A program made the position numbers and the translations under genes. This document shows, piece after piece, positions 1-64,000 of a DNA stretch of 64,000 nucleotides. Under the pieces are notes generated by a model, which was not told the DNA's origin, searched no databases, and was given only the letters and a program-made list of their open reading frames with translations. The stretch comes from Candidatus Zixiibacteriota bacterium (GTDB lineage Bacteria; Zixibacteria; MSB-5A5; GN15; FEB-12): the NCBI GenBank assembly GCA_029860345.1, contig JAOUBJ010000014.1:53731-117730 (forward strand), written 5' to 3'. How positions within the stretch are numbered: the stretch's first letter is position 1; each line of letters opens with the position of its first letter.

Positions 1-138
1 GTTGTAGATCACTGCTACTTCCGGTTCAACCAGAATCGGCACGGTGAAATCCGAAGCATAAGCCCAAACGCAGACAATGATCAAAAGGAGGTAGACCCAA
101 CGTCGGTCCAGCTTCATTAGTTTTTCAAATGTTTCCAT
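1..138 (-). CDS. Module family M3 (bitopic membrane protein), cassette III copy; N-terminal 46 aa only, runs off the left edge
   Basis: Minus-strand ATG at 138 is preceded by GGAGG. The translation METFEKLMKLDRRWVYLLLIIVCVW aligns with the N-terminus of 60376..61212 (MNFWERMEQIDRRWVYLMVGL). It starts 8 nt after the stop of 147..962. Confidence 0.6.
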   Translation of the reverse strand, partial: METFEKLMKLDRRWVYLLLIIVCVWAYASDFTVPILVEPEVAVIYN

Positions 139-146
139 GGCTCCTC

Positions 147-962
147 CTATCCCTTCCCCATGTAGCCGCGTTCGATGCCGAGAATGACCTTCAGCGCGGT
201 AGCCACAATGCCAAGGCCGATACCCACCACAATGGCTCGCTGCGCAGCGAGGTTGGGAACGTTCATCAACCAGTTGGAGGCTTTGGCCACATACTCGGCG
301 CCGGGGATGAACGGATTGAACCTGGACATCACCAGGAGAGCGGCCAACAGCAAGAGCGATGCGAGTACGTTACGAGCCCGGAAGGCTCGGTAGGCCGCCG
401 AAGCGATATAGAAAGCCAACAGCGAGAACATGGTGGCCAGGATGGGCATCATGACATAGTCGAAGAAGGCGCGGAACATTGAGTTCTCAAGTCCTTCCGG
501 TGTGTAAAGGAAGAAAGCCCAGGCGTCATCGAAGATGGCCACCAGCACGGCGGCAATCAACAAGCCAATGGAAACCATGCCCCACATCCGCTTCTCGCCT
601 GAATTGGTGGCGGCTCGAAGTCTCATCAGCCCTACAATACAGGCCGAACACAATACCAGCCACAAGAAGTACAGACCCCAACCCTCGCCGGTTTGCTGCG
701 TGAAGCCGAAAGCCACCATCAAGTACAGTCCGACCAGCGTTAGATAGGAGTACTGGGCGCCCTCTTTTCCCAGTTTGATCTTCTCAACTGAGACCTTGAA
801 AAGCGACCAGATACCAAGGGCCAGGGCGAATATGCCGATCACGATTATCCAGTCGAGAAGGAATTCATAGGCCGCTTCTGATTTTTCGTGCGGTACGAAG
901 AATTGAAAAATCATGAAGAGGCCAAAGATAAAGACCAGAGCGAACGGTAATTGTCTTCTCAT
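147..962 (-). CDS. Module family M2 (polytopic membrane protein), cassette III
   Basis: The 271 aa ORF has multiple hydrophobic helices. Shared motifs are LLAFYIASAAYRAFRAR and AAQRAIVVGIGLGIV..LKVILGIERGYMGKG. It is a paralog of 3973..4647, 7566..8216 and 59712..60371, with an extra internal insertion. Confidence 0.8.
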   Translation of the reverse strand: MRRQLPFALVFIFGLFMIFQFFVPHEKSEAAYEFLLDWIIVIGIFALALGIWSLFKVSVEKIKLGKEGAQYSYLTLVGLYLMVAFGFTQQTGEGWGLYFLWLVLCSACIVGLMRLRAATNSGEKRMWGMVSIGLLIAAVLVAIFDDAWAFFLYTPEGLENSMFRAFFDYVMMPILATMFSLLAFYIASAAYRAFRARNVLASLLLLAALLVMSRFNPFIPGAEYVAKASNWLMNVPNLAAQRAIVVGIGLGIVATALKVILGIERGYMGKG

Positions 963-974
963 ATCTTGACCTCC

Positions 975-2204
975 TTAGTCTATGACCTGAAATATGGCCG
1001 GGAACTCAGTCCAGCCAAGATTAGCCGCCAACAAACCGGCAATGGCTAATACAACCACCGCCGCTTTCAATGCATCCTGGGCCTTGAGTGATCCCAAGAG
1101 CTTCGGTTCCCGACCAAGGTAGGCCGAGGCAGCATATAATTCTTCACCGATCAGAGTATAGTCGCAGGCTACAATGAAGAACGGTATCTGAGCGATTTCG
1201 TCGGTGCCGGATATCTGAATAGAGCCGGCCAACGATCCGGTCTCGGCCAGAAGCAGAGACTCGGCAAAGAACTTACCCATGTACACGCAGGTGGCGGGCA
1301 GTTCCCTTAGCATAATACCGTTCACGGCGGCTACATACGCAAACTGTGACTGGGTTACAAAGTGCACGCAGTCCTCTTTGTAGTCCTCGGGCCGACCGGC
1401 ATCGAAGTAGGAGGACTTAACAACCTCCTGTGCGACCGACATTACAATCGGATCATAAGTGGGCACGATCAATTCGGTCTGATACTCGGCCACTCGTTTG
1501 GCCACGCGCCCCAGGATGGTAAACGAGGCTATCGTTGCAACATCGGCTGCCGTACCCAAGCCCAGTACGTAGAGAATTGGACGGCCCATCTCAGTAGCGC
1601 GACCAATAGCGTCGTCGACCGCCTCAATTCCGCCGATGGGTCTGATGTAGAACTCCCGACCACGGCGGGCGCTCAATACAAAATAGATGGTCAGGATTCC
1701 GAACAGGAGCACCGCAATCAAAACCGGCCAGCGCCCGGTGTTGAACCATTGGCCCGATGCTTGAACCGGACCCTGCACGCCCGAGGCGGTGCGGATGGCC
1801 GGGTCAATCGTGACGACATCGACCTGGTAGAACAAGTCGGTGTGGTCTGGAATGAAGTTTCCGTCATTGGGGTCTTTCGATCCAATGTGCACAAAGGTGC
1901 TTTCACCGGCCGGTGATGCCCCGACACTGTCGAAGGGGCCGTCATACGAGGTACTATAATAGATCTCGTAGTGCAGCACGTTGTTTTTGCCGCCGCCATC
2001 GTCGGCTGAGGTTTCCCATGTCACGACAACAGCATGGCCATGATCGTTCGGTTTGTCGACGACTTTGATATCCGCCGCCGCCGCTGGATACAGTTCAGCA
2101 GAATCGACCACTGTGCTGTCGGCCATATCGAGCTCCGTCTGAGCCCAAACCGGCGACAAGCCGAACACCAGAACCATACCGACTATCAGAAGTTTATGTT
2201 TCAT
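975..2204 (-). CDS. Module family M1 (signal peptide, Fn3-like ectodomain, TM, conserved acidic-hydrophobic C-region), cassette III
   Basis: The 409 aa ORF starts with the signal-like MKHKLLIVGMVLVFGLSPVWAQTE. A beta-rich ectodomain (VVVTWETS..YEIYYSTS..YQVDVV) is followed by a TM helix. The C-region carries GRATEMGRP, FFAESLLLAETG, IQISGT and PFFIVACDYTLIGEELYAASAYL. Confidence 0.8.
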   Translation of the reverse strand: MKHKLLIVGMVLVFGLSPVWAQTELDMADSTVVDSAELYPAAAADIKVVDKPNDHGHAVVVTWETSADDGGGKNNVLHYEIYYSTSYDGPFDSVGASPAGESTFVHIGSKDPNDGNFIPDHTDLFYQVDVVTIDPAIRTASGVQGPVQASGQWFNTGRWPVLIAVLLFGILTIYFVLSARRGREFYIRPIGGIEAVDDAIGRATEMGRPILYVLGLGTAADVATIASFTILGRVAKRVAEYQTELIVPTYDPIVMSVAQEVVKSSYFDAGRPEDYKEDCVHFVTQSQFAYVAAVNGIMLRELPATCVYMGKFFAESLLLAETGSLAGSIQISGTDEIAQIPFFIVACDYTLIGEELYAASAYLGREPKLLGSLKAQDALKAAVVVLAIAGLLAANLGWTEFPAIFQVID

Positions 2205-2234
2205 AAGCTTCTCCCTCTCTATGGAGAGAATCGT

Positions 2235-3059
2235 TTAAGATATTATTTGCAACCAATCCTTGAACAGGAACGTGATGCGTCCCACCAATAGCGAGATGCG
2301 TCCCATCACGGTGTAACCAAATCCGGCTCCAAAAGTAACCATCAACACCCAGATGCCCACTCTGGAAGCGCGTCCAAAAATCCCGGTATGTTCTTTGGAA
2401 AAGAAGAAGTAGACAATTCCGCAGATCACGCCGATGAAAATCACCCAGTTCGACATCATGGCCACCAACTGGCCGGTCGCGGAAGCATCCAGGTTGGAGA
2501 AAAAGTTGCCCAAGCCCAGCCAGGGATGCGTTTTCGCGGTACCCAACAGCGGCACAAAAGTCGCTGACACCTGCTTAACGAAATCCGAGCGCAGGTACCT
2601 GACAAAGTTCAATCCGGCGGTAGTACCTACAATCAAAGCCAGCGGCCAGCGCGACATCCAGCCAAAATCTTTGGAGAGGCGCATCAGGAGCATCAGCCCA
2701 AGTATCACCGGCGTCCAATATGCAAAGTTCCAGTTGCTCGCCTGATAGGGTACCTGAAAAAACTCAGACACGCCCTCGGAGAGCCGTGGAAATAAGTTGC
2801 CGACAATTGTCGACCAGAAGCCCTGGCACATCCAGAAGGCGGCCGAGACACCCACATAGAGATGCTCGGCGAATTTGTAAAACGGATTGTCTTTGTATAG
2901 GAACGAGAAAATGGCCAGCGTCAGGAAAGCAGCCATCGTCACCCCGAACGCCCTGGCTATGTTGTTCTCCTCACCCGAAGTGGAACTTGCATGCACCACC
3001 CAACTGACCACAAACAGTACTACAACGACGGCAACTACAATCCAGGTCGAGCGGTTCAC
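2235..3059 (-). CDS. Module family M4 (polytopic membrane protein), cassette II
   Basis: Motifs FLYKDNPFYKFAE, SRWPLALIVG, YFFFSKEHTG and FGYTVMGRISLLVGR match 5914..6549 and 61209..61844. I placed the start at the GTG that overlaps the upstream stop (TAGTG at 3057-3061) rather than the track's 3119. The start remains uncertain. Confidence 0.7.
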   Translation of the reverse strand: MNRSTWIVVAVVVVLFVVSWVVHASSTSGEENNIARAFGVTMAAFLTLAIFSFLYKDNPFYKFAEHLYVGVSAAFWMCQGFWSTIVGNLFPRLSEGVSEFFQVPYQASNWNFAYWTPVILGLMLLMRLSKDFGWMSRWPLALIVGTTAGLNFVRYLRSDFVKQVSATFVPLLGTAKTHPWLGLGNFFSNLDASATGQLVAMMSNWVIFIGVICGIVYFFFSKEHTGIFGRASRVGIWVLMVTFGAGFGYTVMGRISLLVGRITFLFKDWLQIIS

Positions 3060-3973
3060 TACCTCTTCCCTCCCTTGCGACTTCGGAAGTAGGCAATGTT
3101 GCCGATGACAATGAAGCACATTATTACGACGTGGGCCAATGTCTGCGGCCCCATCATTGATAGCCCCGGTTTTTCCATGTCGCTAAAACGGTCATAGCTA
3201 CCGGACAACTGCTCTTCATACTCGGCCGCACCCTTGACACCGCCGAGGATACCTATGATTTGCTGTGGATAGTACGGGTACAACTGCGGCGCCACCACTG
3301 CCGCCACCCCGACGCCGATTGGTACGCCGACCGGATCACCAACGAACAACACCCACTCCTTGGGACCGGGACGTCCCCCGCCCAGGGCAACAATCAGATC
3401 GAAATCGGCGCATGAACCGATCTCTTTGAAAATCTCGGTGCTGTCCAAAGGAACGCCGTTAACATCTGTGGGGAACATCTTTCGGTAATCGGACACGATG
3501 ACATTGAGTACGCCCTCGTTGCCCGCTTTGTAACCGACACTAATATAGTCTTCGCCGTCAACCAAGTCCGGAAACTCCGGCAGGATTACGTTTTGTATGG
3601 TGCCGGTCAACAATGTCTGGCCGGTTGCCCATAGACTCATAAAGACCACCTTGTGGCCTCGGTCGAGACAATGGAAGGAGATGGCATTGGCCATCGGCTG
3701 CACTTCGGGCGCCATGGCCGGATCAAAGTCGAACGAAATCAGTATGCGCGATCCTTCGGGCAGGGTGTCGATACGATCATACAGCCCTTTCACCACGGCC
3801 GTGGCGTGCTCTTCGAATGTGATCGGAAAGAGTATGGGCGCCGCCACCGCCAGGAATATGAACACAAAGATGACGCGACGGTCAACTTCACGACCTTTGA
3901 TCGAGCGTACAAACAGCCAGGCCAAGCCGCCGAAAATAACCACCAATGATATCAGCACTCCGGGTGAATACAT
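3059..3973 (-). CDS. Module family M3 (N- and C-terminal TM helices around a roughly 230 aa soluble domain), cassette II
   Basis: The 304 aa ORF carries LPEGSRILISFDFDPAMAPEVQPMANA, ILGGVKGAAEYE and a C-terminal TM followed by a basic tail. Its ATG overlaps the upstream stop by 1 nt (TAATG). Confidence 0.8.
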   Translation of the reverse strand: MYSPGVLISLVVIFGGLAWLFVRSIKGREVDRRVIFVFIFLAVAAPILFPITFEEHATAVVKGLYDRIDTLPEGSRILISFDFDPAMAPEVQPMANAISFHCLDRGHKVVFMSLWATGQTLLTGTIQNVILPEFPDLVDGEDYISVGYKAGNEGVLNVIVSDYRKMFPTDVNGVPLDSTEIFKEIGSCADFDLIVALGGGRPGPKEWVLFVGDPVGVPIGVGVAAVVAPQLYPYYPQQIIGILGGVKGAAEYEEQLSGSYDRFSDMEKPGLSMMGPQTLAHVVIMCFIVIGNIAYFRSRKGGKR

Positions 3974-4647
3974 TACTTGTCCCCTCCAAGATAGGAGCGT
4001 TCAATGCCGAGGATGAGTCTCAGCGACATTGAGATCACACCCAGCCCGATACCAATCATAATTGCGCGTTGACCGGCCAGGTTGGGAGAGTTCATAATCC
4101 AGATGGCCAAATTGGGGATTTGCAGAATTGATGCCGAGTCCGGTATCCAGCCGGTTACTGCAGTACCGAAAGGTGTGCGTCCCAGCAGTATGACAAAGGC
4201 AGCTATCAACAATAGGGTGGCTTCACGGTTCTTGGCGCGAAAAGCACGGTACGATGCCGAGGCGACGAAGAACGCCAGCAACGAGTACATGGTCGATCCC
4301 AGCGGTATTATCACGGAGTTGAATATATCGTAGAACAGTGAGCCGGGCGCGTCCACGGCTGAGGAGATGTCGCCGGGGTTGTTTATCTTGAACAATCCGG
4401 CCGCCAGCATCACGCTGAATCCAAGCAGTGTCACGATTGAAAAGGGCCAGTCTTCCTTTCGTGCTTTCAGTTTGGCAACGTGCACCCGAATCAGGTTGCC
4501 GCCGCCCAGGAAGAATGCGAAGACGGCAATGATATCAAACCACAGCGTGAATGTTCGTTCCATATCGCCGAACGGCGGGATGAACACCGAGACAATCAAC
4601 AGGGCTCCGACAAAAAACGTTATGAAAAGTGGTATCTGCTGTCTCAT
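3973..4647 (-). CDS. Module family M2 (polytopic membrane protein), cassette II
   Basis: The 224 aa ORF carries LLAFFVASASYRAFRAK and AGQRAIMIGIGLGVISMSLRLILGIERSYLGG. Confidence 0.8.
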   Translation of the reverse strand: MRQQIPLFITFFVGALLIVSVFIPPFGDMERTFTLWFDIIAVFAFFLGGGNLIRVHVAKLKARKEDWPFSIVTLLGFSVMLAAGLFKINNPGDISSAVDAPGSLFYDIFNSVIIPLGSTMYSLLAFFVASASYRAFRAKNREATLLLIAAFVILLGRTPFGTAVTGWIPDSASILQIPNLAIWIMNSPNLAGQRAIMIGIGLGVISMSLRLILGIERSYLGGDK

Positions 4648-4654
4648 AGCTTCT

Positions 4655-5914
4655 CTAACCGGCTGCGAACATCGACATCAGCCATCGATGTAAATCCTTC
4701 ATATACTCCAGGCCCCAGGCTTCAGACGTGGTCACCGCGACCATACCGGCCAGAATCGCAACCATAGCGATCGCCTTGCCCACATCCTGCCCCTTGAGAG
4801 AGCCCAACATACGCGGCTCACCCGACAGATAGGCGGAGGCGGCGAACAGTTCCTCACCGATCAGGGTAAAGTCGCAGGCGGCAATAAAGAAGGGCAATTG
4901 AGCCGGACGGGCAGTACCGGCAATCTGTATGGCGCCAACTGAGTTTCCGGTCTCGGCCAGAATCAACGACTCAGCGAAAAAGGCTCCGAGCAAAAACACG
5001 GTGGCCGGTTTCTCGCGAACCATGAGACCATCGACCGCCGCAACGTAGCCGAACTGTTCATCCGTCACATAGTTGACCATTTCGTCACTATAACCGTCGG
5101 GCCGACCGGCCGCCTGGTAGGATGCCTTGATGGTTTCGCGCGCCGCGGTCATGACCAACGATCGAGCCACCGGCATGAATATCTTGCTGTCGTAATCGGC
5201 GATGGTTCGAGAGACTCTTCCCAGAATGGTCAGCGCAGCCAAAGTTTGCACATCGTCCATATCGTGAATGCCGGGAATGAACAACACCGGTCTACCCATC
5301 TCAGTAGCGCGTCCGACCGCCTCGTCGATAGCTTCCAGACCGGCGATTTTGCGCACGAACAGTTTCTTGCCGCGCTTGGCGGTCTCGACATAGAAGATTA
5401 CGGCACCTGCAATAATCAGGGCCATGATGAGAAGGGAGAGTCGGGCAAAGTTGAACCACTCCGGCTGGGGCGATATCTCCCTCGTCACAACCGATGGATA
5501 CTCACCGCTTTCGGTCAATGTGGCGATGTAATAAGTATAGGTGCTGTCTTTGTCGACATTTTTGTCGGTGAAACTCGCCACGCCCGGCAAAAGATCACTA
5601 ATGGGGGCTGCCTGACCACCGTTGACCGAACGGTAGACCCGATATCCGTCAACAATACTGCCTGCTATCTGGTCGTCAATGGACGGAACCCAGAACAGCC
5701 TCACCGAGTCGCCGTTATCATACACTCCGTCTTCGACCAACAGGGATGTCACCGGCGCAGCTTCAACCACGGCGCTGTCGACAATCAGGGTCGTATCCAA
5801 GGTCAGTTCAGTCTGGCCGAACACCTGGAGGCCGGACGCTGCAAACAGAATGCCAAGGGTAAGTGTAATGGATACGATAGAGCGGGGAGATAATGTCGGT
5901 TGTCGAACTGACAC
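4655..5914 (-). CDS. Module family M1 (signal peptide, Fn3-like ectodomain, TM, conserved C-region), cassette II
   Basis: The 419 aa ORF has a GTG start overlapping the upstream stop (TAGTG). Motifs are GRATEMGRP, FFAESLILAETG, IQIAGT and PFFIAACDFTLIGEELFAASAYL. Confidence 0.8.
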   Translation of the reverse strand: MSVRQPTLSPRSIVSITLTLGILFAASGLQVFGQTELTLDTTLIVDSAVVEAAPVTSLLVEDGVYDNGDSVRLFWVPSIDDQIAGSIVDGYRVYRSVNGGQAAPISDLLPGVASFTDKNVDKDSTYTYYIATLTESGEYPSVVTREISPQPEWFNFARLSLLIMALIIAGAVIFYVETAKRGKKLFVRKIAGLEAIDEAVGRATEMGRPVLFIPGIHDMDDVQTLAALTILGRVSRTIADYDSKIFMPVARSLVMTAARETIKASYQAAGRPDGYSDEMVNYVTDEQFGYVAAVDGLMVREKPATVFLLGAFFAESLILAETGNSVGAIQIAGTARPAQLPFFIAACDFTLIGEELFAASAYLSGEPRMLGSLKGQDVGKAIAMVAILAGMVAVTTSEAWGLEYMKDLHRWLMSMFAAG

Positions 5915-6549
5915 TATCCAATCATCCCCAACCAGTCGCCCAACAGAAAATCGATCCGCCCGATCAAGAGCGACATACGACTCATCACGGTGTATCCGAA
6001 GGAAGCGCCGAAAGTAATCATAATGAAGAATATTCCAACGCGAGCGGTACCGCCAAATGCCCCGGTGTGTTCTTTGGAAAAGAAGAAATATACCAGCCCG
6101 GTAAAAGTGCCGATGACTATCACCAGATTACTTATAATGGCACCCAAACCGGCATCGAATCCTTGTCCAAATGCGGAGGATAGCAGCGGCATAATGGTGG
6201 CCTGGGTCTGGACCATGATATTCGAGGCCAGGAAATTCATCAACCACAGACCGGCCGTCGAGCCGACGATAAAGGCCAGCGGCCAACGTGAAATCCATCC
6301 GATCTTGGGCACCAGCCGCATAATCATCAGGATTCCCAAAGCCATGCCTACCCACAGCATCGGTTCATCCTGCCAACCATCCCAGAACTTACCCACAAGG
6401 TTGTCCCAGAACAACGTCACTACCCAGAAGCCGGCCGAGATGCCGACAAATATAGCCTCGCTCAGCTTATACCACGGGTTGTCCTTGTACAAAAACGAAA
6501 GGATGCCGAGGGTCAAAAAGGCTCCGAGCCAAAGGGCGAAATGTTCCAT
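5914..6549 (-). CDS. Module family M4 (polytopic membrane protein), cassette I
   Basis: The 211 aa ORF carries FLYKDNPWYK, SRWPLAFIVG, YFFFSKEHTG and FGYTVMSRMSLLIGR. Confidence 0.8.
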   Translation of the reverse strand: MEHFALWLGAFLTLGILSFLYKDNPWYKLSEAIFVGISAGFWVVTLFWDNLVGKFWDGWQDEPMLWVGMALGILMIMRLVPKIGWISRWPLAFIVGSTAGLWLMNFLASNIMVQTQATIMPLLSSAFGQGFDAGLGAIISNLVIVIGTFTGLVYFFFSKEHTGAFGGTARVGIFFIMITFGASFGYTVMSRMSLLIGRIDFLLGDWLGMIG

Positions 6550-6561
6550 ACTGCCTCTGCC

Positions 6562-7569
6562 CTATCCTTTCAAAGCTGACTTACGTCCGCCCATAATGAA
6601 GGCGATGTTGCCGATGAGCACAAAAGCGATCACGATTACGTGTGCGAACGATTGTGACAGCATAAATATGGTGCCTTTGCCGCGGTATTCGGTCAGGGTC
6701 TCAAACTCGGCCGCACCACTCATCCCACCCATCAGTCCGATTAACTGCCCTGCGTCGAGATAGGCATACATCTGGGGCGCCTGCACCGCCGTGTTACCGG
6801 CGCCAAGCCTGACCCCATATCGGTCGACCGCTATCTGCACCCACTCGACGGAGCCTGGGAAACCGGCCGAGAGATTAACGGAGTAATCGATGTTGGAGAA
6901 GTTGCGCACGTTCTTTACCAGGGGAATCTCTTCGTAGGGCGTGCCTTCGTAGTCGCTTGAGAACATAGACTCAAACGAGGAGCCCATGCGCTGAATCACA
7001 AACTCGTTACCGGTCTGAAAACCTAAGTTTACATAGTCCACACCGTACTGAAGGTTTTTGGCCGCAATCTCCGGTTCCTGAAAGACCCTCTCGATAGCCA
7101 GGTTGGCCTGCTGCGGCCCTTGTGGCCAGAGACCCATCATGATGACCTTCAGGTCACGTTGAAAACAGAGCCTGAGAACAGCCTCGGCCATCGGCTGCAA
7201 CTCCGGCCCCGAAGGCGGATCGTAATCGAACGATATCAATACCTTCGACCCTTCCGGCAATTCAAGGACTGCATCGTACAGCTCTCTTACTTCCGGCGAA
7301 ATGGAAATCTTCTGAGAAATACTCATGAACAACGGCAAGGCCACCGCAATGCCTACATATAGGAACACAATCCGTCGCTCAATCAGGCGTCCCTTTATGG
7401 TCAGGATCATTATCCACAGAAGCGACAGGGCCAGGAGCGCTATCACTATTACCGACTCGGTCGTCGAAAACGTAATCGTCTCTCCACCGCCCACTTTTCT
7501 AAGATAGAAGACGAGAGCAAAGACGATGGCTCCAACTACGACAATGAGTTCCTTGACACGGGTGCTCAC
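6562..7569 (-). CDS. Module family M3 (bitopic, periplasmic-type domain), cassette I
   Basis: Motifs are LPEGSKVLISFDYDPPSGPELQPMAEA and LMGGMSGAAEFE. I placed the start at the GTG overlapping the stop of 7566..8216 (GTGA) instead of the track's 7695, which would overlap the upstream gene by 130 nt. Confidence 0.7.
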   Translation of the reverse strand: MSTRVKELIVVVGAIVFALVFYLRKVGGGETITFSTTESVIVIALLALSLLWIMILTIKGRLIERRIVFLYVGIAVALPLFMSISQKISISPEVRELYDAVLELPEGSKVLISFDYDPPSGPELQPMAEAVLRLCFQRDLKVIMMGLWPQGPQQANLAIERVFQEPEIAAKNLQYGVDYVNLGFQTGNEFVIQRMGSSFESMFSSDYEGTPYEEIPLVKNVRNFSNIDYSVNLSAGFPGSVEWVQIAVDRYGVRLGAGNTAVQAPQMYAYLDAGQLIGLMGGMSGAAEFETLTEYRGKGTIFMLSQSFAHVIVIAFVLIGNIAFIMGGRKSALKG

Positions 7570-8216
7570 TCGCCACCCCCGATATGGGAGCGTTCCAGGC
7601 CAAGGATAATACGTAGCGAGGTTGACACGATGCCCAGCCCGATGCCGATCATGATGGCTCTCTGTCCGGCTGCCTGAGGCACATTCATCACCCACGAGGC
7701 CAGATCGGAGAGTTGATATCCGGCGGGCATGAACGACGACAGGGTGTACCCTACCGGCACCCGTCCGATCATCACAAAGAAGGCCGCGATCAGCAACAGG
7801 GTCGCTTCGAAGTTCCTGGCCCGGAAGGCGCGATATGAAGCCGAAGCGACATAGAAGGCGAGGATTGCAAACATCGTGGCCGACAGCGGGATGTACGTAT
7901 AGTTGTAGAGCCAGTCAAAGGGGGTGCCGGGATTACGGAAGTCACGTCCGCCGGCCAATCCGATAATCACCATCAACAAAAACGTCGCTATGATCACCGC
8001 CGCATAGCCCCAATCAGCTTTCATCCTGGATACCTTGAGAATCGATATCTTCATCAGGTTGAGCGCACCCAGAATAATCGCACAGGCCTGGACAATAGAG
8101 AACCAGTCGGAGAACCAGTTACTCATGTTGCTGAACGGCCAGTGCGGTATAAAATACTGGACCACGAACCCGAGGCCGACAATGGCTGTTATGAATATTG
8201 GAACTTCTCTGCGCAT
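7566..8216 (-). CDS. Module family M2 (polytopic membrane protein), cassette I
   Basis: The 216 aa ORF carries ILAFYVASASYRAFRAR and AGQRAIMIGIGLGIVSTSLRIILGLERSHIGG. Confidence 0.8.
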   Translation of the reverse strand: MRREVPIFITAIVGLGFVVQYFIPHWPFSNMSNWFSDWFSIVQACAIILGALNLMKISILKVSRMKADWGYAAVIIATFLLMVIIGLAGGRDFRNPGTPFDWLYNYTYIPLSATMFAILAFYVASASYRAFRARNFEATLLLIAAFFVMIGRVPVGYTLSSFMPAGYQLSDLASWVMNVPQAAGQRAIMIGIGLGIVSTSLRIILGLERSHIGGGE

Positions 8217-8218
8217 AT

Positions 8219-9604
8219 TTAGTCAATCACCGAAAACAGATTGGATAGTTGCCAGACGCCCAGTGTTTCCAACAGGACACCCAGCACCAGGGCGCCCAAC
8301 ACAACGGCCTTGCCGATATCCTGTCCTTTGAGCGATCCCAGCAGTTTGGGTTCTTTCGACAGATAAGCGGAGGCGGCAAAAAGCTCCTCGCCTATCAGAG
8401 TATAGTCACAGGCCGCGACAAAGAACGGCAACTGCGATGGCATGGCCGTACCGGCGATCTGAATGGCCCCGATGGAGTTGCCGGTCTCAGCCAGAATCAA
8501 TGACTCGGCGAAAAACTGGCCCATGAAAAACACGGTGGCCGGTTTCTCACGCACAAACATCCCGTCCACTCCGGCGGCGTAGCCGAACTGATCGTCGGTA
8601 AGGTAATGCACCTGATCGACGTTATATGCGTCCGGACGCCCGACTTTGGAGTAGGCTTCTTTGAGCACTTCGCGCGCCGTCACCATAACCATCGAACGAC
8701 AGACCGGCACGTCCAGGTAAGTCTCGTATTCAGCCGACAACTCGGCCACGCGACCGAGAATAGTAACACCGGCGATTGTCTGCATATTATCCATATCGCC
8801 GATACCAGGTACGTAGAAGATTTTCCGACCCATCTCAGTGGCACGGCCGACAGCTTCATCGACTGCCTCAAGACCGGCGATTTTGCGAATGAAGAGTTTC
8901 TTGCCGGACTTGGCCTGAAAGATGTAGAATATGATAAATGTGGTCAGGAGGAACATACCGACCAGTGTATTGATGCGCTGTTTGTGAAACCATTGTTGCG
9001 ATGAAGTAATCGGTCCGGCCGAGACCGACTCGGAAGTATACTCGTGCACGTCACCGGCTTCATCGTAAACGAGACTGACGGCGATAACCTTGTACATGTA
9101 CATCCTGCCATCGGTCGCGTTGCCGTCGTTGTGGGCGTAAAAAACTCTGCCCGCCGGAGAATCGCCAACCAGGCTGTCTTCACTGAATTGACCCGGTTGA
9201 CCGTCGATTTCATCGGCCCGCATTATGCGATACAGCCTGACATTGCCGCCATCGTGATCATCGGGCGAGCGCACCCAGGTTACGGTGATGGAGCCACCGG
9301 CATCGTTATCGGTGTCGGCGACAGTAATCTCTGTGGCCGGTGCCGGCTTGTTATCCGCGGCTGCGCTTTCGGCTGCGGCCATAGTAGAATCGATTTCGGT
9401 GGAATCAGGCTCGGCCTTCGCCATGGCAGCGACCGGGACCAGCCATAACATGAGTAACACCAGGGCGATACCTGGAATGTGAGGATAGTCGGTCTTATGC
9501 CGGCGAGGGTTCAAAACGTATCTTTCAAACTTCCGCTGTCTTGTCAGTAACCAGCTTACGCCGGCGCCGACCGTGGTGAAGTCATCAGTTGGGCTCTCTG
9601 TCAA
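8219..9604 (-). CDS. Module family M1 (Fn3-like ectodomain, TM, conserved C-region), cassette I; first gene of the minus-strand train
   Basis: Motifs are GRATEMGRK, FFAESLILAETG, IQIAGT and PFFVAACDYTLIGEELFAASAYL. The coordinates give the maximal ORF from TTG 9604. The true start is probably internal (TTG 9514, GTG 9460 or ATG 9451), just before the signal-like segment IALVLLMLWLVPVAAMA. Confidence 0.75.
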   Translation of the reverse strand: MTESPTDDFTTVGAGVSWLLTRQRKFERYVLNPRRHKTDYPHIPGIALVLLMLWLVPVAAMAKAEPDSTEIDSTMAAAESAAADNKPAPATEITVADTDNDAGGSITVTWVRSPDDHDGGNVRLYRIMRADEIDGQPGQFSEDSLVGDSPAGRVFYAHNDGNATDGRMYMYKVIAVSLVYDEAGDVHEYTSESVSAGPITSSQQWFHKQRINTLVGMFLLTTFIIFYIFQAKSGKKLFIRKIAGLEAVDEAVGRATEMGRKIFYVPGIGDMDNMQTIAGVTILGRVAELSAEYETYLDVPVCRSMVMVTAREVLKEAYSKVGRPDAYNVDQVHYLTDDQFGYAAGVDGMFVREKPATVFFMGQFFAESLILAETGNSIGAIQIAGTAMPSQLPFFVAACDYTLIGEELFAASAYLSKEPKLLGSLKGQDIGKAVVLGALVLGVLLETLGVWQLSNLFSVID

Positions 9605-9759
9605 ACATTCAGATCACCGCACGCCTCTATGTAGAGACGGGCCAGACTTCGTAGTTGTGCAAAACAACAGCAGCCAATCTATGATTGCCCTCAATTATAG
9701 TCAAGGAAAAAAGGTAGAGGGTGATTGGGGGCAAAACGGGTAGCGCCCTCACACTATCT

Positions 9760-10046
9760 GTGCCCGCGTGATCTTCAGATCGCGTGGGGTCGCAGTAGGG
9801 CGGGTCCGTCCTCGCCTGCGCGCCGCGGCGTGAACCCGCCAGTTGCCCCATGGAGTCATTCTGGCGAAGGCCAGAATCCAGTCTTCTCTTCGTAGGTCGG
9901 AACCCCCTGTGGTTCCGACAACGCGCGAAGCGCGAAAAACCCCGCGTTGCGCGGGGTGTCACCCCGAGCGCAGTCGAAGGACAGGCAAGCCTGTTCTTGT
10001 GCGCTACGCGCGCCACCAATGTCATCCTGAGCGGAGTCGAAGGATG
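9760..10046. repeat. Mosaic of interspersed short repeat modules (REP/BIME-like)
   Basis: The region holds a hairpin module at 9760-9789 and a 46-bp module at 9795-9840. It also holds gtcattctggcgaaggccagaatccagtc at 9856-9884, a gcgcgaagcgcg module near 9925, and two tcgaagg modules at 9960-9985 and 10021-10046. Each recurs elsewhere in the window. Confidence 0.85.
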
Positions 10047-10051
10047 CCGCG

Positions 10052-12802
10052 CTACTCCCCCAACTCCTCCAACAACCTGCCAGCTTCGGTGTACGCGGCA
10101 TGGTAGGTATAATCGGGCGGCCCATCGCAATAGGCTAGTTTACGGGCTTTCTGTGCGTGTTCAAGCGCGGTCTTTTTGTCGCCTGAGTCGCGGGCGAGCT
10201 TGGCCAATTCCAGATGCGCATCCGCACCTTGCAAGACGTAACCACTCCGCTTGGTAATGAGCAGCGCTTCTTCCGCCAGCCGCTTTGCTTCCTTCGGATC
10301 GCCGGTGGCAGCACACAACCGCGCCAGATCAATCAGGATATCGGCCTCGTGATCCACCATGTTGATGCGGCGGCAACGTTCCAGCGCCTCGTGCAGGTGT
10401 CCTTCGGCCTCGTCAAGCTGCCCAACAACACGGTGTGCCGCGCCCAGCAGCCAGTGTGCCCGGACGTAGTCGCGCGCGTTAGGACGCCCTACCTGTATCT
10501 GCCATTCATCCGCTAGCTTAAGTGCTCGTTGCGCCGATTCAAGTGCAGACTGCGATGAGTAATTCACCGAGTCAGATTCTGAGCGAAGCCGCAGTAAGTC
10601 GCGCAGGGCACGGTAGGCACAGATCACACCTTGTGCCTGAAGGTGCTCATCTCGCTTCTTGATTACCTCGCTAGCTTTGAGAACATCAGAAGATTCTGAC
10701 CACTGACCCCGGATTGCCAGCACTCTCCCCAATTCGTAAAGCCCCGTCCCTTCTTTCCCCTCGTCCGTGATCTCCCGGCAGATATCGATGCCGCGGCGCA
10801 AACTGGTATCGGCGGCCTGCAGAGCGCCAAGTTCGCGGTGGCGGTGGGCCACGTTCACCAAGACGGTAGCGAGGTTTCCTTTGTCGTCCTGCCTCTCACA
10901 AATCGCTATGTCCTGCTGAAACAGCGATGCTGCGCGGCGCGGTTGGCCAGTGAGTCCGTAGGAGTTCGCTAACGCTCCCAGCACCCAGCCCTGAGCGCTG
11001 TCATCTGTCAGACACGGAGGCCTGTCATCGCCGTCAGGGAAAAGCGCACACAGCAGGTCAATCTCCAACTGATAGGCGCCGAACTGGAAATAGATTGGGT
11101 CAGCGAGGCGATCCCGATAAAGTGCGCGCGCCTCGTCAAACTGCCCGGCACGGACGGTGTGGTGATAGAGTTCGATCACCGGATTCAGTTCCTCCAGGGT
11201 CGTCACCTCGGACGGTGTGGGAACGGCGGCGAAGTAACTACGCAGCTTTGTGTGGGCATCGTTGCGTTCGAGTTTGCCCAACCGGTCGTAGGCATAGCGA
11301 CGAACGATGGGATGCAGGTCGAACTGTTTCTTCTCGGTGTCGTGGTGCAATAACCCTCGCGCAACCAGGTCTTGCAGATCGCTTTCGAGAGTTACGGTGG
11401 ATTCTCCGGCCTCCACCGCCACGGCCTCTAATGTCTCGAATGTGACTGGGCTGCGGAAACAGGCTATACGGCTGAGCAACGCTCTTCGCTCTAAGGTGAG
11501 GGAGTCGTAGGCTACTTCCAGCACGTGATGCTGGCGCGCGACCAGATCACCTGCCACGTCCAACTCCTTAGCGACAGCGATATCGCCGGGTTGCTGCAGA
11601 CTCTTCACCACCACGCCTGCGACCAAGCTCAGGCTGAGCGGATGGTAACCGTATGGTTCGCACACCTGCTCGATCTCGGCGCGCGCTCCACGTATGCCCC
11701 GAGCACGGAAGTACGCCACTGCATCATCAGGCTGCATCTGTAATAGTACCTCTTCGCAGCAGCCTTGCAGAAACTGACCGCCTGTGGTCTCCAGAATGCT
11801 GGGACAGAGCCGGGTGGTGAGCATGACTTTAGATCGAATATTTGGCAGAGTAGATACTCTCCGCAGGAAAGTCTCGGCCAGTGGCGAGATGCAGTCGGTG
11901 TCATTCTCTTTGGGCTTATCTCCGTCACCCTGATATGCCGCGTTGAGCCCGGCAAAGGCGCGCAGCTCCCGCTCGAAACCATCCAGCACCAACAGCGTGC
12001 CAGTTTTGTGGAGCTCGTCCACCAGCGCCTCGATGTCATTAGCGGTTGTAGTTGCTGACGTGACTTCCTCGCCGCTTATGTAACCCAAGGTTCTGGCAAT
12101 GAATCTATCGAACGAGGCCTCACTTTCATAGAAGCTCCACCAGACAACACGCGGCCAATCGGTGGGCTTCACATCGTTCATCAGCCAATGCCAGACCAGC
12201 GCGCTCTTGCCAAAGCCACCCAGCGCCCGAAGACTGAGCAAAGGATGCGCCTCGTCAGCGTTCAGCCATTCGGACAGCATTCTGCGTTCGCTGATACGTC
12301 CGGTGAAGTTGGGCGGCATCGGATACGTATGTGCGAAGCACCAATTGTCGCGCTTCGGTGCTTTCGGTTTCGGCGGCTCCGGCGGCCTGCCCAACGCAGT
12401 CAGTAGCTGCCGCCAGGCGAGGTCAAGGTCGGCACCATCAGTAAAGTCGATGTGGTTGTACACGTCGATGTCGAGCGGTTTATCGGATTTCGTTTTGAGC
12501 AACGGGATCAGCCGGAGGTCGCGATTCGCCGGTCCGAGGGTCTGAACCATGACGGCCTCGAATTCGCACCACTCGCTCTCAATGTAATCAGGAGTGATTA
12601 CCACCAATGTCTTGCGGCTTTCAACCACACCTCGCTTGCACTCCTTGACGTTCAAAGCTCCGGGCTTGAAATCACGGTGGTCAATAAACGCTGTCAGTCC
12701 AGCACTCTCGATGCGCTCAAGCAACTCCCCGCGCACCCATTCCTGGTCCTTGCTGCTGTACGAAATGAAAACGTCGTACTTGTAATCAGTCTCTTCGACC
12801 AT
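10052..12802 (-). CDS. TIR-NB-ARC-TPR STAND NTPase (candidate anti-phage or immune sensor)
   Basis: The N-terminal TIR reads YDVFISYSSKDQEWV...ESEWCEFE. NB-ARC motifs are Walker A GGFGKSAL, Walker B LLVLDGFE, MLTTR and a GLPL-like GYHPLSLSL. The C-terminal half has TPR-like repeats. I chose ATG 12802 with an upstream GAGG; the track's GTG 12862 is the alternative. Confidence 0.85.
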   Translation of the reverse strand: MVEETDYKYDVFISYSSKDQEWVRGELLERIESAGLTAFIDHRDFKPGALNVKECKRGVVESRKTLVVITPDYIESEWCEFEAVMVQTLGPANRDLRLIPLLKTKSDKPLDIDVYNHIDFTDGADLDLAWRQLLTALGRPPEPPKPKAPKRDNWCFAHTYPMPPNFTGRISERRMLSEWLNADEAHPLLSLRALGGFGKSALVWHWLMNDVKPTDWPRVVWWSFYESEASFDRFIARTLGYISGEEVTSATTTANDIEALVDELHKTGTLLVLDGFERELRAFAGLNAAYQGDGDKPKENDTDCISPLAETFLRRVSTLPNIRSKVMLTTRLCPSILETTGGQFLQGCCEEVLLQMQPDDAVAYFRARGIRGARAEIEQVCEPYGYHPLSLSLVAGVVVKSLQQPGDIAVAKELDVAGDLVARQHHVLEVAYDSLTLERRALLSRIACFRSPVTFETLEAVAVEAGESTVTLESDLQDLVARGLLHHDTEKKQFDLHPIVRRYAYDRLGKLERNDAHTKLRSYFAAVPTPSEVTTLEELNPVIELYHHTVRAGQFDEARALYRDRLADPIYFQFGAYQLEIDLLCALFPDGDDRPPCLTDDSAQGWVLGALANSYGLTGQPRRAASLFQQDIAICERQDDKGNLATVLVNVAHRHRELGALQAADTSLRRGIDICREITDEGKEGTGLYELGRVLAIRGQWSESSDVLKASEVIKKRDEHLQAQGVICAYRALRDLLRLRSESDSVNYSSQSALESAQRALKLADEWQIQVGRPNARDYVRAHWLLGAAHRVVGQLDEAEGHLHEALERCRRINMVDHEADILIDLARLCAATGDPKEAKRLAEEALLITKRSGYVLQGADAHLELAKLARDSGDKKTALEHAQKARKLAYCDGPPDYTYHAAYTEAGRLLEELGE

Positions 12803-12946
12803 CAACCCTACCTCTGGCGGATGCCGTGATGAACTGTCGCGCAGCCGTTTGATCGCGAGCACTGTTTTCTCGGGCGGCTACGTCGTTGGGAAGAAGATAA
12901 TATCGTACACCTTTGGCTCAAAGCAAATTATGCGACATGCCTATAC

Positions 12947-13260
12947 TTCGACTGTGTTCATACCTCGACTCCGCTCGGTATGACTTGAAGTGCGCACAGA
13001 GAAGTAGGGCGGGTCCGTCTTCGCCTGCGCGCCGCGGCGTGAACCCGCCGAGAGCCACAGCTTGCCTGTGTTAGGTCCGCCAATAGTCCAGACCCAAAAA
13101 GAGCCGTCGCGCGAGGTCGCACAACGGCACCCACGCGAGCTGAAGATCACGCGGGCACGGTATTGTGTACAACGCATGCTTCGACTCCGCTCAATACGAG
13201 GTTGGGAAGTGTGCGCGAAGCGCGAGAGCCATTCATGGCCGCGGAGCCCAAAGAAGCGAT
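12947..13260. repeat. Mosaic of interspersed short repeat modules
   Basis: The region holds tcgactccgctc modules near 12965 and 13178. It also holds the 46-bp module at 13004-13049 (45/46 identical to 9795-9840), the hairpin module inverted at 13130-13158, and a gcgcgaagcgcg module near 13213. Confidence 0.85.
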
Positions 13261-13556
13261 TTATCGCCGCCAATTCTGCGCTGGTGCACGTTTCTGCGCG
13301 CGAAAATCAGCAGCTTCTGCGTTTTTTGATGTTCCATACGAGCGTTCACAGATGTGAACATCCAAGCAACTGACTGCCCGGCTATGCGTTAGTGAATTGG
13401 ATGCGTAGCTTGGCACACCGTTTGTTTATGTTATTGGCTCCGGGGTTAGTCGAACACTTAAATAGGCAAGCCCGCAAACCTGCCGATTTATGAGATCTTC
13501 AGGTAGTGATGATGGCGGTCGCACTACTTGAATGCCCCGGTTGGTGAGGAGAGAAA

Positions 13557-13588
13557 GGTCCCGACGAAAGTCGGGACCTTTTCGGTTT
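13557..13588 (+). terminator. Rho-independent terminator-like hairpin with no obvious upstream gene
   Basis: The stem ggtcccgac / gtcgggacc closes a gaaa loop and is followed by ttttcggttt. Confidence 0.6.
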
Positions 13589-13817
13589 GTGGACACATGC
13601 TGTTTTGCTGAGAAAACGATTGCGGATGGAGCGACCGGCTTGGATATTACATATTATGCAAGGTGGGGTGATAACACTTCTTCGATTCGTCACCGCTTCC
13701 CCATTTGTTGAAACCTGGTAAGGCTGAATTGTGGACGACAACCGGGTCCGTGAAGCATGAATACTGACGATTGTTGACTTAGGGTTATTAACAGAAAACT
13801 TCGGAAGGAGAATCTCG

Positions 13818-14531
13818 ATGGAATTACCGAATCTGAGGCGTGAAACCATATATGGAATGCCGGCAGCGGATCAGATAATGTTCAACAGGTATTATGTGCT
13901 GGGGTACTCCTATTATTTTCGCCAGGCCAAGTGGGCTTTGGAAATCGTAGACACGGCTAATACCGAAGTGGAACGATTGGATAACTTTCGTTCAGACTAT
14001 CGAATCCCGGAAATGTTTCGTGCTGATCGTGTGGACTATGAAGGCTCAGGCTATCATCGCGGTCATCTCGTTGCAAGCGCCAATCAGAGAGAAACTGATT
14101 TGCAGAACAGCGAGACATTCCTACTATCCAACATGTCACCACAGAAACCCAACTTCAATACCGGCATTTGGAAAGAACTGGAATCGGAGGTCAGGAGACT
14201 GGACAAGAAGTCTAAGATTCTTGAGACTTTTGTCATTTGCGGCCCCATCTTCTATTTCGATAAGCCCGTCAAGAGCATAGGTGCCGATGACTCAAATGAT
14301 GTGACCATACCGGTCCCAAACGCCTATTTTAAGTCAGTCTTAGCCGAGAACAAAAGCGGGACTCTTCACATGTGGTCATTTGTGTTTCCAAATGAAGGGA
14401 CCAACAAATCGTTAGATTCGTTCTTGAAACCGACGACCCTTGTGGAAAAGCTGGCGGGCATAAAGTTGTGGGAACGTTTGACGGGCAAGAAGATTGACAA
14501 AGAGAAATCCAAGGTTCGCAAGATGTGGTAG
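13818..14531 (+). CDS. DNA/RNA non-specific endonuclease (EndoG / NucA family, beta-beta-alpha-Me)
   Basis: SGYHRGHLVASANQ...FLLSNMSPQKPNFNTGIWKELE matches the EndoG pattern DRGH...SNxxPQ. The ATG is preceded by GGAAGGAG. No N-terminal signal peptide is visible. Confidence 0.8.
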   Translation: MELPNLRRETIYGMPAADQIMFNRYYVLGYSYYFRQAKWALEIVDTANTEVERLDNFRSDYRIPEMFRADRVDYEGSGYHRGHLVASANQRETDLQNSETFLLSNMSPQKPNFNTGIWKELESEVRRLDKKSKILETFVICGPIFYFDKPVKSIGADDSNDVTIPVPNAYFKSVLAENKSGTLHMWSFVFPNEGTNKSLDSFLKPTTLVEKLAGIKLWERLTGKKIDKEKSKVRKMW

Positions 14532-14659
14532 GACCTCCAGCTACCGCCAGACAACTCGCGGCACAGAGGAAGTTCAGACAAACAGGCAACACACTGGGTG
14601 TGACCTTCGGCCCATGAGTCCACCGCAGCCGAAGTGCGTTACCCTGCGACTGTTGCCGC

Positions 14660-16879
14660 TCAGAAACCCCGTTGTTCCAAAACCTGTCGCAGATTCACAG
14701 CCGGCTGGAATGCGGAATCTATCTTCAGGGCGCGGTCTAAGAACTGATAGACACTGTCTTTCGGTTCGCCCGCTTGATAATAGGCATATCCGATAGAATA
14801 CCAAGCCTGGTGCATGTCCGGATTGAGTTTCAGGGCCATCATCATTTTGGAGCAGCCTTCAGTGAACCGTCGTCGATTGATGTAGGACAAACCCCAATTG
14901 AAGTACTCCACCGATGACAGCTCCAGATAACGCTGGCCTTCTTTGTACAAACTGTCACTGATGCGATGGCCACCATGTCGGGAGTAGAAGGCTGCACCCT
15001 TATAATAGGCTCGGCCCAACTCTGGCGCCGTGACCATAGCCCTATGGTAAGCCTCGGCGGCTGAGTCCAGTTCGACCATTTCCTCGTGAACGTCGGCCAT
15101 GTTCAGCCAGACCTGAGCCAGCTCGGCCGGCATCGTGACAGAAGAGTCGTACTTGTCCAGCGCGATCCTTAACAGGTTGAGCGCTGAGTCGCTGAACCCT
15201 TCATCACTTACCAACAAGCCGAGATTGTTGTAGAGTGGCGCATGATCCGGATTGAGCCGCAACCCGCGGTGGAAATTCGCCCTCGCCTCATCGACCATAC
15301 CCAACCGGTATTGCACAAATCCCAGATTGTTGATCAAAGTAGGCGAATACGGATAGCTCTGATCGGCCAGCCGGTACTCTTTCTCTGCATTGACATAGTC
15401 TTTGACTGCTTCGTGCTGAATGCCCGAGTTGAAATGGACTTGAAAAAGACTACCGGTGGACAACTCGTAATAAGTGCGATTCACGAAAAACGCAGCCAGG
15501 CCAATCAGCAGCATCGCCGCCCACTCCTTTTTCCGAAGCGGTTTTGATCGTTTAATCAGGGACACCACACCGGCCGCAGCGAGTATGATCAGAAACGGCA
15601 CCAGCGGTAGACGGTGACGAGCGGTGACCAAGAACAATACAATCGACGGTATGTAGGCTAACAAAAACAGATATACGGGCGCCAGATTACGCCACTTTGC
15701 TCGATGCACATATACACCTACCATGGCCAGCGGCAATAGTAATCCAAACGGAAAATACAACCAGTTGTCGATCTTGAAAAGCAATACCGACAACAGATGC
15801 GACTTGGTGCGCTGGTAATAGATGTCCAAATTGTCGGAGTTTTCAAGACCGCAGACTAAGTAAACCGATTTTCTCCATACGAGATCGAGGAACCTGGCTG
15901 GATTGTTCGCGATGAAACTAAGCGCCTTGGCTGTCCAGAACGAGGATTGCTCGGCCTCAGACAGTTCGCGTCCGGCTTCGCGCTGGGCTGCTGCTTTCGT
16001 TACTATGCCGAACTCGCGCCAACTTACCGACTCGTTTAAGTCAACCTCCGGCATGATCATGGTGAGACCGTCGGCTACCTGGTTGTTGCCAAGATGGAGG
16101 TTAATCCCACCCTGCGACGAGATTAGTATGGGATCTCCGGTCACTATCAGGTTACGCACGGTGACAGGTAACACCGCTATCAGCACGCCGATCAGCATGA
16201 CCAGAGGTCGCTTCAACCGAGCCGTTGCAGCTGTCTCAGACTGTCGAACAAAGTACAGCCAGCCCATTAGTACCGGCACCACCAGCAGGATATTTGGACG
16301 AGCCAGGGCGGCCACGCCAAACAAAAGTCCGGTCACCAGCCAGTTGCGCACGGACATCGCATGGCGAAACTCAACAACCCGGTACATGCCCCAGGTGATC
16401 AAGAACAGAAAGAGCGCCGGTATGAGGAACATCGTCTCATAGAAGAGCAATGGCCCGTACAGGGCATAGGCAATCCCGGCAACTATCCCGGTGATGCGGT
16501 TGAACAACCTGCTTGCGATCAGGCAGACAAAGACAGAGGTTCCGGAGGCCAATATCGATTGCAGCAGCTTACTGAAGAATATCGAACCACCCGTAATGAA
16601 GTGCAAAAATGCCAACAAGTATGGATATAGCGGTGCTCGGAAGTAGGCCCCCTCGCCCCAAAACGATTTGCTGAGAATACCCTGAGCCCATTCCCAGTGC
16701 CACTTTTCATCGATCATCGGCGCTGTGAAACCGGGCTGCAAGCTGAGTTCGAACAGATAAACCAGCCGAGCCAAAAACGCCAGACCGGCGATAATCAACA
16801 ACCAGCGGTGCCGGACGAGAAAACTCTCAGGACCTTCCGGACTGTCCGGTTCGACACTGTAGTTTTTCAACGGGGTCAT
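14660..16879 (-). CDS. Polytopic glycosyltransferase (GT39/GT83, ArnT/PMT-like) fused to C-terminal TPR repeats
   Basis: The 739 aa ORF has an N-terminal half with about 10 or more hydrophobic helices typical of lipid-linked sugar transferases. The C-terminal roughly 250 aa carry TPR-like repeats (YNNLGLL, AxxxYxxAL patterns). Confidence 0.6.
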   Translation of the reverse strand: MTPLKNYSVEPDSPEGPESFLVRHRWLLIIAGLAFLARLVYLFELSLQPGFTAPMIDEKWHWEWAQGILSKSFWGEGAYFRAPLYPYLLAFLHFITGGSIFFSKLLQSILASGTSVFVCLIASRLFNRITGIVAGIAYALYGPLLFYETMFLIPALFLFLITWGMYRVVEFRHAMSVRNWLVTGLLFGVAALARPNILLVVPVLMGWLYFVRQSETAATARLKRPLVMLIGVLIAVLPVTVRNLIVTGDPILISSQGGINLHLGNNQVADGLTMIMPEVDLNESVSWREFGIVTKAAAQREAGRELSEAEQSSFWTAKALSFIANNPARFLDLVWRKSVYLVCGLENSDNLDIYYQRTKSHLLSVLLFKIDNWLYFPFGLLLPLAMVGVYVHRAKWRNLAPVYLFLLAYIPSIVLFLVTARHRLPLVPFLIILAAAGVVSLIKRSKPLRKKEWAAMLLIGLAAFFVNRTYYELSTGSLFQVHFNSGIQHEAVKDYVNAEKEYRLADQSYPYSPTLINNLGFVQYRLGMVDEARANFHRGLRLNPDHAPLYNNLGLLVSDEGFSDSALNLLRIALDKYDSSVTMPAELAQVWLNMADVHEEMVELDSAAEAYHRAMVTAPELGRAYYKGAAFYSRHGGHRISDSLYKEGQRYLELSSVEYFNWGLSYINRRRFTEGCSKMMMALKLNPDMHQAWYSIGYAYYQAGEPKDSVYQFLDRALKIDSAFQPAVNLRQVLEQRGF

Positions 16880-16933
16880 TTCTGTTATACTAACGAGTCA
16901 CAGTGTTCGTGGTCAAATGCTGCTCATATTTCT

Positions 16934-17350
16934 GTCATTCCCGCGTAGGCGGGGATCCATCTTCACTTTTGTTCCCGGCGGGTTCGAAGACGGACCCACC
17001 CTACCTTTAATACACTGCATAAGACCCACCAGCCGTTTCGCTATAGCTGCGGTAGATTCACCACCGCACGGAGCGCGCAAAACAGGCTTGCCTGTCACCC
17101 TGAGCGCAGTCGAAGGGTGAACCATCTATCTGACCTATCCCACACCACGACTGCGCTCGGTGTGACATCGACGCATATTGTCCAGCCAATCCTCGCAGTA
17201 GGTCAGGAGCCCAGTGCTCCTGACTCTCTCGGCAGGTCTGAAAACAGACCCGCACTACCGCATTCCAGTGGCGGGCTCACGCCGCGGCGTGCAGGCGAAG
17301 GCGGACCCGCCCTACGAATTGTGCCCGCGTGATCTTCAGATCGCGTGGGT
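16934..17350. repeat. Mosaic of interspersed short repeat modules
   Basis: The region holds gtcattcccgcgtaggcggggatcc at 16934-16962, a short 46-bp-module variant at 16977-17006 and gtcaccctgagcgcagtcgaagggtg near 17093. The full 46-bp module is at 17270-17315 and the hairpin module at 17321-17350. Confidence 0.85.
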
Positions 17351-17394
17351 CCTCAAGTGGTGTCGGTCGACCGCGCCCGACACCTGCTTTTCGC

Positions 17395-19368
17395 CTACTT
17401 CTTCGCAACACCCTTGAAAGCCAACCGGGCCAACATCAGGGTCAGCAGACTGAAAGCAATCAGACCGATCCACGGACCCCACGAACCGGAGAGTGTATCA
17501 AGCATACCCTCGTGTTCGTTGTAGAAGTGCTCGTATGTCGCCCACGATCCGATCATGAAAGCTACGGCCACTCCAATCAGAGCGTCACCAGCCACCATGC
17601 CCGAAGCAAACAATGTCCCGGCCAGGTTTTTGGCGCCATACTCCTCTTTGCGAACGTACTTTTTGACCAGCATGGCCACCAGCCCGCCAGTCATTATCGG
17701 CGTCGACAACGAGAGTGGCAGATAAAGACCGATCGCGAACGGCAACGACGAAATGCCCAGTAATTCAACCGCGAGGGCAATAAAGCCGCCTACAATAATC
17801 GGTTGCCATGGCAGATTGGCGTTCATGATTCCCTGCACGACCACCGCCATCACATTGGCCTGCGGCGCCAAAAGCGGGTCGCGCACTGTGGCGCCTTCGA
17901 CGAATCCGAATGCTTCGTTCAGATAGTACAGAGTGAAACCCATAGCCAGGGCCGGAAACAGAAGTCCTATAAACTCGGTCAACTGTTGCCGCCACGGTGT
18001 GGCGCCGAGCAGGTAGCCGGTCTTCAAATCCTGTGCAATATCGCCGGACATACAGACAGCGATACAAACGACAGCACCCACCGACATCGCGGTGACCATT
18101 CCCTCGACTCCCTCGACGCCGAAGTAAAGCAGTATCATACACGTCACAAGCAGGGTCGCGATAGTCATCCCGGATACCGGCGACGATGATGACCCCACAA
18201 TTCCTACAATCCGGGCCGCTACAACCACGAAGAAGAAGCCGAACAGCACAGCGAGTACGGCGCCGATAAAGTGAAGTTCGGTACCCGGCAGCATCCAGAT
18301 TGCGATCACCACACCGACCACACCCAACAGCACCCACTTCATGGGCAGGTCTTTATCGGTCCGGGGTGCAGCTTCCACCGCTTCTTTGGCGCCCATCAGT
18401 TGTTTGAACCCTTTGCTGAACGATGAGATGATTACCGGGAAGGACTTTATCAGCGACACAAATCCACCAATGGCCACCGCTCCCACACCTAAGTACTTGA
18501 TATAGTTGCCACGAAGTTGTGCCGGGTCCATTTCGCTTAACGGTATTGTGCCGGGTGCAATAATGATCCCGGGGATCTGATCCCCGATAAACGACAGGAG
18601 CGGACCGATGCCCAGGTATCCAAGAACTGCGCCGCTGAGCATCAATGCGCTGATCCGTGGTCCAATGATGTATCCGACGCCCAGCAGTGCCGGCGTGGAA
18701 TCAACACCTATCGTACCGCCTTTAAGAAATCCCTTGAAATCGTAGCTTGGTGACTGCGACCAAACACGCAGCATGTCGTAGGCCATCTTGAATAACGCGC
18801 CGATAGCGATACCCCCGAAAACCATTTTCGCTTTCCCGCCACCTTCGTCTCCCGCTACGATAATCTCTGCGCAGGCCGTTCCCTCGGGAAATCTCAGTTT
18901 ACCGTGCTCGGTGTGAACAAGATACTTGCGCAAAGGGATCATCAAAAGGATACCGAGGGCGCCGCCCAACATCGACAGCCAGAATATCTGCATTTTGGAT
19001 ACTTCGTGGAAATACCCGGCTGCGGCTAGTTGCTCGTTGGCCGACCAGATAAAAAATGCCGGTATTGTGAAAATAATTCCGGCTGCGAGGGATTCACCGG
19101 CCGAGCCTACTGTTTGCACGATGTTGTTCTCCAACACAGTCACATTGCGACCGAAGAAAATGCGGAGCACAGCCATTGAGATCACCGCCGCCGGAATCGA
19201 TGCCGATACCGTCATGCCGAATTTCAATCCCAGATAGGCGTTAGCCACACCGAACAGTACTGAGATCAAAGAGCCCAGTACCAGGGCTTTTACGGTGACT
19301 TCGGCGACTGTTTTTCCGGCCGGAATGACCGGTTCGAATTTGGCGTTGTTGGCTTTGTTTTCGTCCAC
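17395..19368 (-). CDS. OPT-family oligopeptide transporter
   Basis: The 657 aa polytopic protein has an N-terminus (EVTVKALVLGSLISVLFGVANAYLGLKFGMTVSASIPAAVISMAVLR) characteristic of bacterial OPT transporters. Confidence 0.8.
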   Translation of the reverse strand: MDENKANNAKFEPVIPAGKTVAEVTVKALVLGSLISVLFGVANAYLGLKFGMTVSASIPAAVISMAVLRIFFGRNVTVLENNIVQTVGSAGESLAAGIIFTIPAFFIWSANEQLAAAGYFHEVSKMQIFWLSMLGGALGILLMIPLRKYLVHTEHGKLRFPEGTACAEIIVAGDEGGGKAKMVFGGIAIGALFKMAYDMLRVWSQSPSYDFKGFLKGGTIGVDSTPALLGVGYIIGPRISALMLSGAVLGYLGIGPLLSFIGDQIPGIIIAPGTIPLSEMDPAQLRGNYIKYLGVGAVAIGGFVSLIKSFPVIISSFSKGFKQLMGAKEAVEAAPRTDKDLPMKWVLLGVVGVVIAIWMLPGTELHFIGAVLAVLFGFFFVVVAARIVGIVGSSSSPVSGMTIATLLVTCMILLYFGVEGVEGMVTAMSVGAVVCIAVCMSGDIAQDLKTGYLLGATPWRQQLTEFIGLLFPALAMGFTLYYLNEAFGFVEGATVRDPLLAPQANVMAVVVQGIMNANLPWQPIIVGGFIALAVELLGISSLPFAIGLYLPLSLSTPIMTGGLVAMLVKKYVRKEEYGAKNLAGTLFASGMVAGDALIGVAVAFMIGSWATYEHFYNEHEGMLDTLSGSWGPWIGLIAFSLLTLMLARLAFKGVAKK

Positions 19369-20017
19369 TCTTCCTCCTGGGGTGTAAGGATGGCCGTTAT
19401 CAATGCGACTATATTATGGCGGTCGCTTGGTATGTCAAGATATTACTGGTGGTAAACCACCTCTTCGCGCTTCGCGGCGATAAATCGCTTCCTTGCGCTG
19501 CGCGCCATTCAGGTCATACTAAGCGCAGCCAGACGTTGACCGGTCGAAGGTGTAAGAAAGGCTCTGTTGAAGCACCAAAGGTATATAATGCGATGTGATG
19601 TGGAAAAAAAGACCCGGAATCGCACATTTTGCGCCGAACCATTGCGAGTATAAACCGACTAAATAGGCAAAAGTTTTAGTTTTTGAGGAACAAGTTTCGC
19701 ATCACATTGTAAAAGAATGCGTATGGTATAGGAGACCAATCACACGGGATTGGCATTGCAACGCAGGACGTAAGACTCAAAGAGGCGATAACGAAACACA
19801 AAACGCTTGACAAAAACCGAGACGAAATATAAGTTATGAATAGACCCGAATCTAAAGACCGTCGATATTATAAATCCACGTTAAGAGTTAACGGCTTCAC
19901 CGATTGCACAGGCGTATTACGGATGGACAACGGCTGCTTGGGATCATGGACGAACGGTTCCTCGAGTAGCTACAAACCAACACTATTAGCACGGGCAAAG
20001 TGCTAAGGAGGTGAACC

Positions 20018-20839
20018 TTGACAAAACGGTTTTACACACTAACGGTTGTTCTGATCGTTCTTGTGCTGCCGGCGATGGTTTTCGGTGCAGCGTCGAAGTT
20101 CGGCGTGGCCAAGGCCATTGGTGGTGAGAACAATCTCATCACGGTACCGCTGCAGATCAGCAACCAGGACAATCTAACCGCTCTGGACATTCCGCTGTCC
20201 TTCTCTGAAGGTGTGACGCTTACTGAGGTCAGTTTTGAAGACACTCGTGTCGATTACTTCGATCTCAAAGTGGCATCCATCGACAACGAGAGCAACACGG
20301 TGCTGATCGGTCTGCTCCCGCAGATGAGCAGCGTAAAGAAAGACGATCTGAAAGCCGGTACCGGCGCCATCGCCAATCTGACTTTCCAGATTGATGATCC
20401 TTCGGTCAAGGAAGTGACCTTGGAAGCGATCACGATGGAAGATCCGCATCACCAGCTTACTTTCGTCTATCATGCTTTCTCGCAGGGTGGCCAGCGCTCG
20501 ATCGCGCTTGAGCACCCCAAATTCGAAGCCGTGACGGTTTCTCTCAGTGGTGTTTCAGGATCTCCCGAAGTGCCGGAGAAGTTCAGTCTGTCACAGAACT
20601 ATCCCAACCCGTTCAACCCAAAAACCAGCGTGCAGTACAGCCTGCCGACCGCCGGTCATGTCAATCTTACTGTGTACAATGTACTCGGACAGACTGTTGT
20701 GACTTTGGTCGACCAGAAGCAGGAAGCCGGCACCTTTACGGCTGATTGGGATGCTTCGAACAATTCCAGTGGTGTCTACTTCTATCGGTTGACCACCGAC
20801 CAAAACACCGAGACGAGGAAGATGCTTCTGCTAAAATAG
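20018..20839 (+). CDS. Secreted cohesin-like domain protein with T9SS C-terminal sorting domain
   Basis: TTG start follows AAGGAGG, and a signal peptide is present. LITVPLQISNQDNLTALDIPLSFSEGVTLTEVSF fits a cohesin-type beta-sandwich pattern. The C-terminus NYPNPFNPKTSVQYSLP..VYNVLGQTV..GVYFYRL..KMLLLK is a T9SS CTD. Confidence 0.6.
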   Translation: MTKRFYTLTVVLIVLVLPAMVFGAASKFGVAKAIGGENNLITVPLQISNQDNLTALDIPLSFSEGVTLTEVSFEDTRVDYFDLKVASIDNESNTVLIGLLPQMSSVKKDDLKAGTGAIANLTFQIDDPSVKEVTLEAITMEDPHHQLTFVYHAFSQGGQRSIALEHPKFEAVTVSLSGVSGSPEVPEKFSLSQNYPNPFNPKTSVQYSLPTAGHVNLTVYNVLGQTVVTLVDQKQEAGTFTADWDASNNSSGVYFYRLTTDQNTETRKMLLLK

Positions 20840-20879
20840 CGGAGTGCTTATTGAAGTAAATTCGTTAAAGCCTACGAGC

Positions 20880-20911
20880 GACGCCCTCTCTTTTGAGAGG
20901 GCGTTTTTTTT
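20880..20911 (+). terminator. Rho-independent terminator
   Basis: The stem acgccctctc / gagagggcgt closes a tttt loop and is followed by T7. It lies 40 nt after the stop of 20018..20839. Confidence 0.8.
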
Positions 20912-20940
20912 GTGCGGGGGTGGGGTGGGGTGGGGGCAGT

Positions 20941-21040
20941 GTATTCGGGCACCCTTCGACTCCGCTCAGGGTGACGTGTGCAACGCGCGAAGCGCAGGAA
21001 GTGATTCATCACCTCATGCTGAGCGGAGTCGAAGCATGAA
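20941..21040. repeat. Interspersed repeat modules
   Basis: The region reads cacccttcgactccgctcagggtgac, gcgcgaagcgcaggaagtgattcatcacc and catgctgagcggagtcgaagcatg. Confidence 0.8.
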
Positions 21041-21074
21041 TGCAGCGTCGGTTCCTGTCATCGCGGAAAAGACA

Positions 21075-21103
21075 TTGACAATTCGGACGTTTTGGGATAT
21101 TCT
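21075..21103 (+). promoter_or_regulatory. Sigma70-like promoter candidate (TTGACA-N17-TATTCT)
   Basis: This is a sequence match only, about 135 nt upstream of 21243. Confidence 0.3.
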
Positions 21104-21242
21104 TAGCGCAGTGCAAGGTCCAATCGCGCCCTATGACCCTCAGTTGAGACGTACCTGACTCGATTTCCTGTCGTCTACTGTGGAGCCTTGCGGGTGATTC
21201 GGTAGTCTTTCCGGGTCAGACAGATTCAGAGGAGGAGTAACT

Positions 21243-23219
21243 ATGTATCCCACCACAATCATTCCGAAGCCTACACTTGTCATAGCGCTGCTCCTCATCG
21301 TCGTGGCGCCATCTGTTCTTGCCTATGACACCACATCCATCAGTTACGGCTACAGCGGTGCAGGGGCAATCTCCCCGGCTGGAGAGTACGACGTGTACTA
21401 CTTCGATGGCGAGATCGGTGATGTAGTCCTGATCCGGATGAGCGATACGGAAGACAACGGAGTCTATATTGACCCTCGGATCGAGTTGTATGATCCGAGT
21501 GGGAGCCTGATCGCATCCGATAGCACCAGCAGCTTCCAAGCCCAGGTATTAGATGTACAATTGGAAAGCACGGGCACCTTTAAAATCGTCGCCAGTGACT
21601 GGGGCGATAACGACACCCGAGCTTACGGCCTTAGCCTTCAGTGTGTGAACACAACCGGCTACGCCGAGCTTATCAGCTATGGTTACAACGGCGAGAGCAG
21701 TATCGCGTTTCTGTCCGAGATGGACGCTTACCAGTTCGATGGCACAGCCGGCGATGTCATCCTGATCCGAATGAGTGATACGGAGGACAACGGAGTCTAT
21801 ATTGATCCAAGGATCGAGTTGTATGACCACAACGGTGTTCTTGTTGCATCCCACCAGACATCCACCTTCCAGGCCAGGATTGTGGACTTCACTCTGCCGT
21901 CCACAGGCACCTACACTCTCATCGCCAGCGACATCAACGGCGAAGACGTACGAGCATACGGTTTGGGCCTTCAGTGTGTGAACACAACCGGCTACGCCGA
22001 GCTTATCAGCTATGGTTACAACGGCGAGAGCAGTATCGCGTTTCTGTCCGAGATGGACGCTTACCAGTTCGATGGCACAGCCGGCGATGTCATCCTGATC
22101 CGAATGAGTGATACGGAGGACAACGGAGTCTATATTGATCCAAGGATCGAGTTGTATGACCACAACGGTGTTCTTGTTGCATCCCACCAGACATCCACCT
22201 TCCAGGCCAGGATTGTGGACTTCACTCTGCCGTCCACAGGCACCTACACTCTCATCGCCAGCGACATCAACGGCGAAGACGTACGAGCATACGGTTTGGG
22301 CCTTCAGTGTGTGAACACAACCGGCTACGCCGAGCTTATCAGCTATGGTTACAACGGCGAGAGCAGTATCGCGTTTCTGTCCGAGATGGACGCTTACCAG
22401 TTCGAAGGCACAGCCGGTGATGTCATCCTGATCCGAATGAGTGATACGGAGGACAACGGAGTCTACATTGATCCGCAGATCGAGTTGTATGACCACAACG
22501 GTGTTCTTGTTGCATCCCACTGGACATCCACCTTCCAGGCCAGGATTGTGGACTTCACTCTGCCGTCCACAGGCACCTACACTCTCATCGCCAGCGACAT
22601 CAACGGCGAAGACGTACGTGCTTACGGTTTGGGCCTTCAGTGTGTGAACTGCTTTGGAATCTTGCCAACGATAAGATATAGCACCTGTGATACTGGCAGG
22701 GTCGCTCTGCTATCCGAGATGGACGGTTTTCAATTCGTGGGGTCCGCAGGTGACAGTGTCATCATCCGGATGAGCGACGGCTATGGTAACGGCGTGTATA
22801 TTGACCCTCGAATCGAACTATTTGATCCTGATGGTGAGAGACTGGCAGACACCGCCACAACAGGTGCTGAGGGCAGCCTCGAAGTCAAGATAGACGGAAG
22901 CGGCCTTCACACAGTAATTATGAGCGACTTTGGCGGAGATGACTCTCGCGCTTATGATTTCTCCCTGTGCAATCCCGATCCTGAAGGATGCTACGGGATA
23001 CGCGGGAATGTCAATGGTTCCAGGTGTGACTGCAATATTATTGATATCAGCGATCTTGTCTTTCTGATCGATTACATGTTCCAGAACGGCCCAGAGCCGC
23101 CCAACTGGGACGAGGCCGACATCAACGGCTCAGGGACTTTGCCTATTGACATCAGCGATCTGGTATACTTGATCGATTACATGTTCAGTGGCGGTCCACC
23201 GCCGCCGGATTGTCCGTAG
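21243..23219 (+). CDS. Secreted protein with six PPC-like (pre-peptidase C-terminal type) beta-sandwich repeats and a C-terminal dockerin-like double segment
   Basis: AGGAGG is followed by ATG, and a signal peptide is present. A roughly 111 aa unit (YDxYxFxGxAGDVxLIRMSD..YIDPRIELYD..GTYTLIASD..RAYGLxLQCV) occurs six times. The tail reads NVNGS..IDISDLVFLIDYMF and DINGSGTLPIDISDLVYLIDYMF. Confidence 0.7.
   Translation: MYPTTIIPKPTLVIALLLIVVAPSVLAYDTTSISYGYSGAGAISPAGEYDVYYFDGEIGDVVLIRMSDTEDNGVYIDPRIELYDPSGSLIASDSTSSFQAQVLDVQLESTGTFKIVASDWGDNDTRAYGLSLQCVNTTGYAELISYGYNGESSIAFLSEMDAYQFDGTAGDVILIRMSDTEDNGVYIDPRIELYDHNGVLVASHQTSTFQARIVDFTLPSTGTYTLIASDINGEDVRAYGLGLQCVNTTGYAELISYGYNGESSIAFLSEMDAYQFDGTAGDVILIRMSDTEDNGVYIDPRIELYDHNGVLVASHQTSTFQARIVDFTLPSTGTYTLIASDINGEDVRAYGLGLQCVNTTGYAELISYGYNGESSIAFLSEMDAYQFEGTAGDVILIRMSDTEDNGVYIDPQIELYDHNGVLVASHWTSTFQARIVDFTLPSTGTYTLIASDINGEDVRAYGLGLQCVNCFGILPTIRYSTCDTGRVALLSEMDGFQFVGSAGDSVIIRMSDGYGNGVYIDPRIELFDPDGERLADTATTGAEGSLEVKIDGSGLHTVIMSDFGGDDSRAYDFSLCNPDPEGCYGIRGNVNGSRCDCNIIDISDLVFLIDYMFQNGPEPPNWDEADINGSGTLPIDISDLVYLIDYMFSGGPPPPDCP
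21635..22633 (+). repeat. Three near-identical 333-bp tandem repeats inside the CDS
   Basis: Units begin at 21635, 21968 and 22301. Units 1 and 2 look identical by eye and unit 3 differs at a few positions. The track shows identical 68 aa off-frame ORFs spaced 333 nt apart (21775, 22108, 22441). Confidence 0.9.
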
Positions 23220-23424
23220 AAGTTATGTGGGCTGGAGGCTCCCGGCGGACCATGGTTGCCCCGGCCCCTCCCCCCCCCCAACCAAAAACAGAACCAACCC
23301 ACCGCAAAATGCGAATGCGTGCTCATATAGCAGGATCAGCCTTCGACAACACCGAAAAACCGGCCCGAAAAAACGTTTTCCGCAAAACGAACCCATTTCC
23401 CTGCCGCCCAGCCTCGCTGTGTTG

Positions 23425-23575
23425 TCATGCTGGCGAAGGCCAGCATCCAGTCCTCGCTTGCAGAACTGGATTCCGGGTCAAAGTCCGAAATGACAAGGAA
23501 GCGAGCCGCACGACCCCTCGACTCCGCTCGGGGTGACATGGGCACGCGCGAAGCGCGAAAAAGTGATTCATCACC
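23425..23575. repeat. Interspersed repeat modules
   Basis: The region reads gtcatgctggcgaaggccagcatccagtc, cccctcgactccgctcggggtgac and gcgcgaagcgcgaaaaagtgattcatcacc. Confidence 0.8.
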
Positions 23576-23590
23576 GCTTAGCGCCAAAAA

Positions 23591-23663
23591 GGCAACTTGT
23601 TGCCTGCTAAAAAAATAGCATTAAAACTTGACAAATATACGACTATGTGCTAAATTTTTAGCA
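23591..23663. promoter_or_regulatory. Inverted repeats flanking or overlapping the promoter; candidate operators
   Basis: The repeats are GGCAAC-tt-GTTGCC at 23591-23604, TGCTA-N6-TAGCA at 23605-23620 and TGCTAAA-tt-TTTAGCA at 23648-23663. The last one overlaps the -10 box. Confidence 0.4.
23628..23656 (+). promoter_or_regulatory. Sigma70-like promoter candidate (TTGACA-N17-TAAATT) for the blaI/blaR1-like pair
   Basis: This is a sequence match 77 nt upstream of ATG 23733. Confidence 0.45.
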
Positions 23664-23732
23664 GAAAAGAGTGAACGTTTGGACAACTGGTACGACTAAT
23701 AGGGTAGAGACAAACAAGACAAGAAGGCAAAT

Positions 23733-24125
23733 ATGAGCAAAAAACAACTCAATCAGCTAAGTCGGCGGGAAAGACAAATCGTCGATATACTCTACCGCCA
23801 AGGTGAAGCTGCCGTCGCCGACGTGCTAAAAGCACTGCCCGATCCGCCCAGCTATTCGACCGTGAGGGCGCTTTTGGCCGTGCTGGTGGAAAAAGGATAC
23901 GTCAAACACCGTCAAAACGGGCGGCAGTATCTGTACAGCCCAACGGTCAGCCGAACCCAGGCCAGGCGAACAGCGCTCAACCATGTCGTGCAGACCTTTT
24001 TCGATGATTCGGTCGAGGACGTTGTCGCCGCCCTCATGAGTATGAAGAGCACCAAATCATCTACCACAGAGTACGAGCGACTGTCGCGTCTCATCGAAGC
24101 CAGACGCAAGAAGGGGAAGAAATGA
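23733..24125 (+). CDS. BlaI/MecI/CopY-family transcriptional repressor
   Basis: The 130 aa ORF has a winged-helix N-terminus: LSRRERQIVDILYRQGEAAVADVLKAL..YSTVRALLAVLVEKGYVKH. Confidence 0.85.
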   Translation: MSKKQLNQLSRRERQIVDILYRQGEAAVADVLKALPDPPSYSTVRALLAVLVEKGYVKHRQNGRQYLYSPTVSRTQARRTALNHVVQTFFDDSVEDVVAALMSMKSTKSSTTEYERLSRLIEARRKKGKK

Positions 24126-25546
24126 TGATCAATCTGTATGAACAAGTATGGCCCTATCTATCCTCCGGCGGCTGGTTGTTCGGGCTGCTTGGATACTTCG
24201 TAAAGTCATCGTTGATTCTGCTGGTTGCGCTTCTGGTCCAGCCGTTACTGAAGAAAAGACCGCCTGCGGTCCGTCATCTGGTGATGCGGTCGGCCTTTTT
24301 GGGTGTTGTCGCACTCACTCTATTGTGGCCGCTGTTGCCTTCATGGCAAATGAACTGGCCCGGATTCATAGCGAATGGTTGGAACACAACAGTCGCCGTG
24401 CTTCAGCCAGAGGTAACCTCACTGGCAGATTCGACAGTAGAGGCCACTAGTGTCCACTGGTCGGTGTGGGCGTTGGCAGTTTGGCTGATGGGCAGCTTGC
24501 TGGTAGGATTGAGGTATTGTTCGGGTCTGTTCTCAGCGGGGAAACTTGCTCGCGACGGGTCGCCGGTCGAAGACAAAGATACCCTGCTTGCGGCGAGACG
24601 TATCGCCAACCAGATGGACGTTCGACGACCGGTGCGGATGATTATAAACAAGCGCCTTACCGTTCCCATCGTGTTCGGCCTGTTTCGCCCCACAATCCTG
24701 CTGCCGGCCGACGCCGGCCAATGGACTCAGGAGAAGCGCGACCTCGTTCTGCGTCATGAGTTGGCCCATGTCAAACGGCTCGACAGTCTGTGGCTGCATC
24801 TGGCCGCCTGGTCGTCGATTCTGCACTGGTTCAACCCACTGGTCTGGGCGACCCGGGGCAAAATGGTGGCCGAAGCCGAGTTTGCCTGCGACGACAGCGT
24901 CCTCGAAATCGGCGTCGTGTCATCTGATTACGCACAACATCTTCTGGACTGCGCTCGTGAGGCCGGTCGGTTGGATCGTTCGGTCCGCACCGGTGTGGCG
25001 CTGGCCTATAACACTCAATTGGAGGGAAGAATCATGTCTATTCTTACCAATCGCAAACGAGCAACACTCACCACTGTCCGGCTAACCGCCTTGGTCACAG
25101 CTGTAATGTTTGCCCTTTCCTTGCCACTGGTCGGCCTAAGCTGGCAGGCTCAGGCAGGAGAAAAACCGACGCCAAAAACTCCTGCAACAGAGAAAGAGAA
25201 ACAGAAACAGGCTGAAGACGCTGCGCTGCCGGGTCCTGATGAGTTTATCGAGGTGGATACCTATCCCGAAATGACGTATCAGGAAACGCCGGTCTACCCG
25301 GTCAAGGCCAAGAAGGCTGGTATTGAGGGCGAGGTTTGGATCAAATCGCTTGTGAGCATCAAAGGGACGGTTCTCAAAGCTCAGTTGGCCAAGACTTCGG
25401 GGCAGAAGTCGATGGACAAGTCGGCCCTGAAAGCGGCCTATCAGAGTAAGTATAAACCGGCCATGCAAAAAGGCAAACCAGTGGCTGTTTGGGTGACATA
25501 TAAAGTCGCCTTTGCGCTCAGCGACAAGTCGGACTCGGACAAGTAG
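24122..25546 (+). CDS. BlaR1-like M56 peptidase/sensor with C-terminal TonB-C-like domain
   Basis: The start overlaps the blaI-like stop (ATGA). N-terminal TM helices and the HELAHVKRLD zinc motif are present. The C-terminus YPVKAKKAGIEGEVWIKSLVSIKGTV...GKPVAVWVTYKVAF resembles TonB_C. Confidence 0.75.
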   Translation: MMINLYEQVWPYLSSGGWLFGLLGYFVKSSLILLVALLVQPLLKKRPPAVRHLVMRSAFLGVVALTLLWPLLPSWQMNWPGFIANGWNTTVAVLQPEVTSLADSTVEATSVHWSVWALAVWLMGSLLVGLRYCSGLFSAGKLARDGSPVEDKDTLLAARRIANQMDVRRPVRMIINKRLTVPIVFGLFRPTILLPADAGQWTQEKRDLVLRHELAHVKRLDSLWLHLAAWSSILHWFNPLVWATRGKMVAEAEFACDDSVLEIGVVSSDYAQHLLDCAREAGRLDRSVRTGVALAYNTQLEGRIMSILTNRKRATLTTVRLTALVTAVMFALSLPLVGLSWQAQAGEKPTPKTPATEKEKQKQAEDAALPGPDEFIEVDTYPEMTYQETPVYPVKAKKAGIEGEVWIKSLVSIKGTVLKAQLAKTSGQKSMDKSALKAAYQSKYKPAMQKGKPVAVWVTYKVAFALSDKSDSDK

Positions 25547-25672
25547 GACCGACTGCAAACTGGATCCGCCCCACACAAGGTTTGAGCGGCCATCCGATGA
25601 AGACCAAGTAGTTTGACACGGCGCTGGGTCCTATTCGCCACAGGCGGGTAAGAGCCAGCGCTTTGTCTCTAT

Positions 25673-25780
25673 CTATAGCCAACCGCGCGCGATCAGCCAG
25701 GGAACCAACAGCCAGGCCAGCCCCTTGGCCATGAAGAACACAAAGCCCCAAACACCCAGTTTCCGAAACCAGCTTTTCAT
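25673..25780 (-). CDS. Small Trp-rich membrane peptide (35 aa), translationally coupled to the upstream ABM gene
   Basis: This ORF is below the track's size cutoff. Its ATG overlaps the stop of 25777..26097 (ATGA). The translation is MKSWFRKLGVWGFVFFMAKGLAWLLVPWLIARGWL. Confidence 0.4.
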   Translation of the reverse strand: MKSWFRKLGVWGFVFFMAKGLAWLLVPWLIARGWL

Positions 25781-26097
25781 TCGGTGATCACTTCATAGGT
25801 TCGGAATTCCGAACGCATGGGAGGTTCATCGCCGCGTGCTCTGGCCGCTTCCAGGTCGGCAAAGCCGCGTTTGTGTCCTGCTGTAAAGGCATCCGATTTG
25901 CTCCAGTCCTTGAACGCCTGTTCCGAATGCCACTCGCTAACAATGAGGTAACGCTCGTCCTGTTTGGTCGGCCGCAGAACCTTCATGCGCACGAAACCGG
26001 GCATGTGGTCGATCGCACCGGCTCGACTGGCAAACAATTGTTCGAACCTGGAGCGATACTCCGTCTGGCAGGATATGTAGTTGATAGCAACAAACAT
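25777..26097 (-). CDS. ABM-domain monooxygenase (IsdG/heme-degrading-like ferredoxin fold)
   Basis: The 106 aa ORF reads FVAINYISCQTEYRSRFEQLFASRAGAIDHMPGFVRMKVLRP..YLIVSEWHSEQAFKDW, typical of ABM proteins. Confidence 0.65.
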   Translation of the reverse strand: MFVAINYISCQTEYRSRFEQLFASRAGAIDHMPGFVRMKVLRPTKQDERYLIVSEWHSEQAFKDWSKSDAFTAGHKRGFADLEAARARGDEPPMRSEFRTYEVITE

Positions 26098-26297
26098 CCG
26101 TTTCTCCTATTCACACTTTTAGGAAATGATACGGGGAGAAGCCGGACCCTGAGACACAAATTGTGCGCTTTTTTGGGGCCTTAATGGTACTCCACCTAAA
26201 GCGAAGCGTCAGGTGGGACCTTTCAAGCACGAACCCACCCGCCCATAATTGGGCTGATGCGCAAGGCCTCAGGGCGGGGTACCGTTCGCCGCTGGAA

Positions 26298-27407
26298 TCA
26301 CTCGTCTTCCGGCCAAACCCAGTCGGCGATAAAGACGTTGGTCTCACCCCTGACCTTGTTGTCACGATTGGATGCGAAAACCAACTTTGTGCCGTCGTGG
26401 GAGAACATCGGGAAACCGTCAAAGGTCTGATTGTGTGTGACCTGCCGAATCTCCTTGGTCTCTATATCGATCAGAAACAGATCGAATCGTCGACGCGTCT
26501 CTTGATCGTGCAGGTTGGAACAGAAGATGATATGCTTGCCGTCGGGATGAAAGTACGGACCGAAATTGGCGGCGCTGTTGTCGGTAAGTCGGATCGGCTT
26601 GCGATCTGCGAGGTTCATGATGTACAAGTCGAGCTTCGACGGACGGATCAGATGTTGTTTGAGTAGTCGTTGGTAGTCGGCCATGCTCTCCCCTTCCGGT
26701 CGCGAGGCACGATAGCAAATCCATTGACCATCGAACGAGAAGAAGGCGCCACCGTCGTAGCCGGGTGCATCGGTTAGCTGCTCAACGCCGGAACCGTCGG
26801 GGTTCATGATGAAAATCTCCAAGTCGCCGGTGCGATCAGATGTAAAGACAATCCTGTCACCCTGCGGCGAGTAGACAGCTTCGGCGTCGTAGCCGGGTGC
26901 GTCGGTGAGACGGACAATATTGCCGCCATCGGGGTCGGCGCTGAAAATATCGTAGCTGTCATAGAGGGCCCAGACATATCCCTGCGACATATCGGCGTCG
27001 GGCAAACAGTCATCGGCACCGAGATGGGTCGAGCAGTAGATAATCGATTTGCCGTCGGGCGCTATGAACGAGCAGGTGGTGCGACCTTTGCCGGTGGAGA
27101 CCAGTGTCTTTTCGCTACCGTCTGAGTTCATGGTGAATATCTGATCGCATTCAAAACTGTCGACCTCTGCCTGGAAGATGATTTTGGACGCATCATAACT
27201 GAAGTACGCTTCCGCGTTTTGGCCACCAAAGGTCAATTGGCGGAGGTTCTTGATATGCCTCTCCCCTTCGAACATCGTGACAGCGCTTGTGGATTCGACG
27301 GCGGCTTTGTCGGTGGTTGTCTCCGCATCTTTTTTGGAGCACACAGTCGTTAGACTCATAGTGATCAACAGGATAGTTATTGCCAGAATGCTTTTTCGTG
27401 CGATCAT
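26298..27407 (-). CDS. TolB-like beta-propeller lipoprotein (PD40/WD40-like repeats)
   Basis: A lipoprotein-like signal (LTTVCS) is present. Repeated motifs include F/YSPDGxxIxFxS, e.g. YSPQGDRIVFTSDRTGDLEIF and FHPDGKHIIFCSN. Confidence 0.75.
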   Translation of the reverse strand: MIARKSILAITILLITMSLTTVCSKKDAETTTDKAAVESTSAVTMFEGERHIKNLRQLTFGGQNAEAYFSYDASKIIFQAEVDSFECDQIFTMNSDGSEKTLVSTGKGRTTCSFIAPDGKSIIYCSTHLGADDCLPDADMSQGYVWALYDSYDIFSADPDGGNIVRLTDAPGYDAEAVYSPQGDRIVFTSDRTGDLEIFIMNPDGSGVEQLTDAPGYDGGAFFSFDGQWICYRASRPEGESMADYQRLLKQHLIRPSKLDLYIMNLADRKPIRLTDNSAANFGPYFHPDGKHIIFCSNLHDQETRRRFDLFLIDIETKEIRQVTHNQTFDGFPMFSHDGTKLVFASNRDNKVRGETNVFIADWVWPEDE

Positions 27408-27489
27408 CGTTTCTTCCTTTCTCAGATTGTTGTTGATGATAAGTACGAAATCCTGTGCTGCGGGGAAAGTGGTTTTTGGGGGGTGGTGG

Positions 27490-27990
27490 CACGGGCGGTC
27501 TGCCGGCTGGCCGTCTCAAACCTTGTTTGTGACGGGTGGTTTAGAGTCACCCCCAAGCCAGGCTTGAGGGTGCCACCCAGTCGGATTCATGGTACTAAAC
27601 GGAACGATATTGAGTTACGACGAATTGGGTTCGTTTTGGGTACTTTCGCTTTACTCCCAACGCCCCACTTCCCGCGAATGTACAAGCCACCTATGGCGGG
27701 TTCACGCCTCGGCGCGCAGGCGATGACGGACGCGGCCTACTACAAGGTTGCGCCGCCGCGTTTTGTATGGGATTGGTAGAGTCTTTGTGGCGAATAAACC
27801 CACCCGGCGCGAAGCGCTCTGGGTGGGGTACCGAAGTGCTTGGGCGGCAACTCGCGTCCAAGCGTTGTGCCCGCTGAGTCTTCAGACTCGGTGGGCACAT
27901 GGACAGCATTCTTTCTAGCTCGGGGATTCATCTAATCCCACAGCAAGCTGTGGGGCACCCGGCGGGTTTGGAGACGGACCCGGCCTACAA
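27490..27990. repeat. Mosaic of interspersed short repeat modules
   Basis: The 46-bp module is at 27695-27740, a covarying hairpin variant at 27867-27898, and a short module variant at 27961-27988. The caaaccttgtttg and gggtgccaccc modules are shared with 58675-58760 and 25575-25600. Confidence 0.8.
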
Positions 27991-27999
27991 GATGGATCG

Positions 28000-28464
28000 C
28001 TAGTGGTCGTGGCCAGCGTGAGCCGCACCGAGAAAAGCGATCGTTTTCTCAGCGTGAGTATGGATTCCGGCAATTGTTGCTTCATCCGTCGAGCTGACAA
28101 CCATAATATCACTCGCCTGCGTGGTTACGTTATCGGCTTTAGCGCCTTTTTTCAGAAGCAAGGATAGCGATGTACAGTAGCCGCAAACCTGAATCTCTTC
28201 ACCTGCGACAACTTTACCCATGATTTCCTTCATCCGGCCCTTAGCTCGATCAAACTTCTCCTGATAGTCAGGCTTGATAGTTGAAACGGTCATGACGCCG
28301 GTGGCGGTCAGATGATGTTCCCATGTCATGTTCTCCATCAGGCCTTCTTCAGAAGAAACATTACTACAGATAGGGCAGTCTTTCATATCCACCCATGGGG
28401 CATTGTCACCAGCGAAGGTGACCGTGGCGATGAGAAGCAGGATCAGGGTTGCGGCGATTTTCAT
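28000..28464 (-). CDS. Small secreted protein with CPIC and CGYC pairs and a His-rich tail; function unknown
   Basis: The 154 aa ORF has the signal peptide MKIAATLILLLIATVTFAG, two CxxC motifs and the C-terminus HTHAEK..GAAHAGHDH. Confidence 0.55.
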   Translation of the reverse strand: MKIAATLILLLIATVTFAGDNAPWVDMKDCPICSNVSSEEGLMENMTWEHHLTATGVMTVSTIKPDYQEKFDRAKGRMKEIMGKVVAGEEIQVCGYCTSLSLLLKKGAKADNVTTQASDIMVVSSTDEATIAGIHTHAEKTIAFLGAAHAGHDH

Positions 28465-28609
28465 TTTTCAGACTCCAGCAAAATGTTTAATATGCGGACC
28501 TCAATGCACAAACGCCGATGACATCCGCATAGAGTCTAAAAGTGTATCCTCACTGTCTTTGTTCCCGATAATAACACAGAGCATATTTGATCCATGTCGA
28601 GGGACGTCA

Positions 28610-28870
28610 CTCACTGGGCCCACCAGCCCATGAATGGGTCTGATCCGCGAAGCGCTCTGGGTGGGGTACTGGAGTGATAAATCACTCTTTCGCGCTTTGC
28701 GAGCCGGTGATCTCGGCTATAGTCTTTGAGTAGGGCAGGTCTCTCTTCTTTTGGAGACCTGCCAGCAATGGCGGGTTCACGCCTCGGCGCACAGGCGAAG
28801 ACGAACCTGCCCCACAAGATTGCATCGGATGGATTCATGCTTCGACTCCGCTCAGCATGAGGTTGTGTCG
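28610..28870. repeat. Interspersed repeat modules
   Basis: A gcgaagcgctctgggtgggg module and a gtgataaatcac palindrome are present. The 46-bp module is at 28770-28815, followed by catgcttcgactccgctcagcatgaggttg. Confidence 0.8.
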
Positions 28871-29169
28871 GGACCGCTAAGGGGTACCGACCTACAGGAA
28901 GTCTGTCGAAACCCGCCTTCGGCGACCATAAATGGCATTTATGCCCTTCGGGCCAGGGGTTTCGACCTACAAAGACAAGATGGATGCCGGATCAAGTCCG
29001 GCATGACGAGATCGTAGCCGCAAAAAACCCCCTTTACATCCAAATCGGGATGTGTTATTATGGCTGGCTCTGAGGTCCCCCAAAGGCCGGAAAAAGCTCA
29101 GGCTATTGTTTTGGGAGCCAAAGGTATAGATAGAATAATGTAACCATTCAGAAAACACGGATTTAGTTA

Positions 29170-31026
29170 ATGGCCAAGTTCGACAATCCCGATGACATAA
29201 AAGTAATCGTCGCCACCGACTGCGGCTCCACCACGACCAAAGCAATCCTGATCGAATTCGTCAACGGCGAATATCGCCTCATGCATCGAGGCGAAGCACC
29301 CACCACGGTCGAAGCGCCGTTTGAAGATGTTACCATGGGCGCGCTCAACGCCGTGGCCGAAGTGGAAGAGCTCTCCGGGCGCAAGATTCTCGATGAAAAC
29401 GGCAAGTTCATCTCACCATCCAACGGCAAGACCGGTACCGATGTCTATATCTCGACTTCGTCCGCCGGTGGTGGTTTGCAAATGATGGTGGCCGGCGTGG
29501 TTCGATCTATGACCGCCGAATCTGCCGAGCGGGCAGCGCTGGGAGCCGGTGCTATCGTCATGGATGTGATCGCATCGAACGACAAGCGTCTCCCCCACCA
29601 GCAGATCGAACGTATCCGCGCGTTGCGTCCGGATATGATTCTGTTGTCAGGTGGCATTGACGGCGGCACGACCACACACGTTGTTGAAATCGCCGAGTTG
29701 ATCGCCGCCGCCGATCCGCGCCCGCGGCTGGGATCGTCGTATAAACTGCCGATCATTTATGCCGGTAATAAAGAGGCCACGGACCTGGTCAAGGAGGCGA
29801 TGGCCGACAAGGTCGATCTCAAAACGGTCGACAATCTCCGTCCTGTGCTCGAACGTGAGAACCTCGGCCCGGCGCGCGAGGAGATCCACGAACAGTTCAT
29901 GGAACATGTCATGGCCCAGGCGCCCGGCTACAAGAAGCTGATGTCGTGGACCGATGCCGATATCATGCCGACGCCGGGCGCGGTGGGGCTGATTATTCAG
30001 ACTATCGCCGAGCAGTACAATATCGAGGCGGTCGGTGTCGATATCGGCGGCGCGACCACCGATGTATTCAGCGTTTTCCGTCCTGACATGGAGACGCCGG
30101 TTTTTAACCGCACCGTGTCGGCCAATCTGGGCATGTCTTACTCTATCTCGAACGTATTCGCCGAAGCCACTCTGCCGATGGTGATGCGCTGGGTGCCGTT
30201 CAAAATGGAAGAGCGTGACCTGCGCAACCGGGTCAAGAACAAAATGATCCGACCCACGACCATTCCGCAATCGATGGAAGAGTTGATATTCGAGCAGGCC
30301 ATCGCCAAAGAAGCGCTCAGGCTGGCCTTCGTTCAGCACAAAAACTTCGCCACCGTCCTCAAGGGTGTGCAGCAGCAGCGCACAATCGCTGATGCTTTTG
30401 AGCAGTCCGGTTCCGGTAGTACCATTGTCAACATGATGAGTCTTAACATGCTGATCGGCTCCGGTGGTGTTCTGTCGCATGCTCCCAGACGTCAGCAGTC
30501 GGGTCTGATGATGATCGACGCTTTCATGCCCGAAGGAGTGACACGCCTGGCGGTCGATTCCATCTTTATGATGCCTCAACTGGGCGTCCTTACCGAGGTC
30601 CATAAGAAAGCAGCCACCGAAGTATTCATAAAAGACTGCCTTATACACCTGGGCACTTGTGTCGCACCGGCCGGTGTGACCAAGAAGCCGGGCCCGGTAA
30701 TGAAGTATACGATCGATCTGCCCGGCGGACAGGTCACCGGAACACTCGATCATCTTGAGATGAAACGGTTCGACCTCGGCCTGGACGACAATAATCAGCC
30801 GCTCGAATGCAAGGCCGTGTTTGAGCCGGAACGTCAATACGATTGCGGCGCCGGTAAGGGGCACCGTTTGGAAACCAAGCTGCACGGCGGCGTGGTCGGG
30901 GTCGTGCTCGACGGACGTGGTCGACCGTTCGATCTTTCCACTCTCACAGAAGATGAGCGCGTGTCACACCTGCGGGCCTGGATGACCGAACTCGATATTT
31001 ACCCAACCGACCGGCTTAAGGACTGA
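29170..31026 (+). CDS. GlmL/MutL-like ASKHA-fold ATPase (glutamate mutase L family-like)
   Basis: The 618 aa ORF reads VATDCGSTTTKAILI at the N-terminus, with a second phosphate-loop-like VGVDIGGATTDVFSV. This assignment is from memory of the family and is not verified. Confidence 0.5.
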   Translation: MAKFDNPDDIKVIVATDCGSTTTKAILIEFVNGEYRLMHRGEAPTTVEAPFEDVTMGALNAVAEVEELSGRKILDENGKFISPSNGKTGTDVYISTSSAGGGLQMMVAGVVRSMTAESAERAALGAGAIVMDVIASNDKRLPHQQIERIRALRPDMILLSGGIDGGTTTHVVEIAELIAAADPRPRLGSSYKLPIIYAGNKEATDLVKEAMADKVDLKTVDNLRPVLERENLGPAREEIHEQFMEHVMAQAPGYKKLMSWTDADIMPTPGAVGLIIQTIAEQYNIEAVGVDIGGATTDVFSVFRPDMETPVFNRTVSANLGMSYSISNVFAEATLPMVMRWVPFKMEERDLRNRVKNKMIRPTTIPQSMEELIFEQAIAKEALRLAFVQHKNFATVLKGVQQQRTIADAFEQSGSGSTIVNMMSLNMLIGSGGVLSHAPRRQQSGLMMIDAFMPEGVTRLAVDSIFMMPQLGVLTEVHKKAATEVFIKDCLIHLGTCVAPAGVTKKPGPVMKYTIDLPGGQVTGTLDHLEMKRFDLGLDDNNQPLECKAVFEPERQYDCGAGKGHRLETKLHGGVVGVVLDGRGRPFDLSTLTEDERVSHLRAWMTELDIYPTDRLKD

Positions 31027-31065
31027 TTGACGCCGGGCCGGTTAAGCAGGAAGTCAGGAATTGCA

Positions 31066-31860
31066 ATGAGACTTACAATTTGCAGAATCATGCTCGCGGC
31101 AGTCGCTATAATGCTGTTCTCTTCTCTGACGGTGAGTGCGAAAAACTATGTCAGCTGGGCAGGTGGATTCCACGTCGAAATCCCGGAAGACTGGGAACAG
31201 ATCGACTATCAAACGGTCGACGCCTTTCTGATATCCAATCAAGCCGGGCGCGATGTACTGAACTATGACGCGGTCTTCGCACCCTCGGCCTCGGTACCGT
31301 TCTTTGTCGGCAGCTACCTGATTGTGACCGTTGATACCGCCGGGCATCTGTCCCAGACTCAGATAGACAGTGTTTTGGCGGTGATGAGTGCAACCTTCGG
31401 ACAAAACGTAAAGTACTACCCGGTGGCCGACTTCATGTCCGACATGAGATCGAACACACCCAGTTATGACGCCGAGCAAAAACTGGCTACCGTGGTCAAC
31501 GACATCGTCCATCAAGATCAGATAACCAAGAAACTGATGCTGATGACCAAGTTCTATGAAGATGGGGTGGCAGCATTCTACTTCTACTCGCCCGACAGCT
31601 TGTTTGAGCAGAGCAAGCTCGTGGTCAGCCAGATGGTGCAGACTTTCTCGACTTCCGACCTGGAGGCAGCTGCAGGTAAAGCCGAGGTGCAAGTGGCTGA
31701 TGTGGATGTTGACAAGGATGCCGGCTCGGGGGATGATGACAGCTCCATATCAACGACAGTCTGGGTGCCGTTTATGGGCATTGTTGTCGTTCTCATCGCG
31801 ATAATCGCAGGAAAGAAGAAAAAGGCCCGAGAGAAACAGCAAGAAAGCACTTCGAAATAG
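31066..31860 (+). CDS. Secreted or membrane-anchored hypothetical protein (signal peptide, C-terminal TM, Lys-rich tail)
   Basis: I chose ATG 31066 after AGGAA over the track's TTG 31027. The N-terminus is MRLTICRIMLAAVAIMLFSSLTVSA. The C-terminal TM is VWVPFMGIVVVLIAIIAGKKKK. Confidence 0.55.
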   Translation: MRLTICRIMLAAVAIMLFSSLTVSAKNYVSWAGGFHVEIPEDWEQIDYQTVDAFLISNQAGRDVLNYDAVFAPSASVPFFVGSYLIVTVDTAGHLSQTQIDSVLAVMSATFGQNVKYYPVADFMSDMRSNTPSYDAEQKLATVVNDIVHQDQITKKLMLMTKFYEDGVAAFYFYSPDSLFEQSKLVVSQMVQTFSTSDLEAAAGKAEVQVADVDVDKDAGSGDDDSSISTTVWVPFMGIVVVLIAIIAGKKKKAREKQQESTSK

Positions 31861-31872
31861 GAATATACAGGC

Positions 31873-33000
31873 ATGGCTCACGCATACACGCCCGGATTGA
31901 AAGTTACCGAAAAGCACTTGGTCAAAAAGCAACGCATCCTCCCTCTCAAGGGTGAGGTGACGGTGAAAGTCGGCGATCAAGTGGTACCCGACGACGTGGT
32001 CGCCCGCACCCACCTGCCCGGTAACGTGGTGCCGTTGAACATCGCCAACAAGCTCGGTATCCCGCCGGAAGACATCGAGTTGGTAATGCGGAAGAAGGTT
32101 GGTGACCCGATCAACGAGGGTGAGGAGATCGCGCTCAAGAAATCGTTCATAAGATACTTCAACAGTTCAGCCACGGCAACGATAGGCGGCTCCCTGGAAT
32201 CGGTATCCAAAGTGACCGGTCAGGTATTGCAGCGCGGCCATCCCATTCCGGTCGAGGTCAAGGCTTATCTTCGCGGTGAAGTTACCGAGGTGTTTCCCAA
32301 CGAAGGAGTCGAAGTCAGTTGTTACGGCTCATTCATGCAGGGCATCTTCGGCATCGGTGGCGAGACCTACGGCGAAATCAAGATTGCGACACCGGATAAT
32401 TCCACGGTTTTGTCGGACGATCTGATCCGAGAAGATATGGCCGATAAAGTCGTGATCGGTGGCTCTCTGGTGACCGCCGATGCGCTGAAGAAGGCTATCA
32501 AGATGGGTATTCGCGGTATAGTCGTGGGTGGTTTCGATGACAAGGATTTACGCGATTTCCTGGGCTACGACATCGGTGTGGCCATCACCGGGTCGGAAGA
32601 TATCGGCATCACATTGGTGGTCAGCGAGGGATTTGGCCAGATCAGTATGGCCCAAAAAACCTTCGATCTGCTCAGGTCACACGAAGGCCAGATGGCTTGC
32701 ATGAACGGCGCTACCCAAATCCGAGCGGGCGTGATCCGGCCGGAAGTGGTTATCCCCACCGAGACTCCCTCCTCAAAGAGTGCGGCCACACAGGATTCGG
32801 AGATCCAGGGACTGGGTATCGACTCACCGGTGCGTGTTATCCGGCATCCGTATTTCGGACGCTTGGGTAAAGTGACCGACTTGCCATCACCGCTTCAGGT
32901 ACTTGAGTCTGAGTCGAAGGCTCGCATTCTCGAAGTCGAATTCGAGGATGGGCAACGGGCCATCATACCACGGGCCAATGTTGAGATGATCGAAAGCTAA
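31873..33000 (+). CDS. Hypothetical protein with N-terminal barrel-sandwich-hybrid-like segment
   Basis: The 375 aa ORF starts 12 nt after the previous gene. KGEVTVKVGDQVVPDDVVART resembles lipoyl/RnfC-type hybrid motifs. No firm family call is made. Confidence 0.45.
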   Translation: MAHAYTPGLKVTEKHLVKKQRILPLKGEVTVKVGDQVVPDDVVARTHLPGNVVPLNIANKLGIPPEDIELVMRKKVGDPINEGEEIALKKSFIRYFNSSATATIGGSLESVSKVTGQVLQRGHPIPVEVKAYLRGEVTEVFPNEGVEVSCYGSFMQGIFGIGGETYGEIKIATPDNSTVLSDDLIREDMADKVVIGGSLVTADALKKAIKMGIRGIVVGGFDDKDLRDFLGYDIGVAITGSEDIGITLVVSEGFGQISMAQKTFDLLRSHEGQMACMNGATQIRAGVIRPEVVIPTETPSSKSAATQDSEIQGLGIDSPVRVIRHPYFGRLGKVTDLPSPLQVLESESKARILEVEFEDGQRAIIPRANVEMIES

Positions 33001-33033
33001 GCGCGGACAGCGGCGCCAGCCTCAAATAACAAA

Positions 33034-33061
33034 CCTCCCGGAGTTCCGGGAGGTTTTTTTC
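33034..33061. terminator. Bidirectional rho-independent terminator
   Basis: The stem cctcccgg / ccgggagg closes an agtt loop, with T7 on the plus strand and an A-rich run on the other side. It sits between the convergent genes 31873..33000 and 33083..33289. Confidence 0.8.
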
Positions 33062-33082
33062 TGCTTATTATTCGACCTGAGA

Positions 33083-33289
33083 CTACATGGAATCGTGGCC
33101 ACCGGCCGTGGTGTCCATAGCGCCTTCATCCCAAACCGCCGAATCCATGGCCGTGGAATCGGCCATTTCAGCCTGCTTTGTATCCGCCGGTACTTTGTCG
33201 TCGCCTTCTTGCGTGTCCTTCTTGCCGCATCCGTAGATAAAGCACAGGGCCACCAATAAGGCCATCATGATTGCCAACACTTTCCTCAT
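33083..33289 (-). CDS. Small lipoprotein (68 aa)
   Basis: The N-terminus MRKVLAIMMALLVALCFIYGCGKKD carries a lipobox-like YGC. The mature part is acidic and low in complexity. Confidence 0.5.
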   Translation of the reverse strand: MRKVLAIMMALLVALCFIYGCGKKDTQEGDDKVPADTKQAEMADSTAMDSAVWDEGAMDTTAGGHDSM

Positions 33290-33663
33290 ACATCACTCCT
33301 TCTGAGTCCCGCACTTCAAAAGCTCAGAAGTGCGCCTGGACCGCACAGTCATTCCTTCGAACACACGGCCGCATTGTCATGTATCCCGGTTTTGATCCGC
33401 GGTCACTTCCTGGCATAGGCAATAACCGGCAGGTCGCACTCGAAACACGTTCTTACCCTACAGTCGTTGATAGAAGTGCATGTCCAACCCGGGGTCAAGT
33501 TTTATGATTGGAGATTTTAATATTGTTAAAGTCCCACGGTCCGATTTTATTGACAGACATGCTGGAAAGTCCGCCTTTGGCGGGCGATTCAGTGGTTTTG
33601 CCGGCTCTGTCAAACGGAACCGGTGGAGAATAAACTTTTCGAAAGGTTGAGCGTAAAACTGAT

Positions 33664-34380
33664 ATGAAAACTGTTATCTCAATTGGTTTCTTTTCCGGTT
33701 CGGTCTGGCAGATAATCGGCGAGACCTCCGCCTTTGGTATTTTCGTACTCATCTGTCTGACATTCATGTCGTTGGTGTCGTGGCTGATTATCATTAACAA
33801 ATGGCGCCAGTTTCGCGTTGTCGAAAAAGCAGGTTTGGGCTTTCTGCGCTCGTTTGATCGGTCCTCGAAGCTGGCCGATTCTATCGGGCAGGCCAAAGCT
33901 CATAGTCTTTCTCCCCTATCGAGCATTTTCATGACCGGATACAGAGAACTGGACGAACTGAGGCAAGCCAGGAATCAGGGAGGTCAGTTGCAGGCGAGCC
34001 GGCAGCCGCTGGCCACCGAAGACTTTGATGTGATTGAGATGGCTATGGAGAAGACTCTCAACGAGGAGATCGGTGTGCTCGAACAGCGAGTGATTTTTCT
34101 GGCCACCACGGCCAGCGCTGCGCCGTTTATGGGTTTGTTGGGAACGGTGGTCGGTATCATGGATTCGTTTTGGTCCATCGGCGAGATCGGCTCGGCTTCG
34201 CTTGCGGTGGTGGCGCCCGGAATTGCCGAAGCCCTTCTGGCCACTATCGTAGGATTGGGAGCGGCTATCCCGGCTGTGATTGCCTACAACTGGGCCAATA
34301 ATAGGATCAAATTCCAGAACAAGTACGCCGATAGTTTCATCCTGGCCTTCATGGTACGCGCTCGCAAGGAGGAACCCTGA
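33664..34380 (+). CDS. tolQ: MotA/TolQ/ExbB-family proton channel
   Basis: The 238 aa ORF has three TM helices and the motif FMGLLGTVVGIMDSF. It is first in a tolQ-tolR-tolA-tolB order. Confidence 0.85.
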   Translation: MKTVISIGFFSGSVWQIIGETSAFGIFVLICLTFMSLVSWLIIINKWRQFRVVEKAGLGFLRSFDRSSKLADSIGQAKAHSLSPLSSIFMTGYRELDELRQARNQGGQLQASRQPLATEDFDVIEMAMEKTLNEEIGVLEQRVIFLATTASAAPFMGLLGTVVGIMDSFWSIGEIGSASLAVVAPGIAEALLATIVGLGAAIPAVIAYNWANNRIKFQNKYADSFILAFMVRARKEEP

Positions 34381-34802
34381 TGCGACGTCGCCAACGCACC
34401 TACGGCGCGGTAGCCGAAATCAACATCGCCAATCTGGTCGATGTCGTGTTGGTGCTGTTGATAATTTTCATGATTTCGGCTCCGCTGTTGCAGTCAGGGA
34501 TTGAGATCAATTTGCCGAAAACGAAAACTGCGGCCATAGAAAAGGAAACCCAGGGTGTTGTCATTACCATCGACAGCCTCGGCGGCGTTTTCGTCAACGA
34601 CCGCTGGGCCTCACCGGGGGACCTGGAAGAAGTGGTCGAACGAGCGATGGAGGACGAAAGTACCTCCTCGGTTTTTATTCGAGGTGACTCGGCCGTTCCG
34701 TATGGAACAGCCATTGAAGTGATCGGTCGTCTCAAGGGGATGGGTATCCATTCAATCGGGTTGGTAACCGCCCATAAGGAAGCCGGTCGGCGAGGACGGT
34801 AG
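34380..34802 (+). CDS. tolR: ExbD/TolR-family protein
   Basis: The 140 aa ORF reads EINIANLVDVVLVLLIIFM, with the conserved TM Asp. Its start overlaps the tolQ stop. Confidence 0.85.
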   Translation: MRRRQRTYGAVAEINIANLVDVVLVLLIIFMISAPLLQSGIEINLPKTKTAAIEKETQGVVITIDSLGGVFVNDRWASPGDLEEVVERAMEDESTSSVFIRGDSAVPYGTAIEVIGRLKGMGIHSIGLVTAHKEAGRRGR

Positions 34803-34806
34803 CAGT

Positions 34807-35556
34807 ATGGCTCGGGACCTTCTGCTTTCAGTTGCTTTACACGTGGGTATCGTGGCTTTTACGCTGCTGGCGTCACCGTTCGAGAGCGAGAGCCAGTTCG
34901 ATGATCGCGAAGTTATCTCGGTAGACTTGCTCTTTGAAGCCCCGCCGGGCGGGATCGAAGTCCAGGAGGAACCACCCCCGGACCCGGTCACGGTTGCAAC
35001 GCCCAAAACAGTGGAAGATGAACCTGAGGAGATACCTATCAGTGAACCGGTAACGGACGACGAAGAAGTCATAATCGACGAGGAATCCCAACCCGAGGAG
35101 ACAGAGACCAAAGAGGAGCCGCCACCTGAGGACCAGACGGTGGTTCAGCCGCCGCCCGCAGACGTAACAGCGGCCAACGAGCCGGCGGTCGCTGAAGGTC
35201 CTGCCGAGATACATTCCACCGTTACCGGCAAGGGTACTGTCTTTGCCGGCGCCACCATCAGCAACGCCAACTTCGACTATCCATACTGGTTCACTCAGAC
35301 CTTCAACAAAATCCTGCGCAATTGGCGCAACCCGGTGGCATCGGATGGTGTGATCGTCTGTGCGATCTATTTTGAAGTCATCAAGTCCGGTCGCGTTATC
35401 GTCAAACGCATAGAGACCTCTTCGGGGATCGCGCCATTCGATGCCGCCTGTCTGGCCGCTGTCGACCGCGCCAACCCCTTCCCACCGCTGCCTCGTCAGT
35501 TTGCTGATGAGATTATCGGTATAACTCTTCCCTTTAAGTATGATCCAAGCAGGTAA
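34807..35556 (+). CDS. tolA: TolA/TonB-like protein (TM, Pro/Glu-rich linker, TonB_C-like domain)
   Basis: An N-terminal TM is followed by an EEPPPD/EEPEE linker. The C-terminus reads YPYWFTQTFNKILRNW...ANPFPPLP. Confidence 0.7.
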   Translation: MARDLLLSVALHVGIVAFTLLASPFESESQFDDREVISVDLLFEAPPGGIEVQEEPPPDPVTVATPKTVEDEPEEIPISEPVTDDEEVIIDEESQPEETETKEEPPPEDQTVVQPPPADVTAANEPAVAEGPAEIHSTVTGKGTVFAGATISNANFDYPYWFTQTFNKILRNWRNPVASDGVIVCAIYFEVIKSGRVIVKRIETSSGIAPFDAACLAAVDRANPFPPLPRQFADEIIGITLPFKYDPSR

Positions 35557-35557
35557 A

Positions 35558-36874
35558 ATGAAACGAATCTTTCTCGCTTTTGCATTTGTCACATGTCTGT
35601 CTCTCACCGGTCAGGCACAGGAAAACAAAGTCAGAGAAATCCTCTTCGATACCATTGTCAAGGGCGATGTGCATGCCACTCCCATAGGGGTCGACCAGAT
35701 GGTGTACGTCGGCACGGAGTACATATCCAAGAGTGATACGACGTTGATGGAGTACGCGACTCGAATCGTGCAGCGTGATCTTGATTTCTACCTTGATTTC
35801 GAGCTGATCGAGGTAGACCCTTTCTATATAGAACTCTATGAGATCGTCGAACTCGACCTGTTCGGTTGGCAGCGTTTGGGAGCCGATTATGTGGTGAAAC
35901 TCGAAGCCGAGTTCCCCGGCGGCATGATGCGCGTGCGATGGAAACTTTTCGACGCCAGGCTGAAACGTCAGATAATACGTGGCACCGTTGATCGCCGCAA
36001 GGATGAGTGGCGCACGCTGGGACATGAAGTAGCCAACGATATAGTGACACAAATGACCGGCGATCCAGGTATCTTTTTGACCCGGATGGCCTATGTTAAG
36101 AAGAACGGGAATTCCAAAGAGTTGTTTATATCCGACTACGACGGCGCCAACGAAAAGCAGTTGACGGACAATGGCTCGATCAACCTCTCGCCTGTTTTCA
36201 CACCGAGGGGCGACGCACTGTACTATTGCAGCTACCTCGATGGCGACCCGCACTTGTATCGAATTAATCTTGGCAATCTCCAAGTCACCAAGATAGCCTC
36301 TTTCCCCGGCCTTGTGACGGCACCGGCAGTTTCCCCCGACGGAAACAAAATCGCCTGCGTACTCACCAAAGACGGCAACTCCGAAATTTACGTGCTCGAC
36401 CTGAACGGTAAGATTATCAAGCGTCTTACTCGCCACTGGTCGATAGACACATCCCCCACCTGGTCGCCCGATGGTCGTATGATCGCATTTTCATCGGACC
36501 GCTCCGGCGCTCCGCAGATATACCTGATGGACTCCGATGGCCTGAATGTCCGAAGGCTTACTTTTCAAACAGGCTACAACGACTCCCCCATCTGGGCCGA
36601 ACGCGGTGATCGTATCACTTTTGTGTCTCGGACGCGGTCGGGACGATTCGACCTGGCGTCGATAGATACATCTGGTACGAACTACCGCCTGATGACCGAA
36701 GTGGGCATGAATGAGAACCCTCACTTCTCGCCCGACGGAAAACATATTGTCTTTTCGTCTACGCGCCTGGGTCCCCGGGACATTTTCACGATGGACATCA
36801 CCGGCCGTAACCAACGCCGATTGACTCGATATAAAGGATGCTCGAATCCTGTCTGGGGACCTTTGCCGAATTAG
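35558..36874 (+). CDS. tolB: TolB beta-propeller protein
   Basis: The signal MKRIFLAFAFVTCLSLTGQAQE is followed by the TolB N-domain. Repeated motifs include SPDGxxIAF.S.R.G...IY. I chose ATG 35558 over the overlapping 35540. Confidence 0.85.
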   Translation: MKRIFLAFAFVTCLSLTGQAQENKVREILFDTIVKGDVHATPIGVDQMVYVGTEYISKSDTTLMEYATRIVQRDLDFYLDFELIEVDPFYIELYEIVELDLFGWQRLGADYVVKLEAEFPGGMMRVRWKLFDARLKRQIIRGTVDRRKDEWRTLGHEVANDIVTQMTGDPGIFLTRMAYVKKNGNSKELFISDYDGANEKQLTDNGSINLSPVFTPRGDALYYCSYLDGDPHLYRINLGNLQVTKIASFPGLVTAPAVSPDGNKIACVLTKDGNSEIYVLDLNGKIIKRLTRHWSIDTSPTWSPDGRMIAFSSDRSGAPQIYLMDSDGLNVRRLTFQTGYNDSPIWAERGDRITFVSRTRSGRFDLASIDTSGTNYRLMTEVGMNENPHFSPDGKHIVFSSTRLGPRDIFTMDITGRNQRRLTRYKGCSNPVWGPLPN

Positions 36875-36983
36875 AGGTGAGGGTGTGAAGTGTGGTCATC
36901 CCTTGTCTCACCTAAGGCAGTCGAAAGATGAAATGTTGATGAGAGGGCACATGCCTCGACTGCATACTTGAGGAGAAACCATA

Positions 36984-37868
36984 ATGTCGAAATACTACAT
37001 CCTCGATGTATTTGCCGAGCAGAAGTACTCTGGTAACCAACTAGCCGTGGTTCGCGATGGGCACAAGTACGCCGATGACGAGATGCAGAAGATCGCCCGC
37101 GAGTTCAATTTCTCAGAAACTACTTTCATTCTGTCTGAAACCGAGCGAGACGGTGGATATGATGTTCGCATCTTCACTCCAGCGCAAGAGCTCCCCTTCG
37201 CGGGACACCCGACACTGGGCACTGCCTACATAATACAGCAGGAAATCATCTCACAAGAGGTGGAAAGGGTCACGCTTAACCTCAAGGCCGGACCGATCCC
37301 GGTGGAGTTCAGTTATCGCGACGGAGAGGTCCGGGAGTTGGTCATGAAACAGCTCCAACCTGAGTTCGGCAAGCAAGTCGAACCGGCAGAAGTCGCCGCC
37401 ATGCTTCAGATAGACCCGAGCGATGTCGATGAGCGCTTTCCTTGTCTTGAGGCCTCCACCGGGATGTACGACTTGATCGTGCCGCTTCGTACTCTTGACG
37501 CTCAGAAACGAGTCACGATAGACCTGCCCAAGTACTATGAGCTAATCGAGAACCTTACGGCCAAAGCCATATTGACTTTCTGCCCCGAGACATACAACGC
37601 AAACCTGCAGCTGAATGTCCGCATGTTCGCCGACTATTTCGGGGTCCCCGAAGACCCGGCCACGGGCAGCGCCAACGGTTGCCTGGCCGGATATCTGGTT
37701 AAGGAAGGGTATTTCGAGTCAGACACTATCGATATCCGCACCGAGCAGGGTCTTCAAATCGGTCGGCCCTCGGTGCTGCATCTGATGGCTGAAAAGACGA
37801 CGAAAGGTATCGACATTCGGGTCGGCGGAAAGGTGGTCCGTTTTGCCGAAGGAAAGTTGGCTCAGTGA
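36984..37868 (+). CDS. PhzF-family isomerase-like protein
   Basis: The 294 aa ORF reads YILDVFAEQKYSGNQLAVV and FNFSETTF, with a two-domain DapF-like layout. Confidence 0.8.
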   Translation: MSKYYILDVFAEQKYSGNQLAVVRDGHKYADDEMQKIAREFNFSETTFILSETERDGGYDVRIFTPAQELPFAGHPTLGTAYIIQQEIISQEVERVTLNLKAGPIPVEFSYRDGEVRELVMKQLQPEFGKQVEPAEVAAMLQIDPSDVDERFPCLEASTGMYDLIVPLRTLDAQKRVTIDLPKYYELIENLTAKAILTFCPETYNANLQLNVRMFADYFGVPEDPATGSANGCLAGYLVKEGYFESDTIDIRTEQGLQIGRPSVLHLMAEKTTKGIDIRVGGKVVRFAEGKLAQ

Positions 37869-38017
37869 CGGGATTCAGGCCGCTGGAATCGCGCAAAAAG
37901 GACGTATCTGTCGAAAAAATCCTGTTTTTTTATTGACCGCCTCAGAGTGGCGATATAGATTTCGCAAACTTGGTACGAATGTAGAAGAATGTTTGTATAA
38001 AGCGAGGGAATGTTGAG

Positions 38018-38533
38018 ATGAAGAGATTTGCACTGGTTACACTGTTGGGCATGGCCGTTCTATTTGCCATGGGTGGTGTCTGTCCGCCCAAGGAAGTAAT
38101 CGAACCGCCGCCGGTGATAGACACCACGCCGCCGCCGGACACCACGCCGCCACCACCGCCACCACCACCGCCGCCGCCGCCGCCGACTCTTAAAGAGTCA
38201 CAGCTTCAGACGGCCTACTTCGACTACGACAAGTCCGACCTGCGCGGCGACGCCAAGTCGGCTCTGGATGTGAACTTTGACCTTATGATGGAATTCACCG
38301 ACGCCATAATCAAGATCGAAGGTCATTGCGATCAGCGCGGCACGGTTGAGTATAACCAATCGCTGGGCGCCAAACGTGCGCAGTCCGCTATGGATTATCT
38401 CATCGGGCGCGGCGTCCCGGCCAACAGACTGTCCACTGTTAGCTACGGCAAAGAACGGCTGGCCGATTCGGGGACTACCGAGGCGGCCTACCAGAAGAAC
38501 AGGCGCTGCGAGTTCCGCATTATATCGCAGTAG
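38018..38533 (+). CDS. pal: Peptidoglycan-associated lipoprotein (OmpA-C domain) with a poly-proline linker
   Basis: A lipoprotein-like signal (GGVC) is followed by TTPPPDTTPPPPPPPPPPPPPT. The OmpA-C motifs are YFDYDKSDL..IEGHCDQRGTVEYNQSLGAKRA..NRRCEF. Confidence 0.85.
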   Translation: MKRFALVTLLGMAVLFAMGGVCPPKEVIEPPPVIDTTPPPDTTPPPPPPPPPPPPPTLKESQLQTAYFDYDKSDLRGDAKSALDVNFDLMMEFTDAIIKIEGHCDQRGTVEYNQSLGAKRAQSAMDYLIGRGVPANRLSTVSYGKERLADSGTTEAAYQKNRRCEFRIISQ

Positions 38534-38542
38534 AACAGCGAC

Positions 38543-39298
38543 ATGATTGGACGCTCAAAAAACATCATAACCGCCATCCTCACGATGGCGGTTATGTGTA
38601 TCGGTTGCTGGCTGGGTGGCTGTGCCACTCATCGTCAGGCCCAGGATATTCTGGTGGACACGCGCGCGCTGAAAACCGACAACGCCAAGACGCGGGCGGC
38701 GGTTGCCCGTATGGACTCAATCATCGCAACAGGCGCCGAAGCAGACAGCCGCCTGCGAGCGGAGATGCGGACCTCGATCAGCGAATTGCACACCCAGATC
38801 GCACGCCTGCTTGAGAACTATAACGATCTTATGGTCAGGTTGAATGAATGCTGCCAGGATAAAATAATCGTATACGATTCACTCAGAGGATCTGTGGAGC
38901 CACCGATAACGGATACACCCCCGCGAATTGATTGCAGCAAGACCTACGATGATGCGTTTATTCTTGTTCGGCAACTTGAGTATGACAAAGCGATCAGCGG
39001 GTTTCGCGATTTCCTGGAGAACTGCCCACAGCACGACAACGTGCCAAACGCACACTACTGGATCGGCGAGAGCTACTATATGCTGGATAAATTCGCCGAA
39101 GCAATCGTGGAGTTTGAACTACTGGCCAAAGACCACAAAAGCTCACCCAATATCGACCGAGCTTTGTACAAACTTGCTCGCTCACATGAAGAACTTGGAC
39201 ACACGGATCAAGCCAAGACCGTCTACCAGCAACTGGTGGATGACTACTCAGGCACCCTGTCGGCCGAGCAAGCGGGCGACCGCCTGAAAGAACTGTAA
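38543..39298 (+). CDS. ybgF: YbgF/CpoB-like Tol-Pal system protein (coiled coil plus TPR)
   Basis: A lipobox-like LGGC is present. The C-terminal TPR region reads YDDAFILVRQLEYDKAISGFRDFLENCPQHDNVPNAHYWIGESYY. The gene sits immediately after pal. Confidence 0.75.
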   Translation: MIGRSKNIITAILTMAVMCIGCWLGGCATHRQAQDILVDTRALKTDNAKTRAAVARMDSIIATGAEADSRLRAEMRTSISELHTQIARLLENYNDLMVRLNECCQDKIIVYDSLRGSVEPPITDTPPRIDCSKTYDDAFILVRQLEYDKAISGFRDFLENCPQHDNVPNAHYWIGESYYMLDKFAEAIVEFELLAKDHKSSPNIDRALYKLARSHEELGHTDQAKTVYQQLVDDYSGTLSAEQAGDRLKEL

Positions 39299-39302
39299 TG
39301 TC

Positions 39303-39827
39303 GTGACACTTGCAACCACCAGACTGAGAATCTCCACCCCGACCGAGCCAATTGTGCCCGGTCGGGGTTTTTACCAACTGGAAGAGGATGCGCTTTATGT
39401 GCAGATTGGTATGTTCGATCCTCGGTACCGGTTTTTTTCCTATCTGGAGAGCCAGTCGGTTCAGCTCGAACTCGACCGGCAGGCCCGTTTGATCTTTATC
39501 GAAGTGACACAACCGCGCCGACACTGGGAAGTCTCCGATGATTTACAGTTTCCCCAGGCGGCCGAAGTGGCCGATCTTCGCTGGCTTGATTTTCGCGACA
39601 CCATCCGGGAACCACGGCTGTCCACCAATCACTCGCGATCGCTTCTACATGTTCAGTTCTCCAGCCGGTTGCCCCTGCGAAACTTCTACCTGACCCGGGA
39701 TGTTATCGCACAGCTGGACGCTTCGGATCGTCTGGCCGCCATCTGGATCAACGATATCGAGGACGATCTGGCCGGCCGTGCGATTGCATCTTTTCGCAAA
39801 CGCTGTCGCCGTGAGGCGGCATCTTGA
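39303..39827 (+). CDS. Hypothetical protein
   Basis: The 174 aa ORF starts 5 nt after ybgF. I recognise no motif with confidence. Confidence 0.4.
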   Translation: MTLATTRLRISTPTEPIVPGRGFYQLEEDALYVQIGMFDPRYRFFSYLESQSVQLELDRQARLIFIEVTQPRRHWEVSDDLQFPQAAEVADLRWLDFRDTIREPRLSTNHSRSLLHVQFSSRLPLRNFYLTRDVIAQLDASDRLAAIWINDIEDDLAGRAIASFRKRCRREAAS

Positions 39828-40039
39828 GGTTGATTTGGGTGGTCTTGGATGACCCCGCCGTCTACAATCTAAAAAACAAGTCGACTCCTAACGTTGCTTC
39901 TCCCGGTTTCTACGCGACAGGTTGTACTCGTCACGCTTGGTTTTGTCTACTGGACAAGGAACAGGCGCGAAGCGCGAAAGGGTGGCTTGCCACCAACCAA
40001 GTTGTTGACTGCTAAGGCATCTGCCTCTTTATTGACATC

Positions 40040-42058
40040 ATGCCGGGACCAGACAAGAAAACTATCCAGGAACTCGATCGACTGCGCCAATCCGTCCAGA
40101 AGCACGACCGTCTTTACTACATCGAAGACAACCCGACCATCAGTGACGCAGAGTATGACCGACTATTTGACCGCATCCTTGAAATCGAAGAAGCCCATCC
40201 CGACCTCGTCACACCCGATTCCCCCAGCCAGAGGATTGGCGCCTCTCCCTCGGAGAAGTTTGCTCAGGCGGAACACCGCGTGCAGATGCTGTCGCTGCAG
40301 AAAGTGACCACGGCTGAAGAGTTTGAGGAGTTTGATCGCCGAGTGCGCGACGGTCTGGAAACGGACGGTGAGATCGAGTACATCGTGGAACCGAAACTTG
40401 ACGGTCTGGCCGTCGAATTGGTCTATGAAAACGGGCTGTTCGTACTGGGTTCCACTCGTGGCGACGGCAGGAGCGGCGAAAACATCACACCCAACCTGAG
40501 GACCCTGCCAACCATCCCGCTGAGGCTGTCCAGTGAGTCGGCTGAACGGTATCCGAGACTGGAAGTGCGTGGTGAAGTCATCATGCGAAAATCGGAATTC
40601 GAGCACCTTAACGACACCCTGTCGACAAACGATCAACCCGTCCTGGCCAATCCTCGCAATGCTGCAGCCGGATCGCTGAGACAGCTTGACTCAAAGATCA
40701 CCGCATCCAGGCCGCTATTGTTTTACGCCTACGGTATCTCCGACACCAACCTGAAGTCGCTCGATAAACAGCACGCCGTTATGGACCTTCTGTATAAAGA
40801 GGGTTTCCTGATCAACGATCAGATCAAGCCCGCCACAGGGACTCACAAAGTTACTCAGGCTTTCAATATGCTCGCAGCGGCACGCGACCAATTGGACTAC
40901 GAGATCGACGGCATGGTTGTCAAAGTCGACAGTTTTGCCGACCAGGAAATCCTGGGACAGATTTCACGCGCTCCCCGATGGGCGGTGGCCTGGAAGTTCG
41001 CCGCCGAAACAGCGCAGACTGTGGTGGAGGACATCGAGTTTTCGGTCGGCCGCACCGGTGTGGTGACGCCAGTGGCAACACTGATAGCGGTAAGAGTCTC
41101 AGGGGTCATGGTCACCCATGCATCTTTGCACAACGAAGATGAACTCACTGCCCTCGATGTACGCGTCGGCGACACGGTAACAATCCGAAGGGCAGGCGAT
41201 GTTATCCCGGAAGTTGTGGAGGTCGATAAAACCAGGCGTCCGCAAGGGACCGAGGCCGTGAAGTTCCCCACCGTGTGCCCCTCATGCAACCAGTCGATCA
41301 GTCGCTCCGAGGGTGAAGCGGCCTGGCGTTGCTTGAACACATCCTGCCCGGATCAACTCGAGGGGCGGCTGTTTCACTTTGCCTCCAAGTCCGGCTTCGA
41401 CATCGAAGGTCTGGGTGGGAAACTGGCCCGTCAATTGATCGCCGAGAAACTGGTGTCCAATCCGGCGGATTTGTTCTTCCTGACCAAAGAGCAGCTTCTT
41501 CCACTTGAGCTGATGGCCGACAAGAAAGCTGAGAACTTGCTCACGGCCATTGACCGCGCTCGGAGAACATCCCTTCCACGCCTGATCTATGCATTGGGTA
41601 TCTCAGGCGTGGGTGAGGCGGCTGCCGCCAGCCTGGCCGCACAGTATGAGTCCTTCCAACGATTGCAGACAACTACGGTCGAACAGTTGGAAAGTGTCGG
41701 GGGTATCGGTCCGACTATCGCCGCTGACATTGGTGAGTTTTTTTCGAATCCAACTAATGTTCGAATGATTGATCGGATGCGCGAGGGCGGTGTTGAGTTC
41801 CCGACCTGGCAGACCCGAAGTCAACAAGGACCTTTGGCTGGACAGACGTTTGTAATAACCGGCAAGCTAACCAAACCGCGCGGTTTCTACAAAAACCTTA
41901 TAGTCCAGAACGGTGGCAAGGTAAGTGCCACGGTATCATCGAGCACGAACTTCCTGCTATTCGGAGTCGATGCCGGGTCAAAACTGGCCAAGGCTCGCAA
42001 GCTGGGAATTGCGACTATCGACGAAGATGGGTTGGAGCAGCTTCTAAGCGATCAGTGA
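40040..42058 (+). CDS. ligA: NAD-dependent DNA ligase
   Basis: The 672 aa ORF carries the adenylation motif VEPKLDGLAV and the Zn finger CPSCNQ...CLNTSCPDQ. HhH repeats and a C-terminal BRCT-like GQTFVITGKL are also present. Confidence 0.95.
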   Translation: MPGPDKKTIQELDRLRQSVQKHDRLYYIEDNPTISDAEYDRLFDRILEIEEAHPDLVTPDSPSQRIGASPSEKFAQAEHRVQMLSLQKVTTAEEFEEFDRRVRDGLETDGEIEYIVEPKLDGLAVELVYENGLFVLGSTRGDGRSGENITPNLRTLPTIPLRLSSESAERYPRLEVRGEVIMRKSEFEHLNDTLSTNDQPVLANPRNAAAGSLRQLDSKITASRPLLFYAYGISDTNLKSLDKQHAVMDLLYKEGFLINDQIKPATGTHKVTQAFNMLAAARDQLDYEIDGMVVKVDSFADQEILGQISRAPRWAVAWKFAAETAQTVVEDIEFSVGRTGVVTPVATLIAVRVSGVMVTHASLHNEDELTALDVRVGDTVTIRRAGDVIPEVVEVDKTRRPQGTEAVKFPTVCPSCNQSISRSEGEAAWRCLNTSCPDQLEGRLFHFASKSGFDIEGLGGKLARQLIAEKLVSNPADLFFLTKEQLLPLELMADKKAENLLTAIDRARRTSLPRLIYALGISGVGEAAAASLAAQYESFQRLQTTTVEQLESVGGIGPTIAADIGEFFSNPTNVRMIDRMREGGVEFPTWQTRSQQGPLAGQTFVITGKLTKPRGFYKNLIVQNGGKVSATVSSSTNFLLFGVDAGSKLAKARKLGIATIDEDGLEQLLSDQ

Positions 42059-42090
42059 GCAGCTCTACCCAGCCGGCAGGATTACAGTCC

Positions 42091-42275
42091 GCCGCGGCGG
42101 GCTGCCCTACGAAGCTGCTTCCGGGCATTGGCGGGTTCACGCCGCGGCGCGCAGGTGAAGACGGACCCGCCCTACACACGGTACCCCACCCAGAGGCTTT
42201 GCGTCGGGTGGGATCAATAGTAGCTTCTACTTGCCGCCCGTAGTGTTCATGCTTCGACTCCGCATAGCATGAGGT
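42091..42275. repeat. Interspersed repeat modules
   Basis: The 46-bp module is at 42130-42175, with a partial copy at 42091-42113 and catgcttcgactccgcatagcatgaggttgggtg at 42241-42275. Confidence 0.8.
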
Positions 42276-42335
42276 TGGGTGACTGCGGCATGAAGTGAAG
42301 GGCTGGCGAAGCCGCAAAAACACGGCTTGACCGTG

Positions 42336-42929
42336 TCACCCCAGGCTGTCGAGCTTTTTCTGCAACAGCCGCATCTGTTTGGCCAATTTGTCGACCTTGG
42401 CCTCGACTTTTTTCATGTCCGACTGTTTTGCCAAATTCAACCTCTTGACCAGACTGGTCACTTCATGCTGCGCCCGTCCAGCTTCCTTGGCCACCCGATC
42501 CTTGAGCTTGGAGGTCGATGACTCAGCTTTTTCCAAGAGTTCCATCACCGCCTGTTTGCGGCTGGACTTATCAAGCTCGCCCTTCTTGATGAGATCATCG
42601 ATGATTTTTTCGGCTTTGGCTCTGGTGACATGAATGGCACCGATCGAGGCCAGAATTGTGTTTTTGAGAATAGACATGGACTTCTCTCCTCCAATCATGA
42701 TTATTTTTGAAAACAGTTCCTTCGTCTGCTGCTTGTCCGACCACCGCGGGGCCTCGCTGATAATTATACGACCCAGCACCGCCATAGTAATGTCTCGTCC
42801 GGAAGAAGTATCCACCACTTTCAGGTCGATACCACTTCGCACCAGATTAGCCAGATCCATCTGAGTGAGGGTGCGACTTTCACTGGTATCGTATAGACGA
42901 CGATTACTGTATCGTTTGATGACTCTCAT
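42336..42929 (-). CDS. PhaR-like PHA-synthesis regulator N-domain fused to a phasin-like coiled coil
   Basis: MRVIKRYSNRRLYDTSESRTLTQMDLANLV matches the PhaR DNA-binding N-terminus. The C-terminal half is a Lys/Glu-rich helix. Confidence 0.7.
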   Translation of the reverse strand: MRVIKRYSNRRLYDTSESRTLTQMDLANLVRSGIDLKVVDTSSGRDITMAVLGRIIISEAPRWSDKQQTKELFSKIIMIGGEKSMSILKNTILASIGAIHVTRAKAEKIIDDLIKKGELDKSSRKQAVMELLEKAESSTSKLKDRVAKEAGRAQHEVTSLVKRLNLAKQSDMKKVEAKVDKLAKQMRLLQKKLDSLG

Positions 42930-42992
42930 GGTTTACTCCTACCCTATTATAGTGCGCTGCACTATAATCGTCAACAAAAAAAAGCGCCCGCC

Positions 42993-43421
42993 TCAATGTT
43001 TCCCGGTTGAGACTAAAACGATATTGACGATTTCCAGGAGTCTTTCACAAGAGAACGGTTTCTTAATGAACATATCACCACCTGAGCGGAATGACCTGCC
43101 CATATCGTCGGAACGATCCTTGCCTGTTAGAAAAATGATCGGGGTGTCGGCAAACTGAGGTTCGCCCTTGAGCTGTTGGCAAATATCGTAGCCGTCAACT
43201 CCGGGCATCATAATGTCCAGAAGAATCACATCGGGCTTGAAAGCGCGCGCCTTTTGTACGGCATCGTTCGGAGAATTCTCGACGGCCACCTGGTAGCCTG
43301 ACTCCATAAGAAACGTCTCAACGATTTCGGTGATTTCCGGTTCATCATCGATAACCAGAACGCGGGCGGTATTGATTTTGACCTTCTGAGACAACCGATT
43401 ATTCCTTTTAGTCAAACCCAC
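42993..43421 (-). CDS. Single-domain response regulator (receiver only)
   Basis: The ORF reads VLVIDDEPEI...PDVILLDIMMPGVDG...PIIFLTGKD. Confidence 0.85.
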   Translation of the reverse strand: MGLTKRNNRLSQKVKINTARVLVIDDEPEITEIVETFLMESGYQVAVENSPNDAVQKARAFKPDVILLDIMMPGVDGYDICQQLKGEPQFADTPIIFLTGKDRSDDMGRSFRSGGDMFIKKPFSCERLLEIVNIVLVSTGKH

Positions 43422-43496
43422 CTAAGGTCAGGCTTTTATCCTTCTTGTTATGAATATGTCGGTTGATAGGCGCGAATTCTTAACCCTTGAGGAAGA

Positions 43497-43895
43497 TTAG
43501 GCTGTCGCGGACATCATGGTTAGCTTGACCAGGTCCGTTATCTGCCTCCGTTTGAACGGTTTCCGGACAAACGTGGTGGCCCCGTTGGCAAATGCTTTCC
43601 CTCCATCTTCTTCAGCCGAGCGACCGGTCAGGAATATCACCGGTACATTTTGCATAGTTGGGTTCTGTTTGATCAATCTGGTGGCGCCGTAGCCATCCAG
43701 ATCAGGCATGAGTATGTCCATTATGATCAGGTCGGGATGTGTTTTCATTGCGATTTCCACCCCTTCTCGACCCGACCTACCGCAGTGCACCTGATAACCC
43801 TCACGTTCCAAGATACTACTGAGAAGACTTACAATTACCTCTTCGTCGTCGACTACCAGAATCGTTCCATTTATGTTGGGTTCAGTGTTGGTCAT
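43497..43895 (-). CDS. Single-domain response regulator (receiver only)
   Basis: The ORF reads ILVVDDEEVI...PDLIIMDILMPDLDG...PVIFLTGRS. Confidence 0.85.
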   Translation of the reverse strand: MTNTEPNINGTILVVDDEEVIVSLLSSILEREGYQVHCGRSGREGVEIAMKTHPDLIIMDILMPDLDGYGATRLIKQNPTMQNVPVIFLTGRSAEEDGGKAFANGATTFVRKPFKRRQITDLVKLTMMSATA

Positions 43896-44082
43896 GAAGC
43901 CTCCCTCTCGTATACAGGCACCGCCCGCTTTGCCTTTGCCCCGCTCAATGCTCTTTCAGTAGTACTGTCGGCGTTCCCGGAACGATCTTGAGGAGTGGCT
44001 GATACACCCGAGTGGGCGCATCGAGACACGTCCATTCCGATTTTAATTGCAAATGGGCATCCATTCGCCTATTCTGGCCTTA

Positions 44083-44547
44083 ATGAAAGATGTCGATCAG
44101 ATCCGCTATATAGCCAGAAATCGCAGGGCCAGGCGTGACTACCAGATACTCAGTAGTTTGGAAGCCGGCCTTGAGTTGCACGGCGCCGAGGTGAAGTCCT
44201 TGAGGGAAGGCAAGATCAACCTCTCGGACTCATACGCCGTTGTTGAGAGCGGTCAGGTCTACCTGAAGAACCTGCACATTTCGCCGTACAAGATGGCCAC
44301 TGATACCAGCTACGATCCGCTCAGGCCAAGGCGGCTGTTGTTGCACAAAAGGGAAATCCGCAAACTGTTTGTCCAGACCGAACAGAAAGGACATACCCTG
44401 ATCCCCTTGTCCATTTACTTCAAAGGAAATCTGGCAAAAGTTGAACTGGCCCTGGCCACCGGGCGTAAGAAATATGACAAGCGCCAGGTCATCAGCGAGG
44501 CTGAGGCGAACAGAAAAATCAGCCAGGCCCTCAAAAAGGATTTTTGA
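44083..44547 (+). CDS. smpB: SsrA-binding protein
   Basis: IARNRRARRDYQILSSLEAGLELHGAEVKSLREGK is canonical SmpB. I chose ATG 44083 (154 aa) over the track's TTG 44047. Confidence 0.9.
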   Translation: MKDVDQIRYIARNRRARRDYQILSSLEAGLELHGAEVKSLREGKINLSDSYAVVESGQVYLKNLHISPYKMATDTSYDPLRPRRLLLHKREIRKLFVQTEQKGHTLIPLSIYFKGNLAKVELALATGRKKYDKRQVISEAEANRKISQALKKDF

Positions 44548-46073
44548 TGTTCCGTCGTTACCTAAGGGTCATCTGCCTGCTCATGCTGCCGGCTCTTTCG
44601 GCCGACTCATACGCCGCCGAGACGGTGGAAGTTGTTTTTGCCGGCGGCAAACAGGACATCTCAGCCTATCACCAGGACCGCATCACCTATCTATCTTTTT
44701 CAGAGTTGGCTGAGATACTTGGCGGCACGCTCGACTGGGAGACAGTCGGTCATCAGATCACTTACACCGACGGCGCCAACCGATTCGACTTTGTGCTGGG
44801 TTCTCCATTTTTCAAACTCAACGATCACACCTACAACATGACTTTTGAAGCCCGGCTCAAAGATGGACGTCTCTACCTCCCGGCCGAGACCTTTGTGAGT
44901 TTTCTAAACGGCGCTGTTCCACAGTCGTTGTCGTTCGACAGTAAGCTCAGGCTTCTGCGCATGGATTCCGAGTATTTCAACGTCACCGACCTGGAAGTGT
45001 CGCGCAAAGCCAACGGACTGTTGGTTGAACTGATGCTCACCGGAGCACTGGCCTATGAGGTCTATGTAACCGAAGGCAACTGGCTTAATATATCCATCAC
45101 CGAAGGGCGCATCAACCAGCCGAAACTGGCCTCACGCAAAGACTCTCGCTACATGTACAAGCTCACGACTCATCAGGCCGCCGGTTCCGGCCAGGTATCG
45201 ATGAGGCTTAAAGTACGAACGGATAAGTTGCATCACAAGATGGCCTACAATCCACCGCGTATTCAGATATCAATCGCCGATGCCGGCTTTGTCATTGATT
45301 CGTCGGCGGCGCCGATTGTCGGGCCGGACGACAAAGTTGACGTTATCGTTATCGATGCCGGTCATGGCGGCAGCGACTACGGCGCCATCGGTCCCGGTAA
45401 GACTCGGGAGAAGGACGTTGTGCTGAACATAGCGCGCGAACTGGCCAAACTGATCCGCAAAGAAAAACTGTTCAAGGTCGTCATGACCCGCGATGGTGAC
45501 CGCACCGTGACGCTCGATAAACGGGCCGACATCGCCAACTCCGCCGGTGCCGACTTGTTCATCTCCATTCACGCCAACGCCTCGGTGAAAAAGCGGGCGC
45601 GTGGTTGGAACGTCTTCTTTCTGGCGCCGGCCAAGAACGATTCGGCTCGGTCGGTGGCTCAGTTTGAAAACAGCTTCTTCCTGAAAGAGCGGTCGGCGCT
45701 GGATGCACACCGCGACGAAGAGGAAACAGAATCCGATCAGTATGGACTGGACAACCCGATCCTGAGCATCCTCAACGAGATGATTATGACCGAGTTTCAG
45801 GCCGAGTCGTATGATCTGGCTTTGATGCTCGGCCGGGAGTTTCGCAACAGCTTGAATATCCCCTCGCGCGGCGTCGATCAAGCCGGGTTTTTCGTGCTCA
45901 ACAAAGTCTTCACCCCATCGGTACTGATCGAGACCGGTTTTATCTCCAATAAGAAAGAAGAGAAGACGCTTAAGAGCAAAAAGTATCACCGACAGGTGGC
46001 CCAGGCCGTTTACAAGGCAATCAAGAAGTTCAAAGTCAAGTACGAACAAAAAAGCAAAGACAAAGCCGGATGA
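44544..46073 (+). CDS. N-acetylmuramoyl-L-alanine amidase (Amidase_3) with N-terminal targeting domains
   Basis: A signal peptide is present. The catalytic region reads VIVIDAGHGGSDYGAIG and DLFISIHANA. Confidence 0.85.
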   Translation: MMFRRYLRVICLLMLPALSADSYAAETVEVVFAGGKQDISAYHQDRITYLSFSELAEILGGTLDWETVGHQITYTDGANRFDFVLGSPFFKLNDHTYNMTFEARLKDGRLYLPAETFVSFLNGAVPQSLSFDSKLRLLRMDSEYFNVTDLEVSRKANGLLVELMLTGALAYEVYVTEGNWLNISITEGRINQPKLASRKDSRYMYKLTTHQAAGSGQVSMRLKVRTDKLHHKMAYNPPRIQISIADAGFVIDSSAAPIVGPDDKVDVIVIDAGHGGSDYGAIGPGKTREKDVVLNIARELAKLIRKEKLFKVVMTRDGDRTVTLDKRADIANSAGADLFISIHANASVKKRARGWNVFFLAPAKNDSARSVAQFENSFFLKERSALDAHRDEEETESDQYGLDNPILSILNEMIMTEFQAESYDLALMLGREFRNSLNIPSRGVDQAGFFVLNKVFTPSVLIETGFISNKKEEKTLKSKKYHRQVAQAVYKAIKKFKVKYEQKSKDKAG

Positions 46074-46906
46074 CAAACCCATCGTCAACGAGTAATAACG
46101 CACCCATCGGCGTTTTCGATAGCGGCGTAGGCGGCCTGACCGTTGCCCGCCAATTGTACAAACTGTTGCCGCACGAAGATGTGGTCTATTTCGGTGATGT
46201 CGGTCGCACGCCGTATGGAGGGCGTTCCAAAGAGATCATCAGGCAGTTCACGCTGCAGGATGTTGCCTTTCTGATCGAACACGATGTCAAGCTGATCATC
46301 TGCGCCTGCAACTCAGCTTCGTCGGTGGCCCTTGGTGAAGTGGCCAAAGAACACGAAGTCGGTATGCTGGGCGTTATCGAACCGGGTGCGCAAGCGGCGG
46401 TAGCGCGGACAACCAACGGTCGGGTCGGTGTCATCGGCACCAACGCCACTATTGGTTCCAACGCTTATGCCTCGACAATCCATCGGATCGATCCGAAGAT
46501 CAAAGTCTTTTCGCTGGCTTGTCCGTTGTTCGTGCCGTTGGCCGAAGAAGGATACCTCGATAAGGATGCTACCTATCTGATCGCGCGTGACTACCTGCAA
46601 ACGATGCATGATGTCGACATTGACACTTTGGTGCTCGGTTGCACGCACTACCCGTTGTTGAGACAAGTGATCGCGGACGTCATGGGTGACAAAGTGACGT
46701 TGATTGACTCAGGCGAAGAAACGGCGCGGGTTGCTTTTTCCACCCTCACCGACAGGGGTCTGCTGCGTACTGATGAACAAGATGCGTCCGCGGGCACAAG
46801 ACAGTATTTTGTCAGTGACGTGCCGGAGAAGTTCGGCAATGTTGCCGGTAAATTCCTCGGTGAACCGATCGACAAGATCACGCGGGTGGATATCAGTGGG
46901 TATTAG
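46070..46906 (+). CDS. murI: Glutamate racemase
   Basis: Motifs are IGVFDSGVGGLTV, ACNSAS and GCTHYPLL. Confidence 0.95.
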   Translation: MTNPSSTSNNAPIGVFDSGVGGLTVARQLYKLLPHEDVVYFGDVGRTPYGGRSKEIIRQFTLQDVAFLIEHDVKLIICACNSASSVALGEVAKEHEVGMLGVIEPGAQAAVARTTNGRVGVIGTNATIGSNAYASTIHRIDPKIKVFSLACPLFVPLAEEGYLDKDATYLIARDYLQTMHDVDIDTLVLGCTHYPLLRQVIADVMGDKVTLIDSGEETARVAFSTLTDRGLLRTDEQDASAGTRQYFVSDVPEKFGNVAGKFLGEPIDKITRVDISGY

Positions 46907-47040
46907 CAGGCGCGGTGGCATGTCACTTTTTGACCCTTCGCGCTTTTCAAGTTCTCGTAGGTCGAAACCCCTGGACCGAAGGTCTGCCGAAGGCAGGTTT
47001 CGACAGTTTACTATAGATCGAGGATGGATTCCCGCCTTCG

Positions 47041-47172
47041 CGGGAATGACAGAGTGGGGACGGGAATGACAGAGTGGGGACGGGAATGACAGAGTGGGGA
47101 CGGGAATGACAGAGTGGGGACGGGAATGACAGAGTGGGGACGGGAATGACAGAGTGGGAGCGGGAATGACAG
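47041..47172. repeat. 20-bp tandem repeat, about 6.6 copies (cgggaatgacagagtgggga)
   Basis: Perfect copies start at 47041, 47061, 47081, 47101 and 47121. A variant starts at 47141 and a partial copy at 47161. The array is seeded from the hairpin module ggattcccgccttcgcgggaatgac at 47026-47050. Confidence 0.95.
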
Positions 47173-47188
47173 TGGATGCATGTGAGAG

Positions 47189-47836
47189 ATGCGCGAAACG
47201 CATAAGACCCATTTATGGGCAGGCTCACCTGTGCAATTAGTCCTGGCAACTAACAACCAAGACAAGGTCCGGGAGATCAAGCAGTTGCTTAACGATCTTC
47301 CGGTGACGATACTCACTGCTGACGACTTCCAAGACTTTCCAGATATCGAAGAAACCGGCAGTACACTCGAAGAGAACGCTCGTCTCAAGGCCAACGGTAT
47401 CGCAAAGTTTACCGGGCAGGCCGCACTGGCCGATGACAGCGGACTCGAAGTCGATGCCTTAGACGGTGCGCCGGGTGTTTACTCATCGCGCTACGCCGGG
47501 GTGAACGTCACCTACGACGACAACAACCAGAAGCTGCTAAAGCAGCTCCATGGTGTTTCGCAAAAGCAGCGGAGCGCCAGGTTCCGCTGTGTGATTGCGA
47601 TTGACTGGGGCGACGGCACCACCGATACCTGCGAGGGGGCGTGCGAGGGGTTCATCGCCGAAGATGTGATCGGGCATGAAGGGTTCGGCTACGATCCGGT
47701 TTTTTACTACCCGCCCGCCGATAAACGATTCTCCGAGATGACAACAGCCGAGAAGAACGAGGTATCACACCGCGGCCTGGCCCTGGAAGCAGCGAAGGGG
47801 CTGATCCTCCAACGATTATCGAGGTCCCCAGACTGA
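47189..47836 (+). CDS. rdgB: Non-canonical purine NTP pyrophosphatase (RdgB/HAM1)
   Basis: Motifs are LATNNQDKVREI, EETGSTLEENARLKA, DDSGLEVDALDGAPGVYSSRY, FGYDPVF and SHRG. The true start may be GTG 47231. Confidence 0.9.
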   Translation: MRETHKTHLWAGSPVQLVLATNNQDKVREIKQLLNDLPVTILTADDFQDFPDIEETGSTLEENARLKANGIAKFTGQAALADDSGLEVDALDGAPGVYSSRYAGVNVTYDDNNQKLLKQLHGVSQKQRSARFRCVIAIDWGDGTTDTCEGACEGFIAEDVIGHEGFGYDPVFYYPPADKRFSEMTTAEKNEVSHRGLALEAAKGLILQRLSRSPD

Positions 47837-47851
47837 GTAACTGTCGAAGTT

Positions 47852-48221
47852 CACCCTTCGACTGCGCTCAGGATGACATGAGTAGCGCGCGTAGCGCGAA
47901 GAAGTGATTTATCACCCTTCGACTCCGCTCAGGACGACATGAGTAGTGCGCGAAGCGCGAAGAAGTGATTTATCACCCTTCGACTGCGCTCAGGATGACA
48001 TGAGTAGTGCGCGTAGCGCGAAGAAGTGATTTATCGCCCTTCGACTCCGCTCAGGACGACATGAGTAACGCGCGAAGCGCGAAGAAGTGATTTATCACCC
48101 TTCGACTGCGCTCAGGATGACATGAGTAACGCGCGAAGCGCGAAGAAGTGATTTATCACCCTTCGACTCCGCTCAGGACGACATGAGTAACGCGCGAAGC
48201 GCGAAGAAGTGATTTATCACC
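47852..48221. repeat. 60/61-bp tandem array, 6 copies with alternating A/B subtypes (about 121-bp higher-order unit)
   Basis: The unit is cacccttcgact[g/c]cgctcagga[t/c]gacatgagta..gcgcgaagcgcgaagaagtgatttat. Odd copies read gactGcgctcaggaT and even copies read gactCcgctcaggaC. Confidence 0.95.
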
Positions 48222-48307
48222 GCCCGGTTACAACGTTGACGAGCCGTTGAACGTTTTGTATCATGGGTGCGTTGGTCGAGCAAAAACTACGTGGAGGATA
48301 TACAGCG

Positions 48308-49324
48308 ATGAAAAAGTGCCTCATTACTGTCTTGCTAATATCAGCAGCAATCTCATCGGCGGCTCAGGCTGAAGGGAAATTCAAAATCGAAGCTTCTCCG
48401 GTGCTGCTATTCAATACCGGCAAAACGGATTATACGATCCAATTCGTGGGCCTGGCCATTGACCAGGACGGTGACACCGTTCTGCTGGGCGGCCGCAGTC
48501 AATTGGAGTTTCCGGTAGATATGACCCTTACCGGATTCGACATTGTGGCCGAAACCAAGACTTCGTCCGGAAAAACGCTAACGTTTAACGGCAGCGCCAT
48601 TATGAGCGTAACCGACCCCAGCACCAAAATGGAGGATCACGACTGGTGGTTTGATCCCTTGGGTACAGAAAGTTTCAAATGGAGTTGGACGGAGTCGCGG
48701 ACAAAAACGAATTACCTGCTTTTGAAACTGGAAGCGGCAATGTCGATCTTGCAGCGACCAAAAGTGCAACTGGCTGCGATGGCCGGGTTTCATTATAATC
48801 GAATTGAGTTTGACGTGATGGGCTACGATGGCTGGCAGGTGCGTAATGACGGCCTGGCCCATGATGTCTCAAAAAGCTCGAATGTGAAAGTGGGTTATTA
48901 CAAGGCGACCTATAAACTGCCTCAAGTGGGTATGCGGTTGAATGTGATTCCGAGTTGGCAACTATCGATGGGAACTCAGCTGGCATTGGGACGACTGATG
49001 GCCTCCGATCTTGACGACCATGTGTTGCGCGGTAAGACGGCTGAAGCCTCCACCACCGGCTGGGCTTTTCTTGCGCAGGCCAAGGCGCGCTTGCTGCTGA
49101 CTCAGCATGGCTCGGTGCGGCCGTTCTTTTCGGGACAATTCGAGTATGTCAAGCACAGCGCTTCGGGCTCTCAGACGCAGACATGGTATCGTGACGAAAT
49201 CTATTACGACCCGGATACCGGCGAAGAACAGATTGTCCGCGCCGGCACGACTTACCCGGGAATCGATTACGAGACCAGCACCCACCAGTTGCGGTTTGGA
49301 TTTGGTTTCGGAGTGGCGTTCTGA
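48308..49324 (+). CDS. Omptin-family outer-membrane aspartyl protease-like beta-barrel
   Basis: GGAGGA is followed by ATG 48308, and the signal is MKKCLITVLLISAAISSAAQA. MEDHDWW..WTESRTKTNY..LAAMAGFHYNRIEF..VGYYKATYKLPQVGM..SDLDDHV parallels OmpT VDQDWM..WTDESRHPDTQLNY..LGLMAGYQESRYSF..IGYKQRFKMPYIGL..SDNDEHY. Confidence 0.7.
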   Translation: MKKCLITVLLISAAISSAAQAEGKFKIEASPVLLFNTGKTDYTIQFVGLAIDQDGDTVLLGGRSQLEFPVDMTLTGFDIVAETKTSSGKTLTFNGSAIMSVTDPSTKMEDHDWWFDPLGTESFKWSWTESRTKTNYLLLKLEAAMSILQRPKVQLAAMAGFHYNRIEFDVMGYDGWQVRNDGLAHDVSKSSNVKVGYYKATYKLPQVGMRLNVIPSWQLSMGTQLALGRLMASDLDDHVLRGKTAEASTTGWAFLAQAKARLLLTQHGSVRPFFSGQFEYVKHSASGSQTQTWYRDEIYYDPDTGEEQIVRAGTTYPGIDYETSTHQLRFGFGFGVAF

Positions 49325-49478
49325 TTGGACACCTTGCAGAATTGACATTTTCGATTCAACATTAAACAGTTTCGCAACTGGTCCGTCTACCCTATAGCTA
49401 CCCAGCCTCAGGGAGCGAAATGACATTCGACGATACGGTGAGCACGGACACCTTATCGTCGTTCTAACTCTCGACAAT

Positions 49479-49506
49479 TTGACAAAACACTGTTTTGCCC
49501 TATATT
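49479..49506 (+). promoter_or_regulatory. Sigma70-like promoter candidate (TTGACA-N16-TATATT)
   Basis: This is a near-consensus match 57 nt upstream of ATG 49563. Confidence 0.5.
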
Positions 49507-49562
49507 ATGAGCGTTCTCGCTGGACTAGTTAGTTCGCACGAATCAAGGTCGGAGGAGGAGAC

Positions 49563-52500
49563 ATGAGGGTCTGTAAGGTAATCTCGACAACGTTGCTACT
49601 GGTGCTGGTTTTCGGCACTTTAGAAGAACTCGGGGCGCGCACGGCTGCCGATGACGGTGGAACGGCCAATAAGGCACCAGCCGTGACACCTCATTACAAT
49701 ATAGCGGCCCACCGGGTGGGCAAGATCGGCCTGGCCGTGAACAACGCCGGAACCCTGGGTAAGGGTTTCTACAATGCTGTTCAGACAGACTTTTTTACCG
49801 GTGATCCGATTTTCCACTCCTGTGAGTATCCACGAGGCTCGGGCGCGGAGTATCTATTTGCCGGAGCCTTATGGATAGGCTCCACACGCGGTCACGATAC
49901 TCTTGTTTCTGTCGGAGCCGATGGCTGGCGCCCGGGTCGGGAAATGTCTCCCGACGAGATACCGTTTGGCGGCATGGTCAAACGATCAACCTTTGATCCG
50001 GACAGCCCTTTATACATAGATGCAGTGTCACAGGAAGATTACATCGGTGTGTACATGGATACTTTTACCGACGGCGTTCCAGCCGACTGGAGCGGCCGGC
50101 CTCATGTGCCACTGGATATCCAGGTAACCCAGACTTCCTACGCCTGGACACATCCGTGGACGGAGGACTTCGTCCTGATGAATTTCGAAGTGGAGAATAT
50201 TGGGGCGGAACAACTGAGCCAAGTCTACCTGGGGATATATGTCGACGCCGACATCTGTCGGGACTGCAGCCATACCGCCGGTTATGCCGATGACCTGAGT
50301 GGCTTCCTCCAGACCTACCCAACTCAACAGGGCAGCTGTGAGTTTATCGACACGGTCAATATCGCCTGGAGCGCCGACAACGACGGCGACTTCTTCAGTC
50401 CCGTGCCGGCGCCGCATGTAACCGGACTGGCGCCGCTGGGTGTGCCGGCGGATGACATGCAGTACAGTTTCAATTGGTGGGCTAGCAATGGGAACGGAGC
50501 GCTCGACTTCGGCCCACGACTCAGAGGAACGACGGAGGACCCTTTTCGTGATTTCGGAACCGGTGGTCTCGGGACACCCGAAGGTGATCACAATAAGCAC
50601 TATATTATGAGTCACCCGGAATTTGATTACGATCAGGCGTTCACCGCTACGATTCCGGAAAGCGATCCAAACTGGCTGTATCCTAATCAGGCTGTCGCCG
50701 ACGATTTCGCCGATGGTTTTGACACTCGCTATCTATTGTCGTTCGGTCCCTGGGACATTCAGCCGGGCCAGACTTTGCCGGTGACAGTGGCCTATGTGGC
50801 AGGCGAAAACTTCCATACGAGCGCCGGAAACATTGCGAATCTGCCGGATAATCCGGATGCGTACTACAGCAATCTTGACTTTTCCGATCTGGCCCACAAT
50901 GCCCGGTGGGCCGACTGGGTTTATGACAATCCCGGTGTCGACACCGATGGGGACGGCTACTTTGGCAAGTTTCGTGTCTGCTGCTCAGACTCGACTCCCC
51001 ACACCCACCCTGGAACGGGCGAAGTCGAGTGGGAGTATTTAGAGTGCGATACCGTTTTCTATGAAGGGGACGGCGTCCCGGATTTCTCAGCCACACTAAG
51101 TTCGGACGGGCAGGACATGGTTTGGGTTGCCCCGAAGGACGAGGCCCTTTGGGTCCGATGGAATGGTGTGCAAGCTGAGACTCAGGCGGATCTGCTGACC
51201 GGTCAGGTCGACTTTGAAGGTTACCGTGTCTACCTCTCCCCCGACGGCACGCCAGGGTCATATACTGAAGTAGAATCATACGATATCAATGACTATCTAA
51301 AGTATGTCTTTAACTTCGATTTGGAAGCCTGGGAACTCCGGGATTATCCGATGACGCTTGAGGAGTTGCGATGTCTTTACGGCGAGGGGTGTGACGATGA
51401 GACATTCGACCCCAACGATTACATTTATGGCGGTCCGTTTATCCATCCCGACTTCCCTGATTCAGCTTTTCACTTTGAGCCGTTTGATTTGAACAAAAGC
51501 CAACTCGGCGTTAATACTCTGATTGTGAAACGTTTCCCCGGTCAGCCGTACCCCAGTAACCTCGATCCTGATCTTGTCGACCCATCGGAACTCACGCCGG
51601 ACGGATACCTGAAGTACTTCGAGTACGAGATGATTATCGACAACCTCTTGCCCGATCAGTGCTATTGGGTGAACGTAACCAGAACCGACTACGGTGCGCC
51701 CCAGTTCGGCCTTCCGGGTGACGAATCAGATTTGTATGAAACGGAATTGAAGGGTTGCCCCACACTCAATCCATACGCCTTCGACTGCGACCAGGGTTGG
51801 AACATGGTGTCGGCTCCTTTAGATTTGGGTGCGCAACTGCCATCCGAAGTATACGGAGATGATTTCCCATACTGGCAGCTCTATGGTTGGAATGGCAATT
51901 CATATTATAGCCCCACTCATTTGAATGGATGCGACGAAGGATACTGGCTGCTGGCTCCGGAGACTGACAGAGTAGATTATGAAGGTATAGACTGTTCACC
52001 TGGCTTGACATCATACTGCACGAATCCCCATCTCGGCTGGAATATGATCGGCTCACCGTTTCTGAACTTTGCCTATCTTCCGGACGCTGAGTTCTCAATA
52101 GCCGAGGCGCCTGGTGTCTCACGCTCATACAACTACGCGGTTTCAAACGGCTGGATTCTGGGCCAGCTTATGGTTTGGAACGGTAGCGGATACGACATGG
52201 ACTGGGCCGTGAATGGCGGCGACGCTGCCTGGTTGGCGGTTCTGGTGGAGGGATTGGAAATCTGTTGGTATCCGGAACCACCAGCTCCGGAACGTGAACC
52301 TATGACCGACCTGTTCGCGGCATCAGGCGACCAGAAAGTGACGATCAGTTTAGAGGGCATTTCGCCAGCTATCCAAATCGGGGTACACAGTGAGGCCACC
52401 AGCGACTTCGACCCGAGGTTCGATCTGCCCAGCCCTCCGCCCGCGCCCGGAGCTTCCACGGGTCTCGTGATAGTGGCGGAACAAGAGCCGATGTGGAACC

Positions 52501-53027
52501 GACTCCGGATAGATATGAGGTCGTTTGAGGACGAACTAATATGGCATCTGAGGGTACAAGGGGATGAAAGTACAGCAGTGGAGTTCGCTAATATATCAGC
52601 ACTTACACAACATGGTTACAGTATCACTTTAGTCAACAGCCAGGGTCGAAGCATACGTACTCTTGACGATGACAGCACGGTTAAGCTCGAACCGGGCGAA
52701 TACTCTGTGGTTGCGAACCGAGACGGCGCAAGTATCGCCGAAATCCCGTCAGATTACATGCTGGCCGACAATTACCCCAATCCGTTCAACCCGGCCACAA
52801 CTATCGCCTACGGACTGCCGCAACCGGGTCAGGTTCGGCTGGCTGTGTACAACCTGTTGGGACAACGAGTTGCCACCTTGGTAGAGGGATTCCGGCGGGC
52901 CGGATGGCATGAGGTCACCTGGAACGGACGCAGTGACCGGGGGTCGGAGGTATCATCGGGCGTCTACTTCTACCGATTGGAATCGGGTCGATTTGTACAG
53001 AGTCGCAAAATGTTGTTGATAAAATGA
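49563..53027 (+). CDS. Large secreted protein (1154 aa) with T9SS C-terminal sorting domain; body unassigned
   Basis: GGAGGAGGAG precedes the ATG and a signal peptide is present. The C-terminus reads NYPNPFNPATTIAYGLP..VYNLLGQRV..GVYFYRL..KMLLIK. Confidence 0.8.
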   Translation: MRVCKVISTTLLLVLVFGTLEELGARTAADDGGTANKAPAVTPHYNIAAHRVGKIGLAVNNAGTLGKGFYNAVQTDFFTGDPIFHSCEYPRGSGAEYLFAGALWIGSTRGHDTLVSVGADGWRPGREMSPDEIPFGGMVKRSTFDPDSPLYIDAVSQEDYIGVYMDTFTDGVPADWSGRPHVPLDIQVTQTSYAWTHPWTEDFVLMNFEVENIGAEQLSQVYLGIYVDADICRDCSHTAGYADDLSGFLQTYPTQQGSCEFIDTVNIAWSADNDGDFFSPVPAPHVTGLAPLGVPADDMQYSFNWWASNGNGALDFGPRLRGTTEDPFRDFGTGGLGTPEGDHNKHYIMSHPEFDYDQAFTATIPESDPNWLYPNQAVADDFADGFDTRYLLSFGPWDIQPGQTLPVTVAYVAGENFHTSAGNIANLPDNPDAYYSNLDFSDLAHNARWADWVYDNPGVDTDGDGYFGKFRVCCSDSTPHTHPGTGEVEWEYLECDTVFYEGDGVPDFSATLSSDGQDMVWVAPKDEALWVRWNGVQAETQADLLTGQVDFEGYRVYLSPDGTPGSYTEVESYDINDYLKYVFNFDLEAWELRDYPMTLEELRCLYGEGCDDETFDPNDYIYGGPFIHPDFPDSAFHFEPFDLNKSQLGVNTLIVKRFPGQPYPSNLDPDLVDPSELTPDGYLKYFEYEMIIDNLLPDQCYWVNVTRTDYGAPQFGLPGDESDLYETELKGCPTLNPYAFDCDQGWNMVSAPLDLGAQLPSEVYGDDFPYWQLYGWNGNSYYSPTHLNGCDEGYWLLAPETDRVDYEGIDCSPGLTSYCTNPHLGWNMIGSPFLNFAYLPDAEFSIAEAPGVSRSYNYAVSNGWILGQLMVWNGSGYDMDWAVNGGDAAWLAVLVEGLEICWYPEPPAPEREPMTDLFAASGDQKVTISLEGISPAIQIGVHSEATSDFDPRFDLPSPPPAPGASTGLVIVAEQEPMWNRLRIDMRSFEDELIWHLRVQGDESTAVEFANISALTQHGYSITLVNSQGRSIRTLDDDSTVKLEPGEYSVVANRDGASIAEIPSDYMLADNYPNPFNPATTIAYGLPQPGQVRLAVYNLLGQRVATLVEGFRRAGWHEVTWNGRSDRGSEVSSGVYFYRLESGRFVQSRKMLLIK

Positions 53028-53159
53028 ACAGGGCCTTATCAGTCGCTTATTCTGTTGCGAGAGGACAGGTTATGAACTCGGTTAGGTGTCCGGACGGTCT
53101 CGAAGTCGGCCTTGGGCGGCTCAGAAGCCTGTTGGGCCGCCCGTTTGGGCCGTTTGGCC

Positions 53160-53187
53160 TTGACAATTGTGAGTGCAACCCTATATT
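53160..53187 (+). promoter_or_regulatory. Sigma70-like promoter candidate (TTGACA-N16-TATATT)
   Basis: This is a near-consensus match about 430 nt upstream of ATG 53618, which would imply a long leader. Confidence 0.4.
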
Positions 53188-53617
53188 GTCCTGCGAAGAG
53201 CGGCCTATCGGCTTTTAGCCGCTGGGCCTTGGTCCTCGTTTTACTGTTGTTGGTCTAACTTAGCTGGCTGTGCTGAAATACATTAACTGATCTGACTTGT
53301 TCAGAGGGAAATGAATTGATCGCAGCTATTGCCAAACGTAAACAGTTCCCGGAGACACCAGAACTATCGTTAGTTCTCTCAGGGATGGGCCCTTATCGGC
53401 CGGTTTCGGCAGTTTATGGCGATTTGCCGTCCGGCCCCAATACTACGCCCGCCGGGAGGAATTCGGTGAGGTCGCCTTTGTTGTGTCTGACAGATAGGTC
53501 GGATAGTCCGCTGTCGTTTGAAGGTTGGAACTACGAGATGGAAAGCCCCCCGGGCTGTTTCTTTGATTTGCAAATACAATCAGAATTTCTAACAACTTAT
53601 TCACGGAGGTTTTACGG

Positions 53618-56600
53618 ATGAAGCTACGCTTTTTCGTTCTCCTGTCGATCATGGTTTTCGGAGTCTGTGGTCTGGCCGGCGCACAGTCATTGTCGCTGGA
53701 CCACACCGACGGCCTGCTCGACGCCGACCACCTGAACACTGGTGTGCCGGTAACTTTCTATCTTCGCCTCACCGGTGATGGGGACTCCCACGGTGGCGCC
53801 ACGAATGGCTTCCGCGCCTACTCAGACGACGGTGCTACCTGGAACCCAATGGTGGGCGACACTCTGGGACCGTTGGGCAAAGCCCAATTTGACGGTGGCT
53901 TCTTCATCAGCCCCTTCAGTGTCACCGGAGAAGGCGCCGACACGATCGGTTTCGGTGGCTTTAGGTTCTTTGGACCGGGACTGGCCGCCGGTTTTGACGA
54001 TGTTGTTTATTCGCTCGACATCGGCCCCATTCCTGAATCCTCAATCGGCAAACAGATTTGTCTTGATTCATCGTTCTACCCACCCAGCGGGGTGTGGAAA
54101 TGGGCTGGTCCCGATGTATTCCCGGGATGGGATGGTCCTCATTGTTTCACCGTAGGACCGCCGGCTGCTTGTGCTGTTGCCGTAACCTCACCCGCAGGTG
54201 GCGAGTCCTGGACGTCCGGGACGATGCATAATATCACCTACACCACGACCGATTGTGCCGAATGCAATACTGTCGATATCTCGTATTCGGTCGATGGTGG
54301 CGCCTTCACTGCCATATCCACCGGTTCCACCAACACCGGTACTTTCAGCTGGACGGTGCCTGATGTCGAGTCAGGCAACGTGGTGGTGCGGGTCTGTTGC
54401 ACCGGTACATCCGATTGTGCCACGAGTAACCCATTCACAATCGAAGCACCCGCCGAACCGGTGATCGTATCCGTTGATCCGAACACGGCGGCACAGTGCG
54501 ATGAGGGTCTGGTCGTAACAATTACCGGCGCGAATACCGATTGGCAATCGGTGCAGGGTTCTGAAGTCACGAATCCCGATGTATTCCTGACGCACTCAAG
54601 CGGTTCTCCGACTATTGCCGCCAGCAGTGTGCAGGTGATCAGCACCACCTCGGTGCAGGCTACTTTCAACTTTGCCCACGACGCTGCGACCGGCTTGTAC
54701 GACGTTACCGTCGACTCCCCGACCGCTCCTCCGGATATGCTGCCGGACGGATTCACAGTCACCGCGGCGGCGGCTTCGGCCATCGTGCTTTCGACCAACC
54801 TGATGGAGTTTGACGCTGATGAATGTGCTCCGGACCTCGGCCCGAAGAGCTTCAATGTCAGTTCCGAAAGCTGCGCGCATGATATTAGTGTCAGCGCCAA
54901 CGTTCCGTGGCTTGATATGCCGGTACTCGATGGCACGACGCCGATTGATATCCCGTTATCCGTCAACGAGAGTCTCATGCCCGGTCCGGGTACTCACTCA
55001 GGCTGGGTCACAGTGACGGCTGATGGTGCTACCAACTCGGGTCAGATAGTGACTGTCACCTTGGTAGTTCCGGATGTGCCCGCTCCCGGCGGTCCGTCCC
55101 TTGATGCTGTCCTGTGGGTGACCGATGGTGGTTCGGTCAGCGACCAGAGTACTGCTTTTGGTCTTAGTGATCAGGCCACCGATTGCTACGATGCCGGCAT
55201 AGATGAATTTGAGCCGCCGGCTCCTCCGGGCGACTATATTCGCGCTTATTTCGATCATCCGGAATGGGGTGAACTCCAGAGTGAGTTCAACATGGATATC
55301 CGGTCTCCCTTCAGCACTCTCTGCAAGGAGTTCGGATTGACGATTGAGTCGAATGCTCAGGGACTGTTCACGATCGTTCTTCCGAGCCAATTCCTGGTCA
55401 ACCCGGGTTGCTACAAAATCTCGCTGCTGGATGAATCCGGCAACGTGCTTGTAGACAACTTTGAAACCATGGACTGGTCCTACTCGCACACGTCTTTCAG
55501 TCACAATTTTACCATCCGCGTTTGTGCCGGTGGCGGCGGATTGGCTCCGTCGATCACCTGTCCCGACGGTCCGGTGGATGCCTTCATCTGCGGCCAGGGT
55601 CAGGTCTGTATTGACCTGCCGATAGACAATGCTGATGAGGTTACCTCGAGCGGCGGCGGCGCCTGGGCTGATGGTCAACTCTGCTTCACGGCCACCGAAC
55701 CGGGTGAATATGTCTTTGGCGTGAACGCCACCAACTCCTGCGGCGACGATTTCTGTTCTGTCGTGGTGAACGTGTCCATGGGTTCGGACCCGGTTATCGA
55801 GTGTCCGCAGGTCGAACTGGCCGCCGAACGTTGCGGTCCGGGTGAAGTTTGTGTACCGCTGGTCATCGCCGGTGCTGATGATGTGGTGGTCGAAGGTGCC
55901 ACTTGGGCCGACGGACAGCTTTGTTTCAACGCTGAAGCCAGTGGTCTGGTTAACTTCAATGTCACTGCAACCAACGGCTGCGGCGAGGCTATCTGCGATC
56001 TGTCCGTCAATGTTACGATCAAAGACGTTCCGGAAATCGCTTGTCCCGACGTACCGATTACTGCGACCCAGACCCAAGGTAATATCTGTGTCGATCTGGA
56101 CATTCAGGGAGCAGTTTCGGTCAACGTTGACTCTCCTAATCTGCCGGCAACCTGGGCCGATGGAGAGCTTTGTTTCGACGGAAGCCAAATCGGTGAATTC
56201 ACGGTTGTCGTTACCGCCACCAACGAGTGTGGCGAATCTAGTTGCACCGTGTTGATCAACATTGCGGATTGCCCGCTGCCGGTTGTTGACTGCCCGAGCG
56301 GTCCCATTCAACTCGAAATGTGTGAACTCGGCGCGATTACCGTTACCATCGGTGTCACCAATGCCGACCAGGTGACGGTTTCAGAGGGAAGCTACGGCAA
56401 CGGTGTTTTCACTTTCCTGCCTGATAGCTTCGGTCCACACGAGATTACACTGACCGCTACCAACGCTTGTGGTGCGACTGAGTGTAGCTTCGTTGTCGAA
56501 GTCAATCAGCCGCCGGCAGTCGTCATGACCTGCCCACCGGCTGAGAACTTCGCTACTCTGTGTGAGCCGGCCGAGCTTTGTCTGGACCTGCCCATCGAGA

Positions 56601-58504
56601 ACGCCGATGAAGTTGTCGTCGACGGCGGCGCAACCTGGGCTGATGGTCAGCTCTGCTTCTTGGCCGAGCCCGGCACAACCTACAACTTCACTGTTACCGC
56701 TTCCAACACCTGCGGAAGTGAAACTTGTGTTATCGATTACGGTGTCGACTCCTACGACGCTCCTGTAGCCTGTTTCACTGCCGATCCGATGGAAGGCACG
56801 GTGCCGCTTGAAGTGACATTCTCGAACTGTTCCAGCGACGACACCGACGAAGCGACTTATAGTTGGGACTTCGGTGATGGAAACACCAGTGTCGAGACAA
56901 GCCCGATGCACATTTATGAGTCCATCGGTTGCTTTGACGTCACTTTGGTGATGACCGATGGTTGCGGTCGCCAATCAACAGCGACAGAGACCATCTGTGT
57001 GACCGACGACCAGGTTGTCACCCCGACTGATCGCTGGATCAATATCTATTGCCCCGAGCCGATGCTCGAAGGTGTACCGTTGAGTCCCGGTGACATTATC
57101 ACCGTCTACGATCCCGACGGTGTCCTGTGCGGCATGGGCGAAGTTCAGCCCGACGGTTCGTATGGCATGATTCTGATCTATGCCGACGACATCTACACCG
57201 CCGACGTCGATGAAGGCGCCGACCCCGGTGACCTGATGTGGATCCATATCAACGGTGTTGCCGTTGATCCCGACTCTCCACTCATCTGGACTGAGAACGG
57301 CGCTGTCTTCATGGTGTGTGACTTCACTATCGTGCCGGACGAAACCTGCATCGCTTTCGATCTGGATGCCGGCTGGCATCTGATCTCATGGAACGTCGCT
57401 TACTCTGACGATATCGGCAATGCTATCGCCGACATCTCTGAGTGTGTCGACGTGGTGCTTGGCTTCGATCGCGGTGGTCTAACCTATGATCCTGCTCTGC
57501 CTGAGTTCTCGACGCTCGGTTCCGTTGACTACCATCACGGCTACTGGCTGCGTGTGAGCTGCCCGGTCAGCTTTGAGATCTGCGGCGGAATCATCAGCCC
57601 CAACGAAGCGATTATGGTCTACTCCGGTTGGAACCTGGTCAGCTACTGGCCCGAGGATGTCCTGCCGGTGGATGACGGTTTCGCTTCGCTATTGGCTACC
57701 GACAACCTGCTGGTTGCTTACGGCTTTGACGGCGCCGCCGCCGACTATATCCCCGGCGACCCGCTTCACCAGTCACTTGACTACCTGTACCCCGGCTTCG
57801 GTTATTGGGTCAAGGTCATCAACGACGATATGCTGGAATACCCCGGCTTCTCCGGTGGTACATTCGCTACCCCGCGTGGTGACAATCGTGGTTCGCTGGC
57901 TGCATCGGTTGGTGTGGCTCCGTCACGCAACTGGATGTCGGTCTACGGCGCCAATCTTGAAGTCGACGGCACACCGGTACGCTCAGGCGCTACTGTTGAG
58001 GTCTTCACCGAAAAGGGTGTCCTCTGTGGTTCCGGTGTGTACAACGACGGTATCCTGAAGTTTACCTCGATCTATGGTTACGATGCTGAGAACGACCGTT
58101 ATCCGAAAAACGGCGACCAGCTCAACGTTCGGATCGATGGTGAACGTGTAGCATCCGACCTGACCTACAGCGGCACCGGTACTCGTGTCAGCCTGGGCAG
58201 CTTGTCGGCCGACGACCTACTACCGGACAGCTACAGCATGGCTCAGAACTACCCGAACCCGTTCAACCCGGCCACCACGATCAGCTACAACCTGCCGTCC
58301 GCCGGTATGGTTGAACTGGCCGTCTACAACGTGCTCGGACAAAAAGTGGCCACGATTGCCAACGGTCACTTCCAAGCCGGTACGCACGAGGCAGTTTGGA
58401 ACGGTACCGACGAAAGCGGCAGCGCTGTTGGTTCTGGTATCTACTTCTACCGGATCACGACGTCTGACTTTGAGCAGACCAAGAAGATGATCCTGATGAA
58501 GTAA
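53618..58504 (+). CDS. Giant secreted adhesin-like protein (1628 aa): Ig-like regions, five Cys-rich roughly 80 aa repeats, PKD domain, T9SS CTD
   Basis: The signal is MKLRFFVLLSIMVFGVCGLAGAQS. Repeats of the form CPxxP....C..G..C..L.I..AD.V...GATWADGQLCF......Y.F.VTATN.CG...C...V span 55559-56770. A PKD-like WDFGDGNTS follows at about 56771-57005. The C-terminus reads NYPNPFNPATTISYNLP..VYNVLGQKV..GIYFYRI..KMILMK. Confidence 0.8.
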   Translation: MKLRFFVLLSIMVFGVCGLAGAQSLSLDHTDGLLDADHLNTGVPVTFYLRLTGDGDSHGGATNGFRAYSDDGATWNPMVGDTLGPLGKAQFDGGFFISPFSVTGEGADTIGFGGFRFFGPGLAAGFDDVVYSLDIGPIPESSIGKQICLDSSFYPPSGVWKWAGPDVFPGWDGPHCFTVGPPAACAVAVTSPAGGESWTSGTMHNITYTTTDCAECNTVDISYSVDGGAFTAISTGSTNTGTFSWTVPDVESGNVVVRVCCTGTSDCATSNPFTIEAPAEPVIVSVDPNTAAQCDEGLVVTITGANTDWQSVQGSEVTNPDVFLTHSSGSPTIAASSVQVISTTSVQATFNFAHDAATGLYDVTVDSPTAPPDMLPDGFTVTAAAASAIVLSTNLMEFDADECAPDLGPKSFNVSSESCAHDISVSANVPWLDMPVLDGTTPIDIPLSVNESLMPGPGTHSGWVTVTADGATNSGQIVTVTLVVPDVPAPGGPSLDAVLWVTDGGSVSDQSTAFGLSDQATDCYDAGIDEFEPPAPPGDYIRAYFDHPEWGELQSEFNMDIRSPFSTLCKEFGLTIESNAQGLFTIVLPSQFLVNPGCYKISLLDESGNVLVDNFETMDWSYSHTSFSHNFTIRVCAGGGGLAPSITCPDGPVDAFICGQGQVCIDLPIDNADEVTSSGGGAWADGQLCFTATEPGEYVFGVNATNSCGDDFCSVVVNVSMGSDPVIECPQVELAAERCGPGEVCVPLVIAGADDVVVEGATWADGQLCFNAEASGLVNFNVTATNGCGEAICDLSVNVTIKDVPEIACPDVPITATQTQGNICVDLDIQGAVSVNVDSPNLPATWADGELCFDGSQIGEFTVVVTATNECGESSCTVLINIADCPLPVVDCPSGPIQLEMCELGAITVTIGVTNADQVTVSEGSYGNGVFTFLPDSFGPHEITLTATNACGATECSFVVEVNQPPAVVMTCPPAENFATLCEPAELCLDLPIENADEVVVDGGATWADGQLCFLAEPGTTYNFTVTASNTCGSETCVIDYGVDSYDAPVACFTADPMEGTVPLEVTFSNCSSDDTDEATYSWDFGDGNTSVETSPMHIYESIGCFDVTLVMTDGCGRQSTATETICVTDDQVVTPTDRWINIYCPEPMLEGVPLSPGDIITVYDPDGVLCGMGEVQPDGSYGMILIYADDIYTADVDEGADPGDLMWIHINGVAVDPDSPLIWTENGAVFMVCDFTIVPDETCIAFDLDAGWHLISWNVAYSDDIGNAIADISECVDVVLGFDRGGLTYDPALPEFSTLGSVDYHHGYWLRVSCPVSFEICGGIISPNEAIMVYSGWNLVSYWPEDVLPVDDGFASLLATDNLLVAYGFDGAAADYIPGDPLHQSLDYLYPGFGYWVKVINDDMLEYPGFSGGTFATPRGDNRGSLAASVGVAPSRNWMSVYGANLEVDGTPVRSGATVEVFTEKGVLCGSGVYNDGILKFTSIYGYDAENDRYPKNGDQLNVRIDGERVASDLTYSGTGTRVSLGSLSADDLLPDSYSMAQNYPNPFNPATTISYNLPSAGMVELAVYNVLGQKVATIANGHFQAGTHEAVWNGTDESGSAVGSGIYFYRITTSDFEQTKKMILMK

Positions 58505-58526
58505 CGCCCCCACATATGTACTTTAC

Positions 58527-58558
58527 AGGGACAGGCCCTCGCGCCTGTCCCTTTTTTT
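58527..58558 (+). terminator. Rho-independent terminator
   Basis: The stem gggacagg / cctgtccc closes a ccctcgcg loop and is followed by T7. It lies 23 nt after the stop. Confidence 0.8.
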
Positions 58559-58560
58559 GG

Positions 58561-58760
58561 TGATAGATCACTTCTTCGCGCTTCGCGCGCGGCAGCATCG
58601 CAGGGATGCTGCCCTACTGGATGCGTTGTGATGGCCGAGCCTTCAGACTCGGTCACATTTGATTTGACAACGGCGGGTGGCACCCTCAAAGTCGCTTTGG
58701 GGGTGACTCGCCGCAAGTTGGATTCCCGCCCCAAACAAGGTTTGAGGCGGCCACCCGACG
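58561..58760. repeat. Interspersed repeat modules
   Basis: The region holds gtgatagatcacttcttcgcgcttcgcgcg and a partial hairpin module (gccgagccttcagactcggtc). It also holds gggtggcaccctcaa..gggggtgactc and caaacaaggtttgaggcggcca modules, shared with 27490-27580 and 25575-25600. Confidence 0.75.
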
Positions 58761-58775
58761 ACGCGCACATTTGAT

Positions 58776-58803
58776 TTGACATCGGGTTTTCAGGTCGTAT
58801 ATT
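58776..58803 (+). promoter_or_regulatory. Sigma70-like promoter candidate (TTGACA-N16-TATATT) for the plus-strand module cassette
   Basis: This is a near-consensus match. The TTG of the -35 box is the track's start codon for 58776..59687, so either the promoter call or that start is wrong. Confidence 0.4.
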
Positions 58804-58808
58804 CCGCC

Positions 58809-59687
58809 GTGCAAAAGATTCGGGACTACATCGACCTCCGCCCAATAGCTTTCATCATAGCCTATATAGCTATCGATTTCCAGACCGTCCTGGCTCAGGA
58901 GGCTGCAACCGGCGTCTTTCGCACCGAGCGGATCAATGCACTCGTCCTGGTTTTTGTTTTTTCAACGGCTATTCTTCTTTACACCAGTTGGGCCCGAAAG
59001 GGTAAACCGCTCTTCCTTCGCAAAATTCCCGGTCTTGATGCCGTCGAAGAAGCGGTAGGCCGGGCTACAGAAATGGGCCGTCCGGTCCTGTTCGTCCCCG
59101 GTATCGCCGAACTCGACGAAATCGAGACGATTGCCGGGATTTCGATTCTCGGTCGGGTGGCGCGAATCACCGCCCAGTACGAGACGCCGCTGATGGTTCC
59201 GGTGCGCTATCCTCTCGTACTGGCTGCCGGGCAGGAAGTGGTCGAGCAGGCGTATGTTGAGATGGGCAAAAAAGATTTCTACGACAAAGACACCGTGCGC
59301 TATGTTGCCGGTGAGCAGTTCGCCTTTACAGCCAATGTTAACGGCTACATGATGCGCGAACGGCCGGCCACCAATATCTACATGGGCGCGTTCTTTGCCG
59401 AGTCGCTTTTATTGGCCGAGACCGGCAACGCGGCCGGATCGATTCAGATTGCCGGAACGGCCCGACCGGAACAGTTGCCGTTCTTCATTGCGGCCTGTGA
59501 CTACACTTTGATGGGCGAAGAACTGTACGCTGCTTCGGCCTACTTATCGAAAGAGCCGGTCATGTTAGGCGGACTCAAGGGTCAGGATTTTGTCAAGATG
59601 CTGATTGCATTCGGGATTATCGTCGGCGTTATCTTGGCGTCGCTCGGTTATGGCGCCACCTACTTCAGTTGGTTTGAATCGGTTTAG
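58809..59687 (+). CDS. Module family M1, cassette IV; short form lacking the Fn3-like ectodomain
   Basis: Motifs are GRATEMGRP, FFAESLLLAETG, IQIAGT and PFFIAACDYTLMGEELYAASAYL. Only about 45 aa (signal-like IAFIIAYIAIDFQTVLAQE) precede the TM, against 150-200 aa in the other three copies. The start is uncertain, either GTG 58809 or TTG 58776. Confidence 0.7.
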   Translation: MQKIRDYIDLRPIAFIIAYIAIDFQTVLAQEAATGVFRTERINALVLVFVFSTAILLYTSWARKGKPLFLRKIPGLDAVEEAVGRATEMGRPVLFVPGIAELDEIETIAGISILGRVARITAQYETPLMVPVRYPLVLAAGQEVVEQAYVEMGKKDFYDKDTVRYVAGEQFAFTANVNGYMMRERPATNIYMGAFFAESLLLAETGNAAGSIQIAGTARPEQLPFFIAACDYTLMGEELYAASAYLSKEPVMLGGLKGQDFVKMLIAFGIIVGVILASLGYGATYFSWFESV

Positions 59688-59711
59688 AGAACGACAGGAA
59701 TCTTTTAGAGT

Positions 59712-60371
59712 ATGAAAACCACAGTACCAGTTGCAGTAGCATTCTTAGCCGGTTTGGCACTGGTGGTGTCGTTCTTCTTCCGTGAGGGGACCTTTGTAGG
59801 GGATATCTCACAAGAGCTGACCATCTGGCTGACAATCGTCGGTGGTTTTACGCTGCTGCTGGGCGTCGTTTCGATCACTCGCGTCAACTGGTCGGCTGTC
59901 AAGATGCGCAAAGAGGGCTGGGGCTACAAGCTACTCACTCTGATTTCGATTTTTGCCATGGCCATTCCGGCCATCTTGCCTGAATCCTGGTCGTCACTGT
60001 TCGGACGCAACGAAGGGTCCATCTACGATTGGCTTTTTGTCTATCTTGACTCACCCATGATGGCAACGATGTTTGCCACACTTGCTTTCTACATTGCGTC
60101 GGCTGCCTATCGCGCTTTCCGCGCCCGAAGCGCCGAGTCGACTATTCTACTGTTGACGGCAACGGTCGTTATGCTGTGGCGGGTGCCGATGGGCGAAGCG
60201 TTCCTCAACCTTCTGCCCGGTGACATCCCCGGATTCTTAAATTCTTATGTCATGAACGGCGCCAACCTGGCTGTACAGCGGGGAATTATAATCGGCGCCG
60301 CGCTGGGCGCTGCATCTATGTCGCTGCGCATTATTCTGGGAATCGAACGAACTTACATGGGGAAAGGGTAG
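59712..60371 (+). CDS. Module family M2 (polytopic membrane protein), cassette IV
   Basis: The 219 aa ORF carries TLAFYIASAAYRAFRAR and AVQRGIIIGAALGAASMSLRIILGIERTYMGKG. Confidence 0.8.
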   Translation: MKTTVPVAVAFLAGLALVVSFFFREGTFVGDISQELTIWLTIVGGFTLLLGVVSITRVNWSAVKMRKEGWGYKLLTLISIFAMAIPAILPESWSSLFGRNEGSIYDWLFVYLDSPMMATMFATLAFYIASAAYRAFRARSAESTILLLTATVVMLWRVPMGEAFLNLLPGDIPGFLNSYVMNGANLAVQRGIIIGAALGAASMSLRIILGIERTYMGKG

Positions 60372-60375
60372 CCAC

Positions 60376-61212
60376 ATGAATTTCTGGGAACGGATGGAGC
60401 AAATCGACCGCCGATGGGTCTACCTTATGGTAGGACTGGCTGTTGTTATCCCGTTCGTTATCCCGGCTAATTTCCCGATAAGTATAACCCCGGAAGCACA
60501 GATGCTGTACGACGCCGTCGAAGCACTGCCTGACTCCTGCACGGTGATGGTTGTATTCGATTACTATCCGTCTACAATTGCAGAGTGCGAACCGATGGCC
60601 CGCTCCGCCCTCCATCACATGTGGCGCAAAGACTGCAAGGTGATCACCCTGTCCAATATTCCTCTCGGTGGCCCATCGATGGCCGAAACCGTGACCCGTG
60701 AGATTGCACAAGAGTATGGCAAAGTCTACGGTGAGGATTTTGTCAACCTGGGCTATAAGGCCAACTATGTGGCCGTTCTGTCGGGGATGGGCACTTCGAT
60801 AGAATCGATTTTCCCGACCGACAACTCCGGCACGCCCTTGCCGGAGATACCTATGATGGACTCGGTTGTGAATTACGAACAAGTGTCCTTTATATTTGAG
60901 ATCGCCGACAACGCCACGGCTGATTATTGGGTATCGATTGTGAATGCGCAATACGGTGTGCCCATGGGATGCGGTACAACTGCAGTCAGTGCGCCTAAGT
61001 ACTACGCCTTTGTCGGCTCCGGTCAGTTTGTTGGGCTTCTGGGCGGCATGAAGGGTGCGGCTGAGTATGAAATACTGGTCGACAAGAGAGCAAAAGCAGT
61101 CGTCGGCATGGGTGCCCAATCAATGGTGCATCTTTTGATCATTGCCTTGGTAGTGCTGGGCAACGTCAGCTACTTTATTCTCGGCAAACACAAAAGGGGA
61201 CTCACCTCATGA
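60376..61212 (+). CDS. Module family M3 (bitopic, periplasmic-type domain), cassette IV
   Basis: The 278 aa ORF carries LPDSCTVMVVFDYYPSTIAECEPMARSA and LLGGMKGAAEYE, with terminal TM helices. Confidence 0.8.
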   Translation: MNFWERMEQIDRRWVYLMVGLAVVIPFVIPANFPISITPEAQMLYDAVEALPDSCTVMVVFDYYPSTIAECEPMARSALHHMWRKDCKVITLSNIPLGGPSMAETVTREIAQEYGKVYGEDFVNLGYKANYVAVLSGMGTSIESIFPTDNSGTPLPEIPMMDSVVNYEQVSFIFEIADNATADYWVSIVNAQYGVPMGCGTTAVSAPKYYAFVGSGQFVGLLGGMKGAAEYEILVDKRAKAVVGMGAQSMVHLLIIALVVLGNVSYFILGKHKRGLTS

Positions 61213-61844
61213 GTGGCTGGGAGATTTTTGAAATCTGGGTGATTGCCTTTTTCACGCTGTCTTTGTTCAGCTTCATGTACAAGGACAACCCACTTTACAA
61301 AGTAGCCGAACACATTTTCGCCGGTCTGTCAGCCGGCTATTATGTCGGTCTTATTTGGGACACGGTGATTGTCACTCAGCTATGGGTCCCGATGGTTGGC
61401 GGCAAGTGGCTTTTGATCTTCCCCGGTATTCTGGGCTTTCTTATGTTTGCCCGGTTTTTCCCAAAGTATAGCTGGGTCTCGCGCACCTCGCTGGCCTTTG
61501 TTATGGGTGTAACGGCCGGTATCTTTATAGTGTCACAACTTCACGGTCTGGTACTTCCCCAGATGCAGGCAACTATGCAGTCGCTGGGTGGCGGCGGTGG
61601 ACTTGAGACTGCACTGCTGGCAATTATCGTGGCTGTTGGTGTGATATCGACCCTGATCTACTTCTATTTCTCGAAGGAACATGTGGGGGTGCTGGGTGTC
61701 ACTGCCAAAGTTGGTATTTGGTTCATAATGATCTCGTTCGGCGCTCACTTCGGCTACACCGTGATGGGGCGTGTCTCGCTCCTGATCGGGCGAGTGCAAT
61801 TCCTTTCCGAAGACTGGATCGGATCGTTTTCATATCTTTTCTGA
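61209..61844 (+). CDS. Module family M4 (polytopic membrane protein), cassette IV
   Basis: The 211 aa ORF has an ATGA overlap with the upstream gene. Motifs are FMYKDNPLYK, YFYFSKEHVG and FGYTVMGRVSLLIGR. Confidence 0.8.
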   Translation: MSGWEIFEIWVIAFFTLSLFSFMYKDNPLYKVAEHIFAGLSAGYYVGLIWDTVIVTQLWVPMVGGKWLLIFPGILGFLMFARFFPKYSWVSRTSLAFVMGVTAGIFIVSQLHGLVLPQMQATMQSLGGGGGLETALLAIIVAVGVISTLIYFYFSKEHVGVLGVTAKVGIWFIMISFGAHFGYTVMGRVSLLIGRVQFLSEDWIGSFSYLF

Positions 61845-61869
61845 CCATGCTGTTCGGCAACCGAAAGTC

Positions 61870-62946
61870 ATGGAGGGTTCGACAGTGACAAGATCAATAA
61901 CAGGGACGGTAGCGGCTATCTTGTGTGTGGCCGTGATCGCCATCCCATTCGGTTGCGGCTACGACAAGGACACCCCGGTCTATGACACGACAACTAACCC
62001 CCACGGTCTCCCGGCTCAGGCCTGTGAACTGCTGGACGCGATTGAAGCCGGGCAGTTGGTCAGTTATGATGTAATCACCGAGTCGTTCGGACGCTTGTAT
62101 CTTGAGAACCAGGAGTTGTTGGAAAACGAACATTGGAAAGAGATCATCACCCGGCTCGGCAGTAAGTTTCACCAACGCGCCGATGAACTTGCCAAGCAGG
62201 GTGTCCCGTTTTTTTCGCAGGCGGCCGGATTCTACATTTTGGCCGCTTTCTCGGCGCCGGATGATACGCAACTGGCAAGAAAGGCTGCTCTCTTCACCAC
62301 CTGGAAAGAAGTAACCGAGCGGGTCGATGCCGGGTACACCTGTTCCCCGCTAAGTAAGCATCTCGCAGATCGGCTGGATTTTGTGCGGCACTTTCTTTTC
62401 GGTGATAGTCTTCAGAGAGCGTTTGCCGAACAGTTTTTGGTGCATCAGTTGCTGGACTCCCTGGTTGCGTTGGACGACAATGACGAACCGGCGAGACTTT
62501 CCGATCCGGATCGAGCCTTACTGGCCTGGCTGGAAGTCAGCGACAACGATGTAAGCGATCTGATCGGCCGATTTACGGAACCCTCGGTGAACTTGATTGC
62601 ATATCGAGTGGTTGCTGTGGCGCCGTCGCGATCACGTATCGAACTCTACACGACTGCCGAGAGCGCCATTGCGGACCAATACAGGGTGCAGATTTCATTT
62701 GAAAAGCAGGTACCCGATGACCAGGGACAGCTTGAGATGGAGGAAGTTGTGAAGGAATTCGATTTCGCTCCTGCCATCGGCCCATGGAAACCGGGTGGGG
62801 TAATTGTGGCAACTACTGTTCTTGCCCATGCCGCGAAGTTGTCCGGGGCGCAGGCTGTGCTGGTGGCAAGCGACGACGAATCATCGGACACACATTCGAC
62901 GCCCATCGACCTGTCACTCGATGCAGAGATGCCCTGTTCTCATTAG
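61870..62946 (+). CDS. Hypothetical lipoprotein-like protein immediately downstream of cassette IV
   Basis: The 358 aa ORF reads TGTVAAILCVAVIAIPFGCGYDKD, a lipobox-like FGC. It is helical and acidic, has no recognised family, and has no counterpart in cassettes I to III. Confidence 0.5.
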   Translation: MEGSTVTRSITGTVAAILCVAVIAIPFGCGYDKDTPVYDTTTNPHGLPAQACELLDAIEAGQLVSYDVITESFGRLYLENQELLENEHWKEIITRLGSKFHQRADELAKQGVPFFSQAAGFYILAAFSAPDDTQLARKAALFTTWKEVTERVDAGYTCSPLSKHLADRLDFVRHFLFGDSLQRAFAEQFLVHQLLDSLVALDDNDEPARLSDPDRALLAWLEVSDNDVSDLIGRFTEPSVNLIAYRVVAVAPSRSRIELYTTAESAIADQYRVQISFEKQVPDDQGQLEMEEVVKEFDFAPAIGPWKPGGVIVATTVLAHAAKLSGAQAVLVASDDESSDTHSTPIDLSLDAEMPCSH

Positions 62947-63035
62947 ACTTTACTCAGGCAGTCTGAGACCTCCCAATTAGTACTTGTCATATAGACCGCC
63001 ATTGCCTACCATTGGCTTTCTGAAGTAGCGTGAAA

Positions 63036-64000
63036 ATGAAAGTAATCATACCTGTAGCAGGGGTTGGCCAGAGGCTAAAACCCCACACCGATTCACGACC
63101 GAAGCCGCTTCTGGAAGTCGGCGGACGGACGATTCTGGATCATGTTCTCAAGCCGCTTGATGGACTTTCCGTGGATGAAGTGATCTTTGTGATCGGTCAT
63201 CTCGGTGGACAGATTCGAAGTTACGTAACGGAAAACTACTCGTTCAAAGCGAGTTTTGTCGAGCAGGATCGGTTATTGGGCTTGGGCTACGCCGTGAACA
63301 TGGGCCTGGAACAAGCGGCTCCAGGCCCGGTATTGATAGTCCTGGGTGATACAATCGTAGATTGTGACCTGGCCGCATTCGTGGCTGCCGGGGAATTCGT
63401 TTTGGGTGTCCATGAGGTTACGGACCCGCAGCGCTTCGGTATCGTGGAAATGTCAGGTGGTTTGGTGAAAGCTGTCGAAGAAAAACCTGAGAAACCGAAA
63501 ACAAATCTGGCCCTGATCGGGTTGTATTACTGTAGCAATTCAGACGTACTGAAAGAGGAACTCAAACGACTCGTGCAGTCCGGCCACACCACCTTCGGTG
63601 AAATTCAGTTGACCGATGCCCTGGCATCTATGATAAGCCGGGGGGTCAGATTCGCAACCCACAGCGTGCCCAATTGGTATGACTGCGGGAAGAAAGAAAC
63701 CTTGCTGGCTACCAACCGGTTTATCCTGGAAAAGTTGGACCAGCCGGAAAGGCCTGCGAAATTCACGGTGCACCCGCCCGTTTTTGTAGACCCCAGCGCG
63801 ACGGTCGAGAATTCTACGGTGGGGCCGTCTGTGTCTATCGGTGCGGGCGCCAAGGTTGTCGGTTGCACGGTCAGCAACGCGACCATAGGGGCAGGCGCAG
63901 TACTTGAAAATGCAGTAATCAAGGATTCCCTGGTTGGGCCGAAGGCAATAGTAAGGAACTTCGAGGGAGTCCTGAACATAGGTGAAAACTCGGAGATTCG
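63036..64000 (+). CDS. Sugar-phosphate nucleotidyltransferase with C-terminal left-handed beta-helix; truncated by the window end
   Basis: This ORF is open-ended and not in the track. MKVIIPVAGVGQRLKPHTDSRPKPLLEVGG matches the GxGxRL NTP-transferase signature. The tail has hexapeptide-like repeats (VGPSVSIGAGAKVVGCTVSNATIGAGAVLENAVI). Confidence 0.75.
   Translation, partial: MKVIIPVAGVGQRLKPHTDSRPKPLLEVGGRTILDHVLKPLDGLSVDEVIFVIGHLGGQIRSYVTENYSFKASFVEQDRLLGLGYAVNMGLEQAAPGPVLIVLGDTIVDCDLAAFVAAGEFVLGVHEVTDPQRFGIVEMSGGLVKAVEEKPEKPKTNLALIGLYYCSNSDVLKEELKRLVQSGHTTFGEIQLTDALASMISRGVRFATHSVPNWYDCGKKETLLATNRFILEKLDQPERPAKFTVHPPVFVDPSATVENSTVGPSVSIGAGAKVVGCTVSNATIGAGAVLENAVIKDSLVGPKAIVRNFEGVLNIGENSEI

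Follow-up and report, generated by a model that had tools for sequence, protein, structure and literature searches.

Short hairpin repeats, probably REPs with GTAG and CGTC tags, in the intergenic DNA of a candidate-division Zixibacteria genome

Introduction

The closest described relatives of the repeats treated here are the GTAG-tagged REPs, to which the REP/BIME sequences of E. coli, the REPINs of Pseudomonas and the SMAGs of Stenotrophomonas belong (Di Nocera et al. 2013, PMC3733652), and the CGTC-tagged REPs, for which no transposase is known in any organism (PMC3733652). In a GTAG-tagged REP the stem measures 5-13 bp and the loop 2-20 nt; in families such as GTAG-3 and GTAG-14 the loop is longer and structured. 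Members of family 1 of the CGTC-tagged REPs have CGTC, TGTC or CCTC as their tag, an 8-bp stem that opens with A and T, a 4-nt loop and an unpaired 3-nt tail of the CCA type, and they pair mainly head-to-head. In E. coli the GTAG tag provides the base-specific contact for the RAYT and guides its cleavage (PMC3479197), and the framework for REP classes and RAYT mobilisation that we use is that of PMC3733652, PMC3479197 and PMC6006769. Mosaics of such units have also been described: in BIMEs the same REP recurs with its orientation regularly alternating and with defined linkers in between, and in NIMEs (Neisseria intergenic mosaic elements) the units are each bracketed by dRS3 inverted repeats. 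In the literature that we searched there was no link between Zixibacteria and REPs.

In this work we have analysed a stretch of 64,000 nucleotides (the window) from a candidate-division Zixibacteria population of estuarine-type sediment metagenomes, with the spacer at 16934-17350 as the focal site. An earlier note, made from the letters of the window, had described seven short modules (here A to G) which recur between genes at 13 sites. We conclude that these repeats are very probably REPs, that is, short, non-coding, non-autonomous hairpin DNA elements which have multiplied in the Zixibacteria genome.

Results

Every module sequence quoted in the earlier note was present in its place. With at most 25% mismatch allowed, a Hamming scan of the window yielded 44 copies (A 6, B 3, C 14, D 13, E 3, F 3, G 2), all of them intergenic, whereas 20 Markov shuffles gave 0-2 copies. 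Each of the 13 sites is covered to 47-100% by sequence that is found at least twice more, and up to about 95 times, in the pooled genome sample, and further repeat sites were found at 26186-26217, 28904-29007, 39965-39994, 42304-42335 and 46950-47005. The repeats amount to about 2.85 kb, slightly less than the 3-4 kb estimated before, and make up 4.4% of the window and 24% of its intergenic DNA. This density had been called unusual; it is high, yet within that of REP-rich genomes (PMC3733652). The roughly 10 kb adjoining the window on its left (L008) contained no modules, so the density of repeats is patchy. The hairpins fold better as DNA than shuffled sequence (z -2.4 to -5.0); Rfam gave no match at the gathering threshold over the whole window, and a tRNA scan found nothing. 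The repeats do produce spurious reading frames, as had been noticed: the ORFs 9627-10130, 12941-13273, 46709-47212 and 58447-58845 cross them, and at the second site public annotation calls an ORF of 78 aa over the repeats. The features are collected in Table 1.

Table 1. Repeat features of the window, by position (a point marks features given without a single strand)
Positions	Strand	Feature	Remarks
9760-10047	.	mosaic: B(+), A(+), CGTC-1/F(+), GTAG REP(+) 9892-9919, D-like, C(+), D-like(-), C(+)	97% repeat-covered; directly 3' of the TIR-TPR gene end
12947-13270	.	divergent-spacer mosaic: C-like, A(+) 13004-13049, B(-) 13130-13158, C variant 13175-13201, D-like	
16933-16971	+	CGTC-1 REP (module E)	tag TGTC, stem ATTCCCGC, loop GTAG, stem GCGGGGAT, tail CCA, TCTTC... 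extension; DNA fold z -2.4
16977-17004	-	GTAG-tagged REP GTAGGGTGGGTCCGTCTTCGAACCCGCC	short form of the module A stem
17070-17095	+	D-like unit	GCGCGC element, A-run, hairpin ACAGGC-TT-GCCTGT; read directly from the sequence
17094-17166	.	module C inverted doublet, REPIN-like	C(+) 17094-17120, C(-) 17140-17166; 73-nt hairpin, DNA fold -20.2 kcal/mol, z -5.0
17198-17224	+	GTAG-tagged REP GTAGGTCAGGAGCCCAGTGCTCCTGAC	fold z -4.5
17231-17258	-	GTAG-tagged REP GTAGTGCGGGTCTGTTTTCAGACCTGCC	
17270-17315	-	module A, GTAG-tagged long REP	7-bp outer stem, structured 26-nt interior; fold -16.1 kcal/mol, z -2.6
17321-17349	+	module B hairpin	11-bp stem, loop TTCA; fold z -4.7
17359-17385	.	hairpin GGTGTCGG...CCGACACC of a further family GGTGTCGGGCGGGGTCGCC..GACACC	family present in other loci
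19448-19545	.	two overlapping D(-) units and a degenerate C	adjoins the -35 element of the OPT gene promoter (19438)
20949-21040	.	C(-), D(+), C variant (+)	between terminator 20880-20912 and promoter 21075
23423-23577	.	head-to-head CGTC-1 dimer, F(+) 23423-23452 against a degenerate copy 23467-23497, then C(-), D(+)	upstream of promoter 23628
25564-25597	+	module G unit	convergent spacer
27504-27990	.	G inverted doublet 27508-27580, A(-) 27695-27740, hairpin 27799-27827, B-like hairpin 27867-27898, GTAG REP(-) 27961-27988	
28610-29009 (part)	.	D(-), GTAG REP(+) 28730-28763, A(-) 28770-28815, C variant (-), GTAG REP(-) 28866-28895	
28610-29009 (rest)		long GTAG REP(-) 28905-28970, CGTC REP with 5-nt loop 28984-29009	promoter 29033 follows
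39965-39994	+	solitary diverged D unit	upstream of ligA
42078-42335	.	GTAG REP(-) 42078-42110, A(-) 42130-42175, hairpin 42183-42212, C variant 42246-42275, mini-hairpin CACGGCTTGACCGTG 42321-42335	convergent LigA-PhaR spacer
46957-47052	.	long GTAG REP(+) 46957-47004, complete CGTC-1 REP(-) 47023-47052	fold z -3.8
47041-47172	-	polar 20-bp tandem array, 6.6 copies	unit = spacer + TGTC tag + 5' arm of the adjacent CGTC-1 REP
47851-48221	.	61-bp unit C(-) + D(+), 6.1 tandem copies	BIME-like cluster
58559-58761	.	D(-), GTAG REP(-) 58591-58617, B-like hairpin 58633-58660, G inverted doublet 58680-58761	after terminator 58527-58558
9892-9919, 16977-17004, 17198-17224, 17231-17258, 27961-27988, 28730-28763, 28866-28895, 28905-28970, 42078-42110, 46957-47004, 58591-58617		GTAGG-stem-loop superfamily sites	

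The modules are not confined to the window. Other contigs of its assembly, about 0.5 Mb in sum, contain all seven, spread over at least 20 large contigs, with counts of C 110, A 91, E 50, D 43, F 40, G 40 and B 13, which bears out the genome-wide spread proposed earlier. These other loci sum to 561 kb, or about 0.6 Mb with the window, some 12-15% of the genome; we take them and the window to come from one genome, judging by the shared assembly, the same specific module and the ranks of the contigs. The same window sequence occurs in five independent assemblies (ENA, NCBI, JGI, Logan), and public assemblies break inside the modules, which is an independent sign of multi-copy DNA.

Module A, which begins GTAGG, and many hairpins that had not been listed before are GTAG-tagged REPs. 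Next to perfect stems of at least 8 bp, GTAG is the most enriched 4-mer (64 cases, 20.6-fold over background), and all 64 of these stems belong to families other than A. The stem variants are many and compensating: for TCAGGAC, TCAGGAG, TCAGGTCC, TCGAAACC, TCGGAACC, GCAGGATC, GCGGAACC and GCAGGTCT the 3' arm matches in every case. Short forms, with stems of 7-9 bp and loops of 5-8 nt, fall inside the range of the class, and the long forms, including A, have a self-pairing interior of 26-28 nt comparable with its longer structured loops; the tag, the stem and loop, the compensating subfamilies and the dispersed intergenic copies of the GTAG-tagged superfamily are all found here. Among 128 tagged hairpins, 81 are singletons, while the pairs are head-to-head in 14 cases, head-to-tail in 10 and tail-to-tail in 1, with head-to-head dimers 6 nt apart. 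In 241 M metagenome records the pattern of module A was found at 64 loci. All of these come from three sister JGI samples, where they lie on at least 20 contigs of one assembly ranging from 637 kb down to 23 kb. Among those records module A occurs only in this one population, and 185,579 species genomes, with this species not among the GTDB representatives, gave just 2 chance matches. A master sequence accounts for 19 of 79 copies and is surrounded by a mutant cloud, and relatives with 72% LigA identity lack the module. The suggestion that the system is recently active is plausible for this module.

Modules E and F are one family, which shows every feature of the CGTC-1 REPs, the class that includes dRS3 of Neisseria. 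In 59 copies the tag is TGTC in 38 and CGTC in 11 (49 together), the 8-bp stem begins with AT in 35 and occurs in at least eight variants, the 4-nt loop is GAAG in 25, GCAG in 8 and GTAG in 4, and the tail CCA is present in 43. Pairs are head-to-head in 5 cases, head-to-tail in 2 and tail-to-tail in 1, and HUH...Y motif screens of the other loci revealed no transposase nearby. Legionella, Azospirillum, Neisseria and Photobacterium also contain this hairpin in multiple copies. Module E is the only clearly cosmopolitan one; a BLAST search of a plasmid collection with A, C and D gave chance-level or borderline partial matches only.

Modules C, D, B and G each represent another hairpin family, in which the loop is conserved and changes in the stem compensate each other; they have neither the canonical GTAG nor the canonical CGTC tag. 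Double changes were seen in four of seven stem pairs of C and four of eight of D, and none of 500 shuffles reached the observed pairing. The sequences of the seven-module list stand, but not its divisions: E and F are a single hairpin family related by compensating stem changes, G is half of an inverted doublet, and the families number many more than seven, above all through the GTAGG-stem-loop superfamily. What does hold is the REP/BIME-like character of the palindromes, with their GTAG or (C/T)GTC tags, covarying stems, head-to-head dimers and tandem clusters.

The order and orientation of the modules vary between sites, and certain pairings are seen repeatedly (A with the C variant, the G doublet, C with D). 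Besides arrays of whole modules with periods of 61 bp and 87 bp, we found at least 20 tandem arrays with a period of 17-22 bp which are built from REP halves or mini-hairpins. The polar ones consist of n copies of a C/T-rich spacer, the tag and the 5' arm, and end in one complete hairpin. Six CGTC-1 arrays and three C-family arrays have this architecture, and the break is at the junction of arm and loop in every unit.

The LigA-PhaR spacer could be compared with its counterparts in related Zixibacteria. It measures 31 bp in L079, 218 bp in L078 and 277 bp in the window. A 187-bp REP cluster lies exactly at the stop codon in L078, where a 17-bp half-hairpin duplication flanks the indel, and the window spacer holds different modules; the more distant relatives L080 and L081 have compact spacers without REPs. 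From this sequence comparison, orthologous spacers that are empty or hold other modules indicate that repeats have been gained and lost. Within the population we saw no insertion polymorphism, the five assemblies and ten redundant locus pairs being 99.9-100% identical without indels at repeats; mobility therefore rests on the comparison between species, which is unable to separate insertion from deletion.

Could the hairpins be functional signals kept by the host, such as terminators, stabilisers of mRNA 3' ends or insulators, rather than selfish DNA? We consider this unlikely, although it is the best of the alternatives. The hairpins are stable, many modules lie just downstream of gene 3' ends, convergent spacers are about 2-fold enriched per bp, and effects of REPs on mRNA decay and termination have been reported in E. 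coli (PMC3733652; bioRxiv 10.64898/2026.03.23.713779). However, the stems are not followed by a T-tract in any module, and no module was among the T-tailed hairpins, which is not what is expected of an intrinsic terminator with its GC-rich stem-loop and T-run. Canonical terminators are already in place upstream of the repeats, at 20880-20912 and 58527-58558, and the modules have no orientation bias with respect to transcription (GTAG 15 vs 17, CGTC 6 vs 6, A 10 vs 11, D 12 vs 12, C 16 vs 24). Since T-tracts and orientation bias are both lacking and the modules are placed between real terminators and promoters, they are not terminators, and the structural role in termination or insulation which had been suggested finds no support. 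An excess of G.T over A.C mismatches, taken as a sign of selection at the RNA level, was not consistently seen, the result being mixed; of the 72 GTAG REPs that could be classified, 18 are in divergent spacers, and relatives with the same genes have empty spacers or different modules.

Is it possible that the repeats spread mainly without a dedicated transposase, through local slippage of replication at hairpins together with recombination or gene conversion among copies, the families arising by de novo formation and tandem amplification? The arrays of halves and mini-hairpins are in keeping with this, being polar and having C-rich spacers that offer microhomology, as are the arrays of whole modules and the 17-bp duplication at the L078 indel. 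The search for an enzyme also fits. Pfam revealed no RAYT, IS200 or other transposase in the window, strict and loose HUH...Y motif screens found no RAYT in the 561 kb of other loci, and phmmer with the E. coli RAYT 4ER8 and the IS200 TnpA had no match there. A PDB search confirmed that the RAYT probe is exactly 4ER8, to which Pfam gave no match; since the IS200 TnpA fails to retrieve 4ER8, IS200-based searches cannot exclude RAYTs. None of the 54 copies of module A, out of 74 outside the window, that have at least 1 kb of sequence on both sides has a RAYT-type gene nearby. ORFs bracketed by inverted REPs, considered as enzyme candidates, proved to be ordinary genes or spurious. As no RAYT was found in the roughly 0.6 Mb sampled, the enzyme part of the REP system, for which a RAYT/IS200-type gene had been the candidate, is still something that we infer. 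Nevertheless, slippage accounts for local arrays but not for near-identical 46-bp copies on at least 20 contigs, and it leaves unexplained the conserved unpaired GTAG tag, which guides the RAYT in E. coli (PMC3479197). We regard spread of this kind as slightly less probable still than a host function.

An origin of the modules as pieces of one known IS or MITE, or as artefacts of assembly, is hardly credible: some pairings of modules recur and contigs often end in repeats, but 89% of 1,190 matches are shorter than 60 bp, the longest outside arrays is about 100 bp, order and orientation vary, there is no conserved longer unit of the MITE kind (100-400 bp long and bounded by terminal inverted repeats and target-site duplications) and no transposase in the roughly 0.6 Mb sampled, and the five assemblies agree in having this sequence.

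Discussion

We therefore favour REPs as the explanation of these repeats. They comprise a diversified GTAG superfamily, including the lineage-specific 46-bp module A, the CGTC-1 family (E and F) and the hairpin families C, D, B and G. From the literature we infer that a single-copy HUH/Y1 transposase (RAYT) which reads the GTAG would cut out the GTAG types as single-stranded hairpins and paste them in elsewhere. In our data, copies land, or survive, only where they are harmless, between a real terminator and the next promoter or between convergent genes. The REPs nest into each other, form head-to-head doublets and amplify locally into tandem arrays, giving BIME/NIME-like mosaics, and selection acts on the hairpin structure together with the fixed unpaired tag. 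Effects on mRNA stability or supercoiling would be secondary.

More questions are raised by the polar tandem arrays. Could they be footprints of the process that mobilises CGTC-type REPs? We think this a long shot, but one reading, by analogy, is that the hairpin loop may have been nicked and rejoined again and again, in the manner of HUH enzymes of the rolling-circle type. If this were true, the Zixibacteria lineage would be a handle on which enzyme moves the CGTC/dRS3 repeats, and how. The near-identical CGTC-1 hairpin across phyla underlines the problem of what spreads and maintains this family, and the half-hairpin arrays may give a clue.

Since the repeats belong to two described classes, the GTAG- and the CGTC-tagged REPs, it is the host that is new and not the kind of selfish DNA, and the range of both classes is extended to the candidate division Zixibacteria, an uncultivated phylum. 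Both superfamilies coexist with several extra hairpin families at high density, in about a quarter of the window's intergenic DNA. There are practical sides as well: the repeats break metagenome assemblies, their spurious ORFs enter protein databases, and they are lineage-specific markers.

The mosaics resemble the BIMEs of E. coli and the NIMEs of Neisseria in their mixed palindromic units, variable order and orientation, and tandem clusters. They differ from BIMEs in that the 61-bp array alternates C(-) and D(+) instead of repeating the same REP, and the other mosaics are variable; they differ from NIMEs in that CGTC-1 hairpins are limited to 5 of the 13 mosaics, and the other units are not bracketed by them. 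With REPIN-RAYT systems (Bertels and Rainey 2011, PMC3116915) they share inverted doublets that fold into long hairpins (that of C at 17094-17166, those of G, and the head-to-head dimers of GTAG REPs) and, in module A, a master sequence with its mutant cloud, whereas here many GTAG hairpins (81 of 128) are singletons and no RAYT was found in about 0.6 Mb.

The likeness to GTAG-tagged REPs (PMC3733652) begins with a stem of 7-9 bp that has an unpaired GTAG at one of its ends, and extends to the compensating-stem subfamilies, the short and long-loop forms, the head-to-head dimers, the high-copy intergenic spread over the genome and the lineage-specific sequence types. What differs is the host, the new stems TCAGGAC, TCGAAACC and GCAGGATC together with the 46-bp module A, and the lack of a cognate RAYT (REPtron) in the roughly 0.6 Mb sampled. 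The CGTC-1 REPs of the Neisseria dRS3 class (PMC3733652) have the same (C/T)GTC tag, 8-bp stem starting with AT, loop G(A/C/T)AG, tail CCA and head-to-head dimers, nearly the same sequence and likewise no associated transposase. The Zixibacteria copies stand apart in two respects: about 10 of 33 complete copies are preceded by their own 5' half in tandem, with a period of about 20 bp, as against 2 of 60 in three proteobacterial samples, and they carry a conserved 3' extension, TCTTCTCTTGTA.

Repeat content of the window and its spread through the genome

The earlier note had described seven short repeat modules, A to G, at 13 intergenic sites, and self-comparison of the window did recover discrete multi-copy families there. 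A Hamming scan with the seven consensus modules, at no more than 25% mismatch, gave 44 copies in the window (A 6, B 3, C 14, D 13, E 3, F 3 and G 2), all of them outside ORFs of at least 125 aa, as against 0–2 matches in 20 Markov shuffles of the window. At every site, 47–100% of the sequence has at least two other copies in the pooled genome sample. Scored against that sample, repeats occupy 2,847 bp of the 11,854 bp of intergenic DNA in the window; the density is unusually high, but the previous figure of 3–4 kb was slightly too large. Rfam and tRNA scans of the window returned no match.

Repeats also occur in coding regions of the window, in paralogous membrane-protein operons and T9SS tail domains, and are unrelated to the intergenic modules. 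Three paralogous gene sets, at 147–9604 (minus strand) and 58776–62946 (plus strand), share 74–83% DNA identity with each other, and each begins with a DUF6754 protein followed by four or five membrane proteins without a Pfam match. The gene at 21243–23219, which encodes a PPC-domain/T9SS secreted protein, carries a 333-bp in-frame tandem repeat (21618–22649) of about three units that are 96–98% identical. Its product has 658 aa in the window and 547 aa in the NCBI MAG GCA_029860125.1, a difference of exactly one unit, and the copy number therefore differs among assemblies or strains.

The window is a segment of a bacterial chromosome with a GC content of about 54%, containing genes for LigA, SmpB, Ham1 and the Tol-Pal/ExbBD system, as well as several T9SS-tail proteins. 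Its LigA matches, at 100% identity, an NCBI protein from a candidate division Zixibacteria bacterium MAG, and the next relatives are likewise from Zixibacteria. The same population (at least 99.9% identity) is present in the NCBI assemblies GCA_029860125.1 and GCA_029859495.1 and in ENA, Logan and JGI (3300022206, 3300022308) assemblies. Independent public contigs of this population (L001, L004 and L005) terminate inside REP modules, at window positions 17324, 20967, 21035, 47056 and 48005, which is an independent sign of multi-copy DNA; the modules fragment short-read metagenome assemblies.

A degenerate pattern that covers each of the six copies of module A in the window found just two chance matches among 185,579 species, each represented by one genome. 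Among 241 million JGI metagenome records it matched 64 loci, all in three sister samples and none overlapping the window, and module A is specific to one population. In Ga0224509 these loci are spread over more than 20 contigs, from 637 kb down to 23 kb and together about 4 Mb. All seven modules recur in the non-window loci (C 110, A 91, E 50, D 43, F 40, G 40 and B 13), and the repeats are therefore not confined to the window, as expected from the genome-wide mosaic that had been proposed. The common assembly, the common specific module and a contig-rank argument suggest that the metagenome loci come from the same genome as the window.

Hairpin families

When every perfect hairpin with a stem of at least 8 bp in 535 kb was counted, GTAG was by far the most enriched tetranucleotide flanking the stem (64 cases, 20.6-fold over background), followed by TGTC (6.8-fold). 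None of the 64 is module A; all come from other families. They are laid out as GTAGG, stem, loop and complementary arm, with stems that include TCAGGAC, TCAGGAG, TCAGGTCC, TCGAAACC, TCGGAACC, GCAGGATC, GCGGAACC and GCAGGTCT, and they occur in a short form of about 23 nt and a long form of about 44 nt. Lowering the stem cut-off to at least 7 bp gave 128 GTAG hairpins, and 14 head-to-head dimers were present, typically with a 6-nt gap. These hairpins have the features by which Di Nocera et al. (2013, PMC3733652) define GTAG-tagged REPs; in E. coli the GTAG is read base-specifically by the RAYT transposase (PMC3479197).

Modules E and F are a single family, with a T/CGTC tag in 49 of 59 members, an 8-bp stem starting with AT, a 4-nt loop (GAAG, GCAG or GTAG), a CCA tail in 43 of 59 and at least eight compensating stem variants. 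This family agrees on every criterion with the CGTC-1 class, to which Neisseria dRS3 belongs (PMC3733652). Consistent with that membership, the E hairpin is found nearly identical and in multiple copies in replicons of Legionella, Azospirillum, Novosphingobium, Photobacterium and Neisseria. By contrast, modules A and D gave only chance-level matches, and C only borderline ones. One such locus, from Photobacterium sp. GJ3 (pGJ3-1, 186284–226312), has large arrays with a period of about 200 bp. Both strands carry CGTC-1 hairpins, 39 in all in 40 kb of a 1.69-Mb replicon, and the locus has the appearance of a NIME-like cluster on a megaplasmid or chromid of Vibrionaceae.

The remaining modules C, D, B and G are additional hairpin families without canonical tags. 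In module C the 7-bp stem varies and the 12-nt loop (GAGCGSAGTCGA) is conserved; D consists of a pair of mini-hairpins, B is an 11-bp stem closed by the loop TTCA, and G is an inverted doublet. Double changes were seen in four of the seven stem pairs of C and four of the eight of D, the observed pairing was reached by none of 500 shuffles, and all module hairpins are significantly more stable when folded than shuffled sequence is. Could the modules instead be pieces of one IS or MITE? This is ruled out because the matches between sites are too short: 89% of 1,190 are below 60 bp, and the longest outside arrays is about 100 bp. We also observed an abundant mini-hairpin family, CACGG-TCAAG-CCGTG, absent from the earlier note, with a 19–20-bp unit and arrays of up to 11.8 copies (Table).

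The spacer at 16880–17394 is bounded by two minus-strand genes, upstream one for an OPT transporter and downstream a PMT/TPR gene, and contains at least ten hairpins of at least six families (Table). Elsewhere in the window, a REP mosaic begins 5 nt past the stop codon of the gene at 10052–12862, whose 936-aa TIR-domain and TPR (MalT-like/STAND) product has a defence-like architecture. The 663-bp gap at 33001–33663 contains no REPs; it has a canonical terminator (33031–33056) and a small minus-strand ORF of about 66–68 aa, lipoprotein-like, which is annotated and conserved in the syntenic Zixibacteria loci L078, L079 and L081.

Table. Positions of hairpins in the spacer 16880–17394, polar arrays and mini-hairpin sites (L numbers, sampled genome loci)
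Feature	Sequence	Position	Remarks
CGTC-1 REP	window	16933–16971	
GTAG REP	window	16977–17004	
D-like unit	window	17070–17095	
C inverted doublet	window	17094–17166	73-nt hairpin, -20.2 kcal/mol, z -5.0
GTAG REP	window	17198–17224	
GTAG REP	window	17231–17258	
Module A	window	17270–17315	
Module B	window	17321–17349	
Hairpin GGTGTCGG...CCGACACC	window	17359–17385	
Polar array	window	47041–47172	19–22-bp period
Polar array	L015	1099–1234	19–22-bp period
Polar array	L021	4635–4721	19–22-bp period
Polar array	L023	206–288	19–22-bp period
Polar array	L037	1595–1687	19–22-bp period
Polar array	L063	5542–5673	19–22-bp period
Polar array	L016	2740–2843	19–22-bp period
Polar array	L019	5854–5932	19–22-bp period
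Polar array	L064	3641–3695	19–22-bp period
CACGG-TCAAG-CCGTG	L076	7136–7370	
CACGG-TCAAG-CCGTG	L064	3440–3614	
CACGG-TCAAG-CCGTG	L015	1443–1594	
CACGG-TCAAG-CCGTG	window	42321–42335	single unit

Polar tandem arrays

TRF detected at least 20 tandem arrays with a period of 17–22 bp in the pooled 0.6 Mb. Six CGTC-1 arrays, including the one in the window, and three C-family arrays have a common polar architecture: on the tag strand, n units of an 8–10-nt C/T-rich spacer, the tag and the 5' arm are followed 3' by exactly one complete hairpin, and the spacer sequence is particular to each array. At least one upstream half-copy accompanies about 10 of the 33 complete CGTC-1 REPs here, compared with 2 of 60, at different distances, in samples from Photobacterium, Neisseria and Novosphingobium. 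Half-copy arrays are not described in PMC3733652 or in the other REP literature consulted. They are most simply explained by slippage of replication that stalls at the hairpin, with C-rich microhomology; alternatively, they may have arisen through repeated nicking at the arm/loop junction.

Gain and loss of the repeats

Comparison of independent assemblies and redundant loci revealed no repeat polymorphism within the population. Relatives with about 72% LigA identity (L078 and L079) carry CGTC-1, C, D-like and GTAGG-TCGAAACC/-TCAGGATCC REPs, and modules A, B and G are absent from these syntenic loci. At 65% LigA identity (L080 and L081) the spacers are compact and repeat-free, the racemase–Ham1 spacer measuring 22 bp, whereas the closer genomes have 282–325 bp. 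The convergent LigA–PhaR spacer measures 31 bp in L079 and 218 bp in L078; in the window it reaches 277 bp and contains different modules. L078 (12026–12243) differs from L079 (12026–12056) by a 187-bp REP cluster that sits cleanly between the final sense codon of ligA and its original TAA and that provides the gene with a new TAG stop. Within this cluster a C module is nested inside the loop of the GTAG REP GTAGGTCGAAACC, a nesting seen again at L015 1754–1810. Between racemase and Ham1, L078 (16840–17030) has about 167 bp more than L079 (16660–16690) within a CGTC-1 hairpin loop, and tag, 5' arm and loop (TGTCATTCCTGCGAAAG) form a 17-bp direct duplication on its flanks. An insertion could account for the difference, as could a deletion between half-hairpin repeats. 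Of 79 copies of module A, 19 have the master sequence, around which there is a cloud of one-off mutants; this fits a burst that was recent and confined to this lineage. Modules C and D, with a median identity of about 80% and common to relatives, are older.

Transposase and possible role

No transposase of any kind is encoded in the window. In 561 kb of other loci no ORF has the HUH...Y(I/V)xxNP signature, motifs common to all RAYT subclasses (PMC6006769), and phmmer with E. coli RAYT and IS200 TnpA gave no match. Both probes were verified, the IS200 sequence matching Pfam Y1_Tnp and the RAYT sequence being exactly PDB 4ER8. We observed that 4ER8 itself has no Pfam Y1_Tnp match at E<=1e-3 and is missed by phmmer with IS200 TnpA, and therefore Pfam-only annotation can overlook RAYT genes. 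Of the 74 non-window copies of module A, 54 have at least 1 kb of sequence on both sides, and none has such a gene nearby. A RAYT may exist elsewhere, since the sampled portion is about 12–15% of the genome; we therefore infer the mobilisation mechanism of the GTAG families from published work. No organism is known to have an enzyme that acts on CGTC REPs (PMC3733652).

A role in termination, suggested earlier, is not supported by the placement and structure of the modules. They lie between genuine terminators (20880–20912 and 58527–58558) and strong promoter-like sites, whose -35 elements at 19438, 21075, 23628 and 29033 begin just beyond the repeat blocks, and they have no T-tracts. The pooled data show no orientation bias relative to transcription (GTAG 15 vs 17, CGTC 6 vs 6, A 10 vs 11, D 12 vs 12, C 16 vs 24), with module G alone skewed (14 vs 4). 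The modules are about twofold enriched per bp in convergent spacers, divergent spacers are not avoided, and counts of G.T versus A.C mismatches gave no consistent strand signal. This position and orientation is the pattern of tolerated selfish insertions rather than of oriented RNA signals.

Comparison with known repeat systems

The repeats behave like GTAG-tagged and CGTC-tagged REPs and agree with them in the defining features, except for association with a RAYT, of which the sampled 12–15% or so of the genome gave no example; the REP/BIME-like reading of the earlier note holds in this sense. Their mosaic build resembles that of BIMEs and NIMEs, whose specific definitions do not extend to them. 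Published records of REPs cover more than 80 species in 8 phyla (PMC3733652), and later surveys find them widely; our literature search found no link between REPs and Zixibacteria. What is new is thus the host and the sequence families, not the principle.
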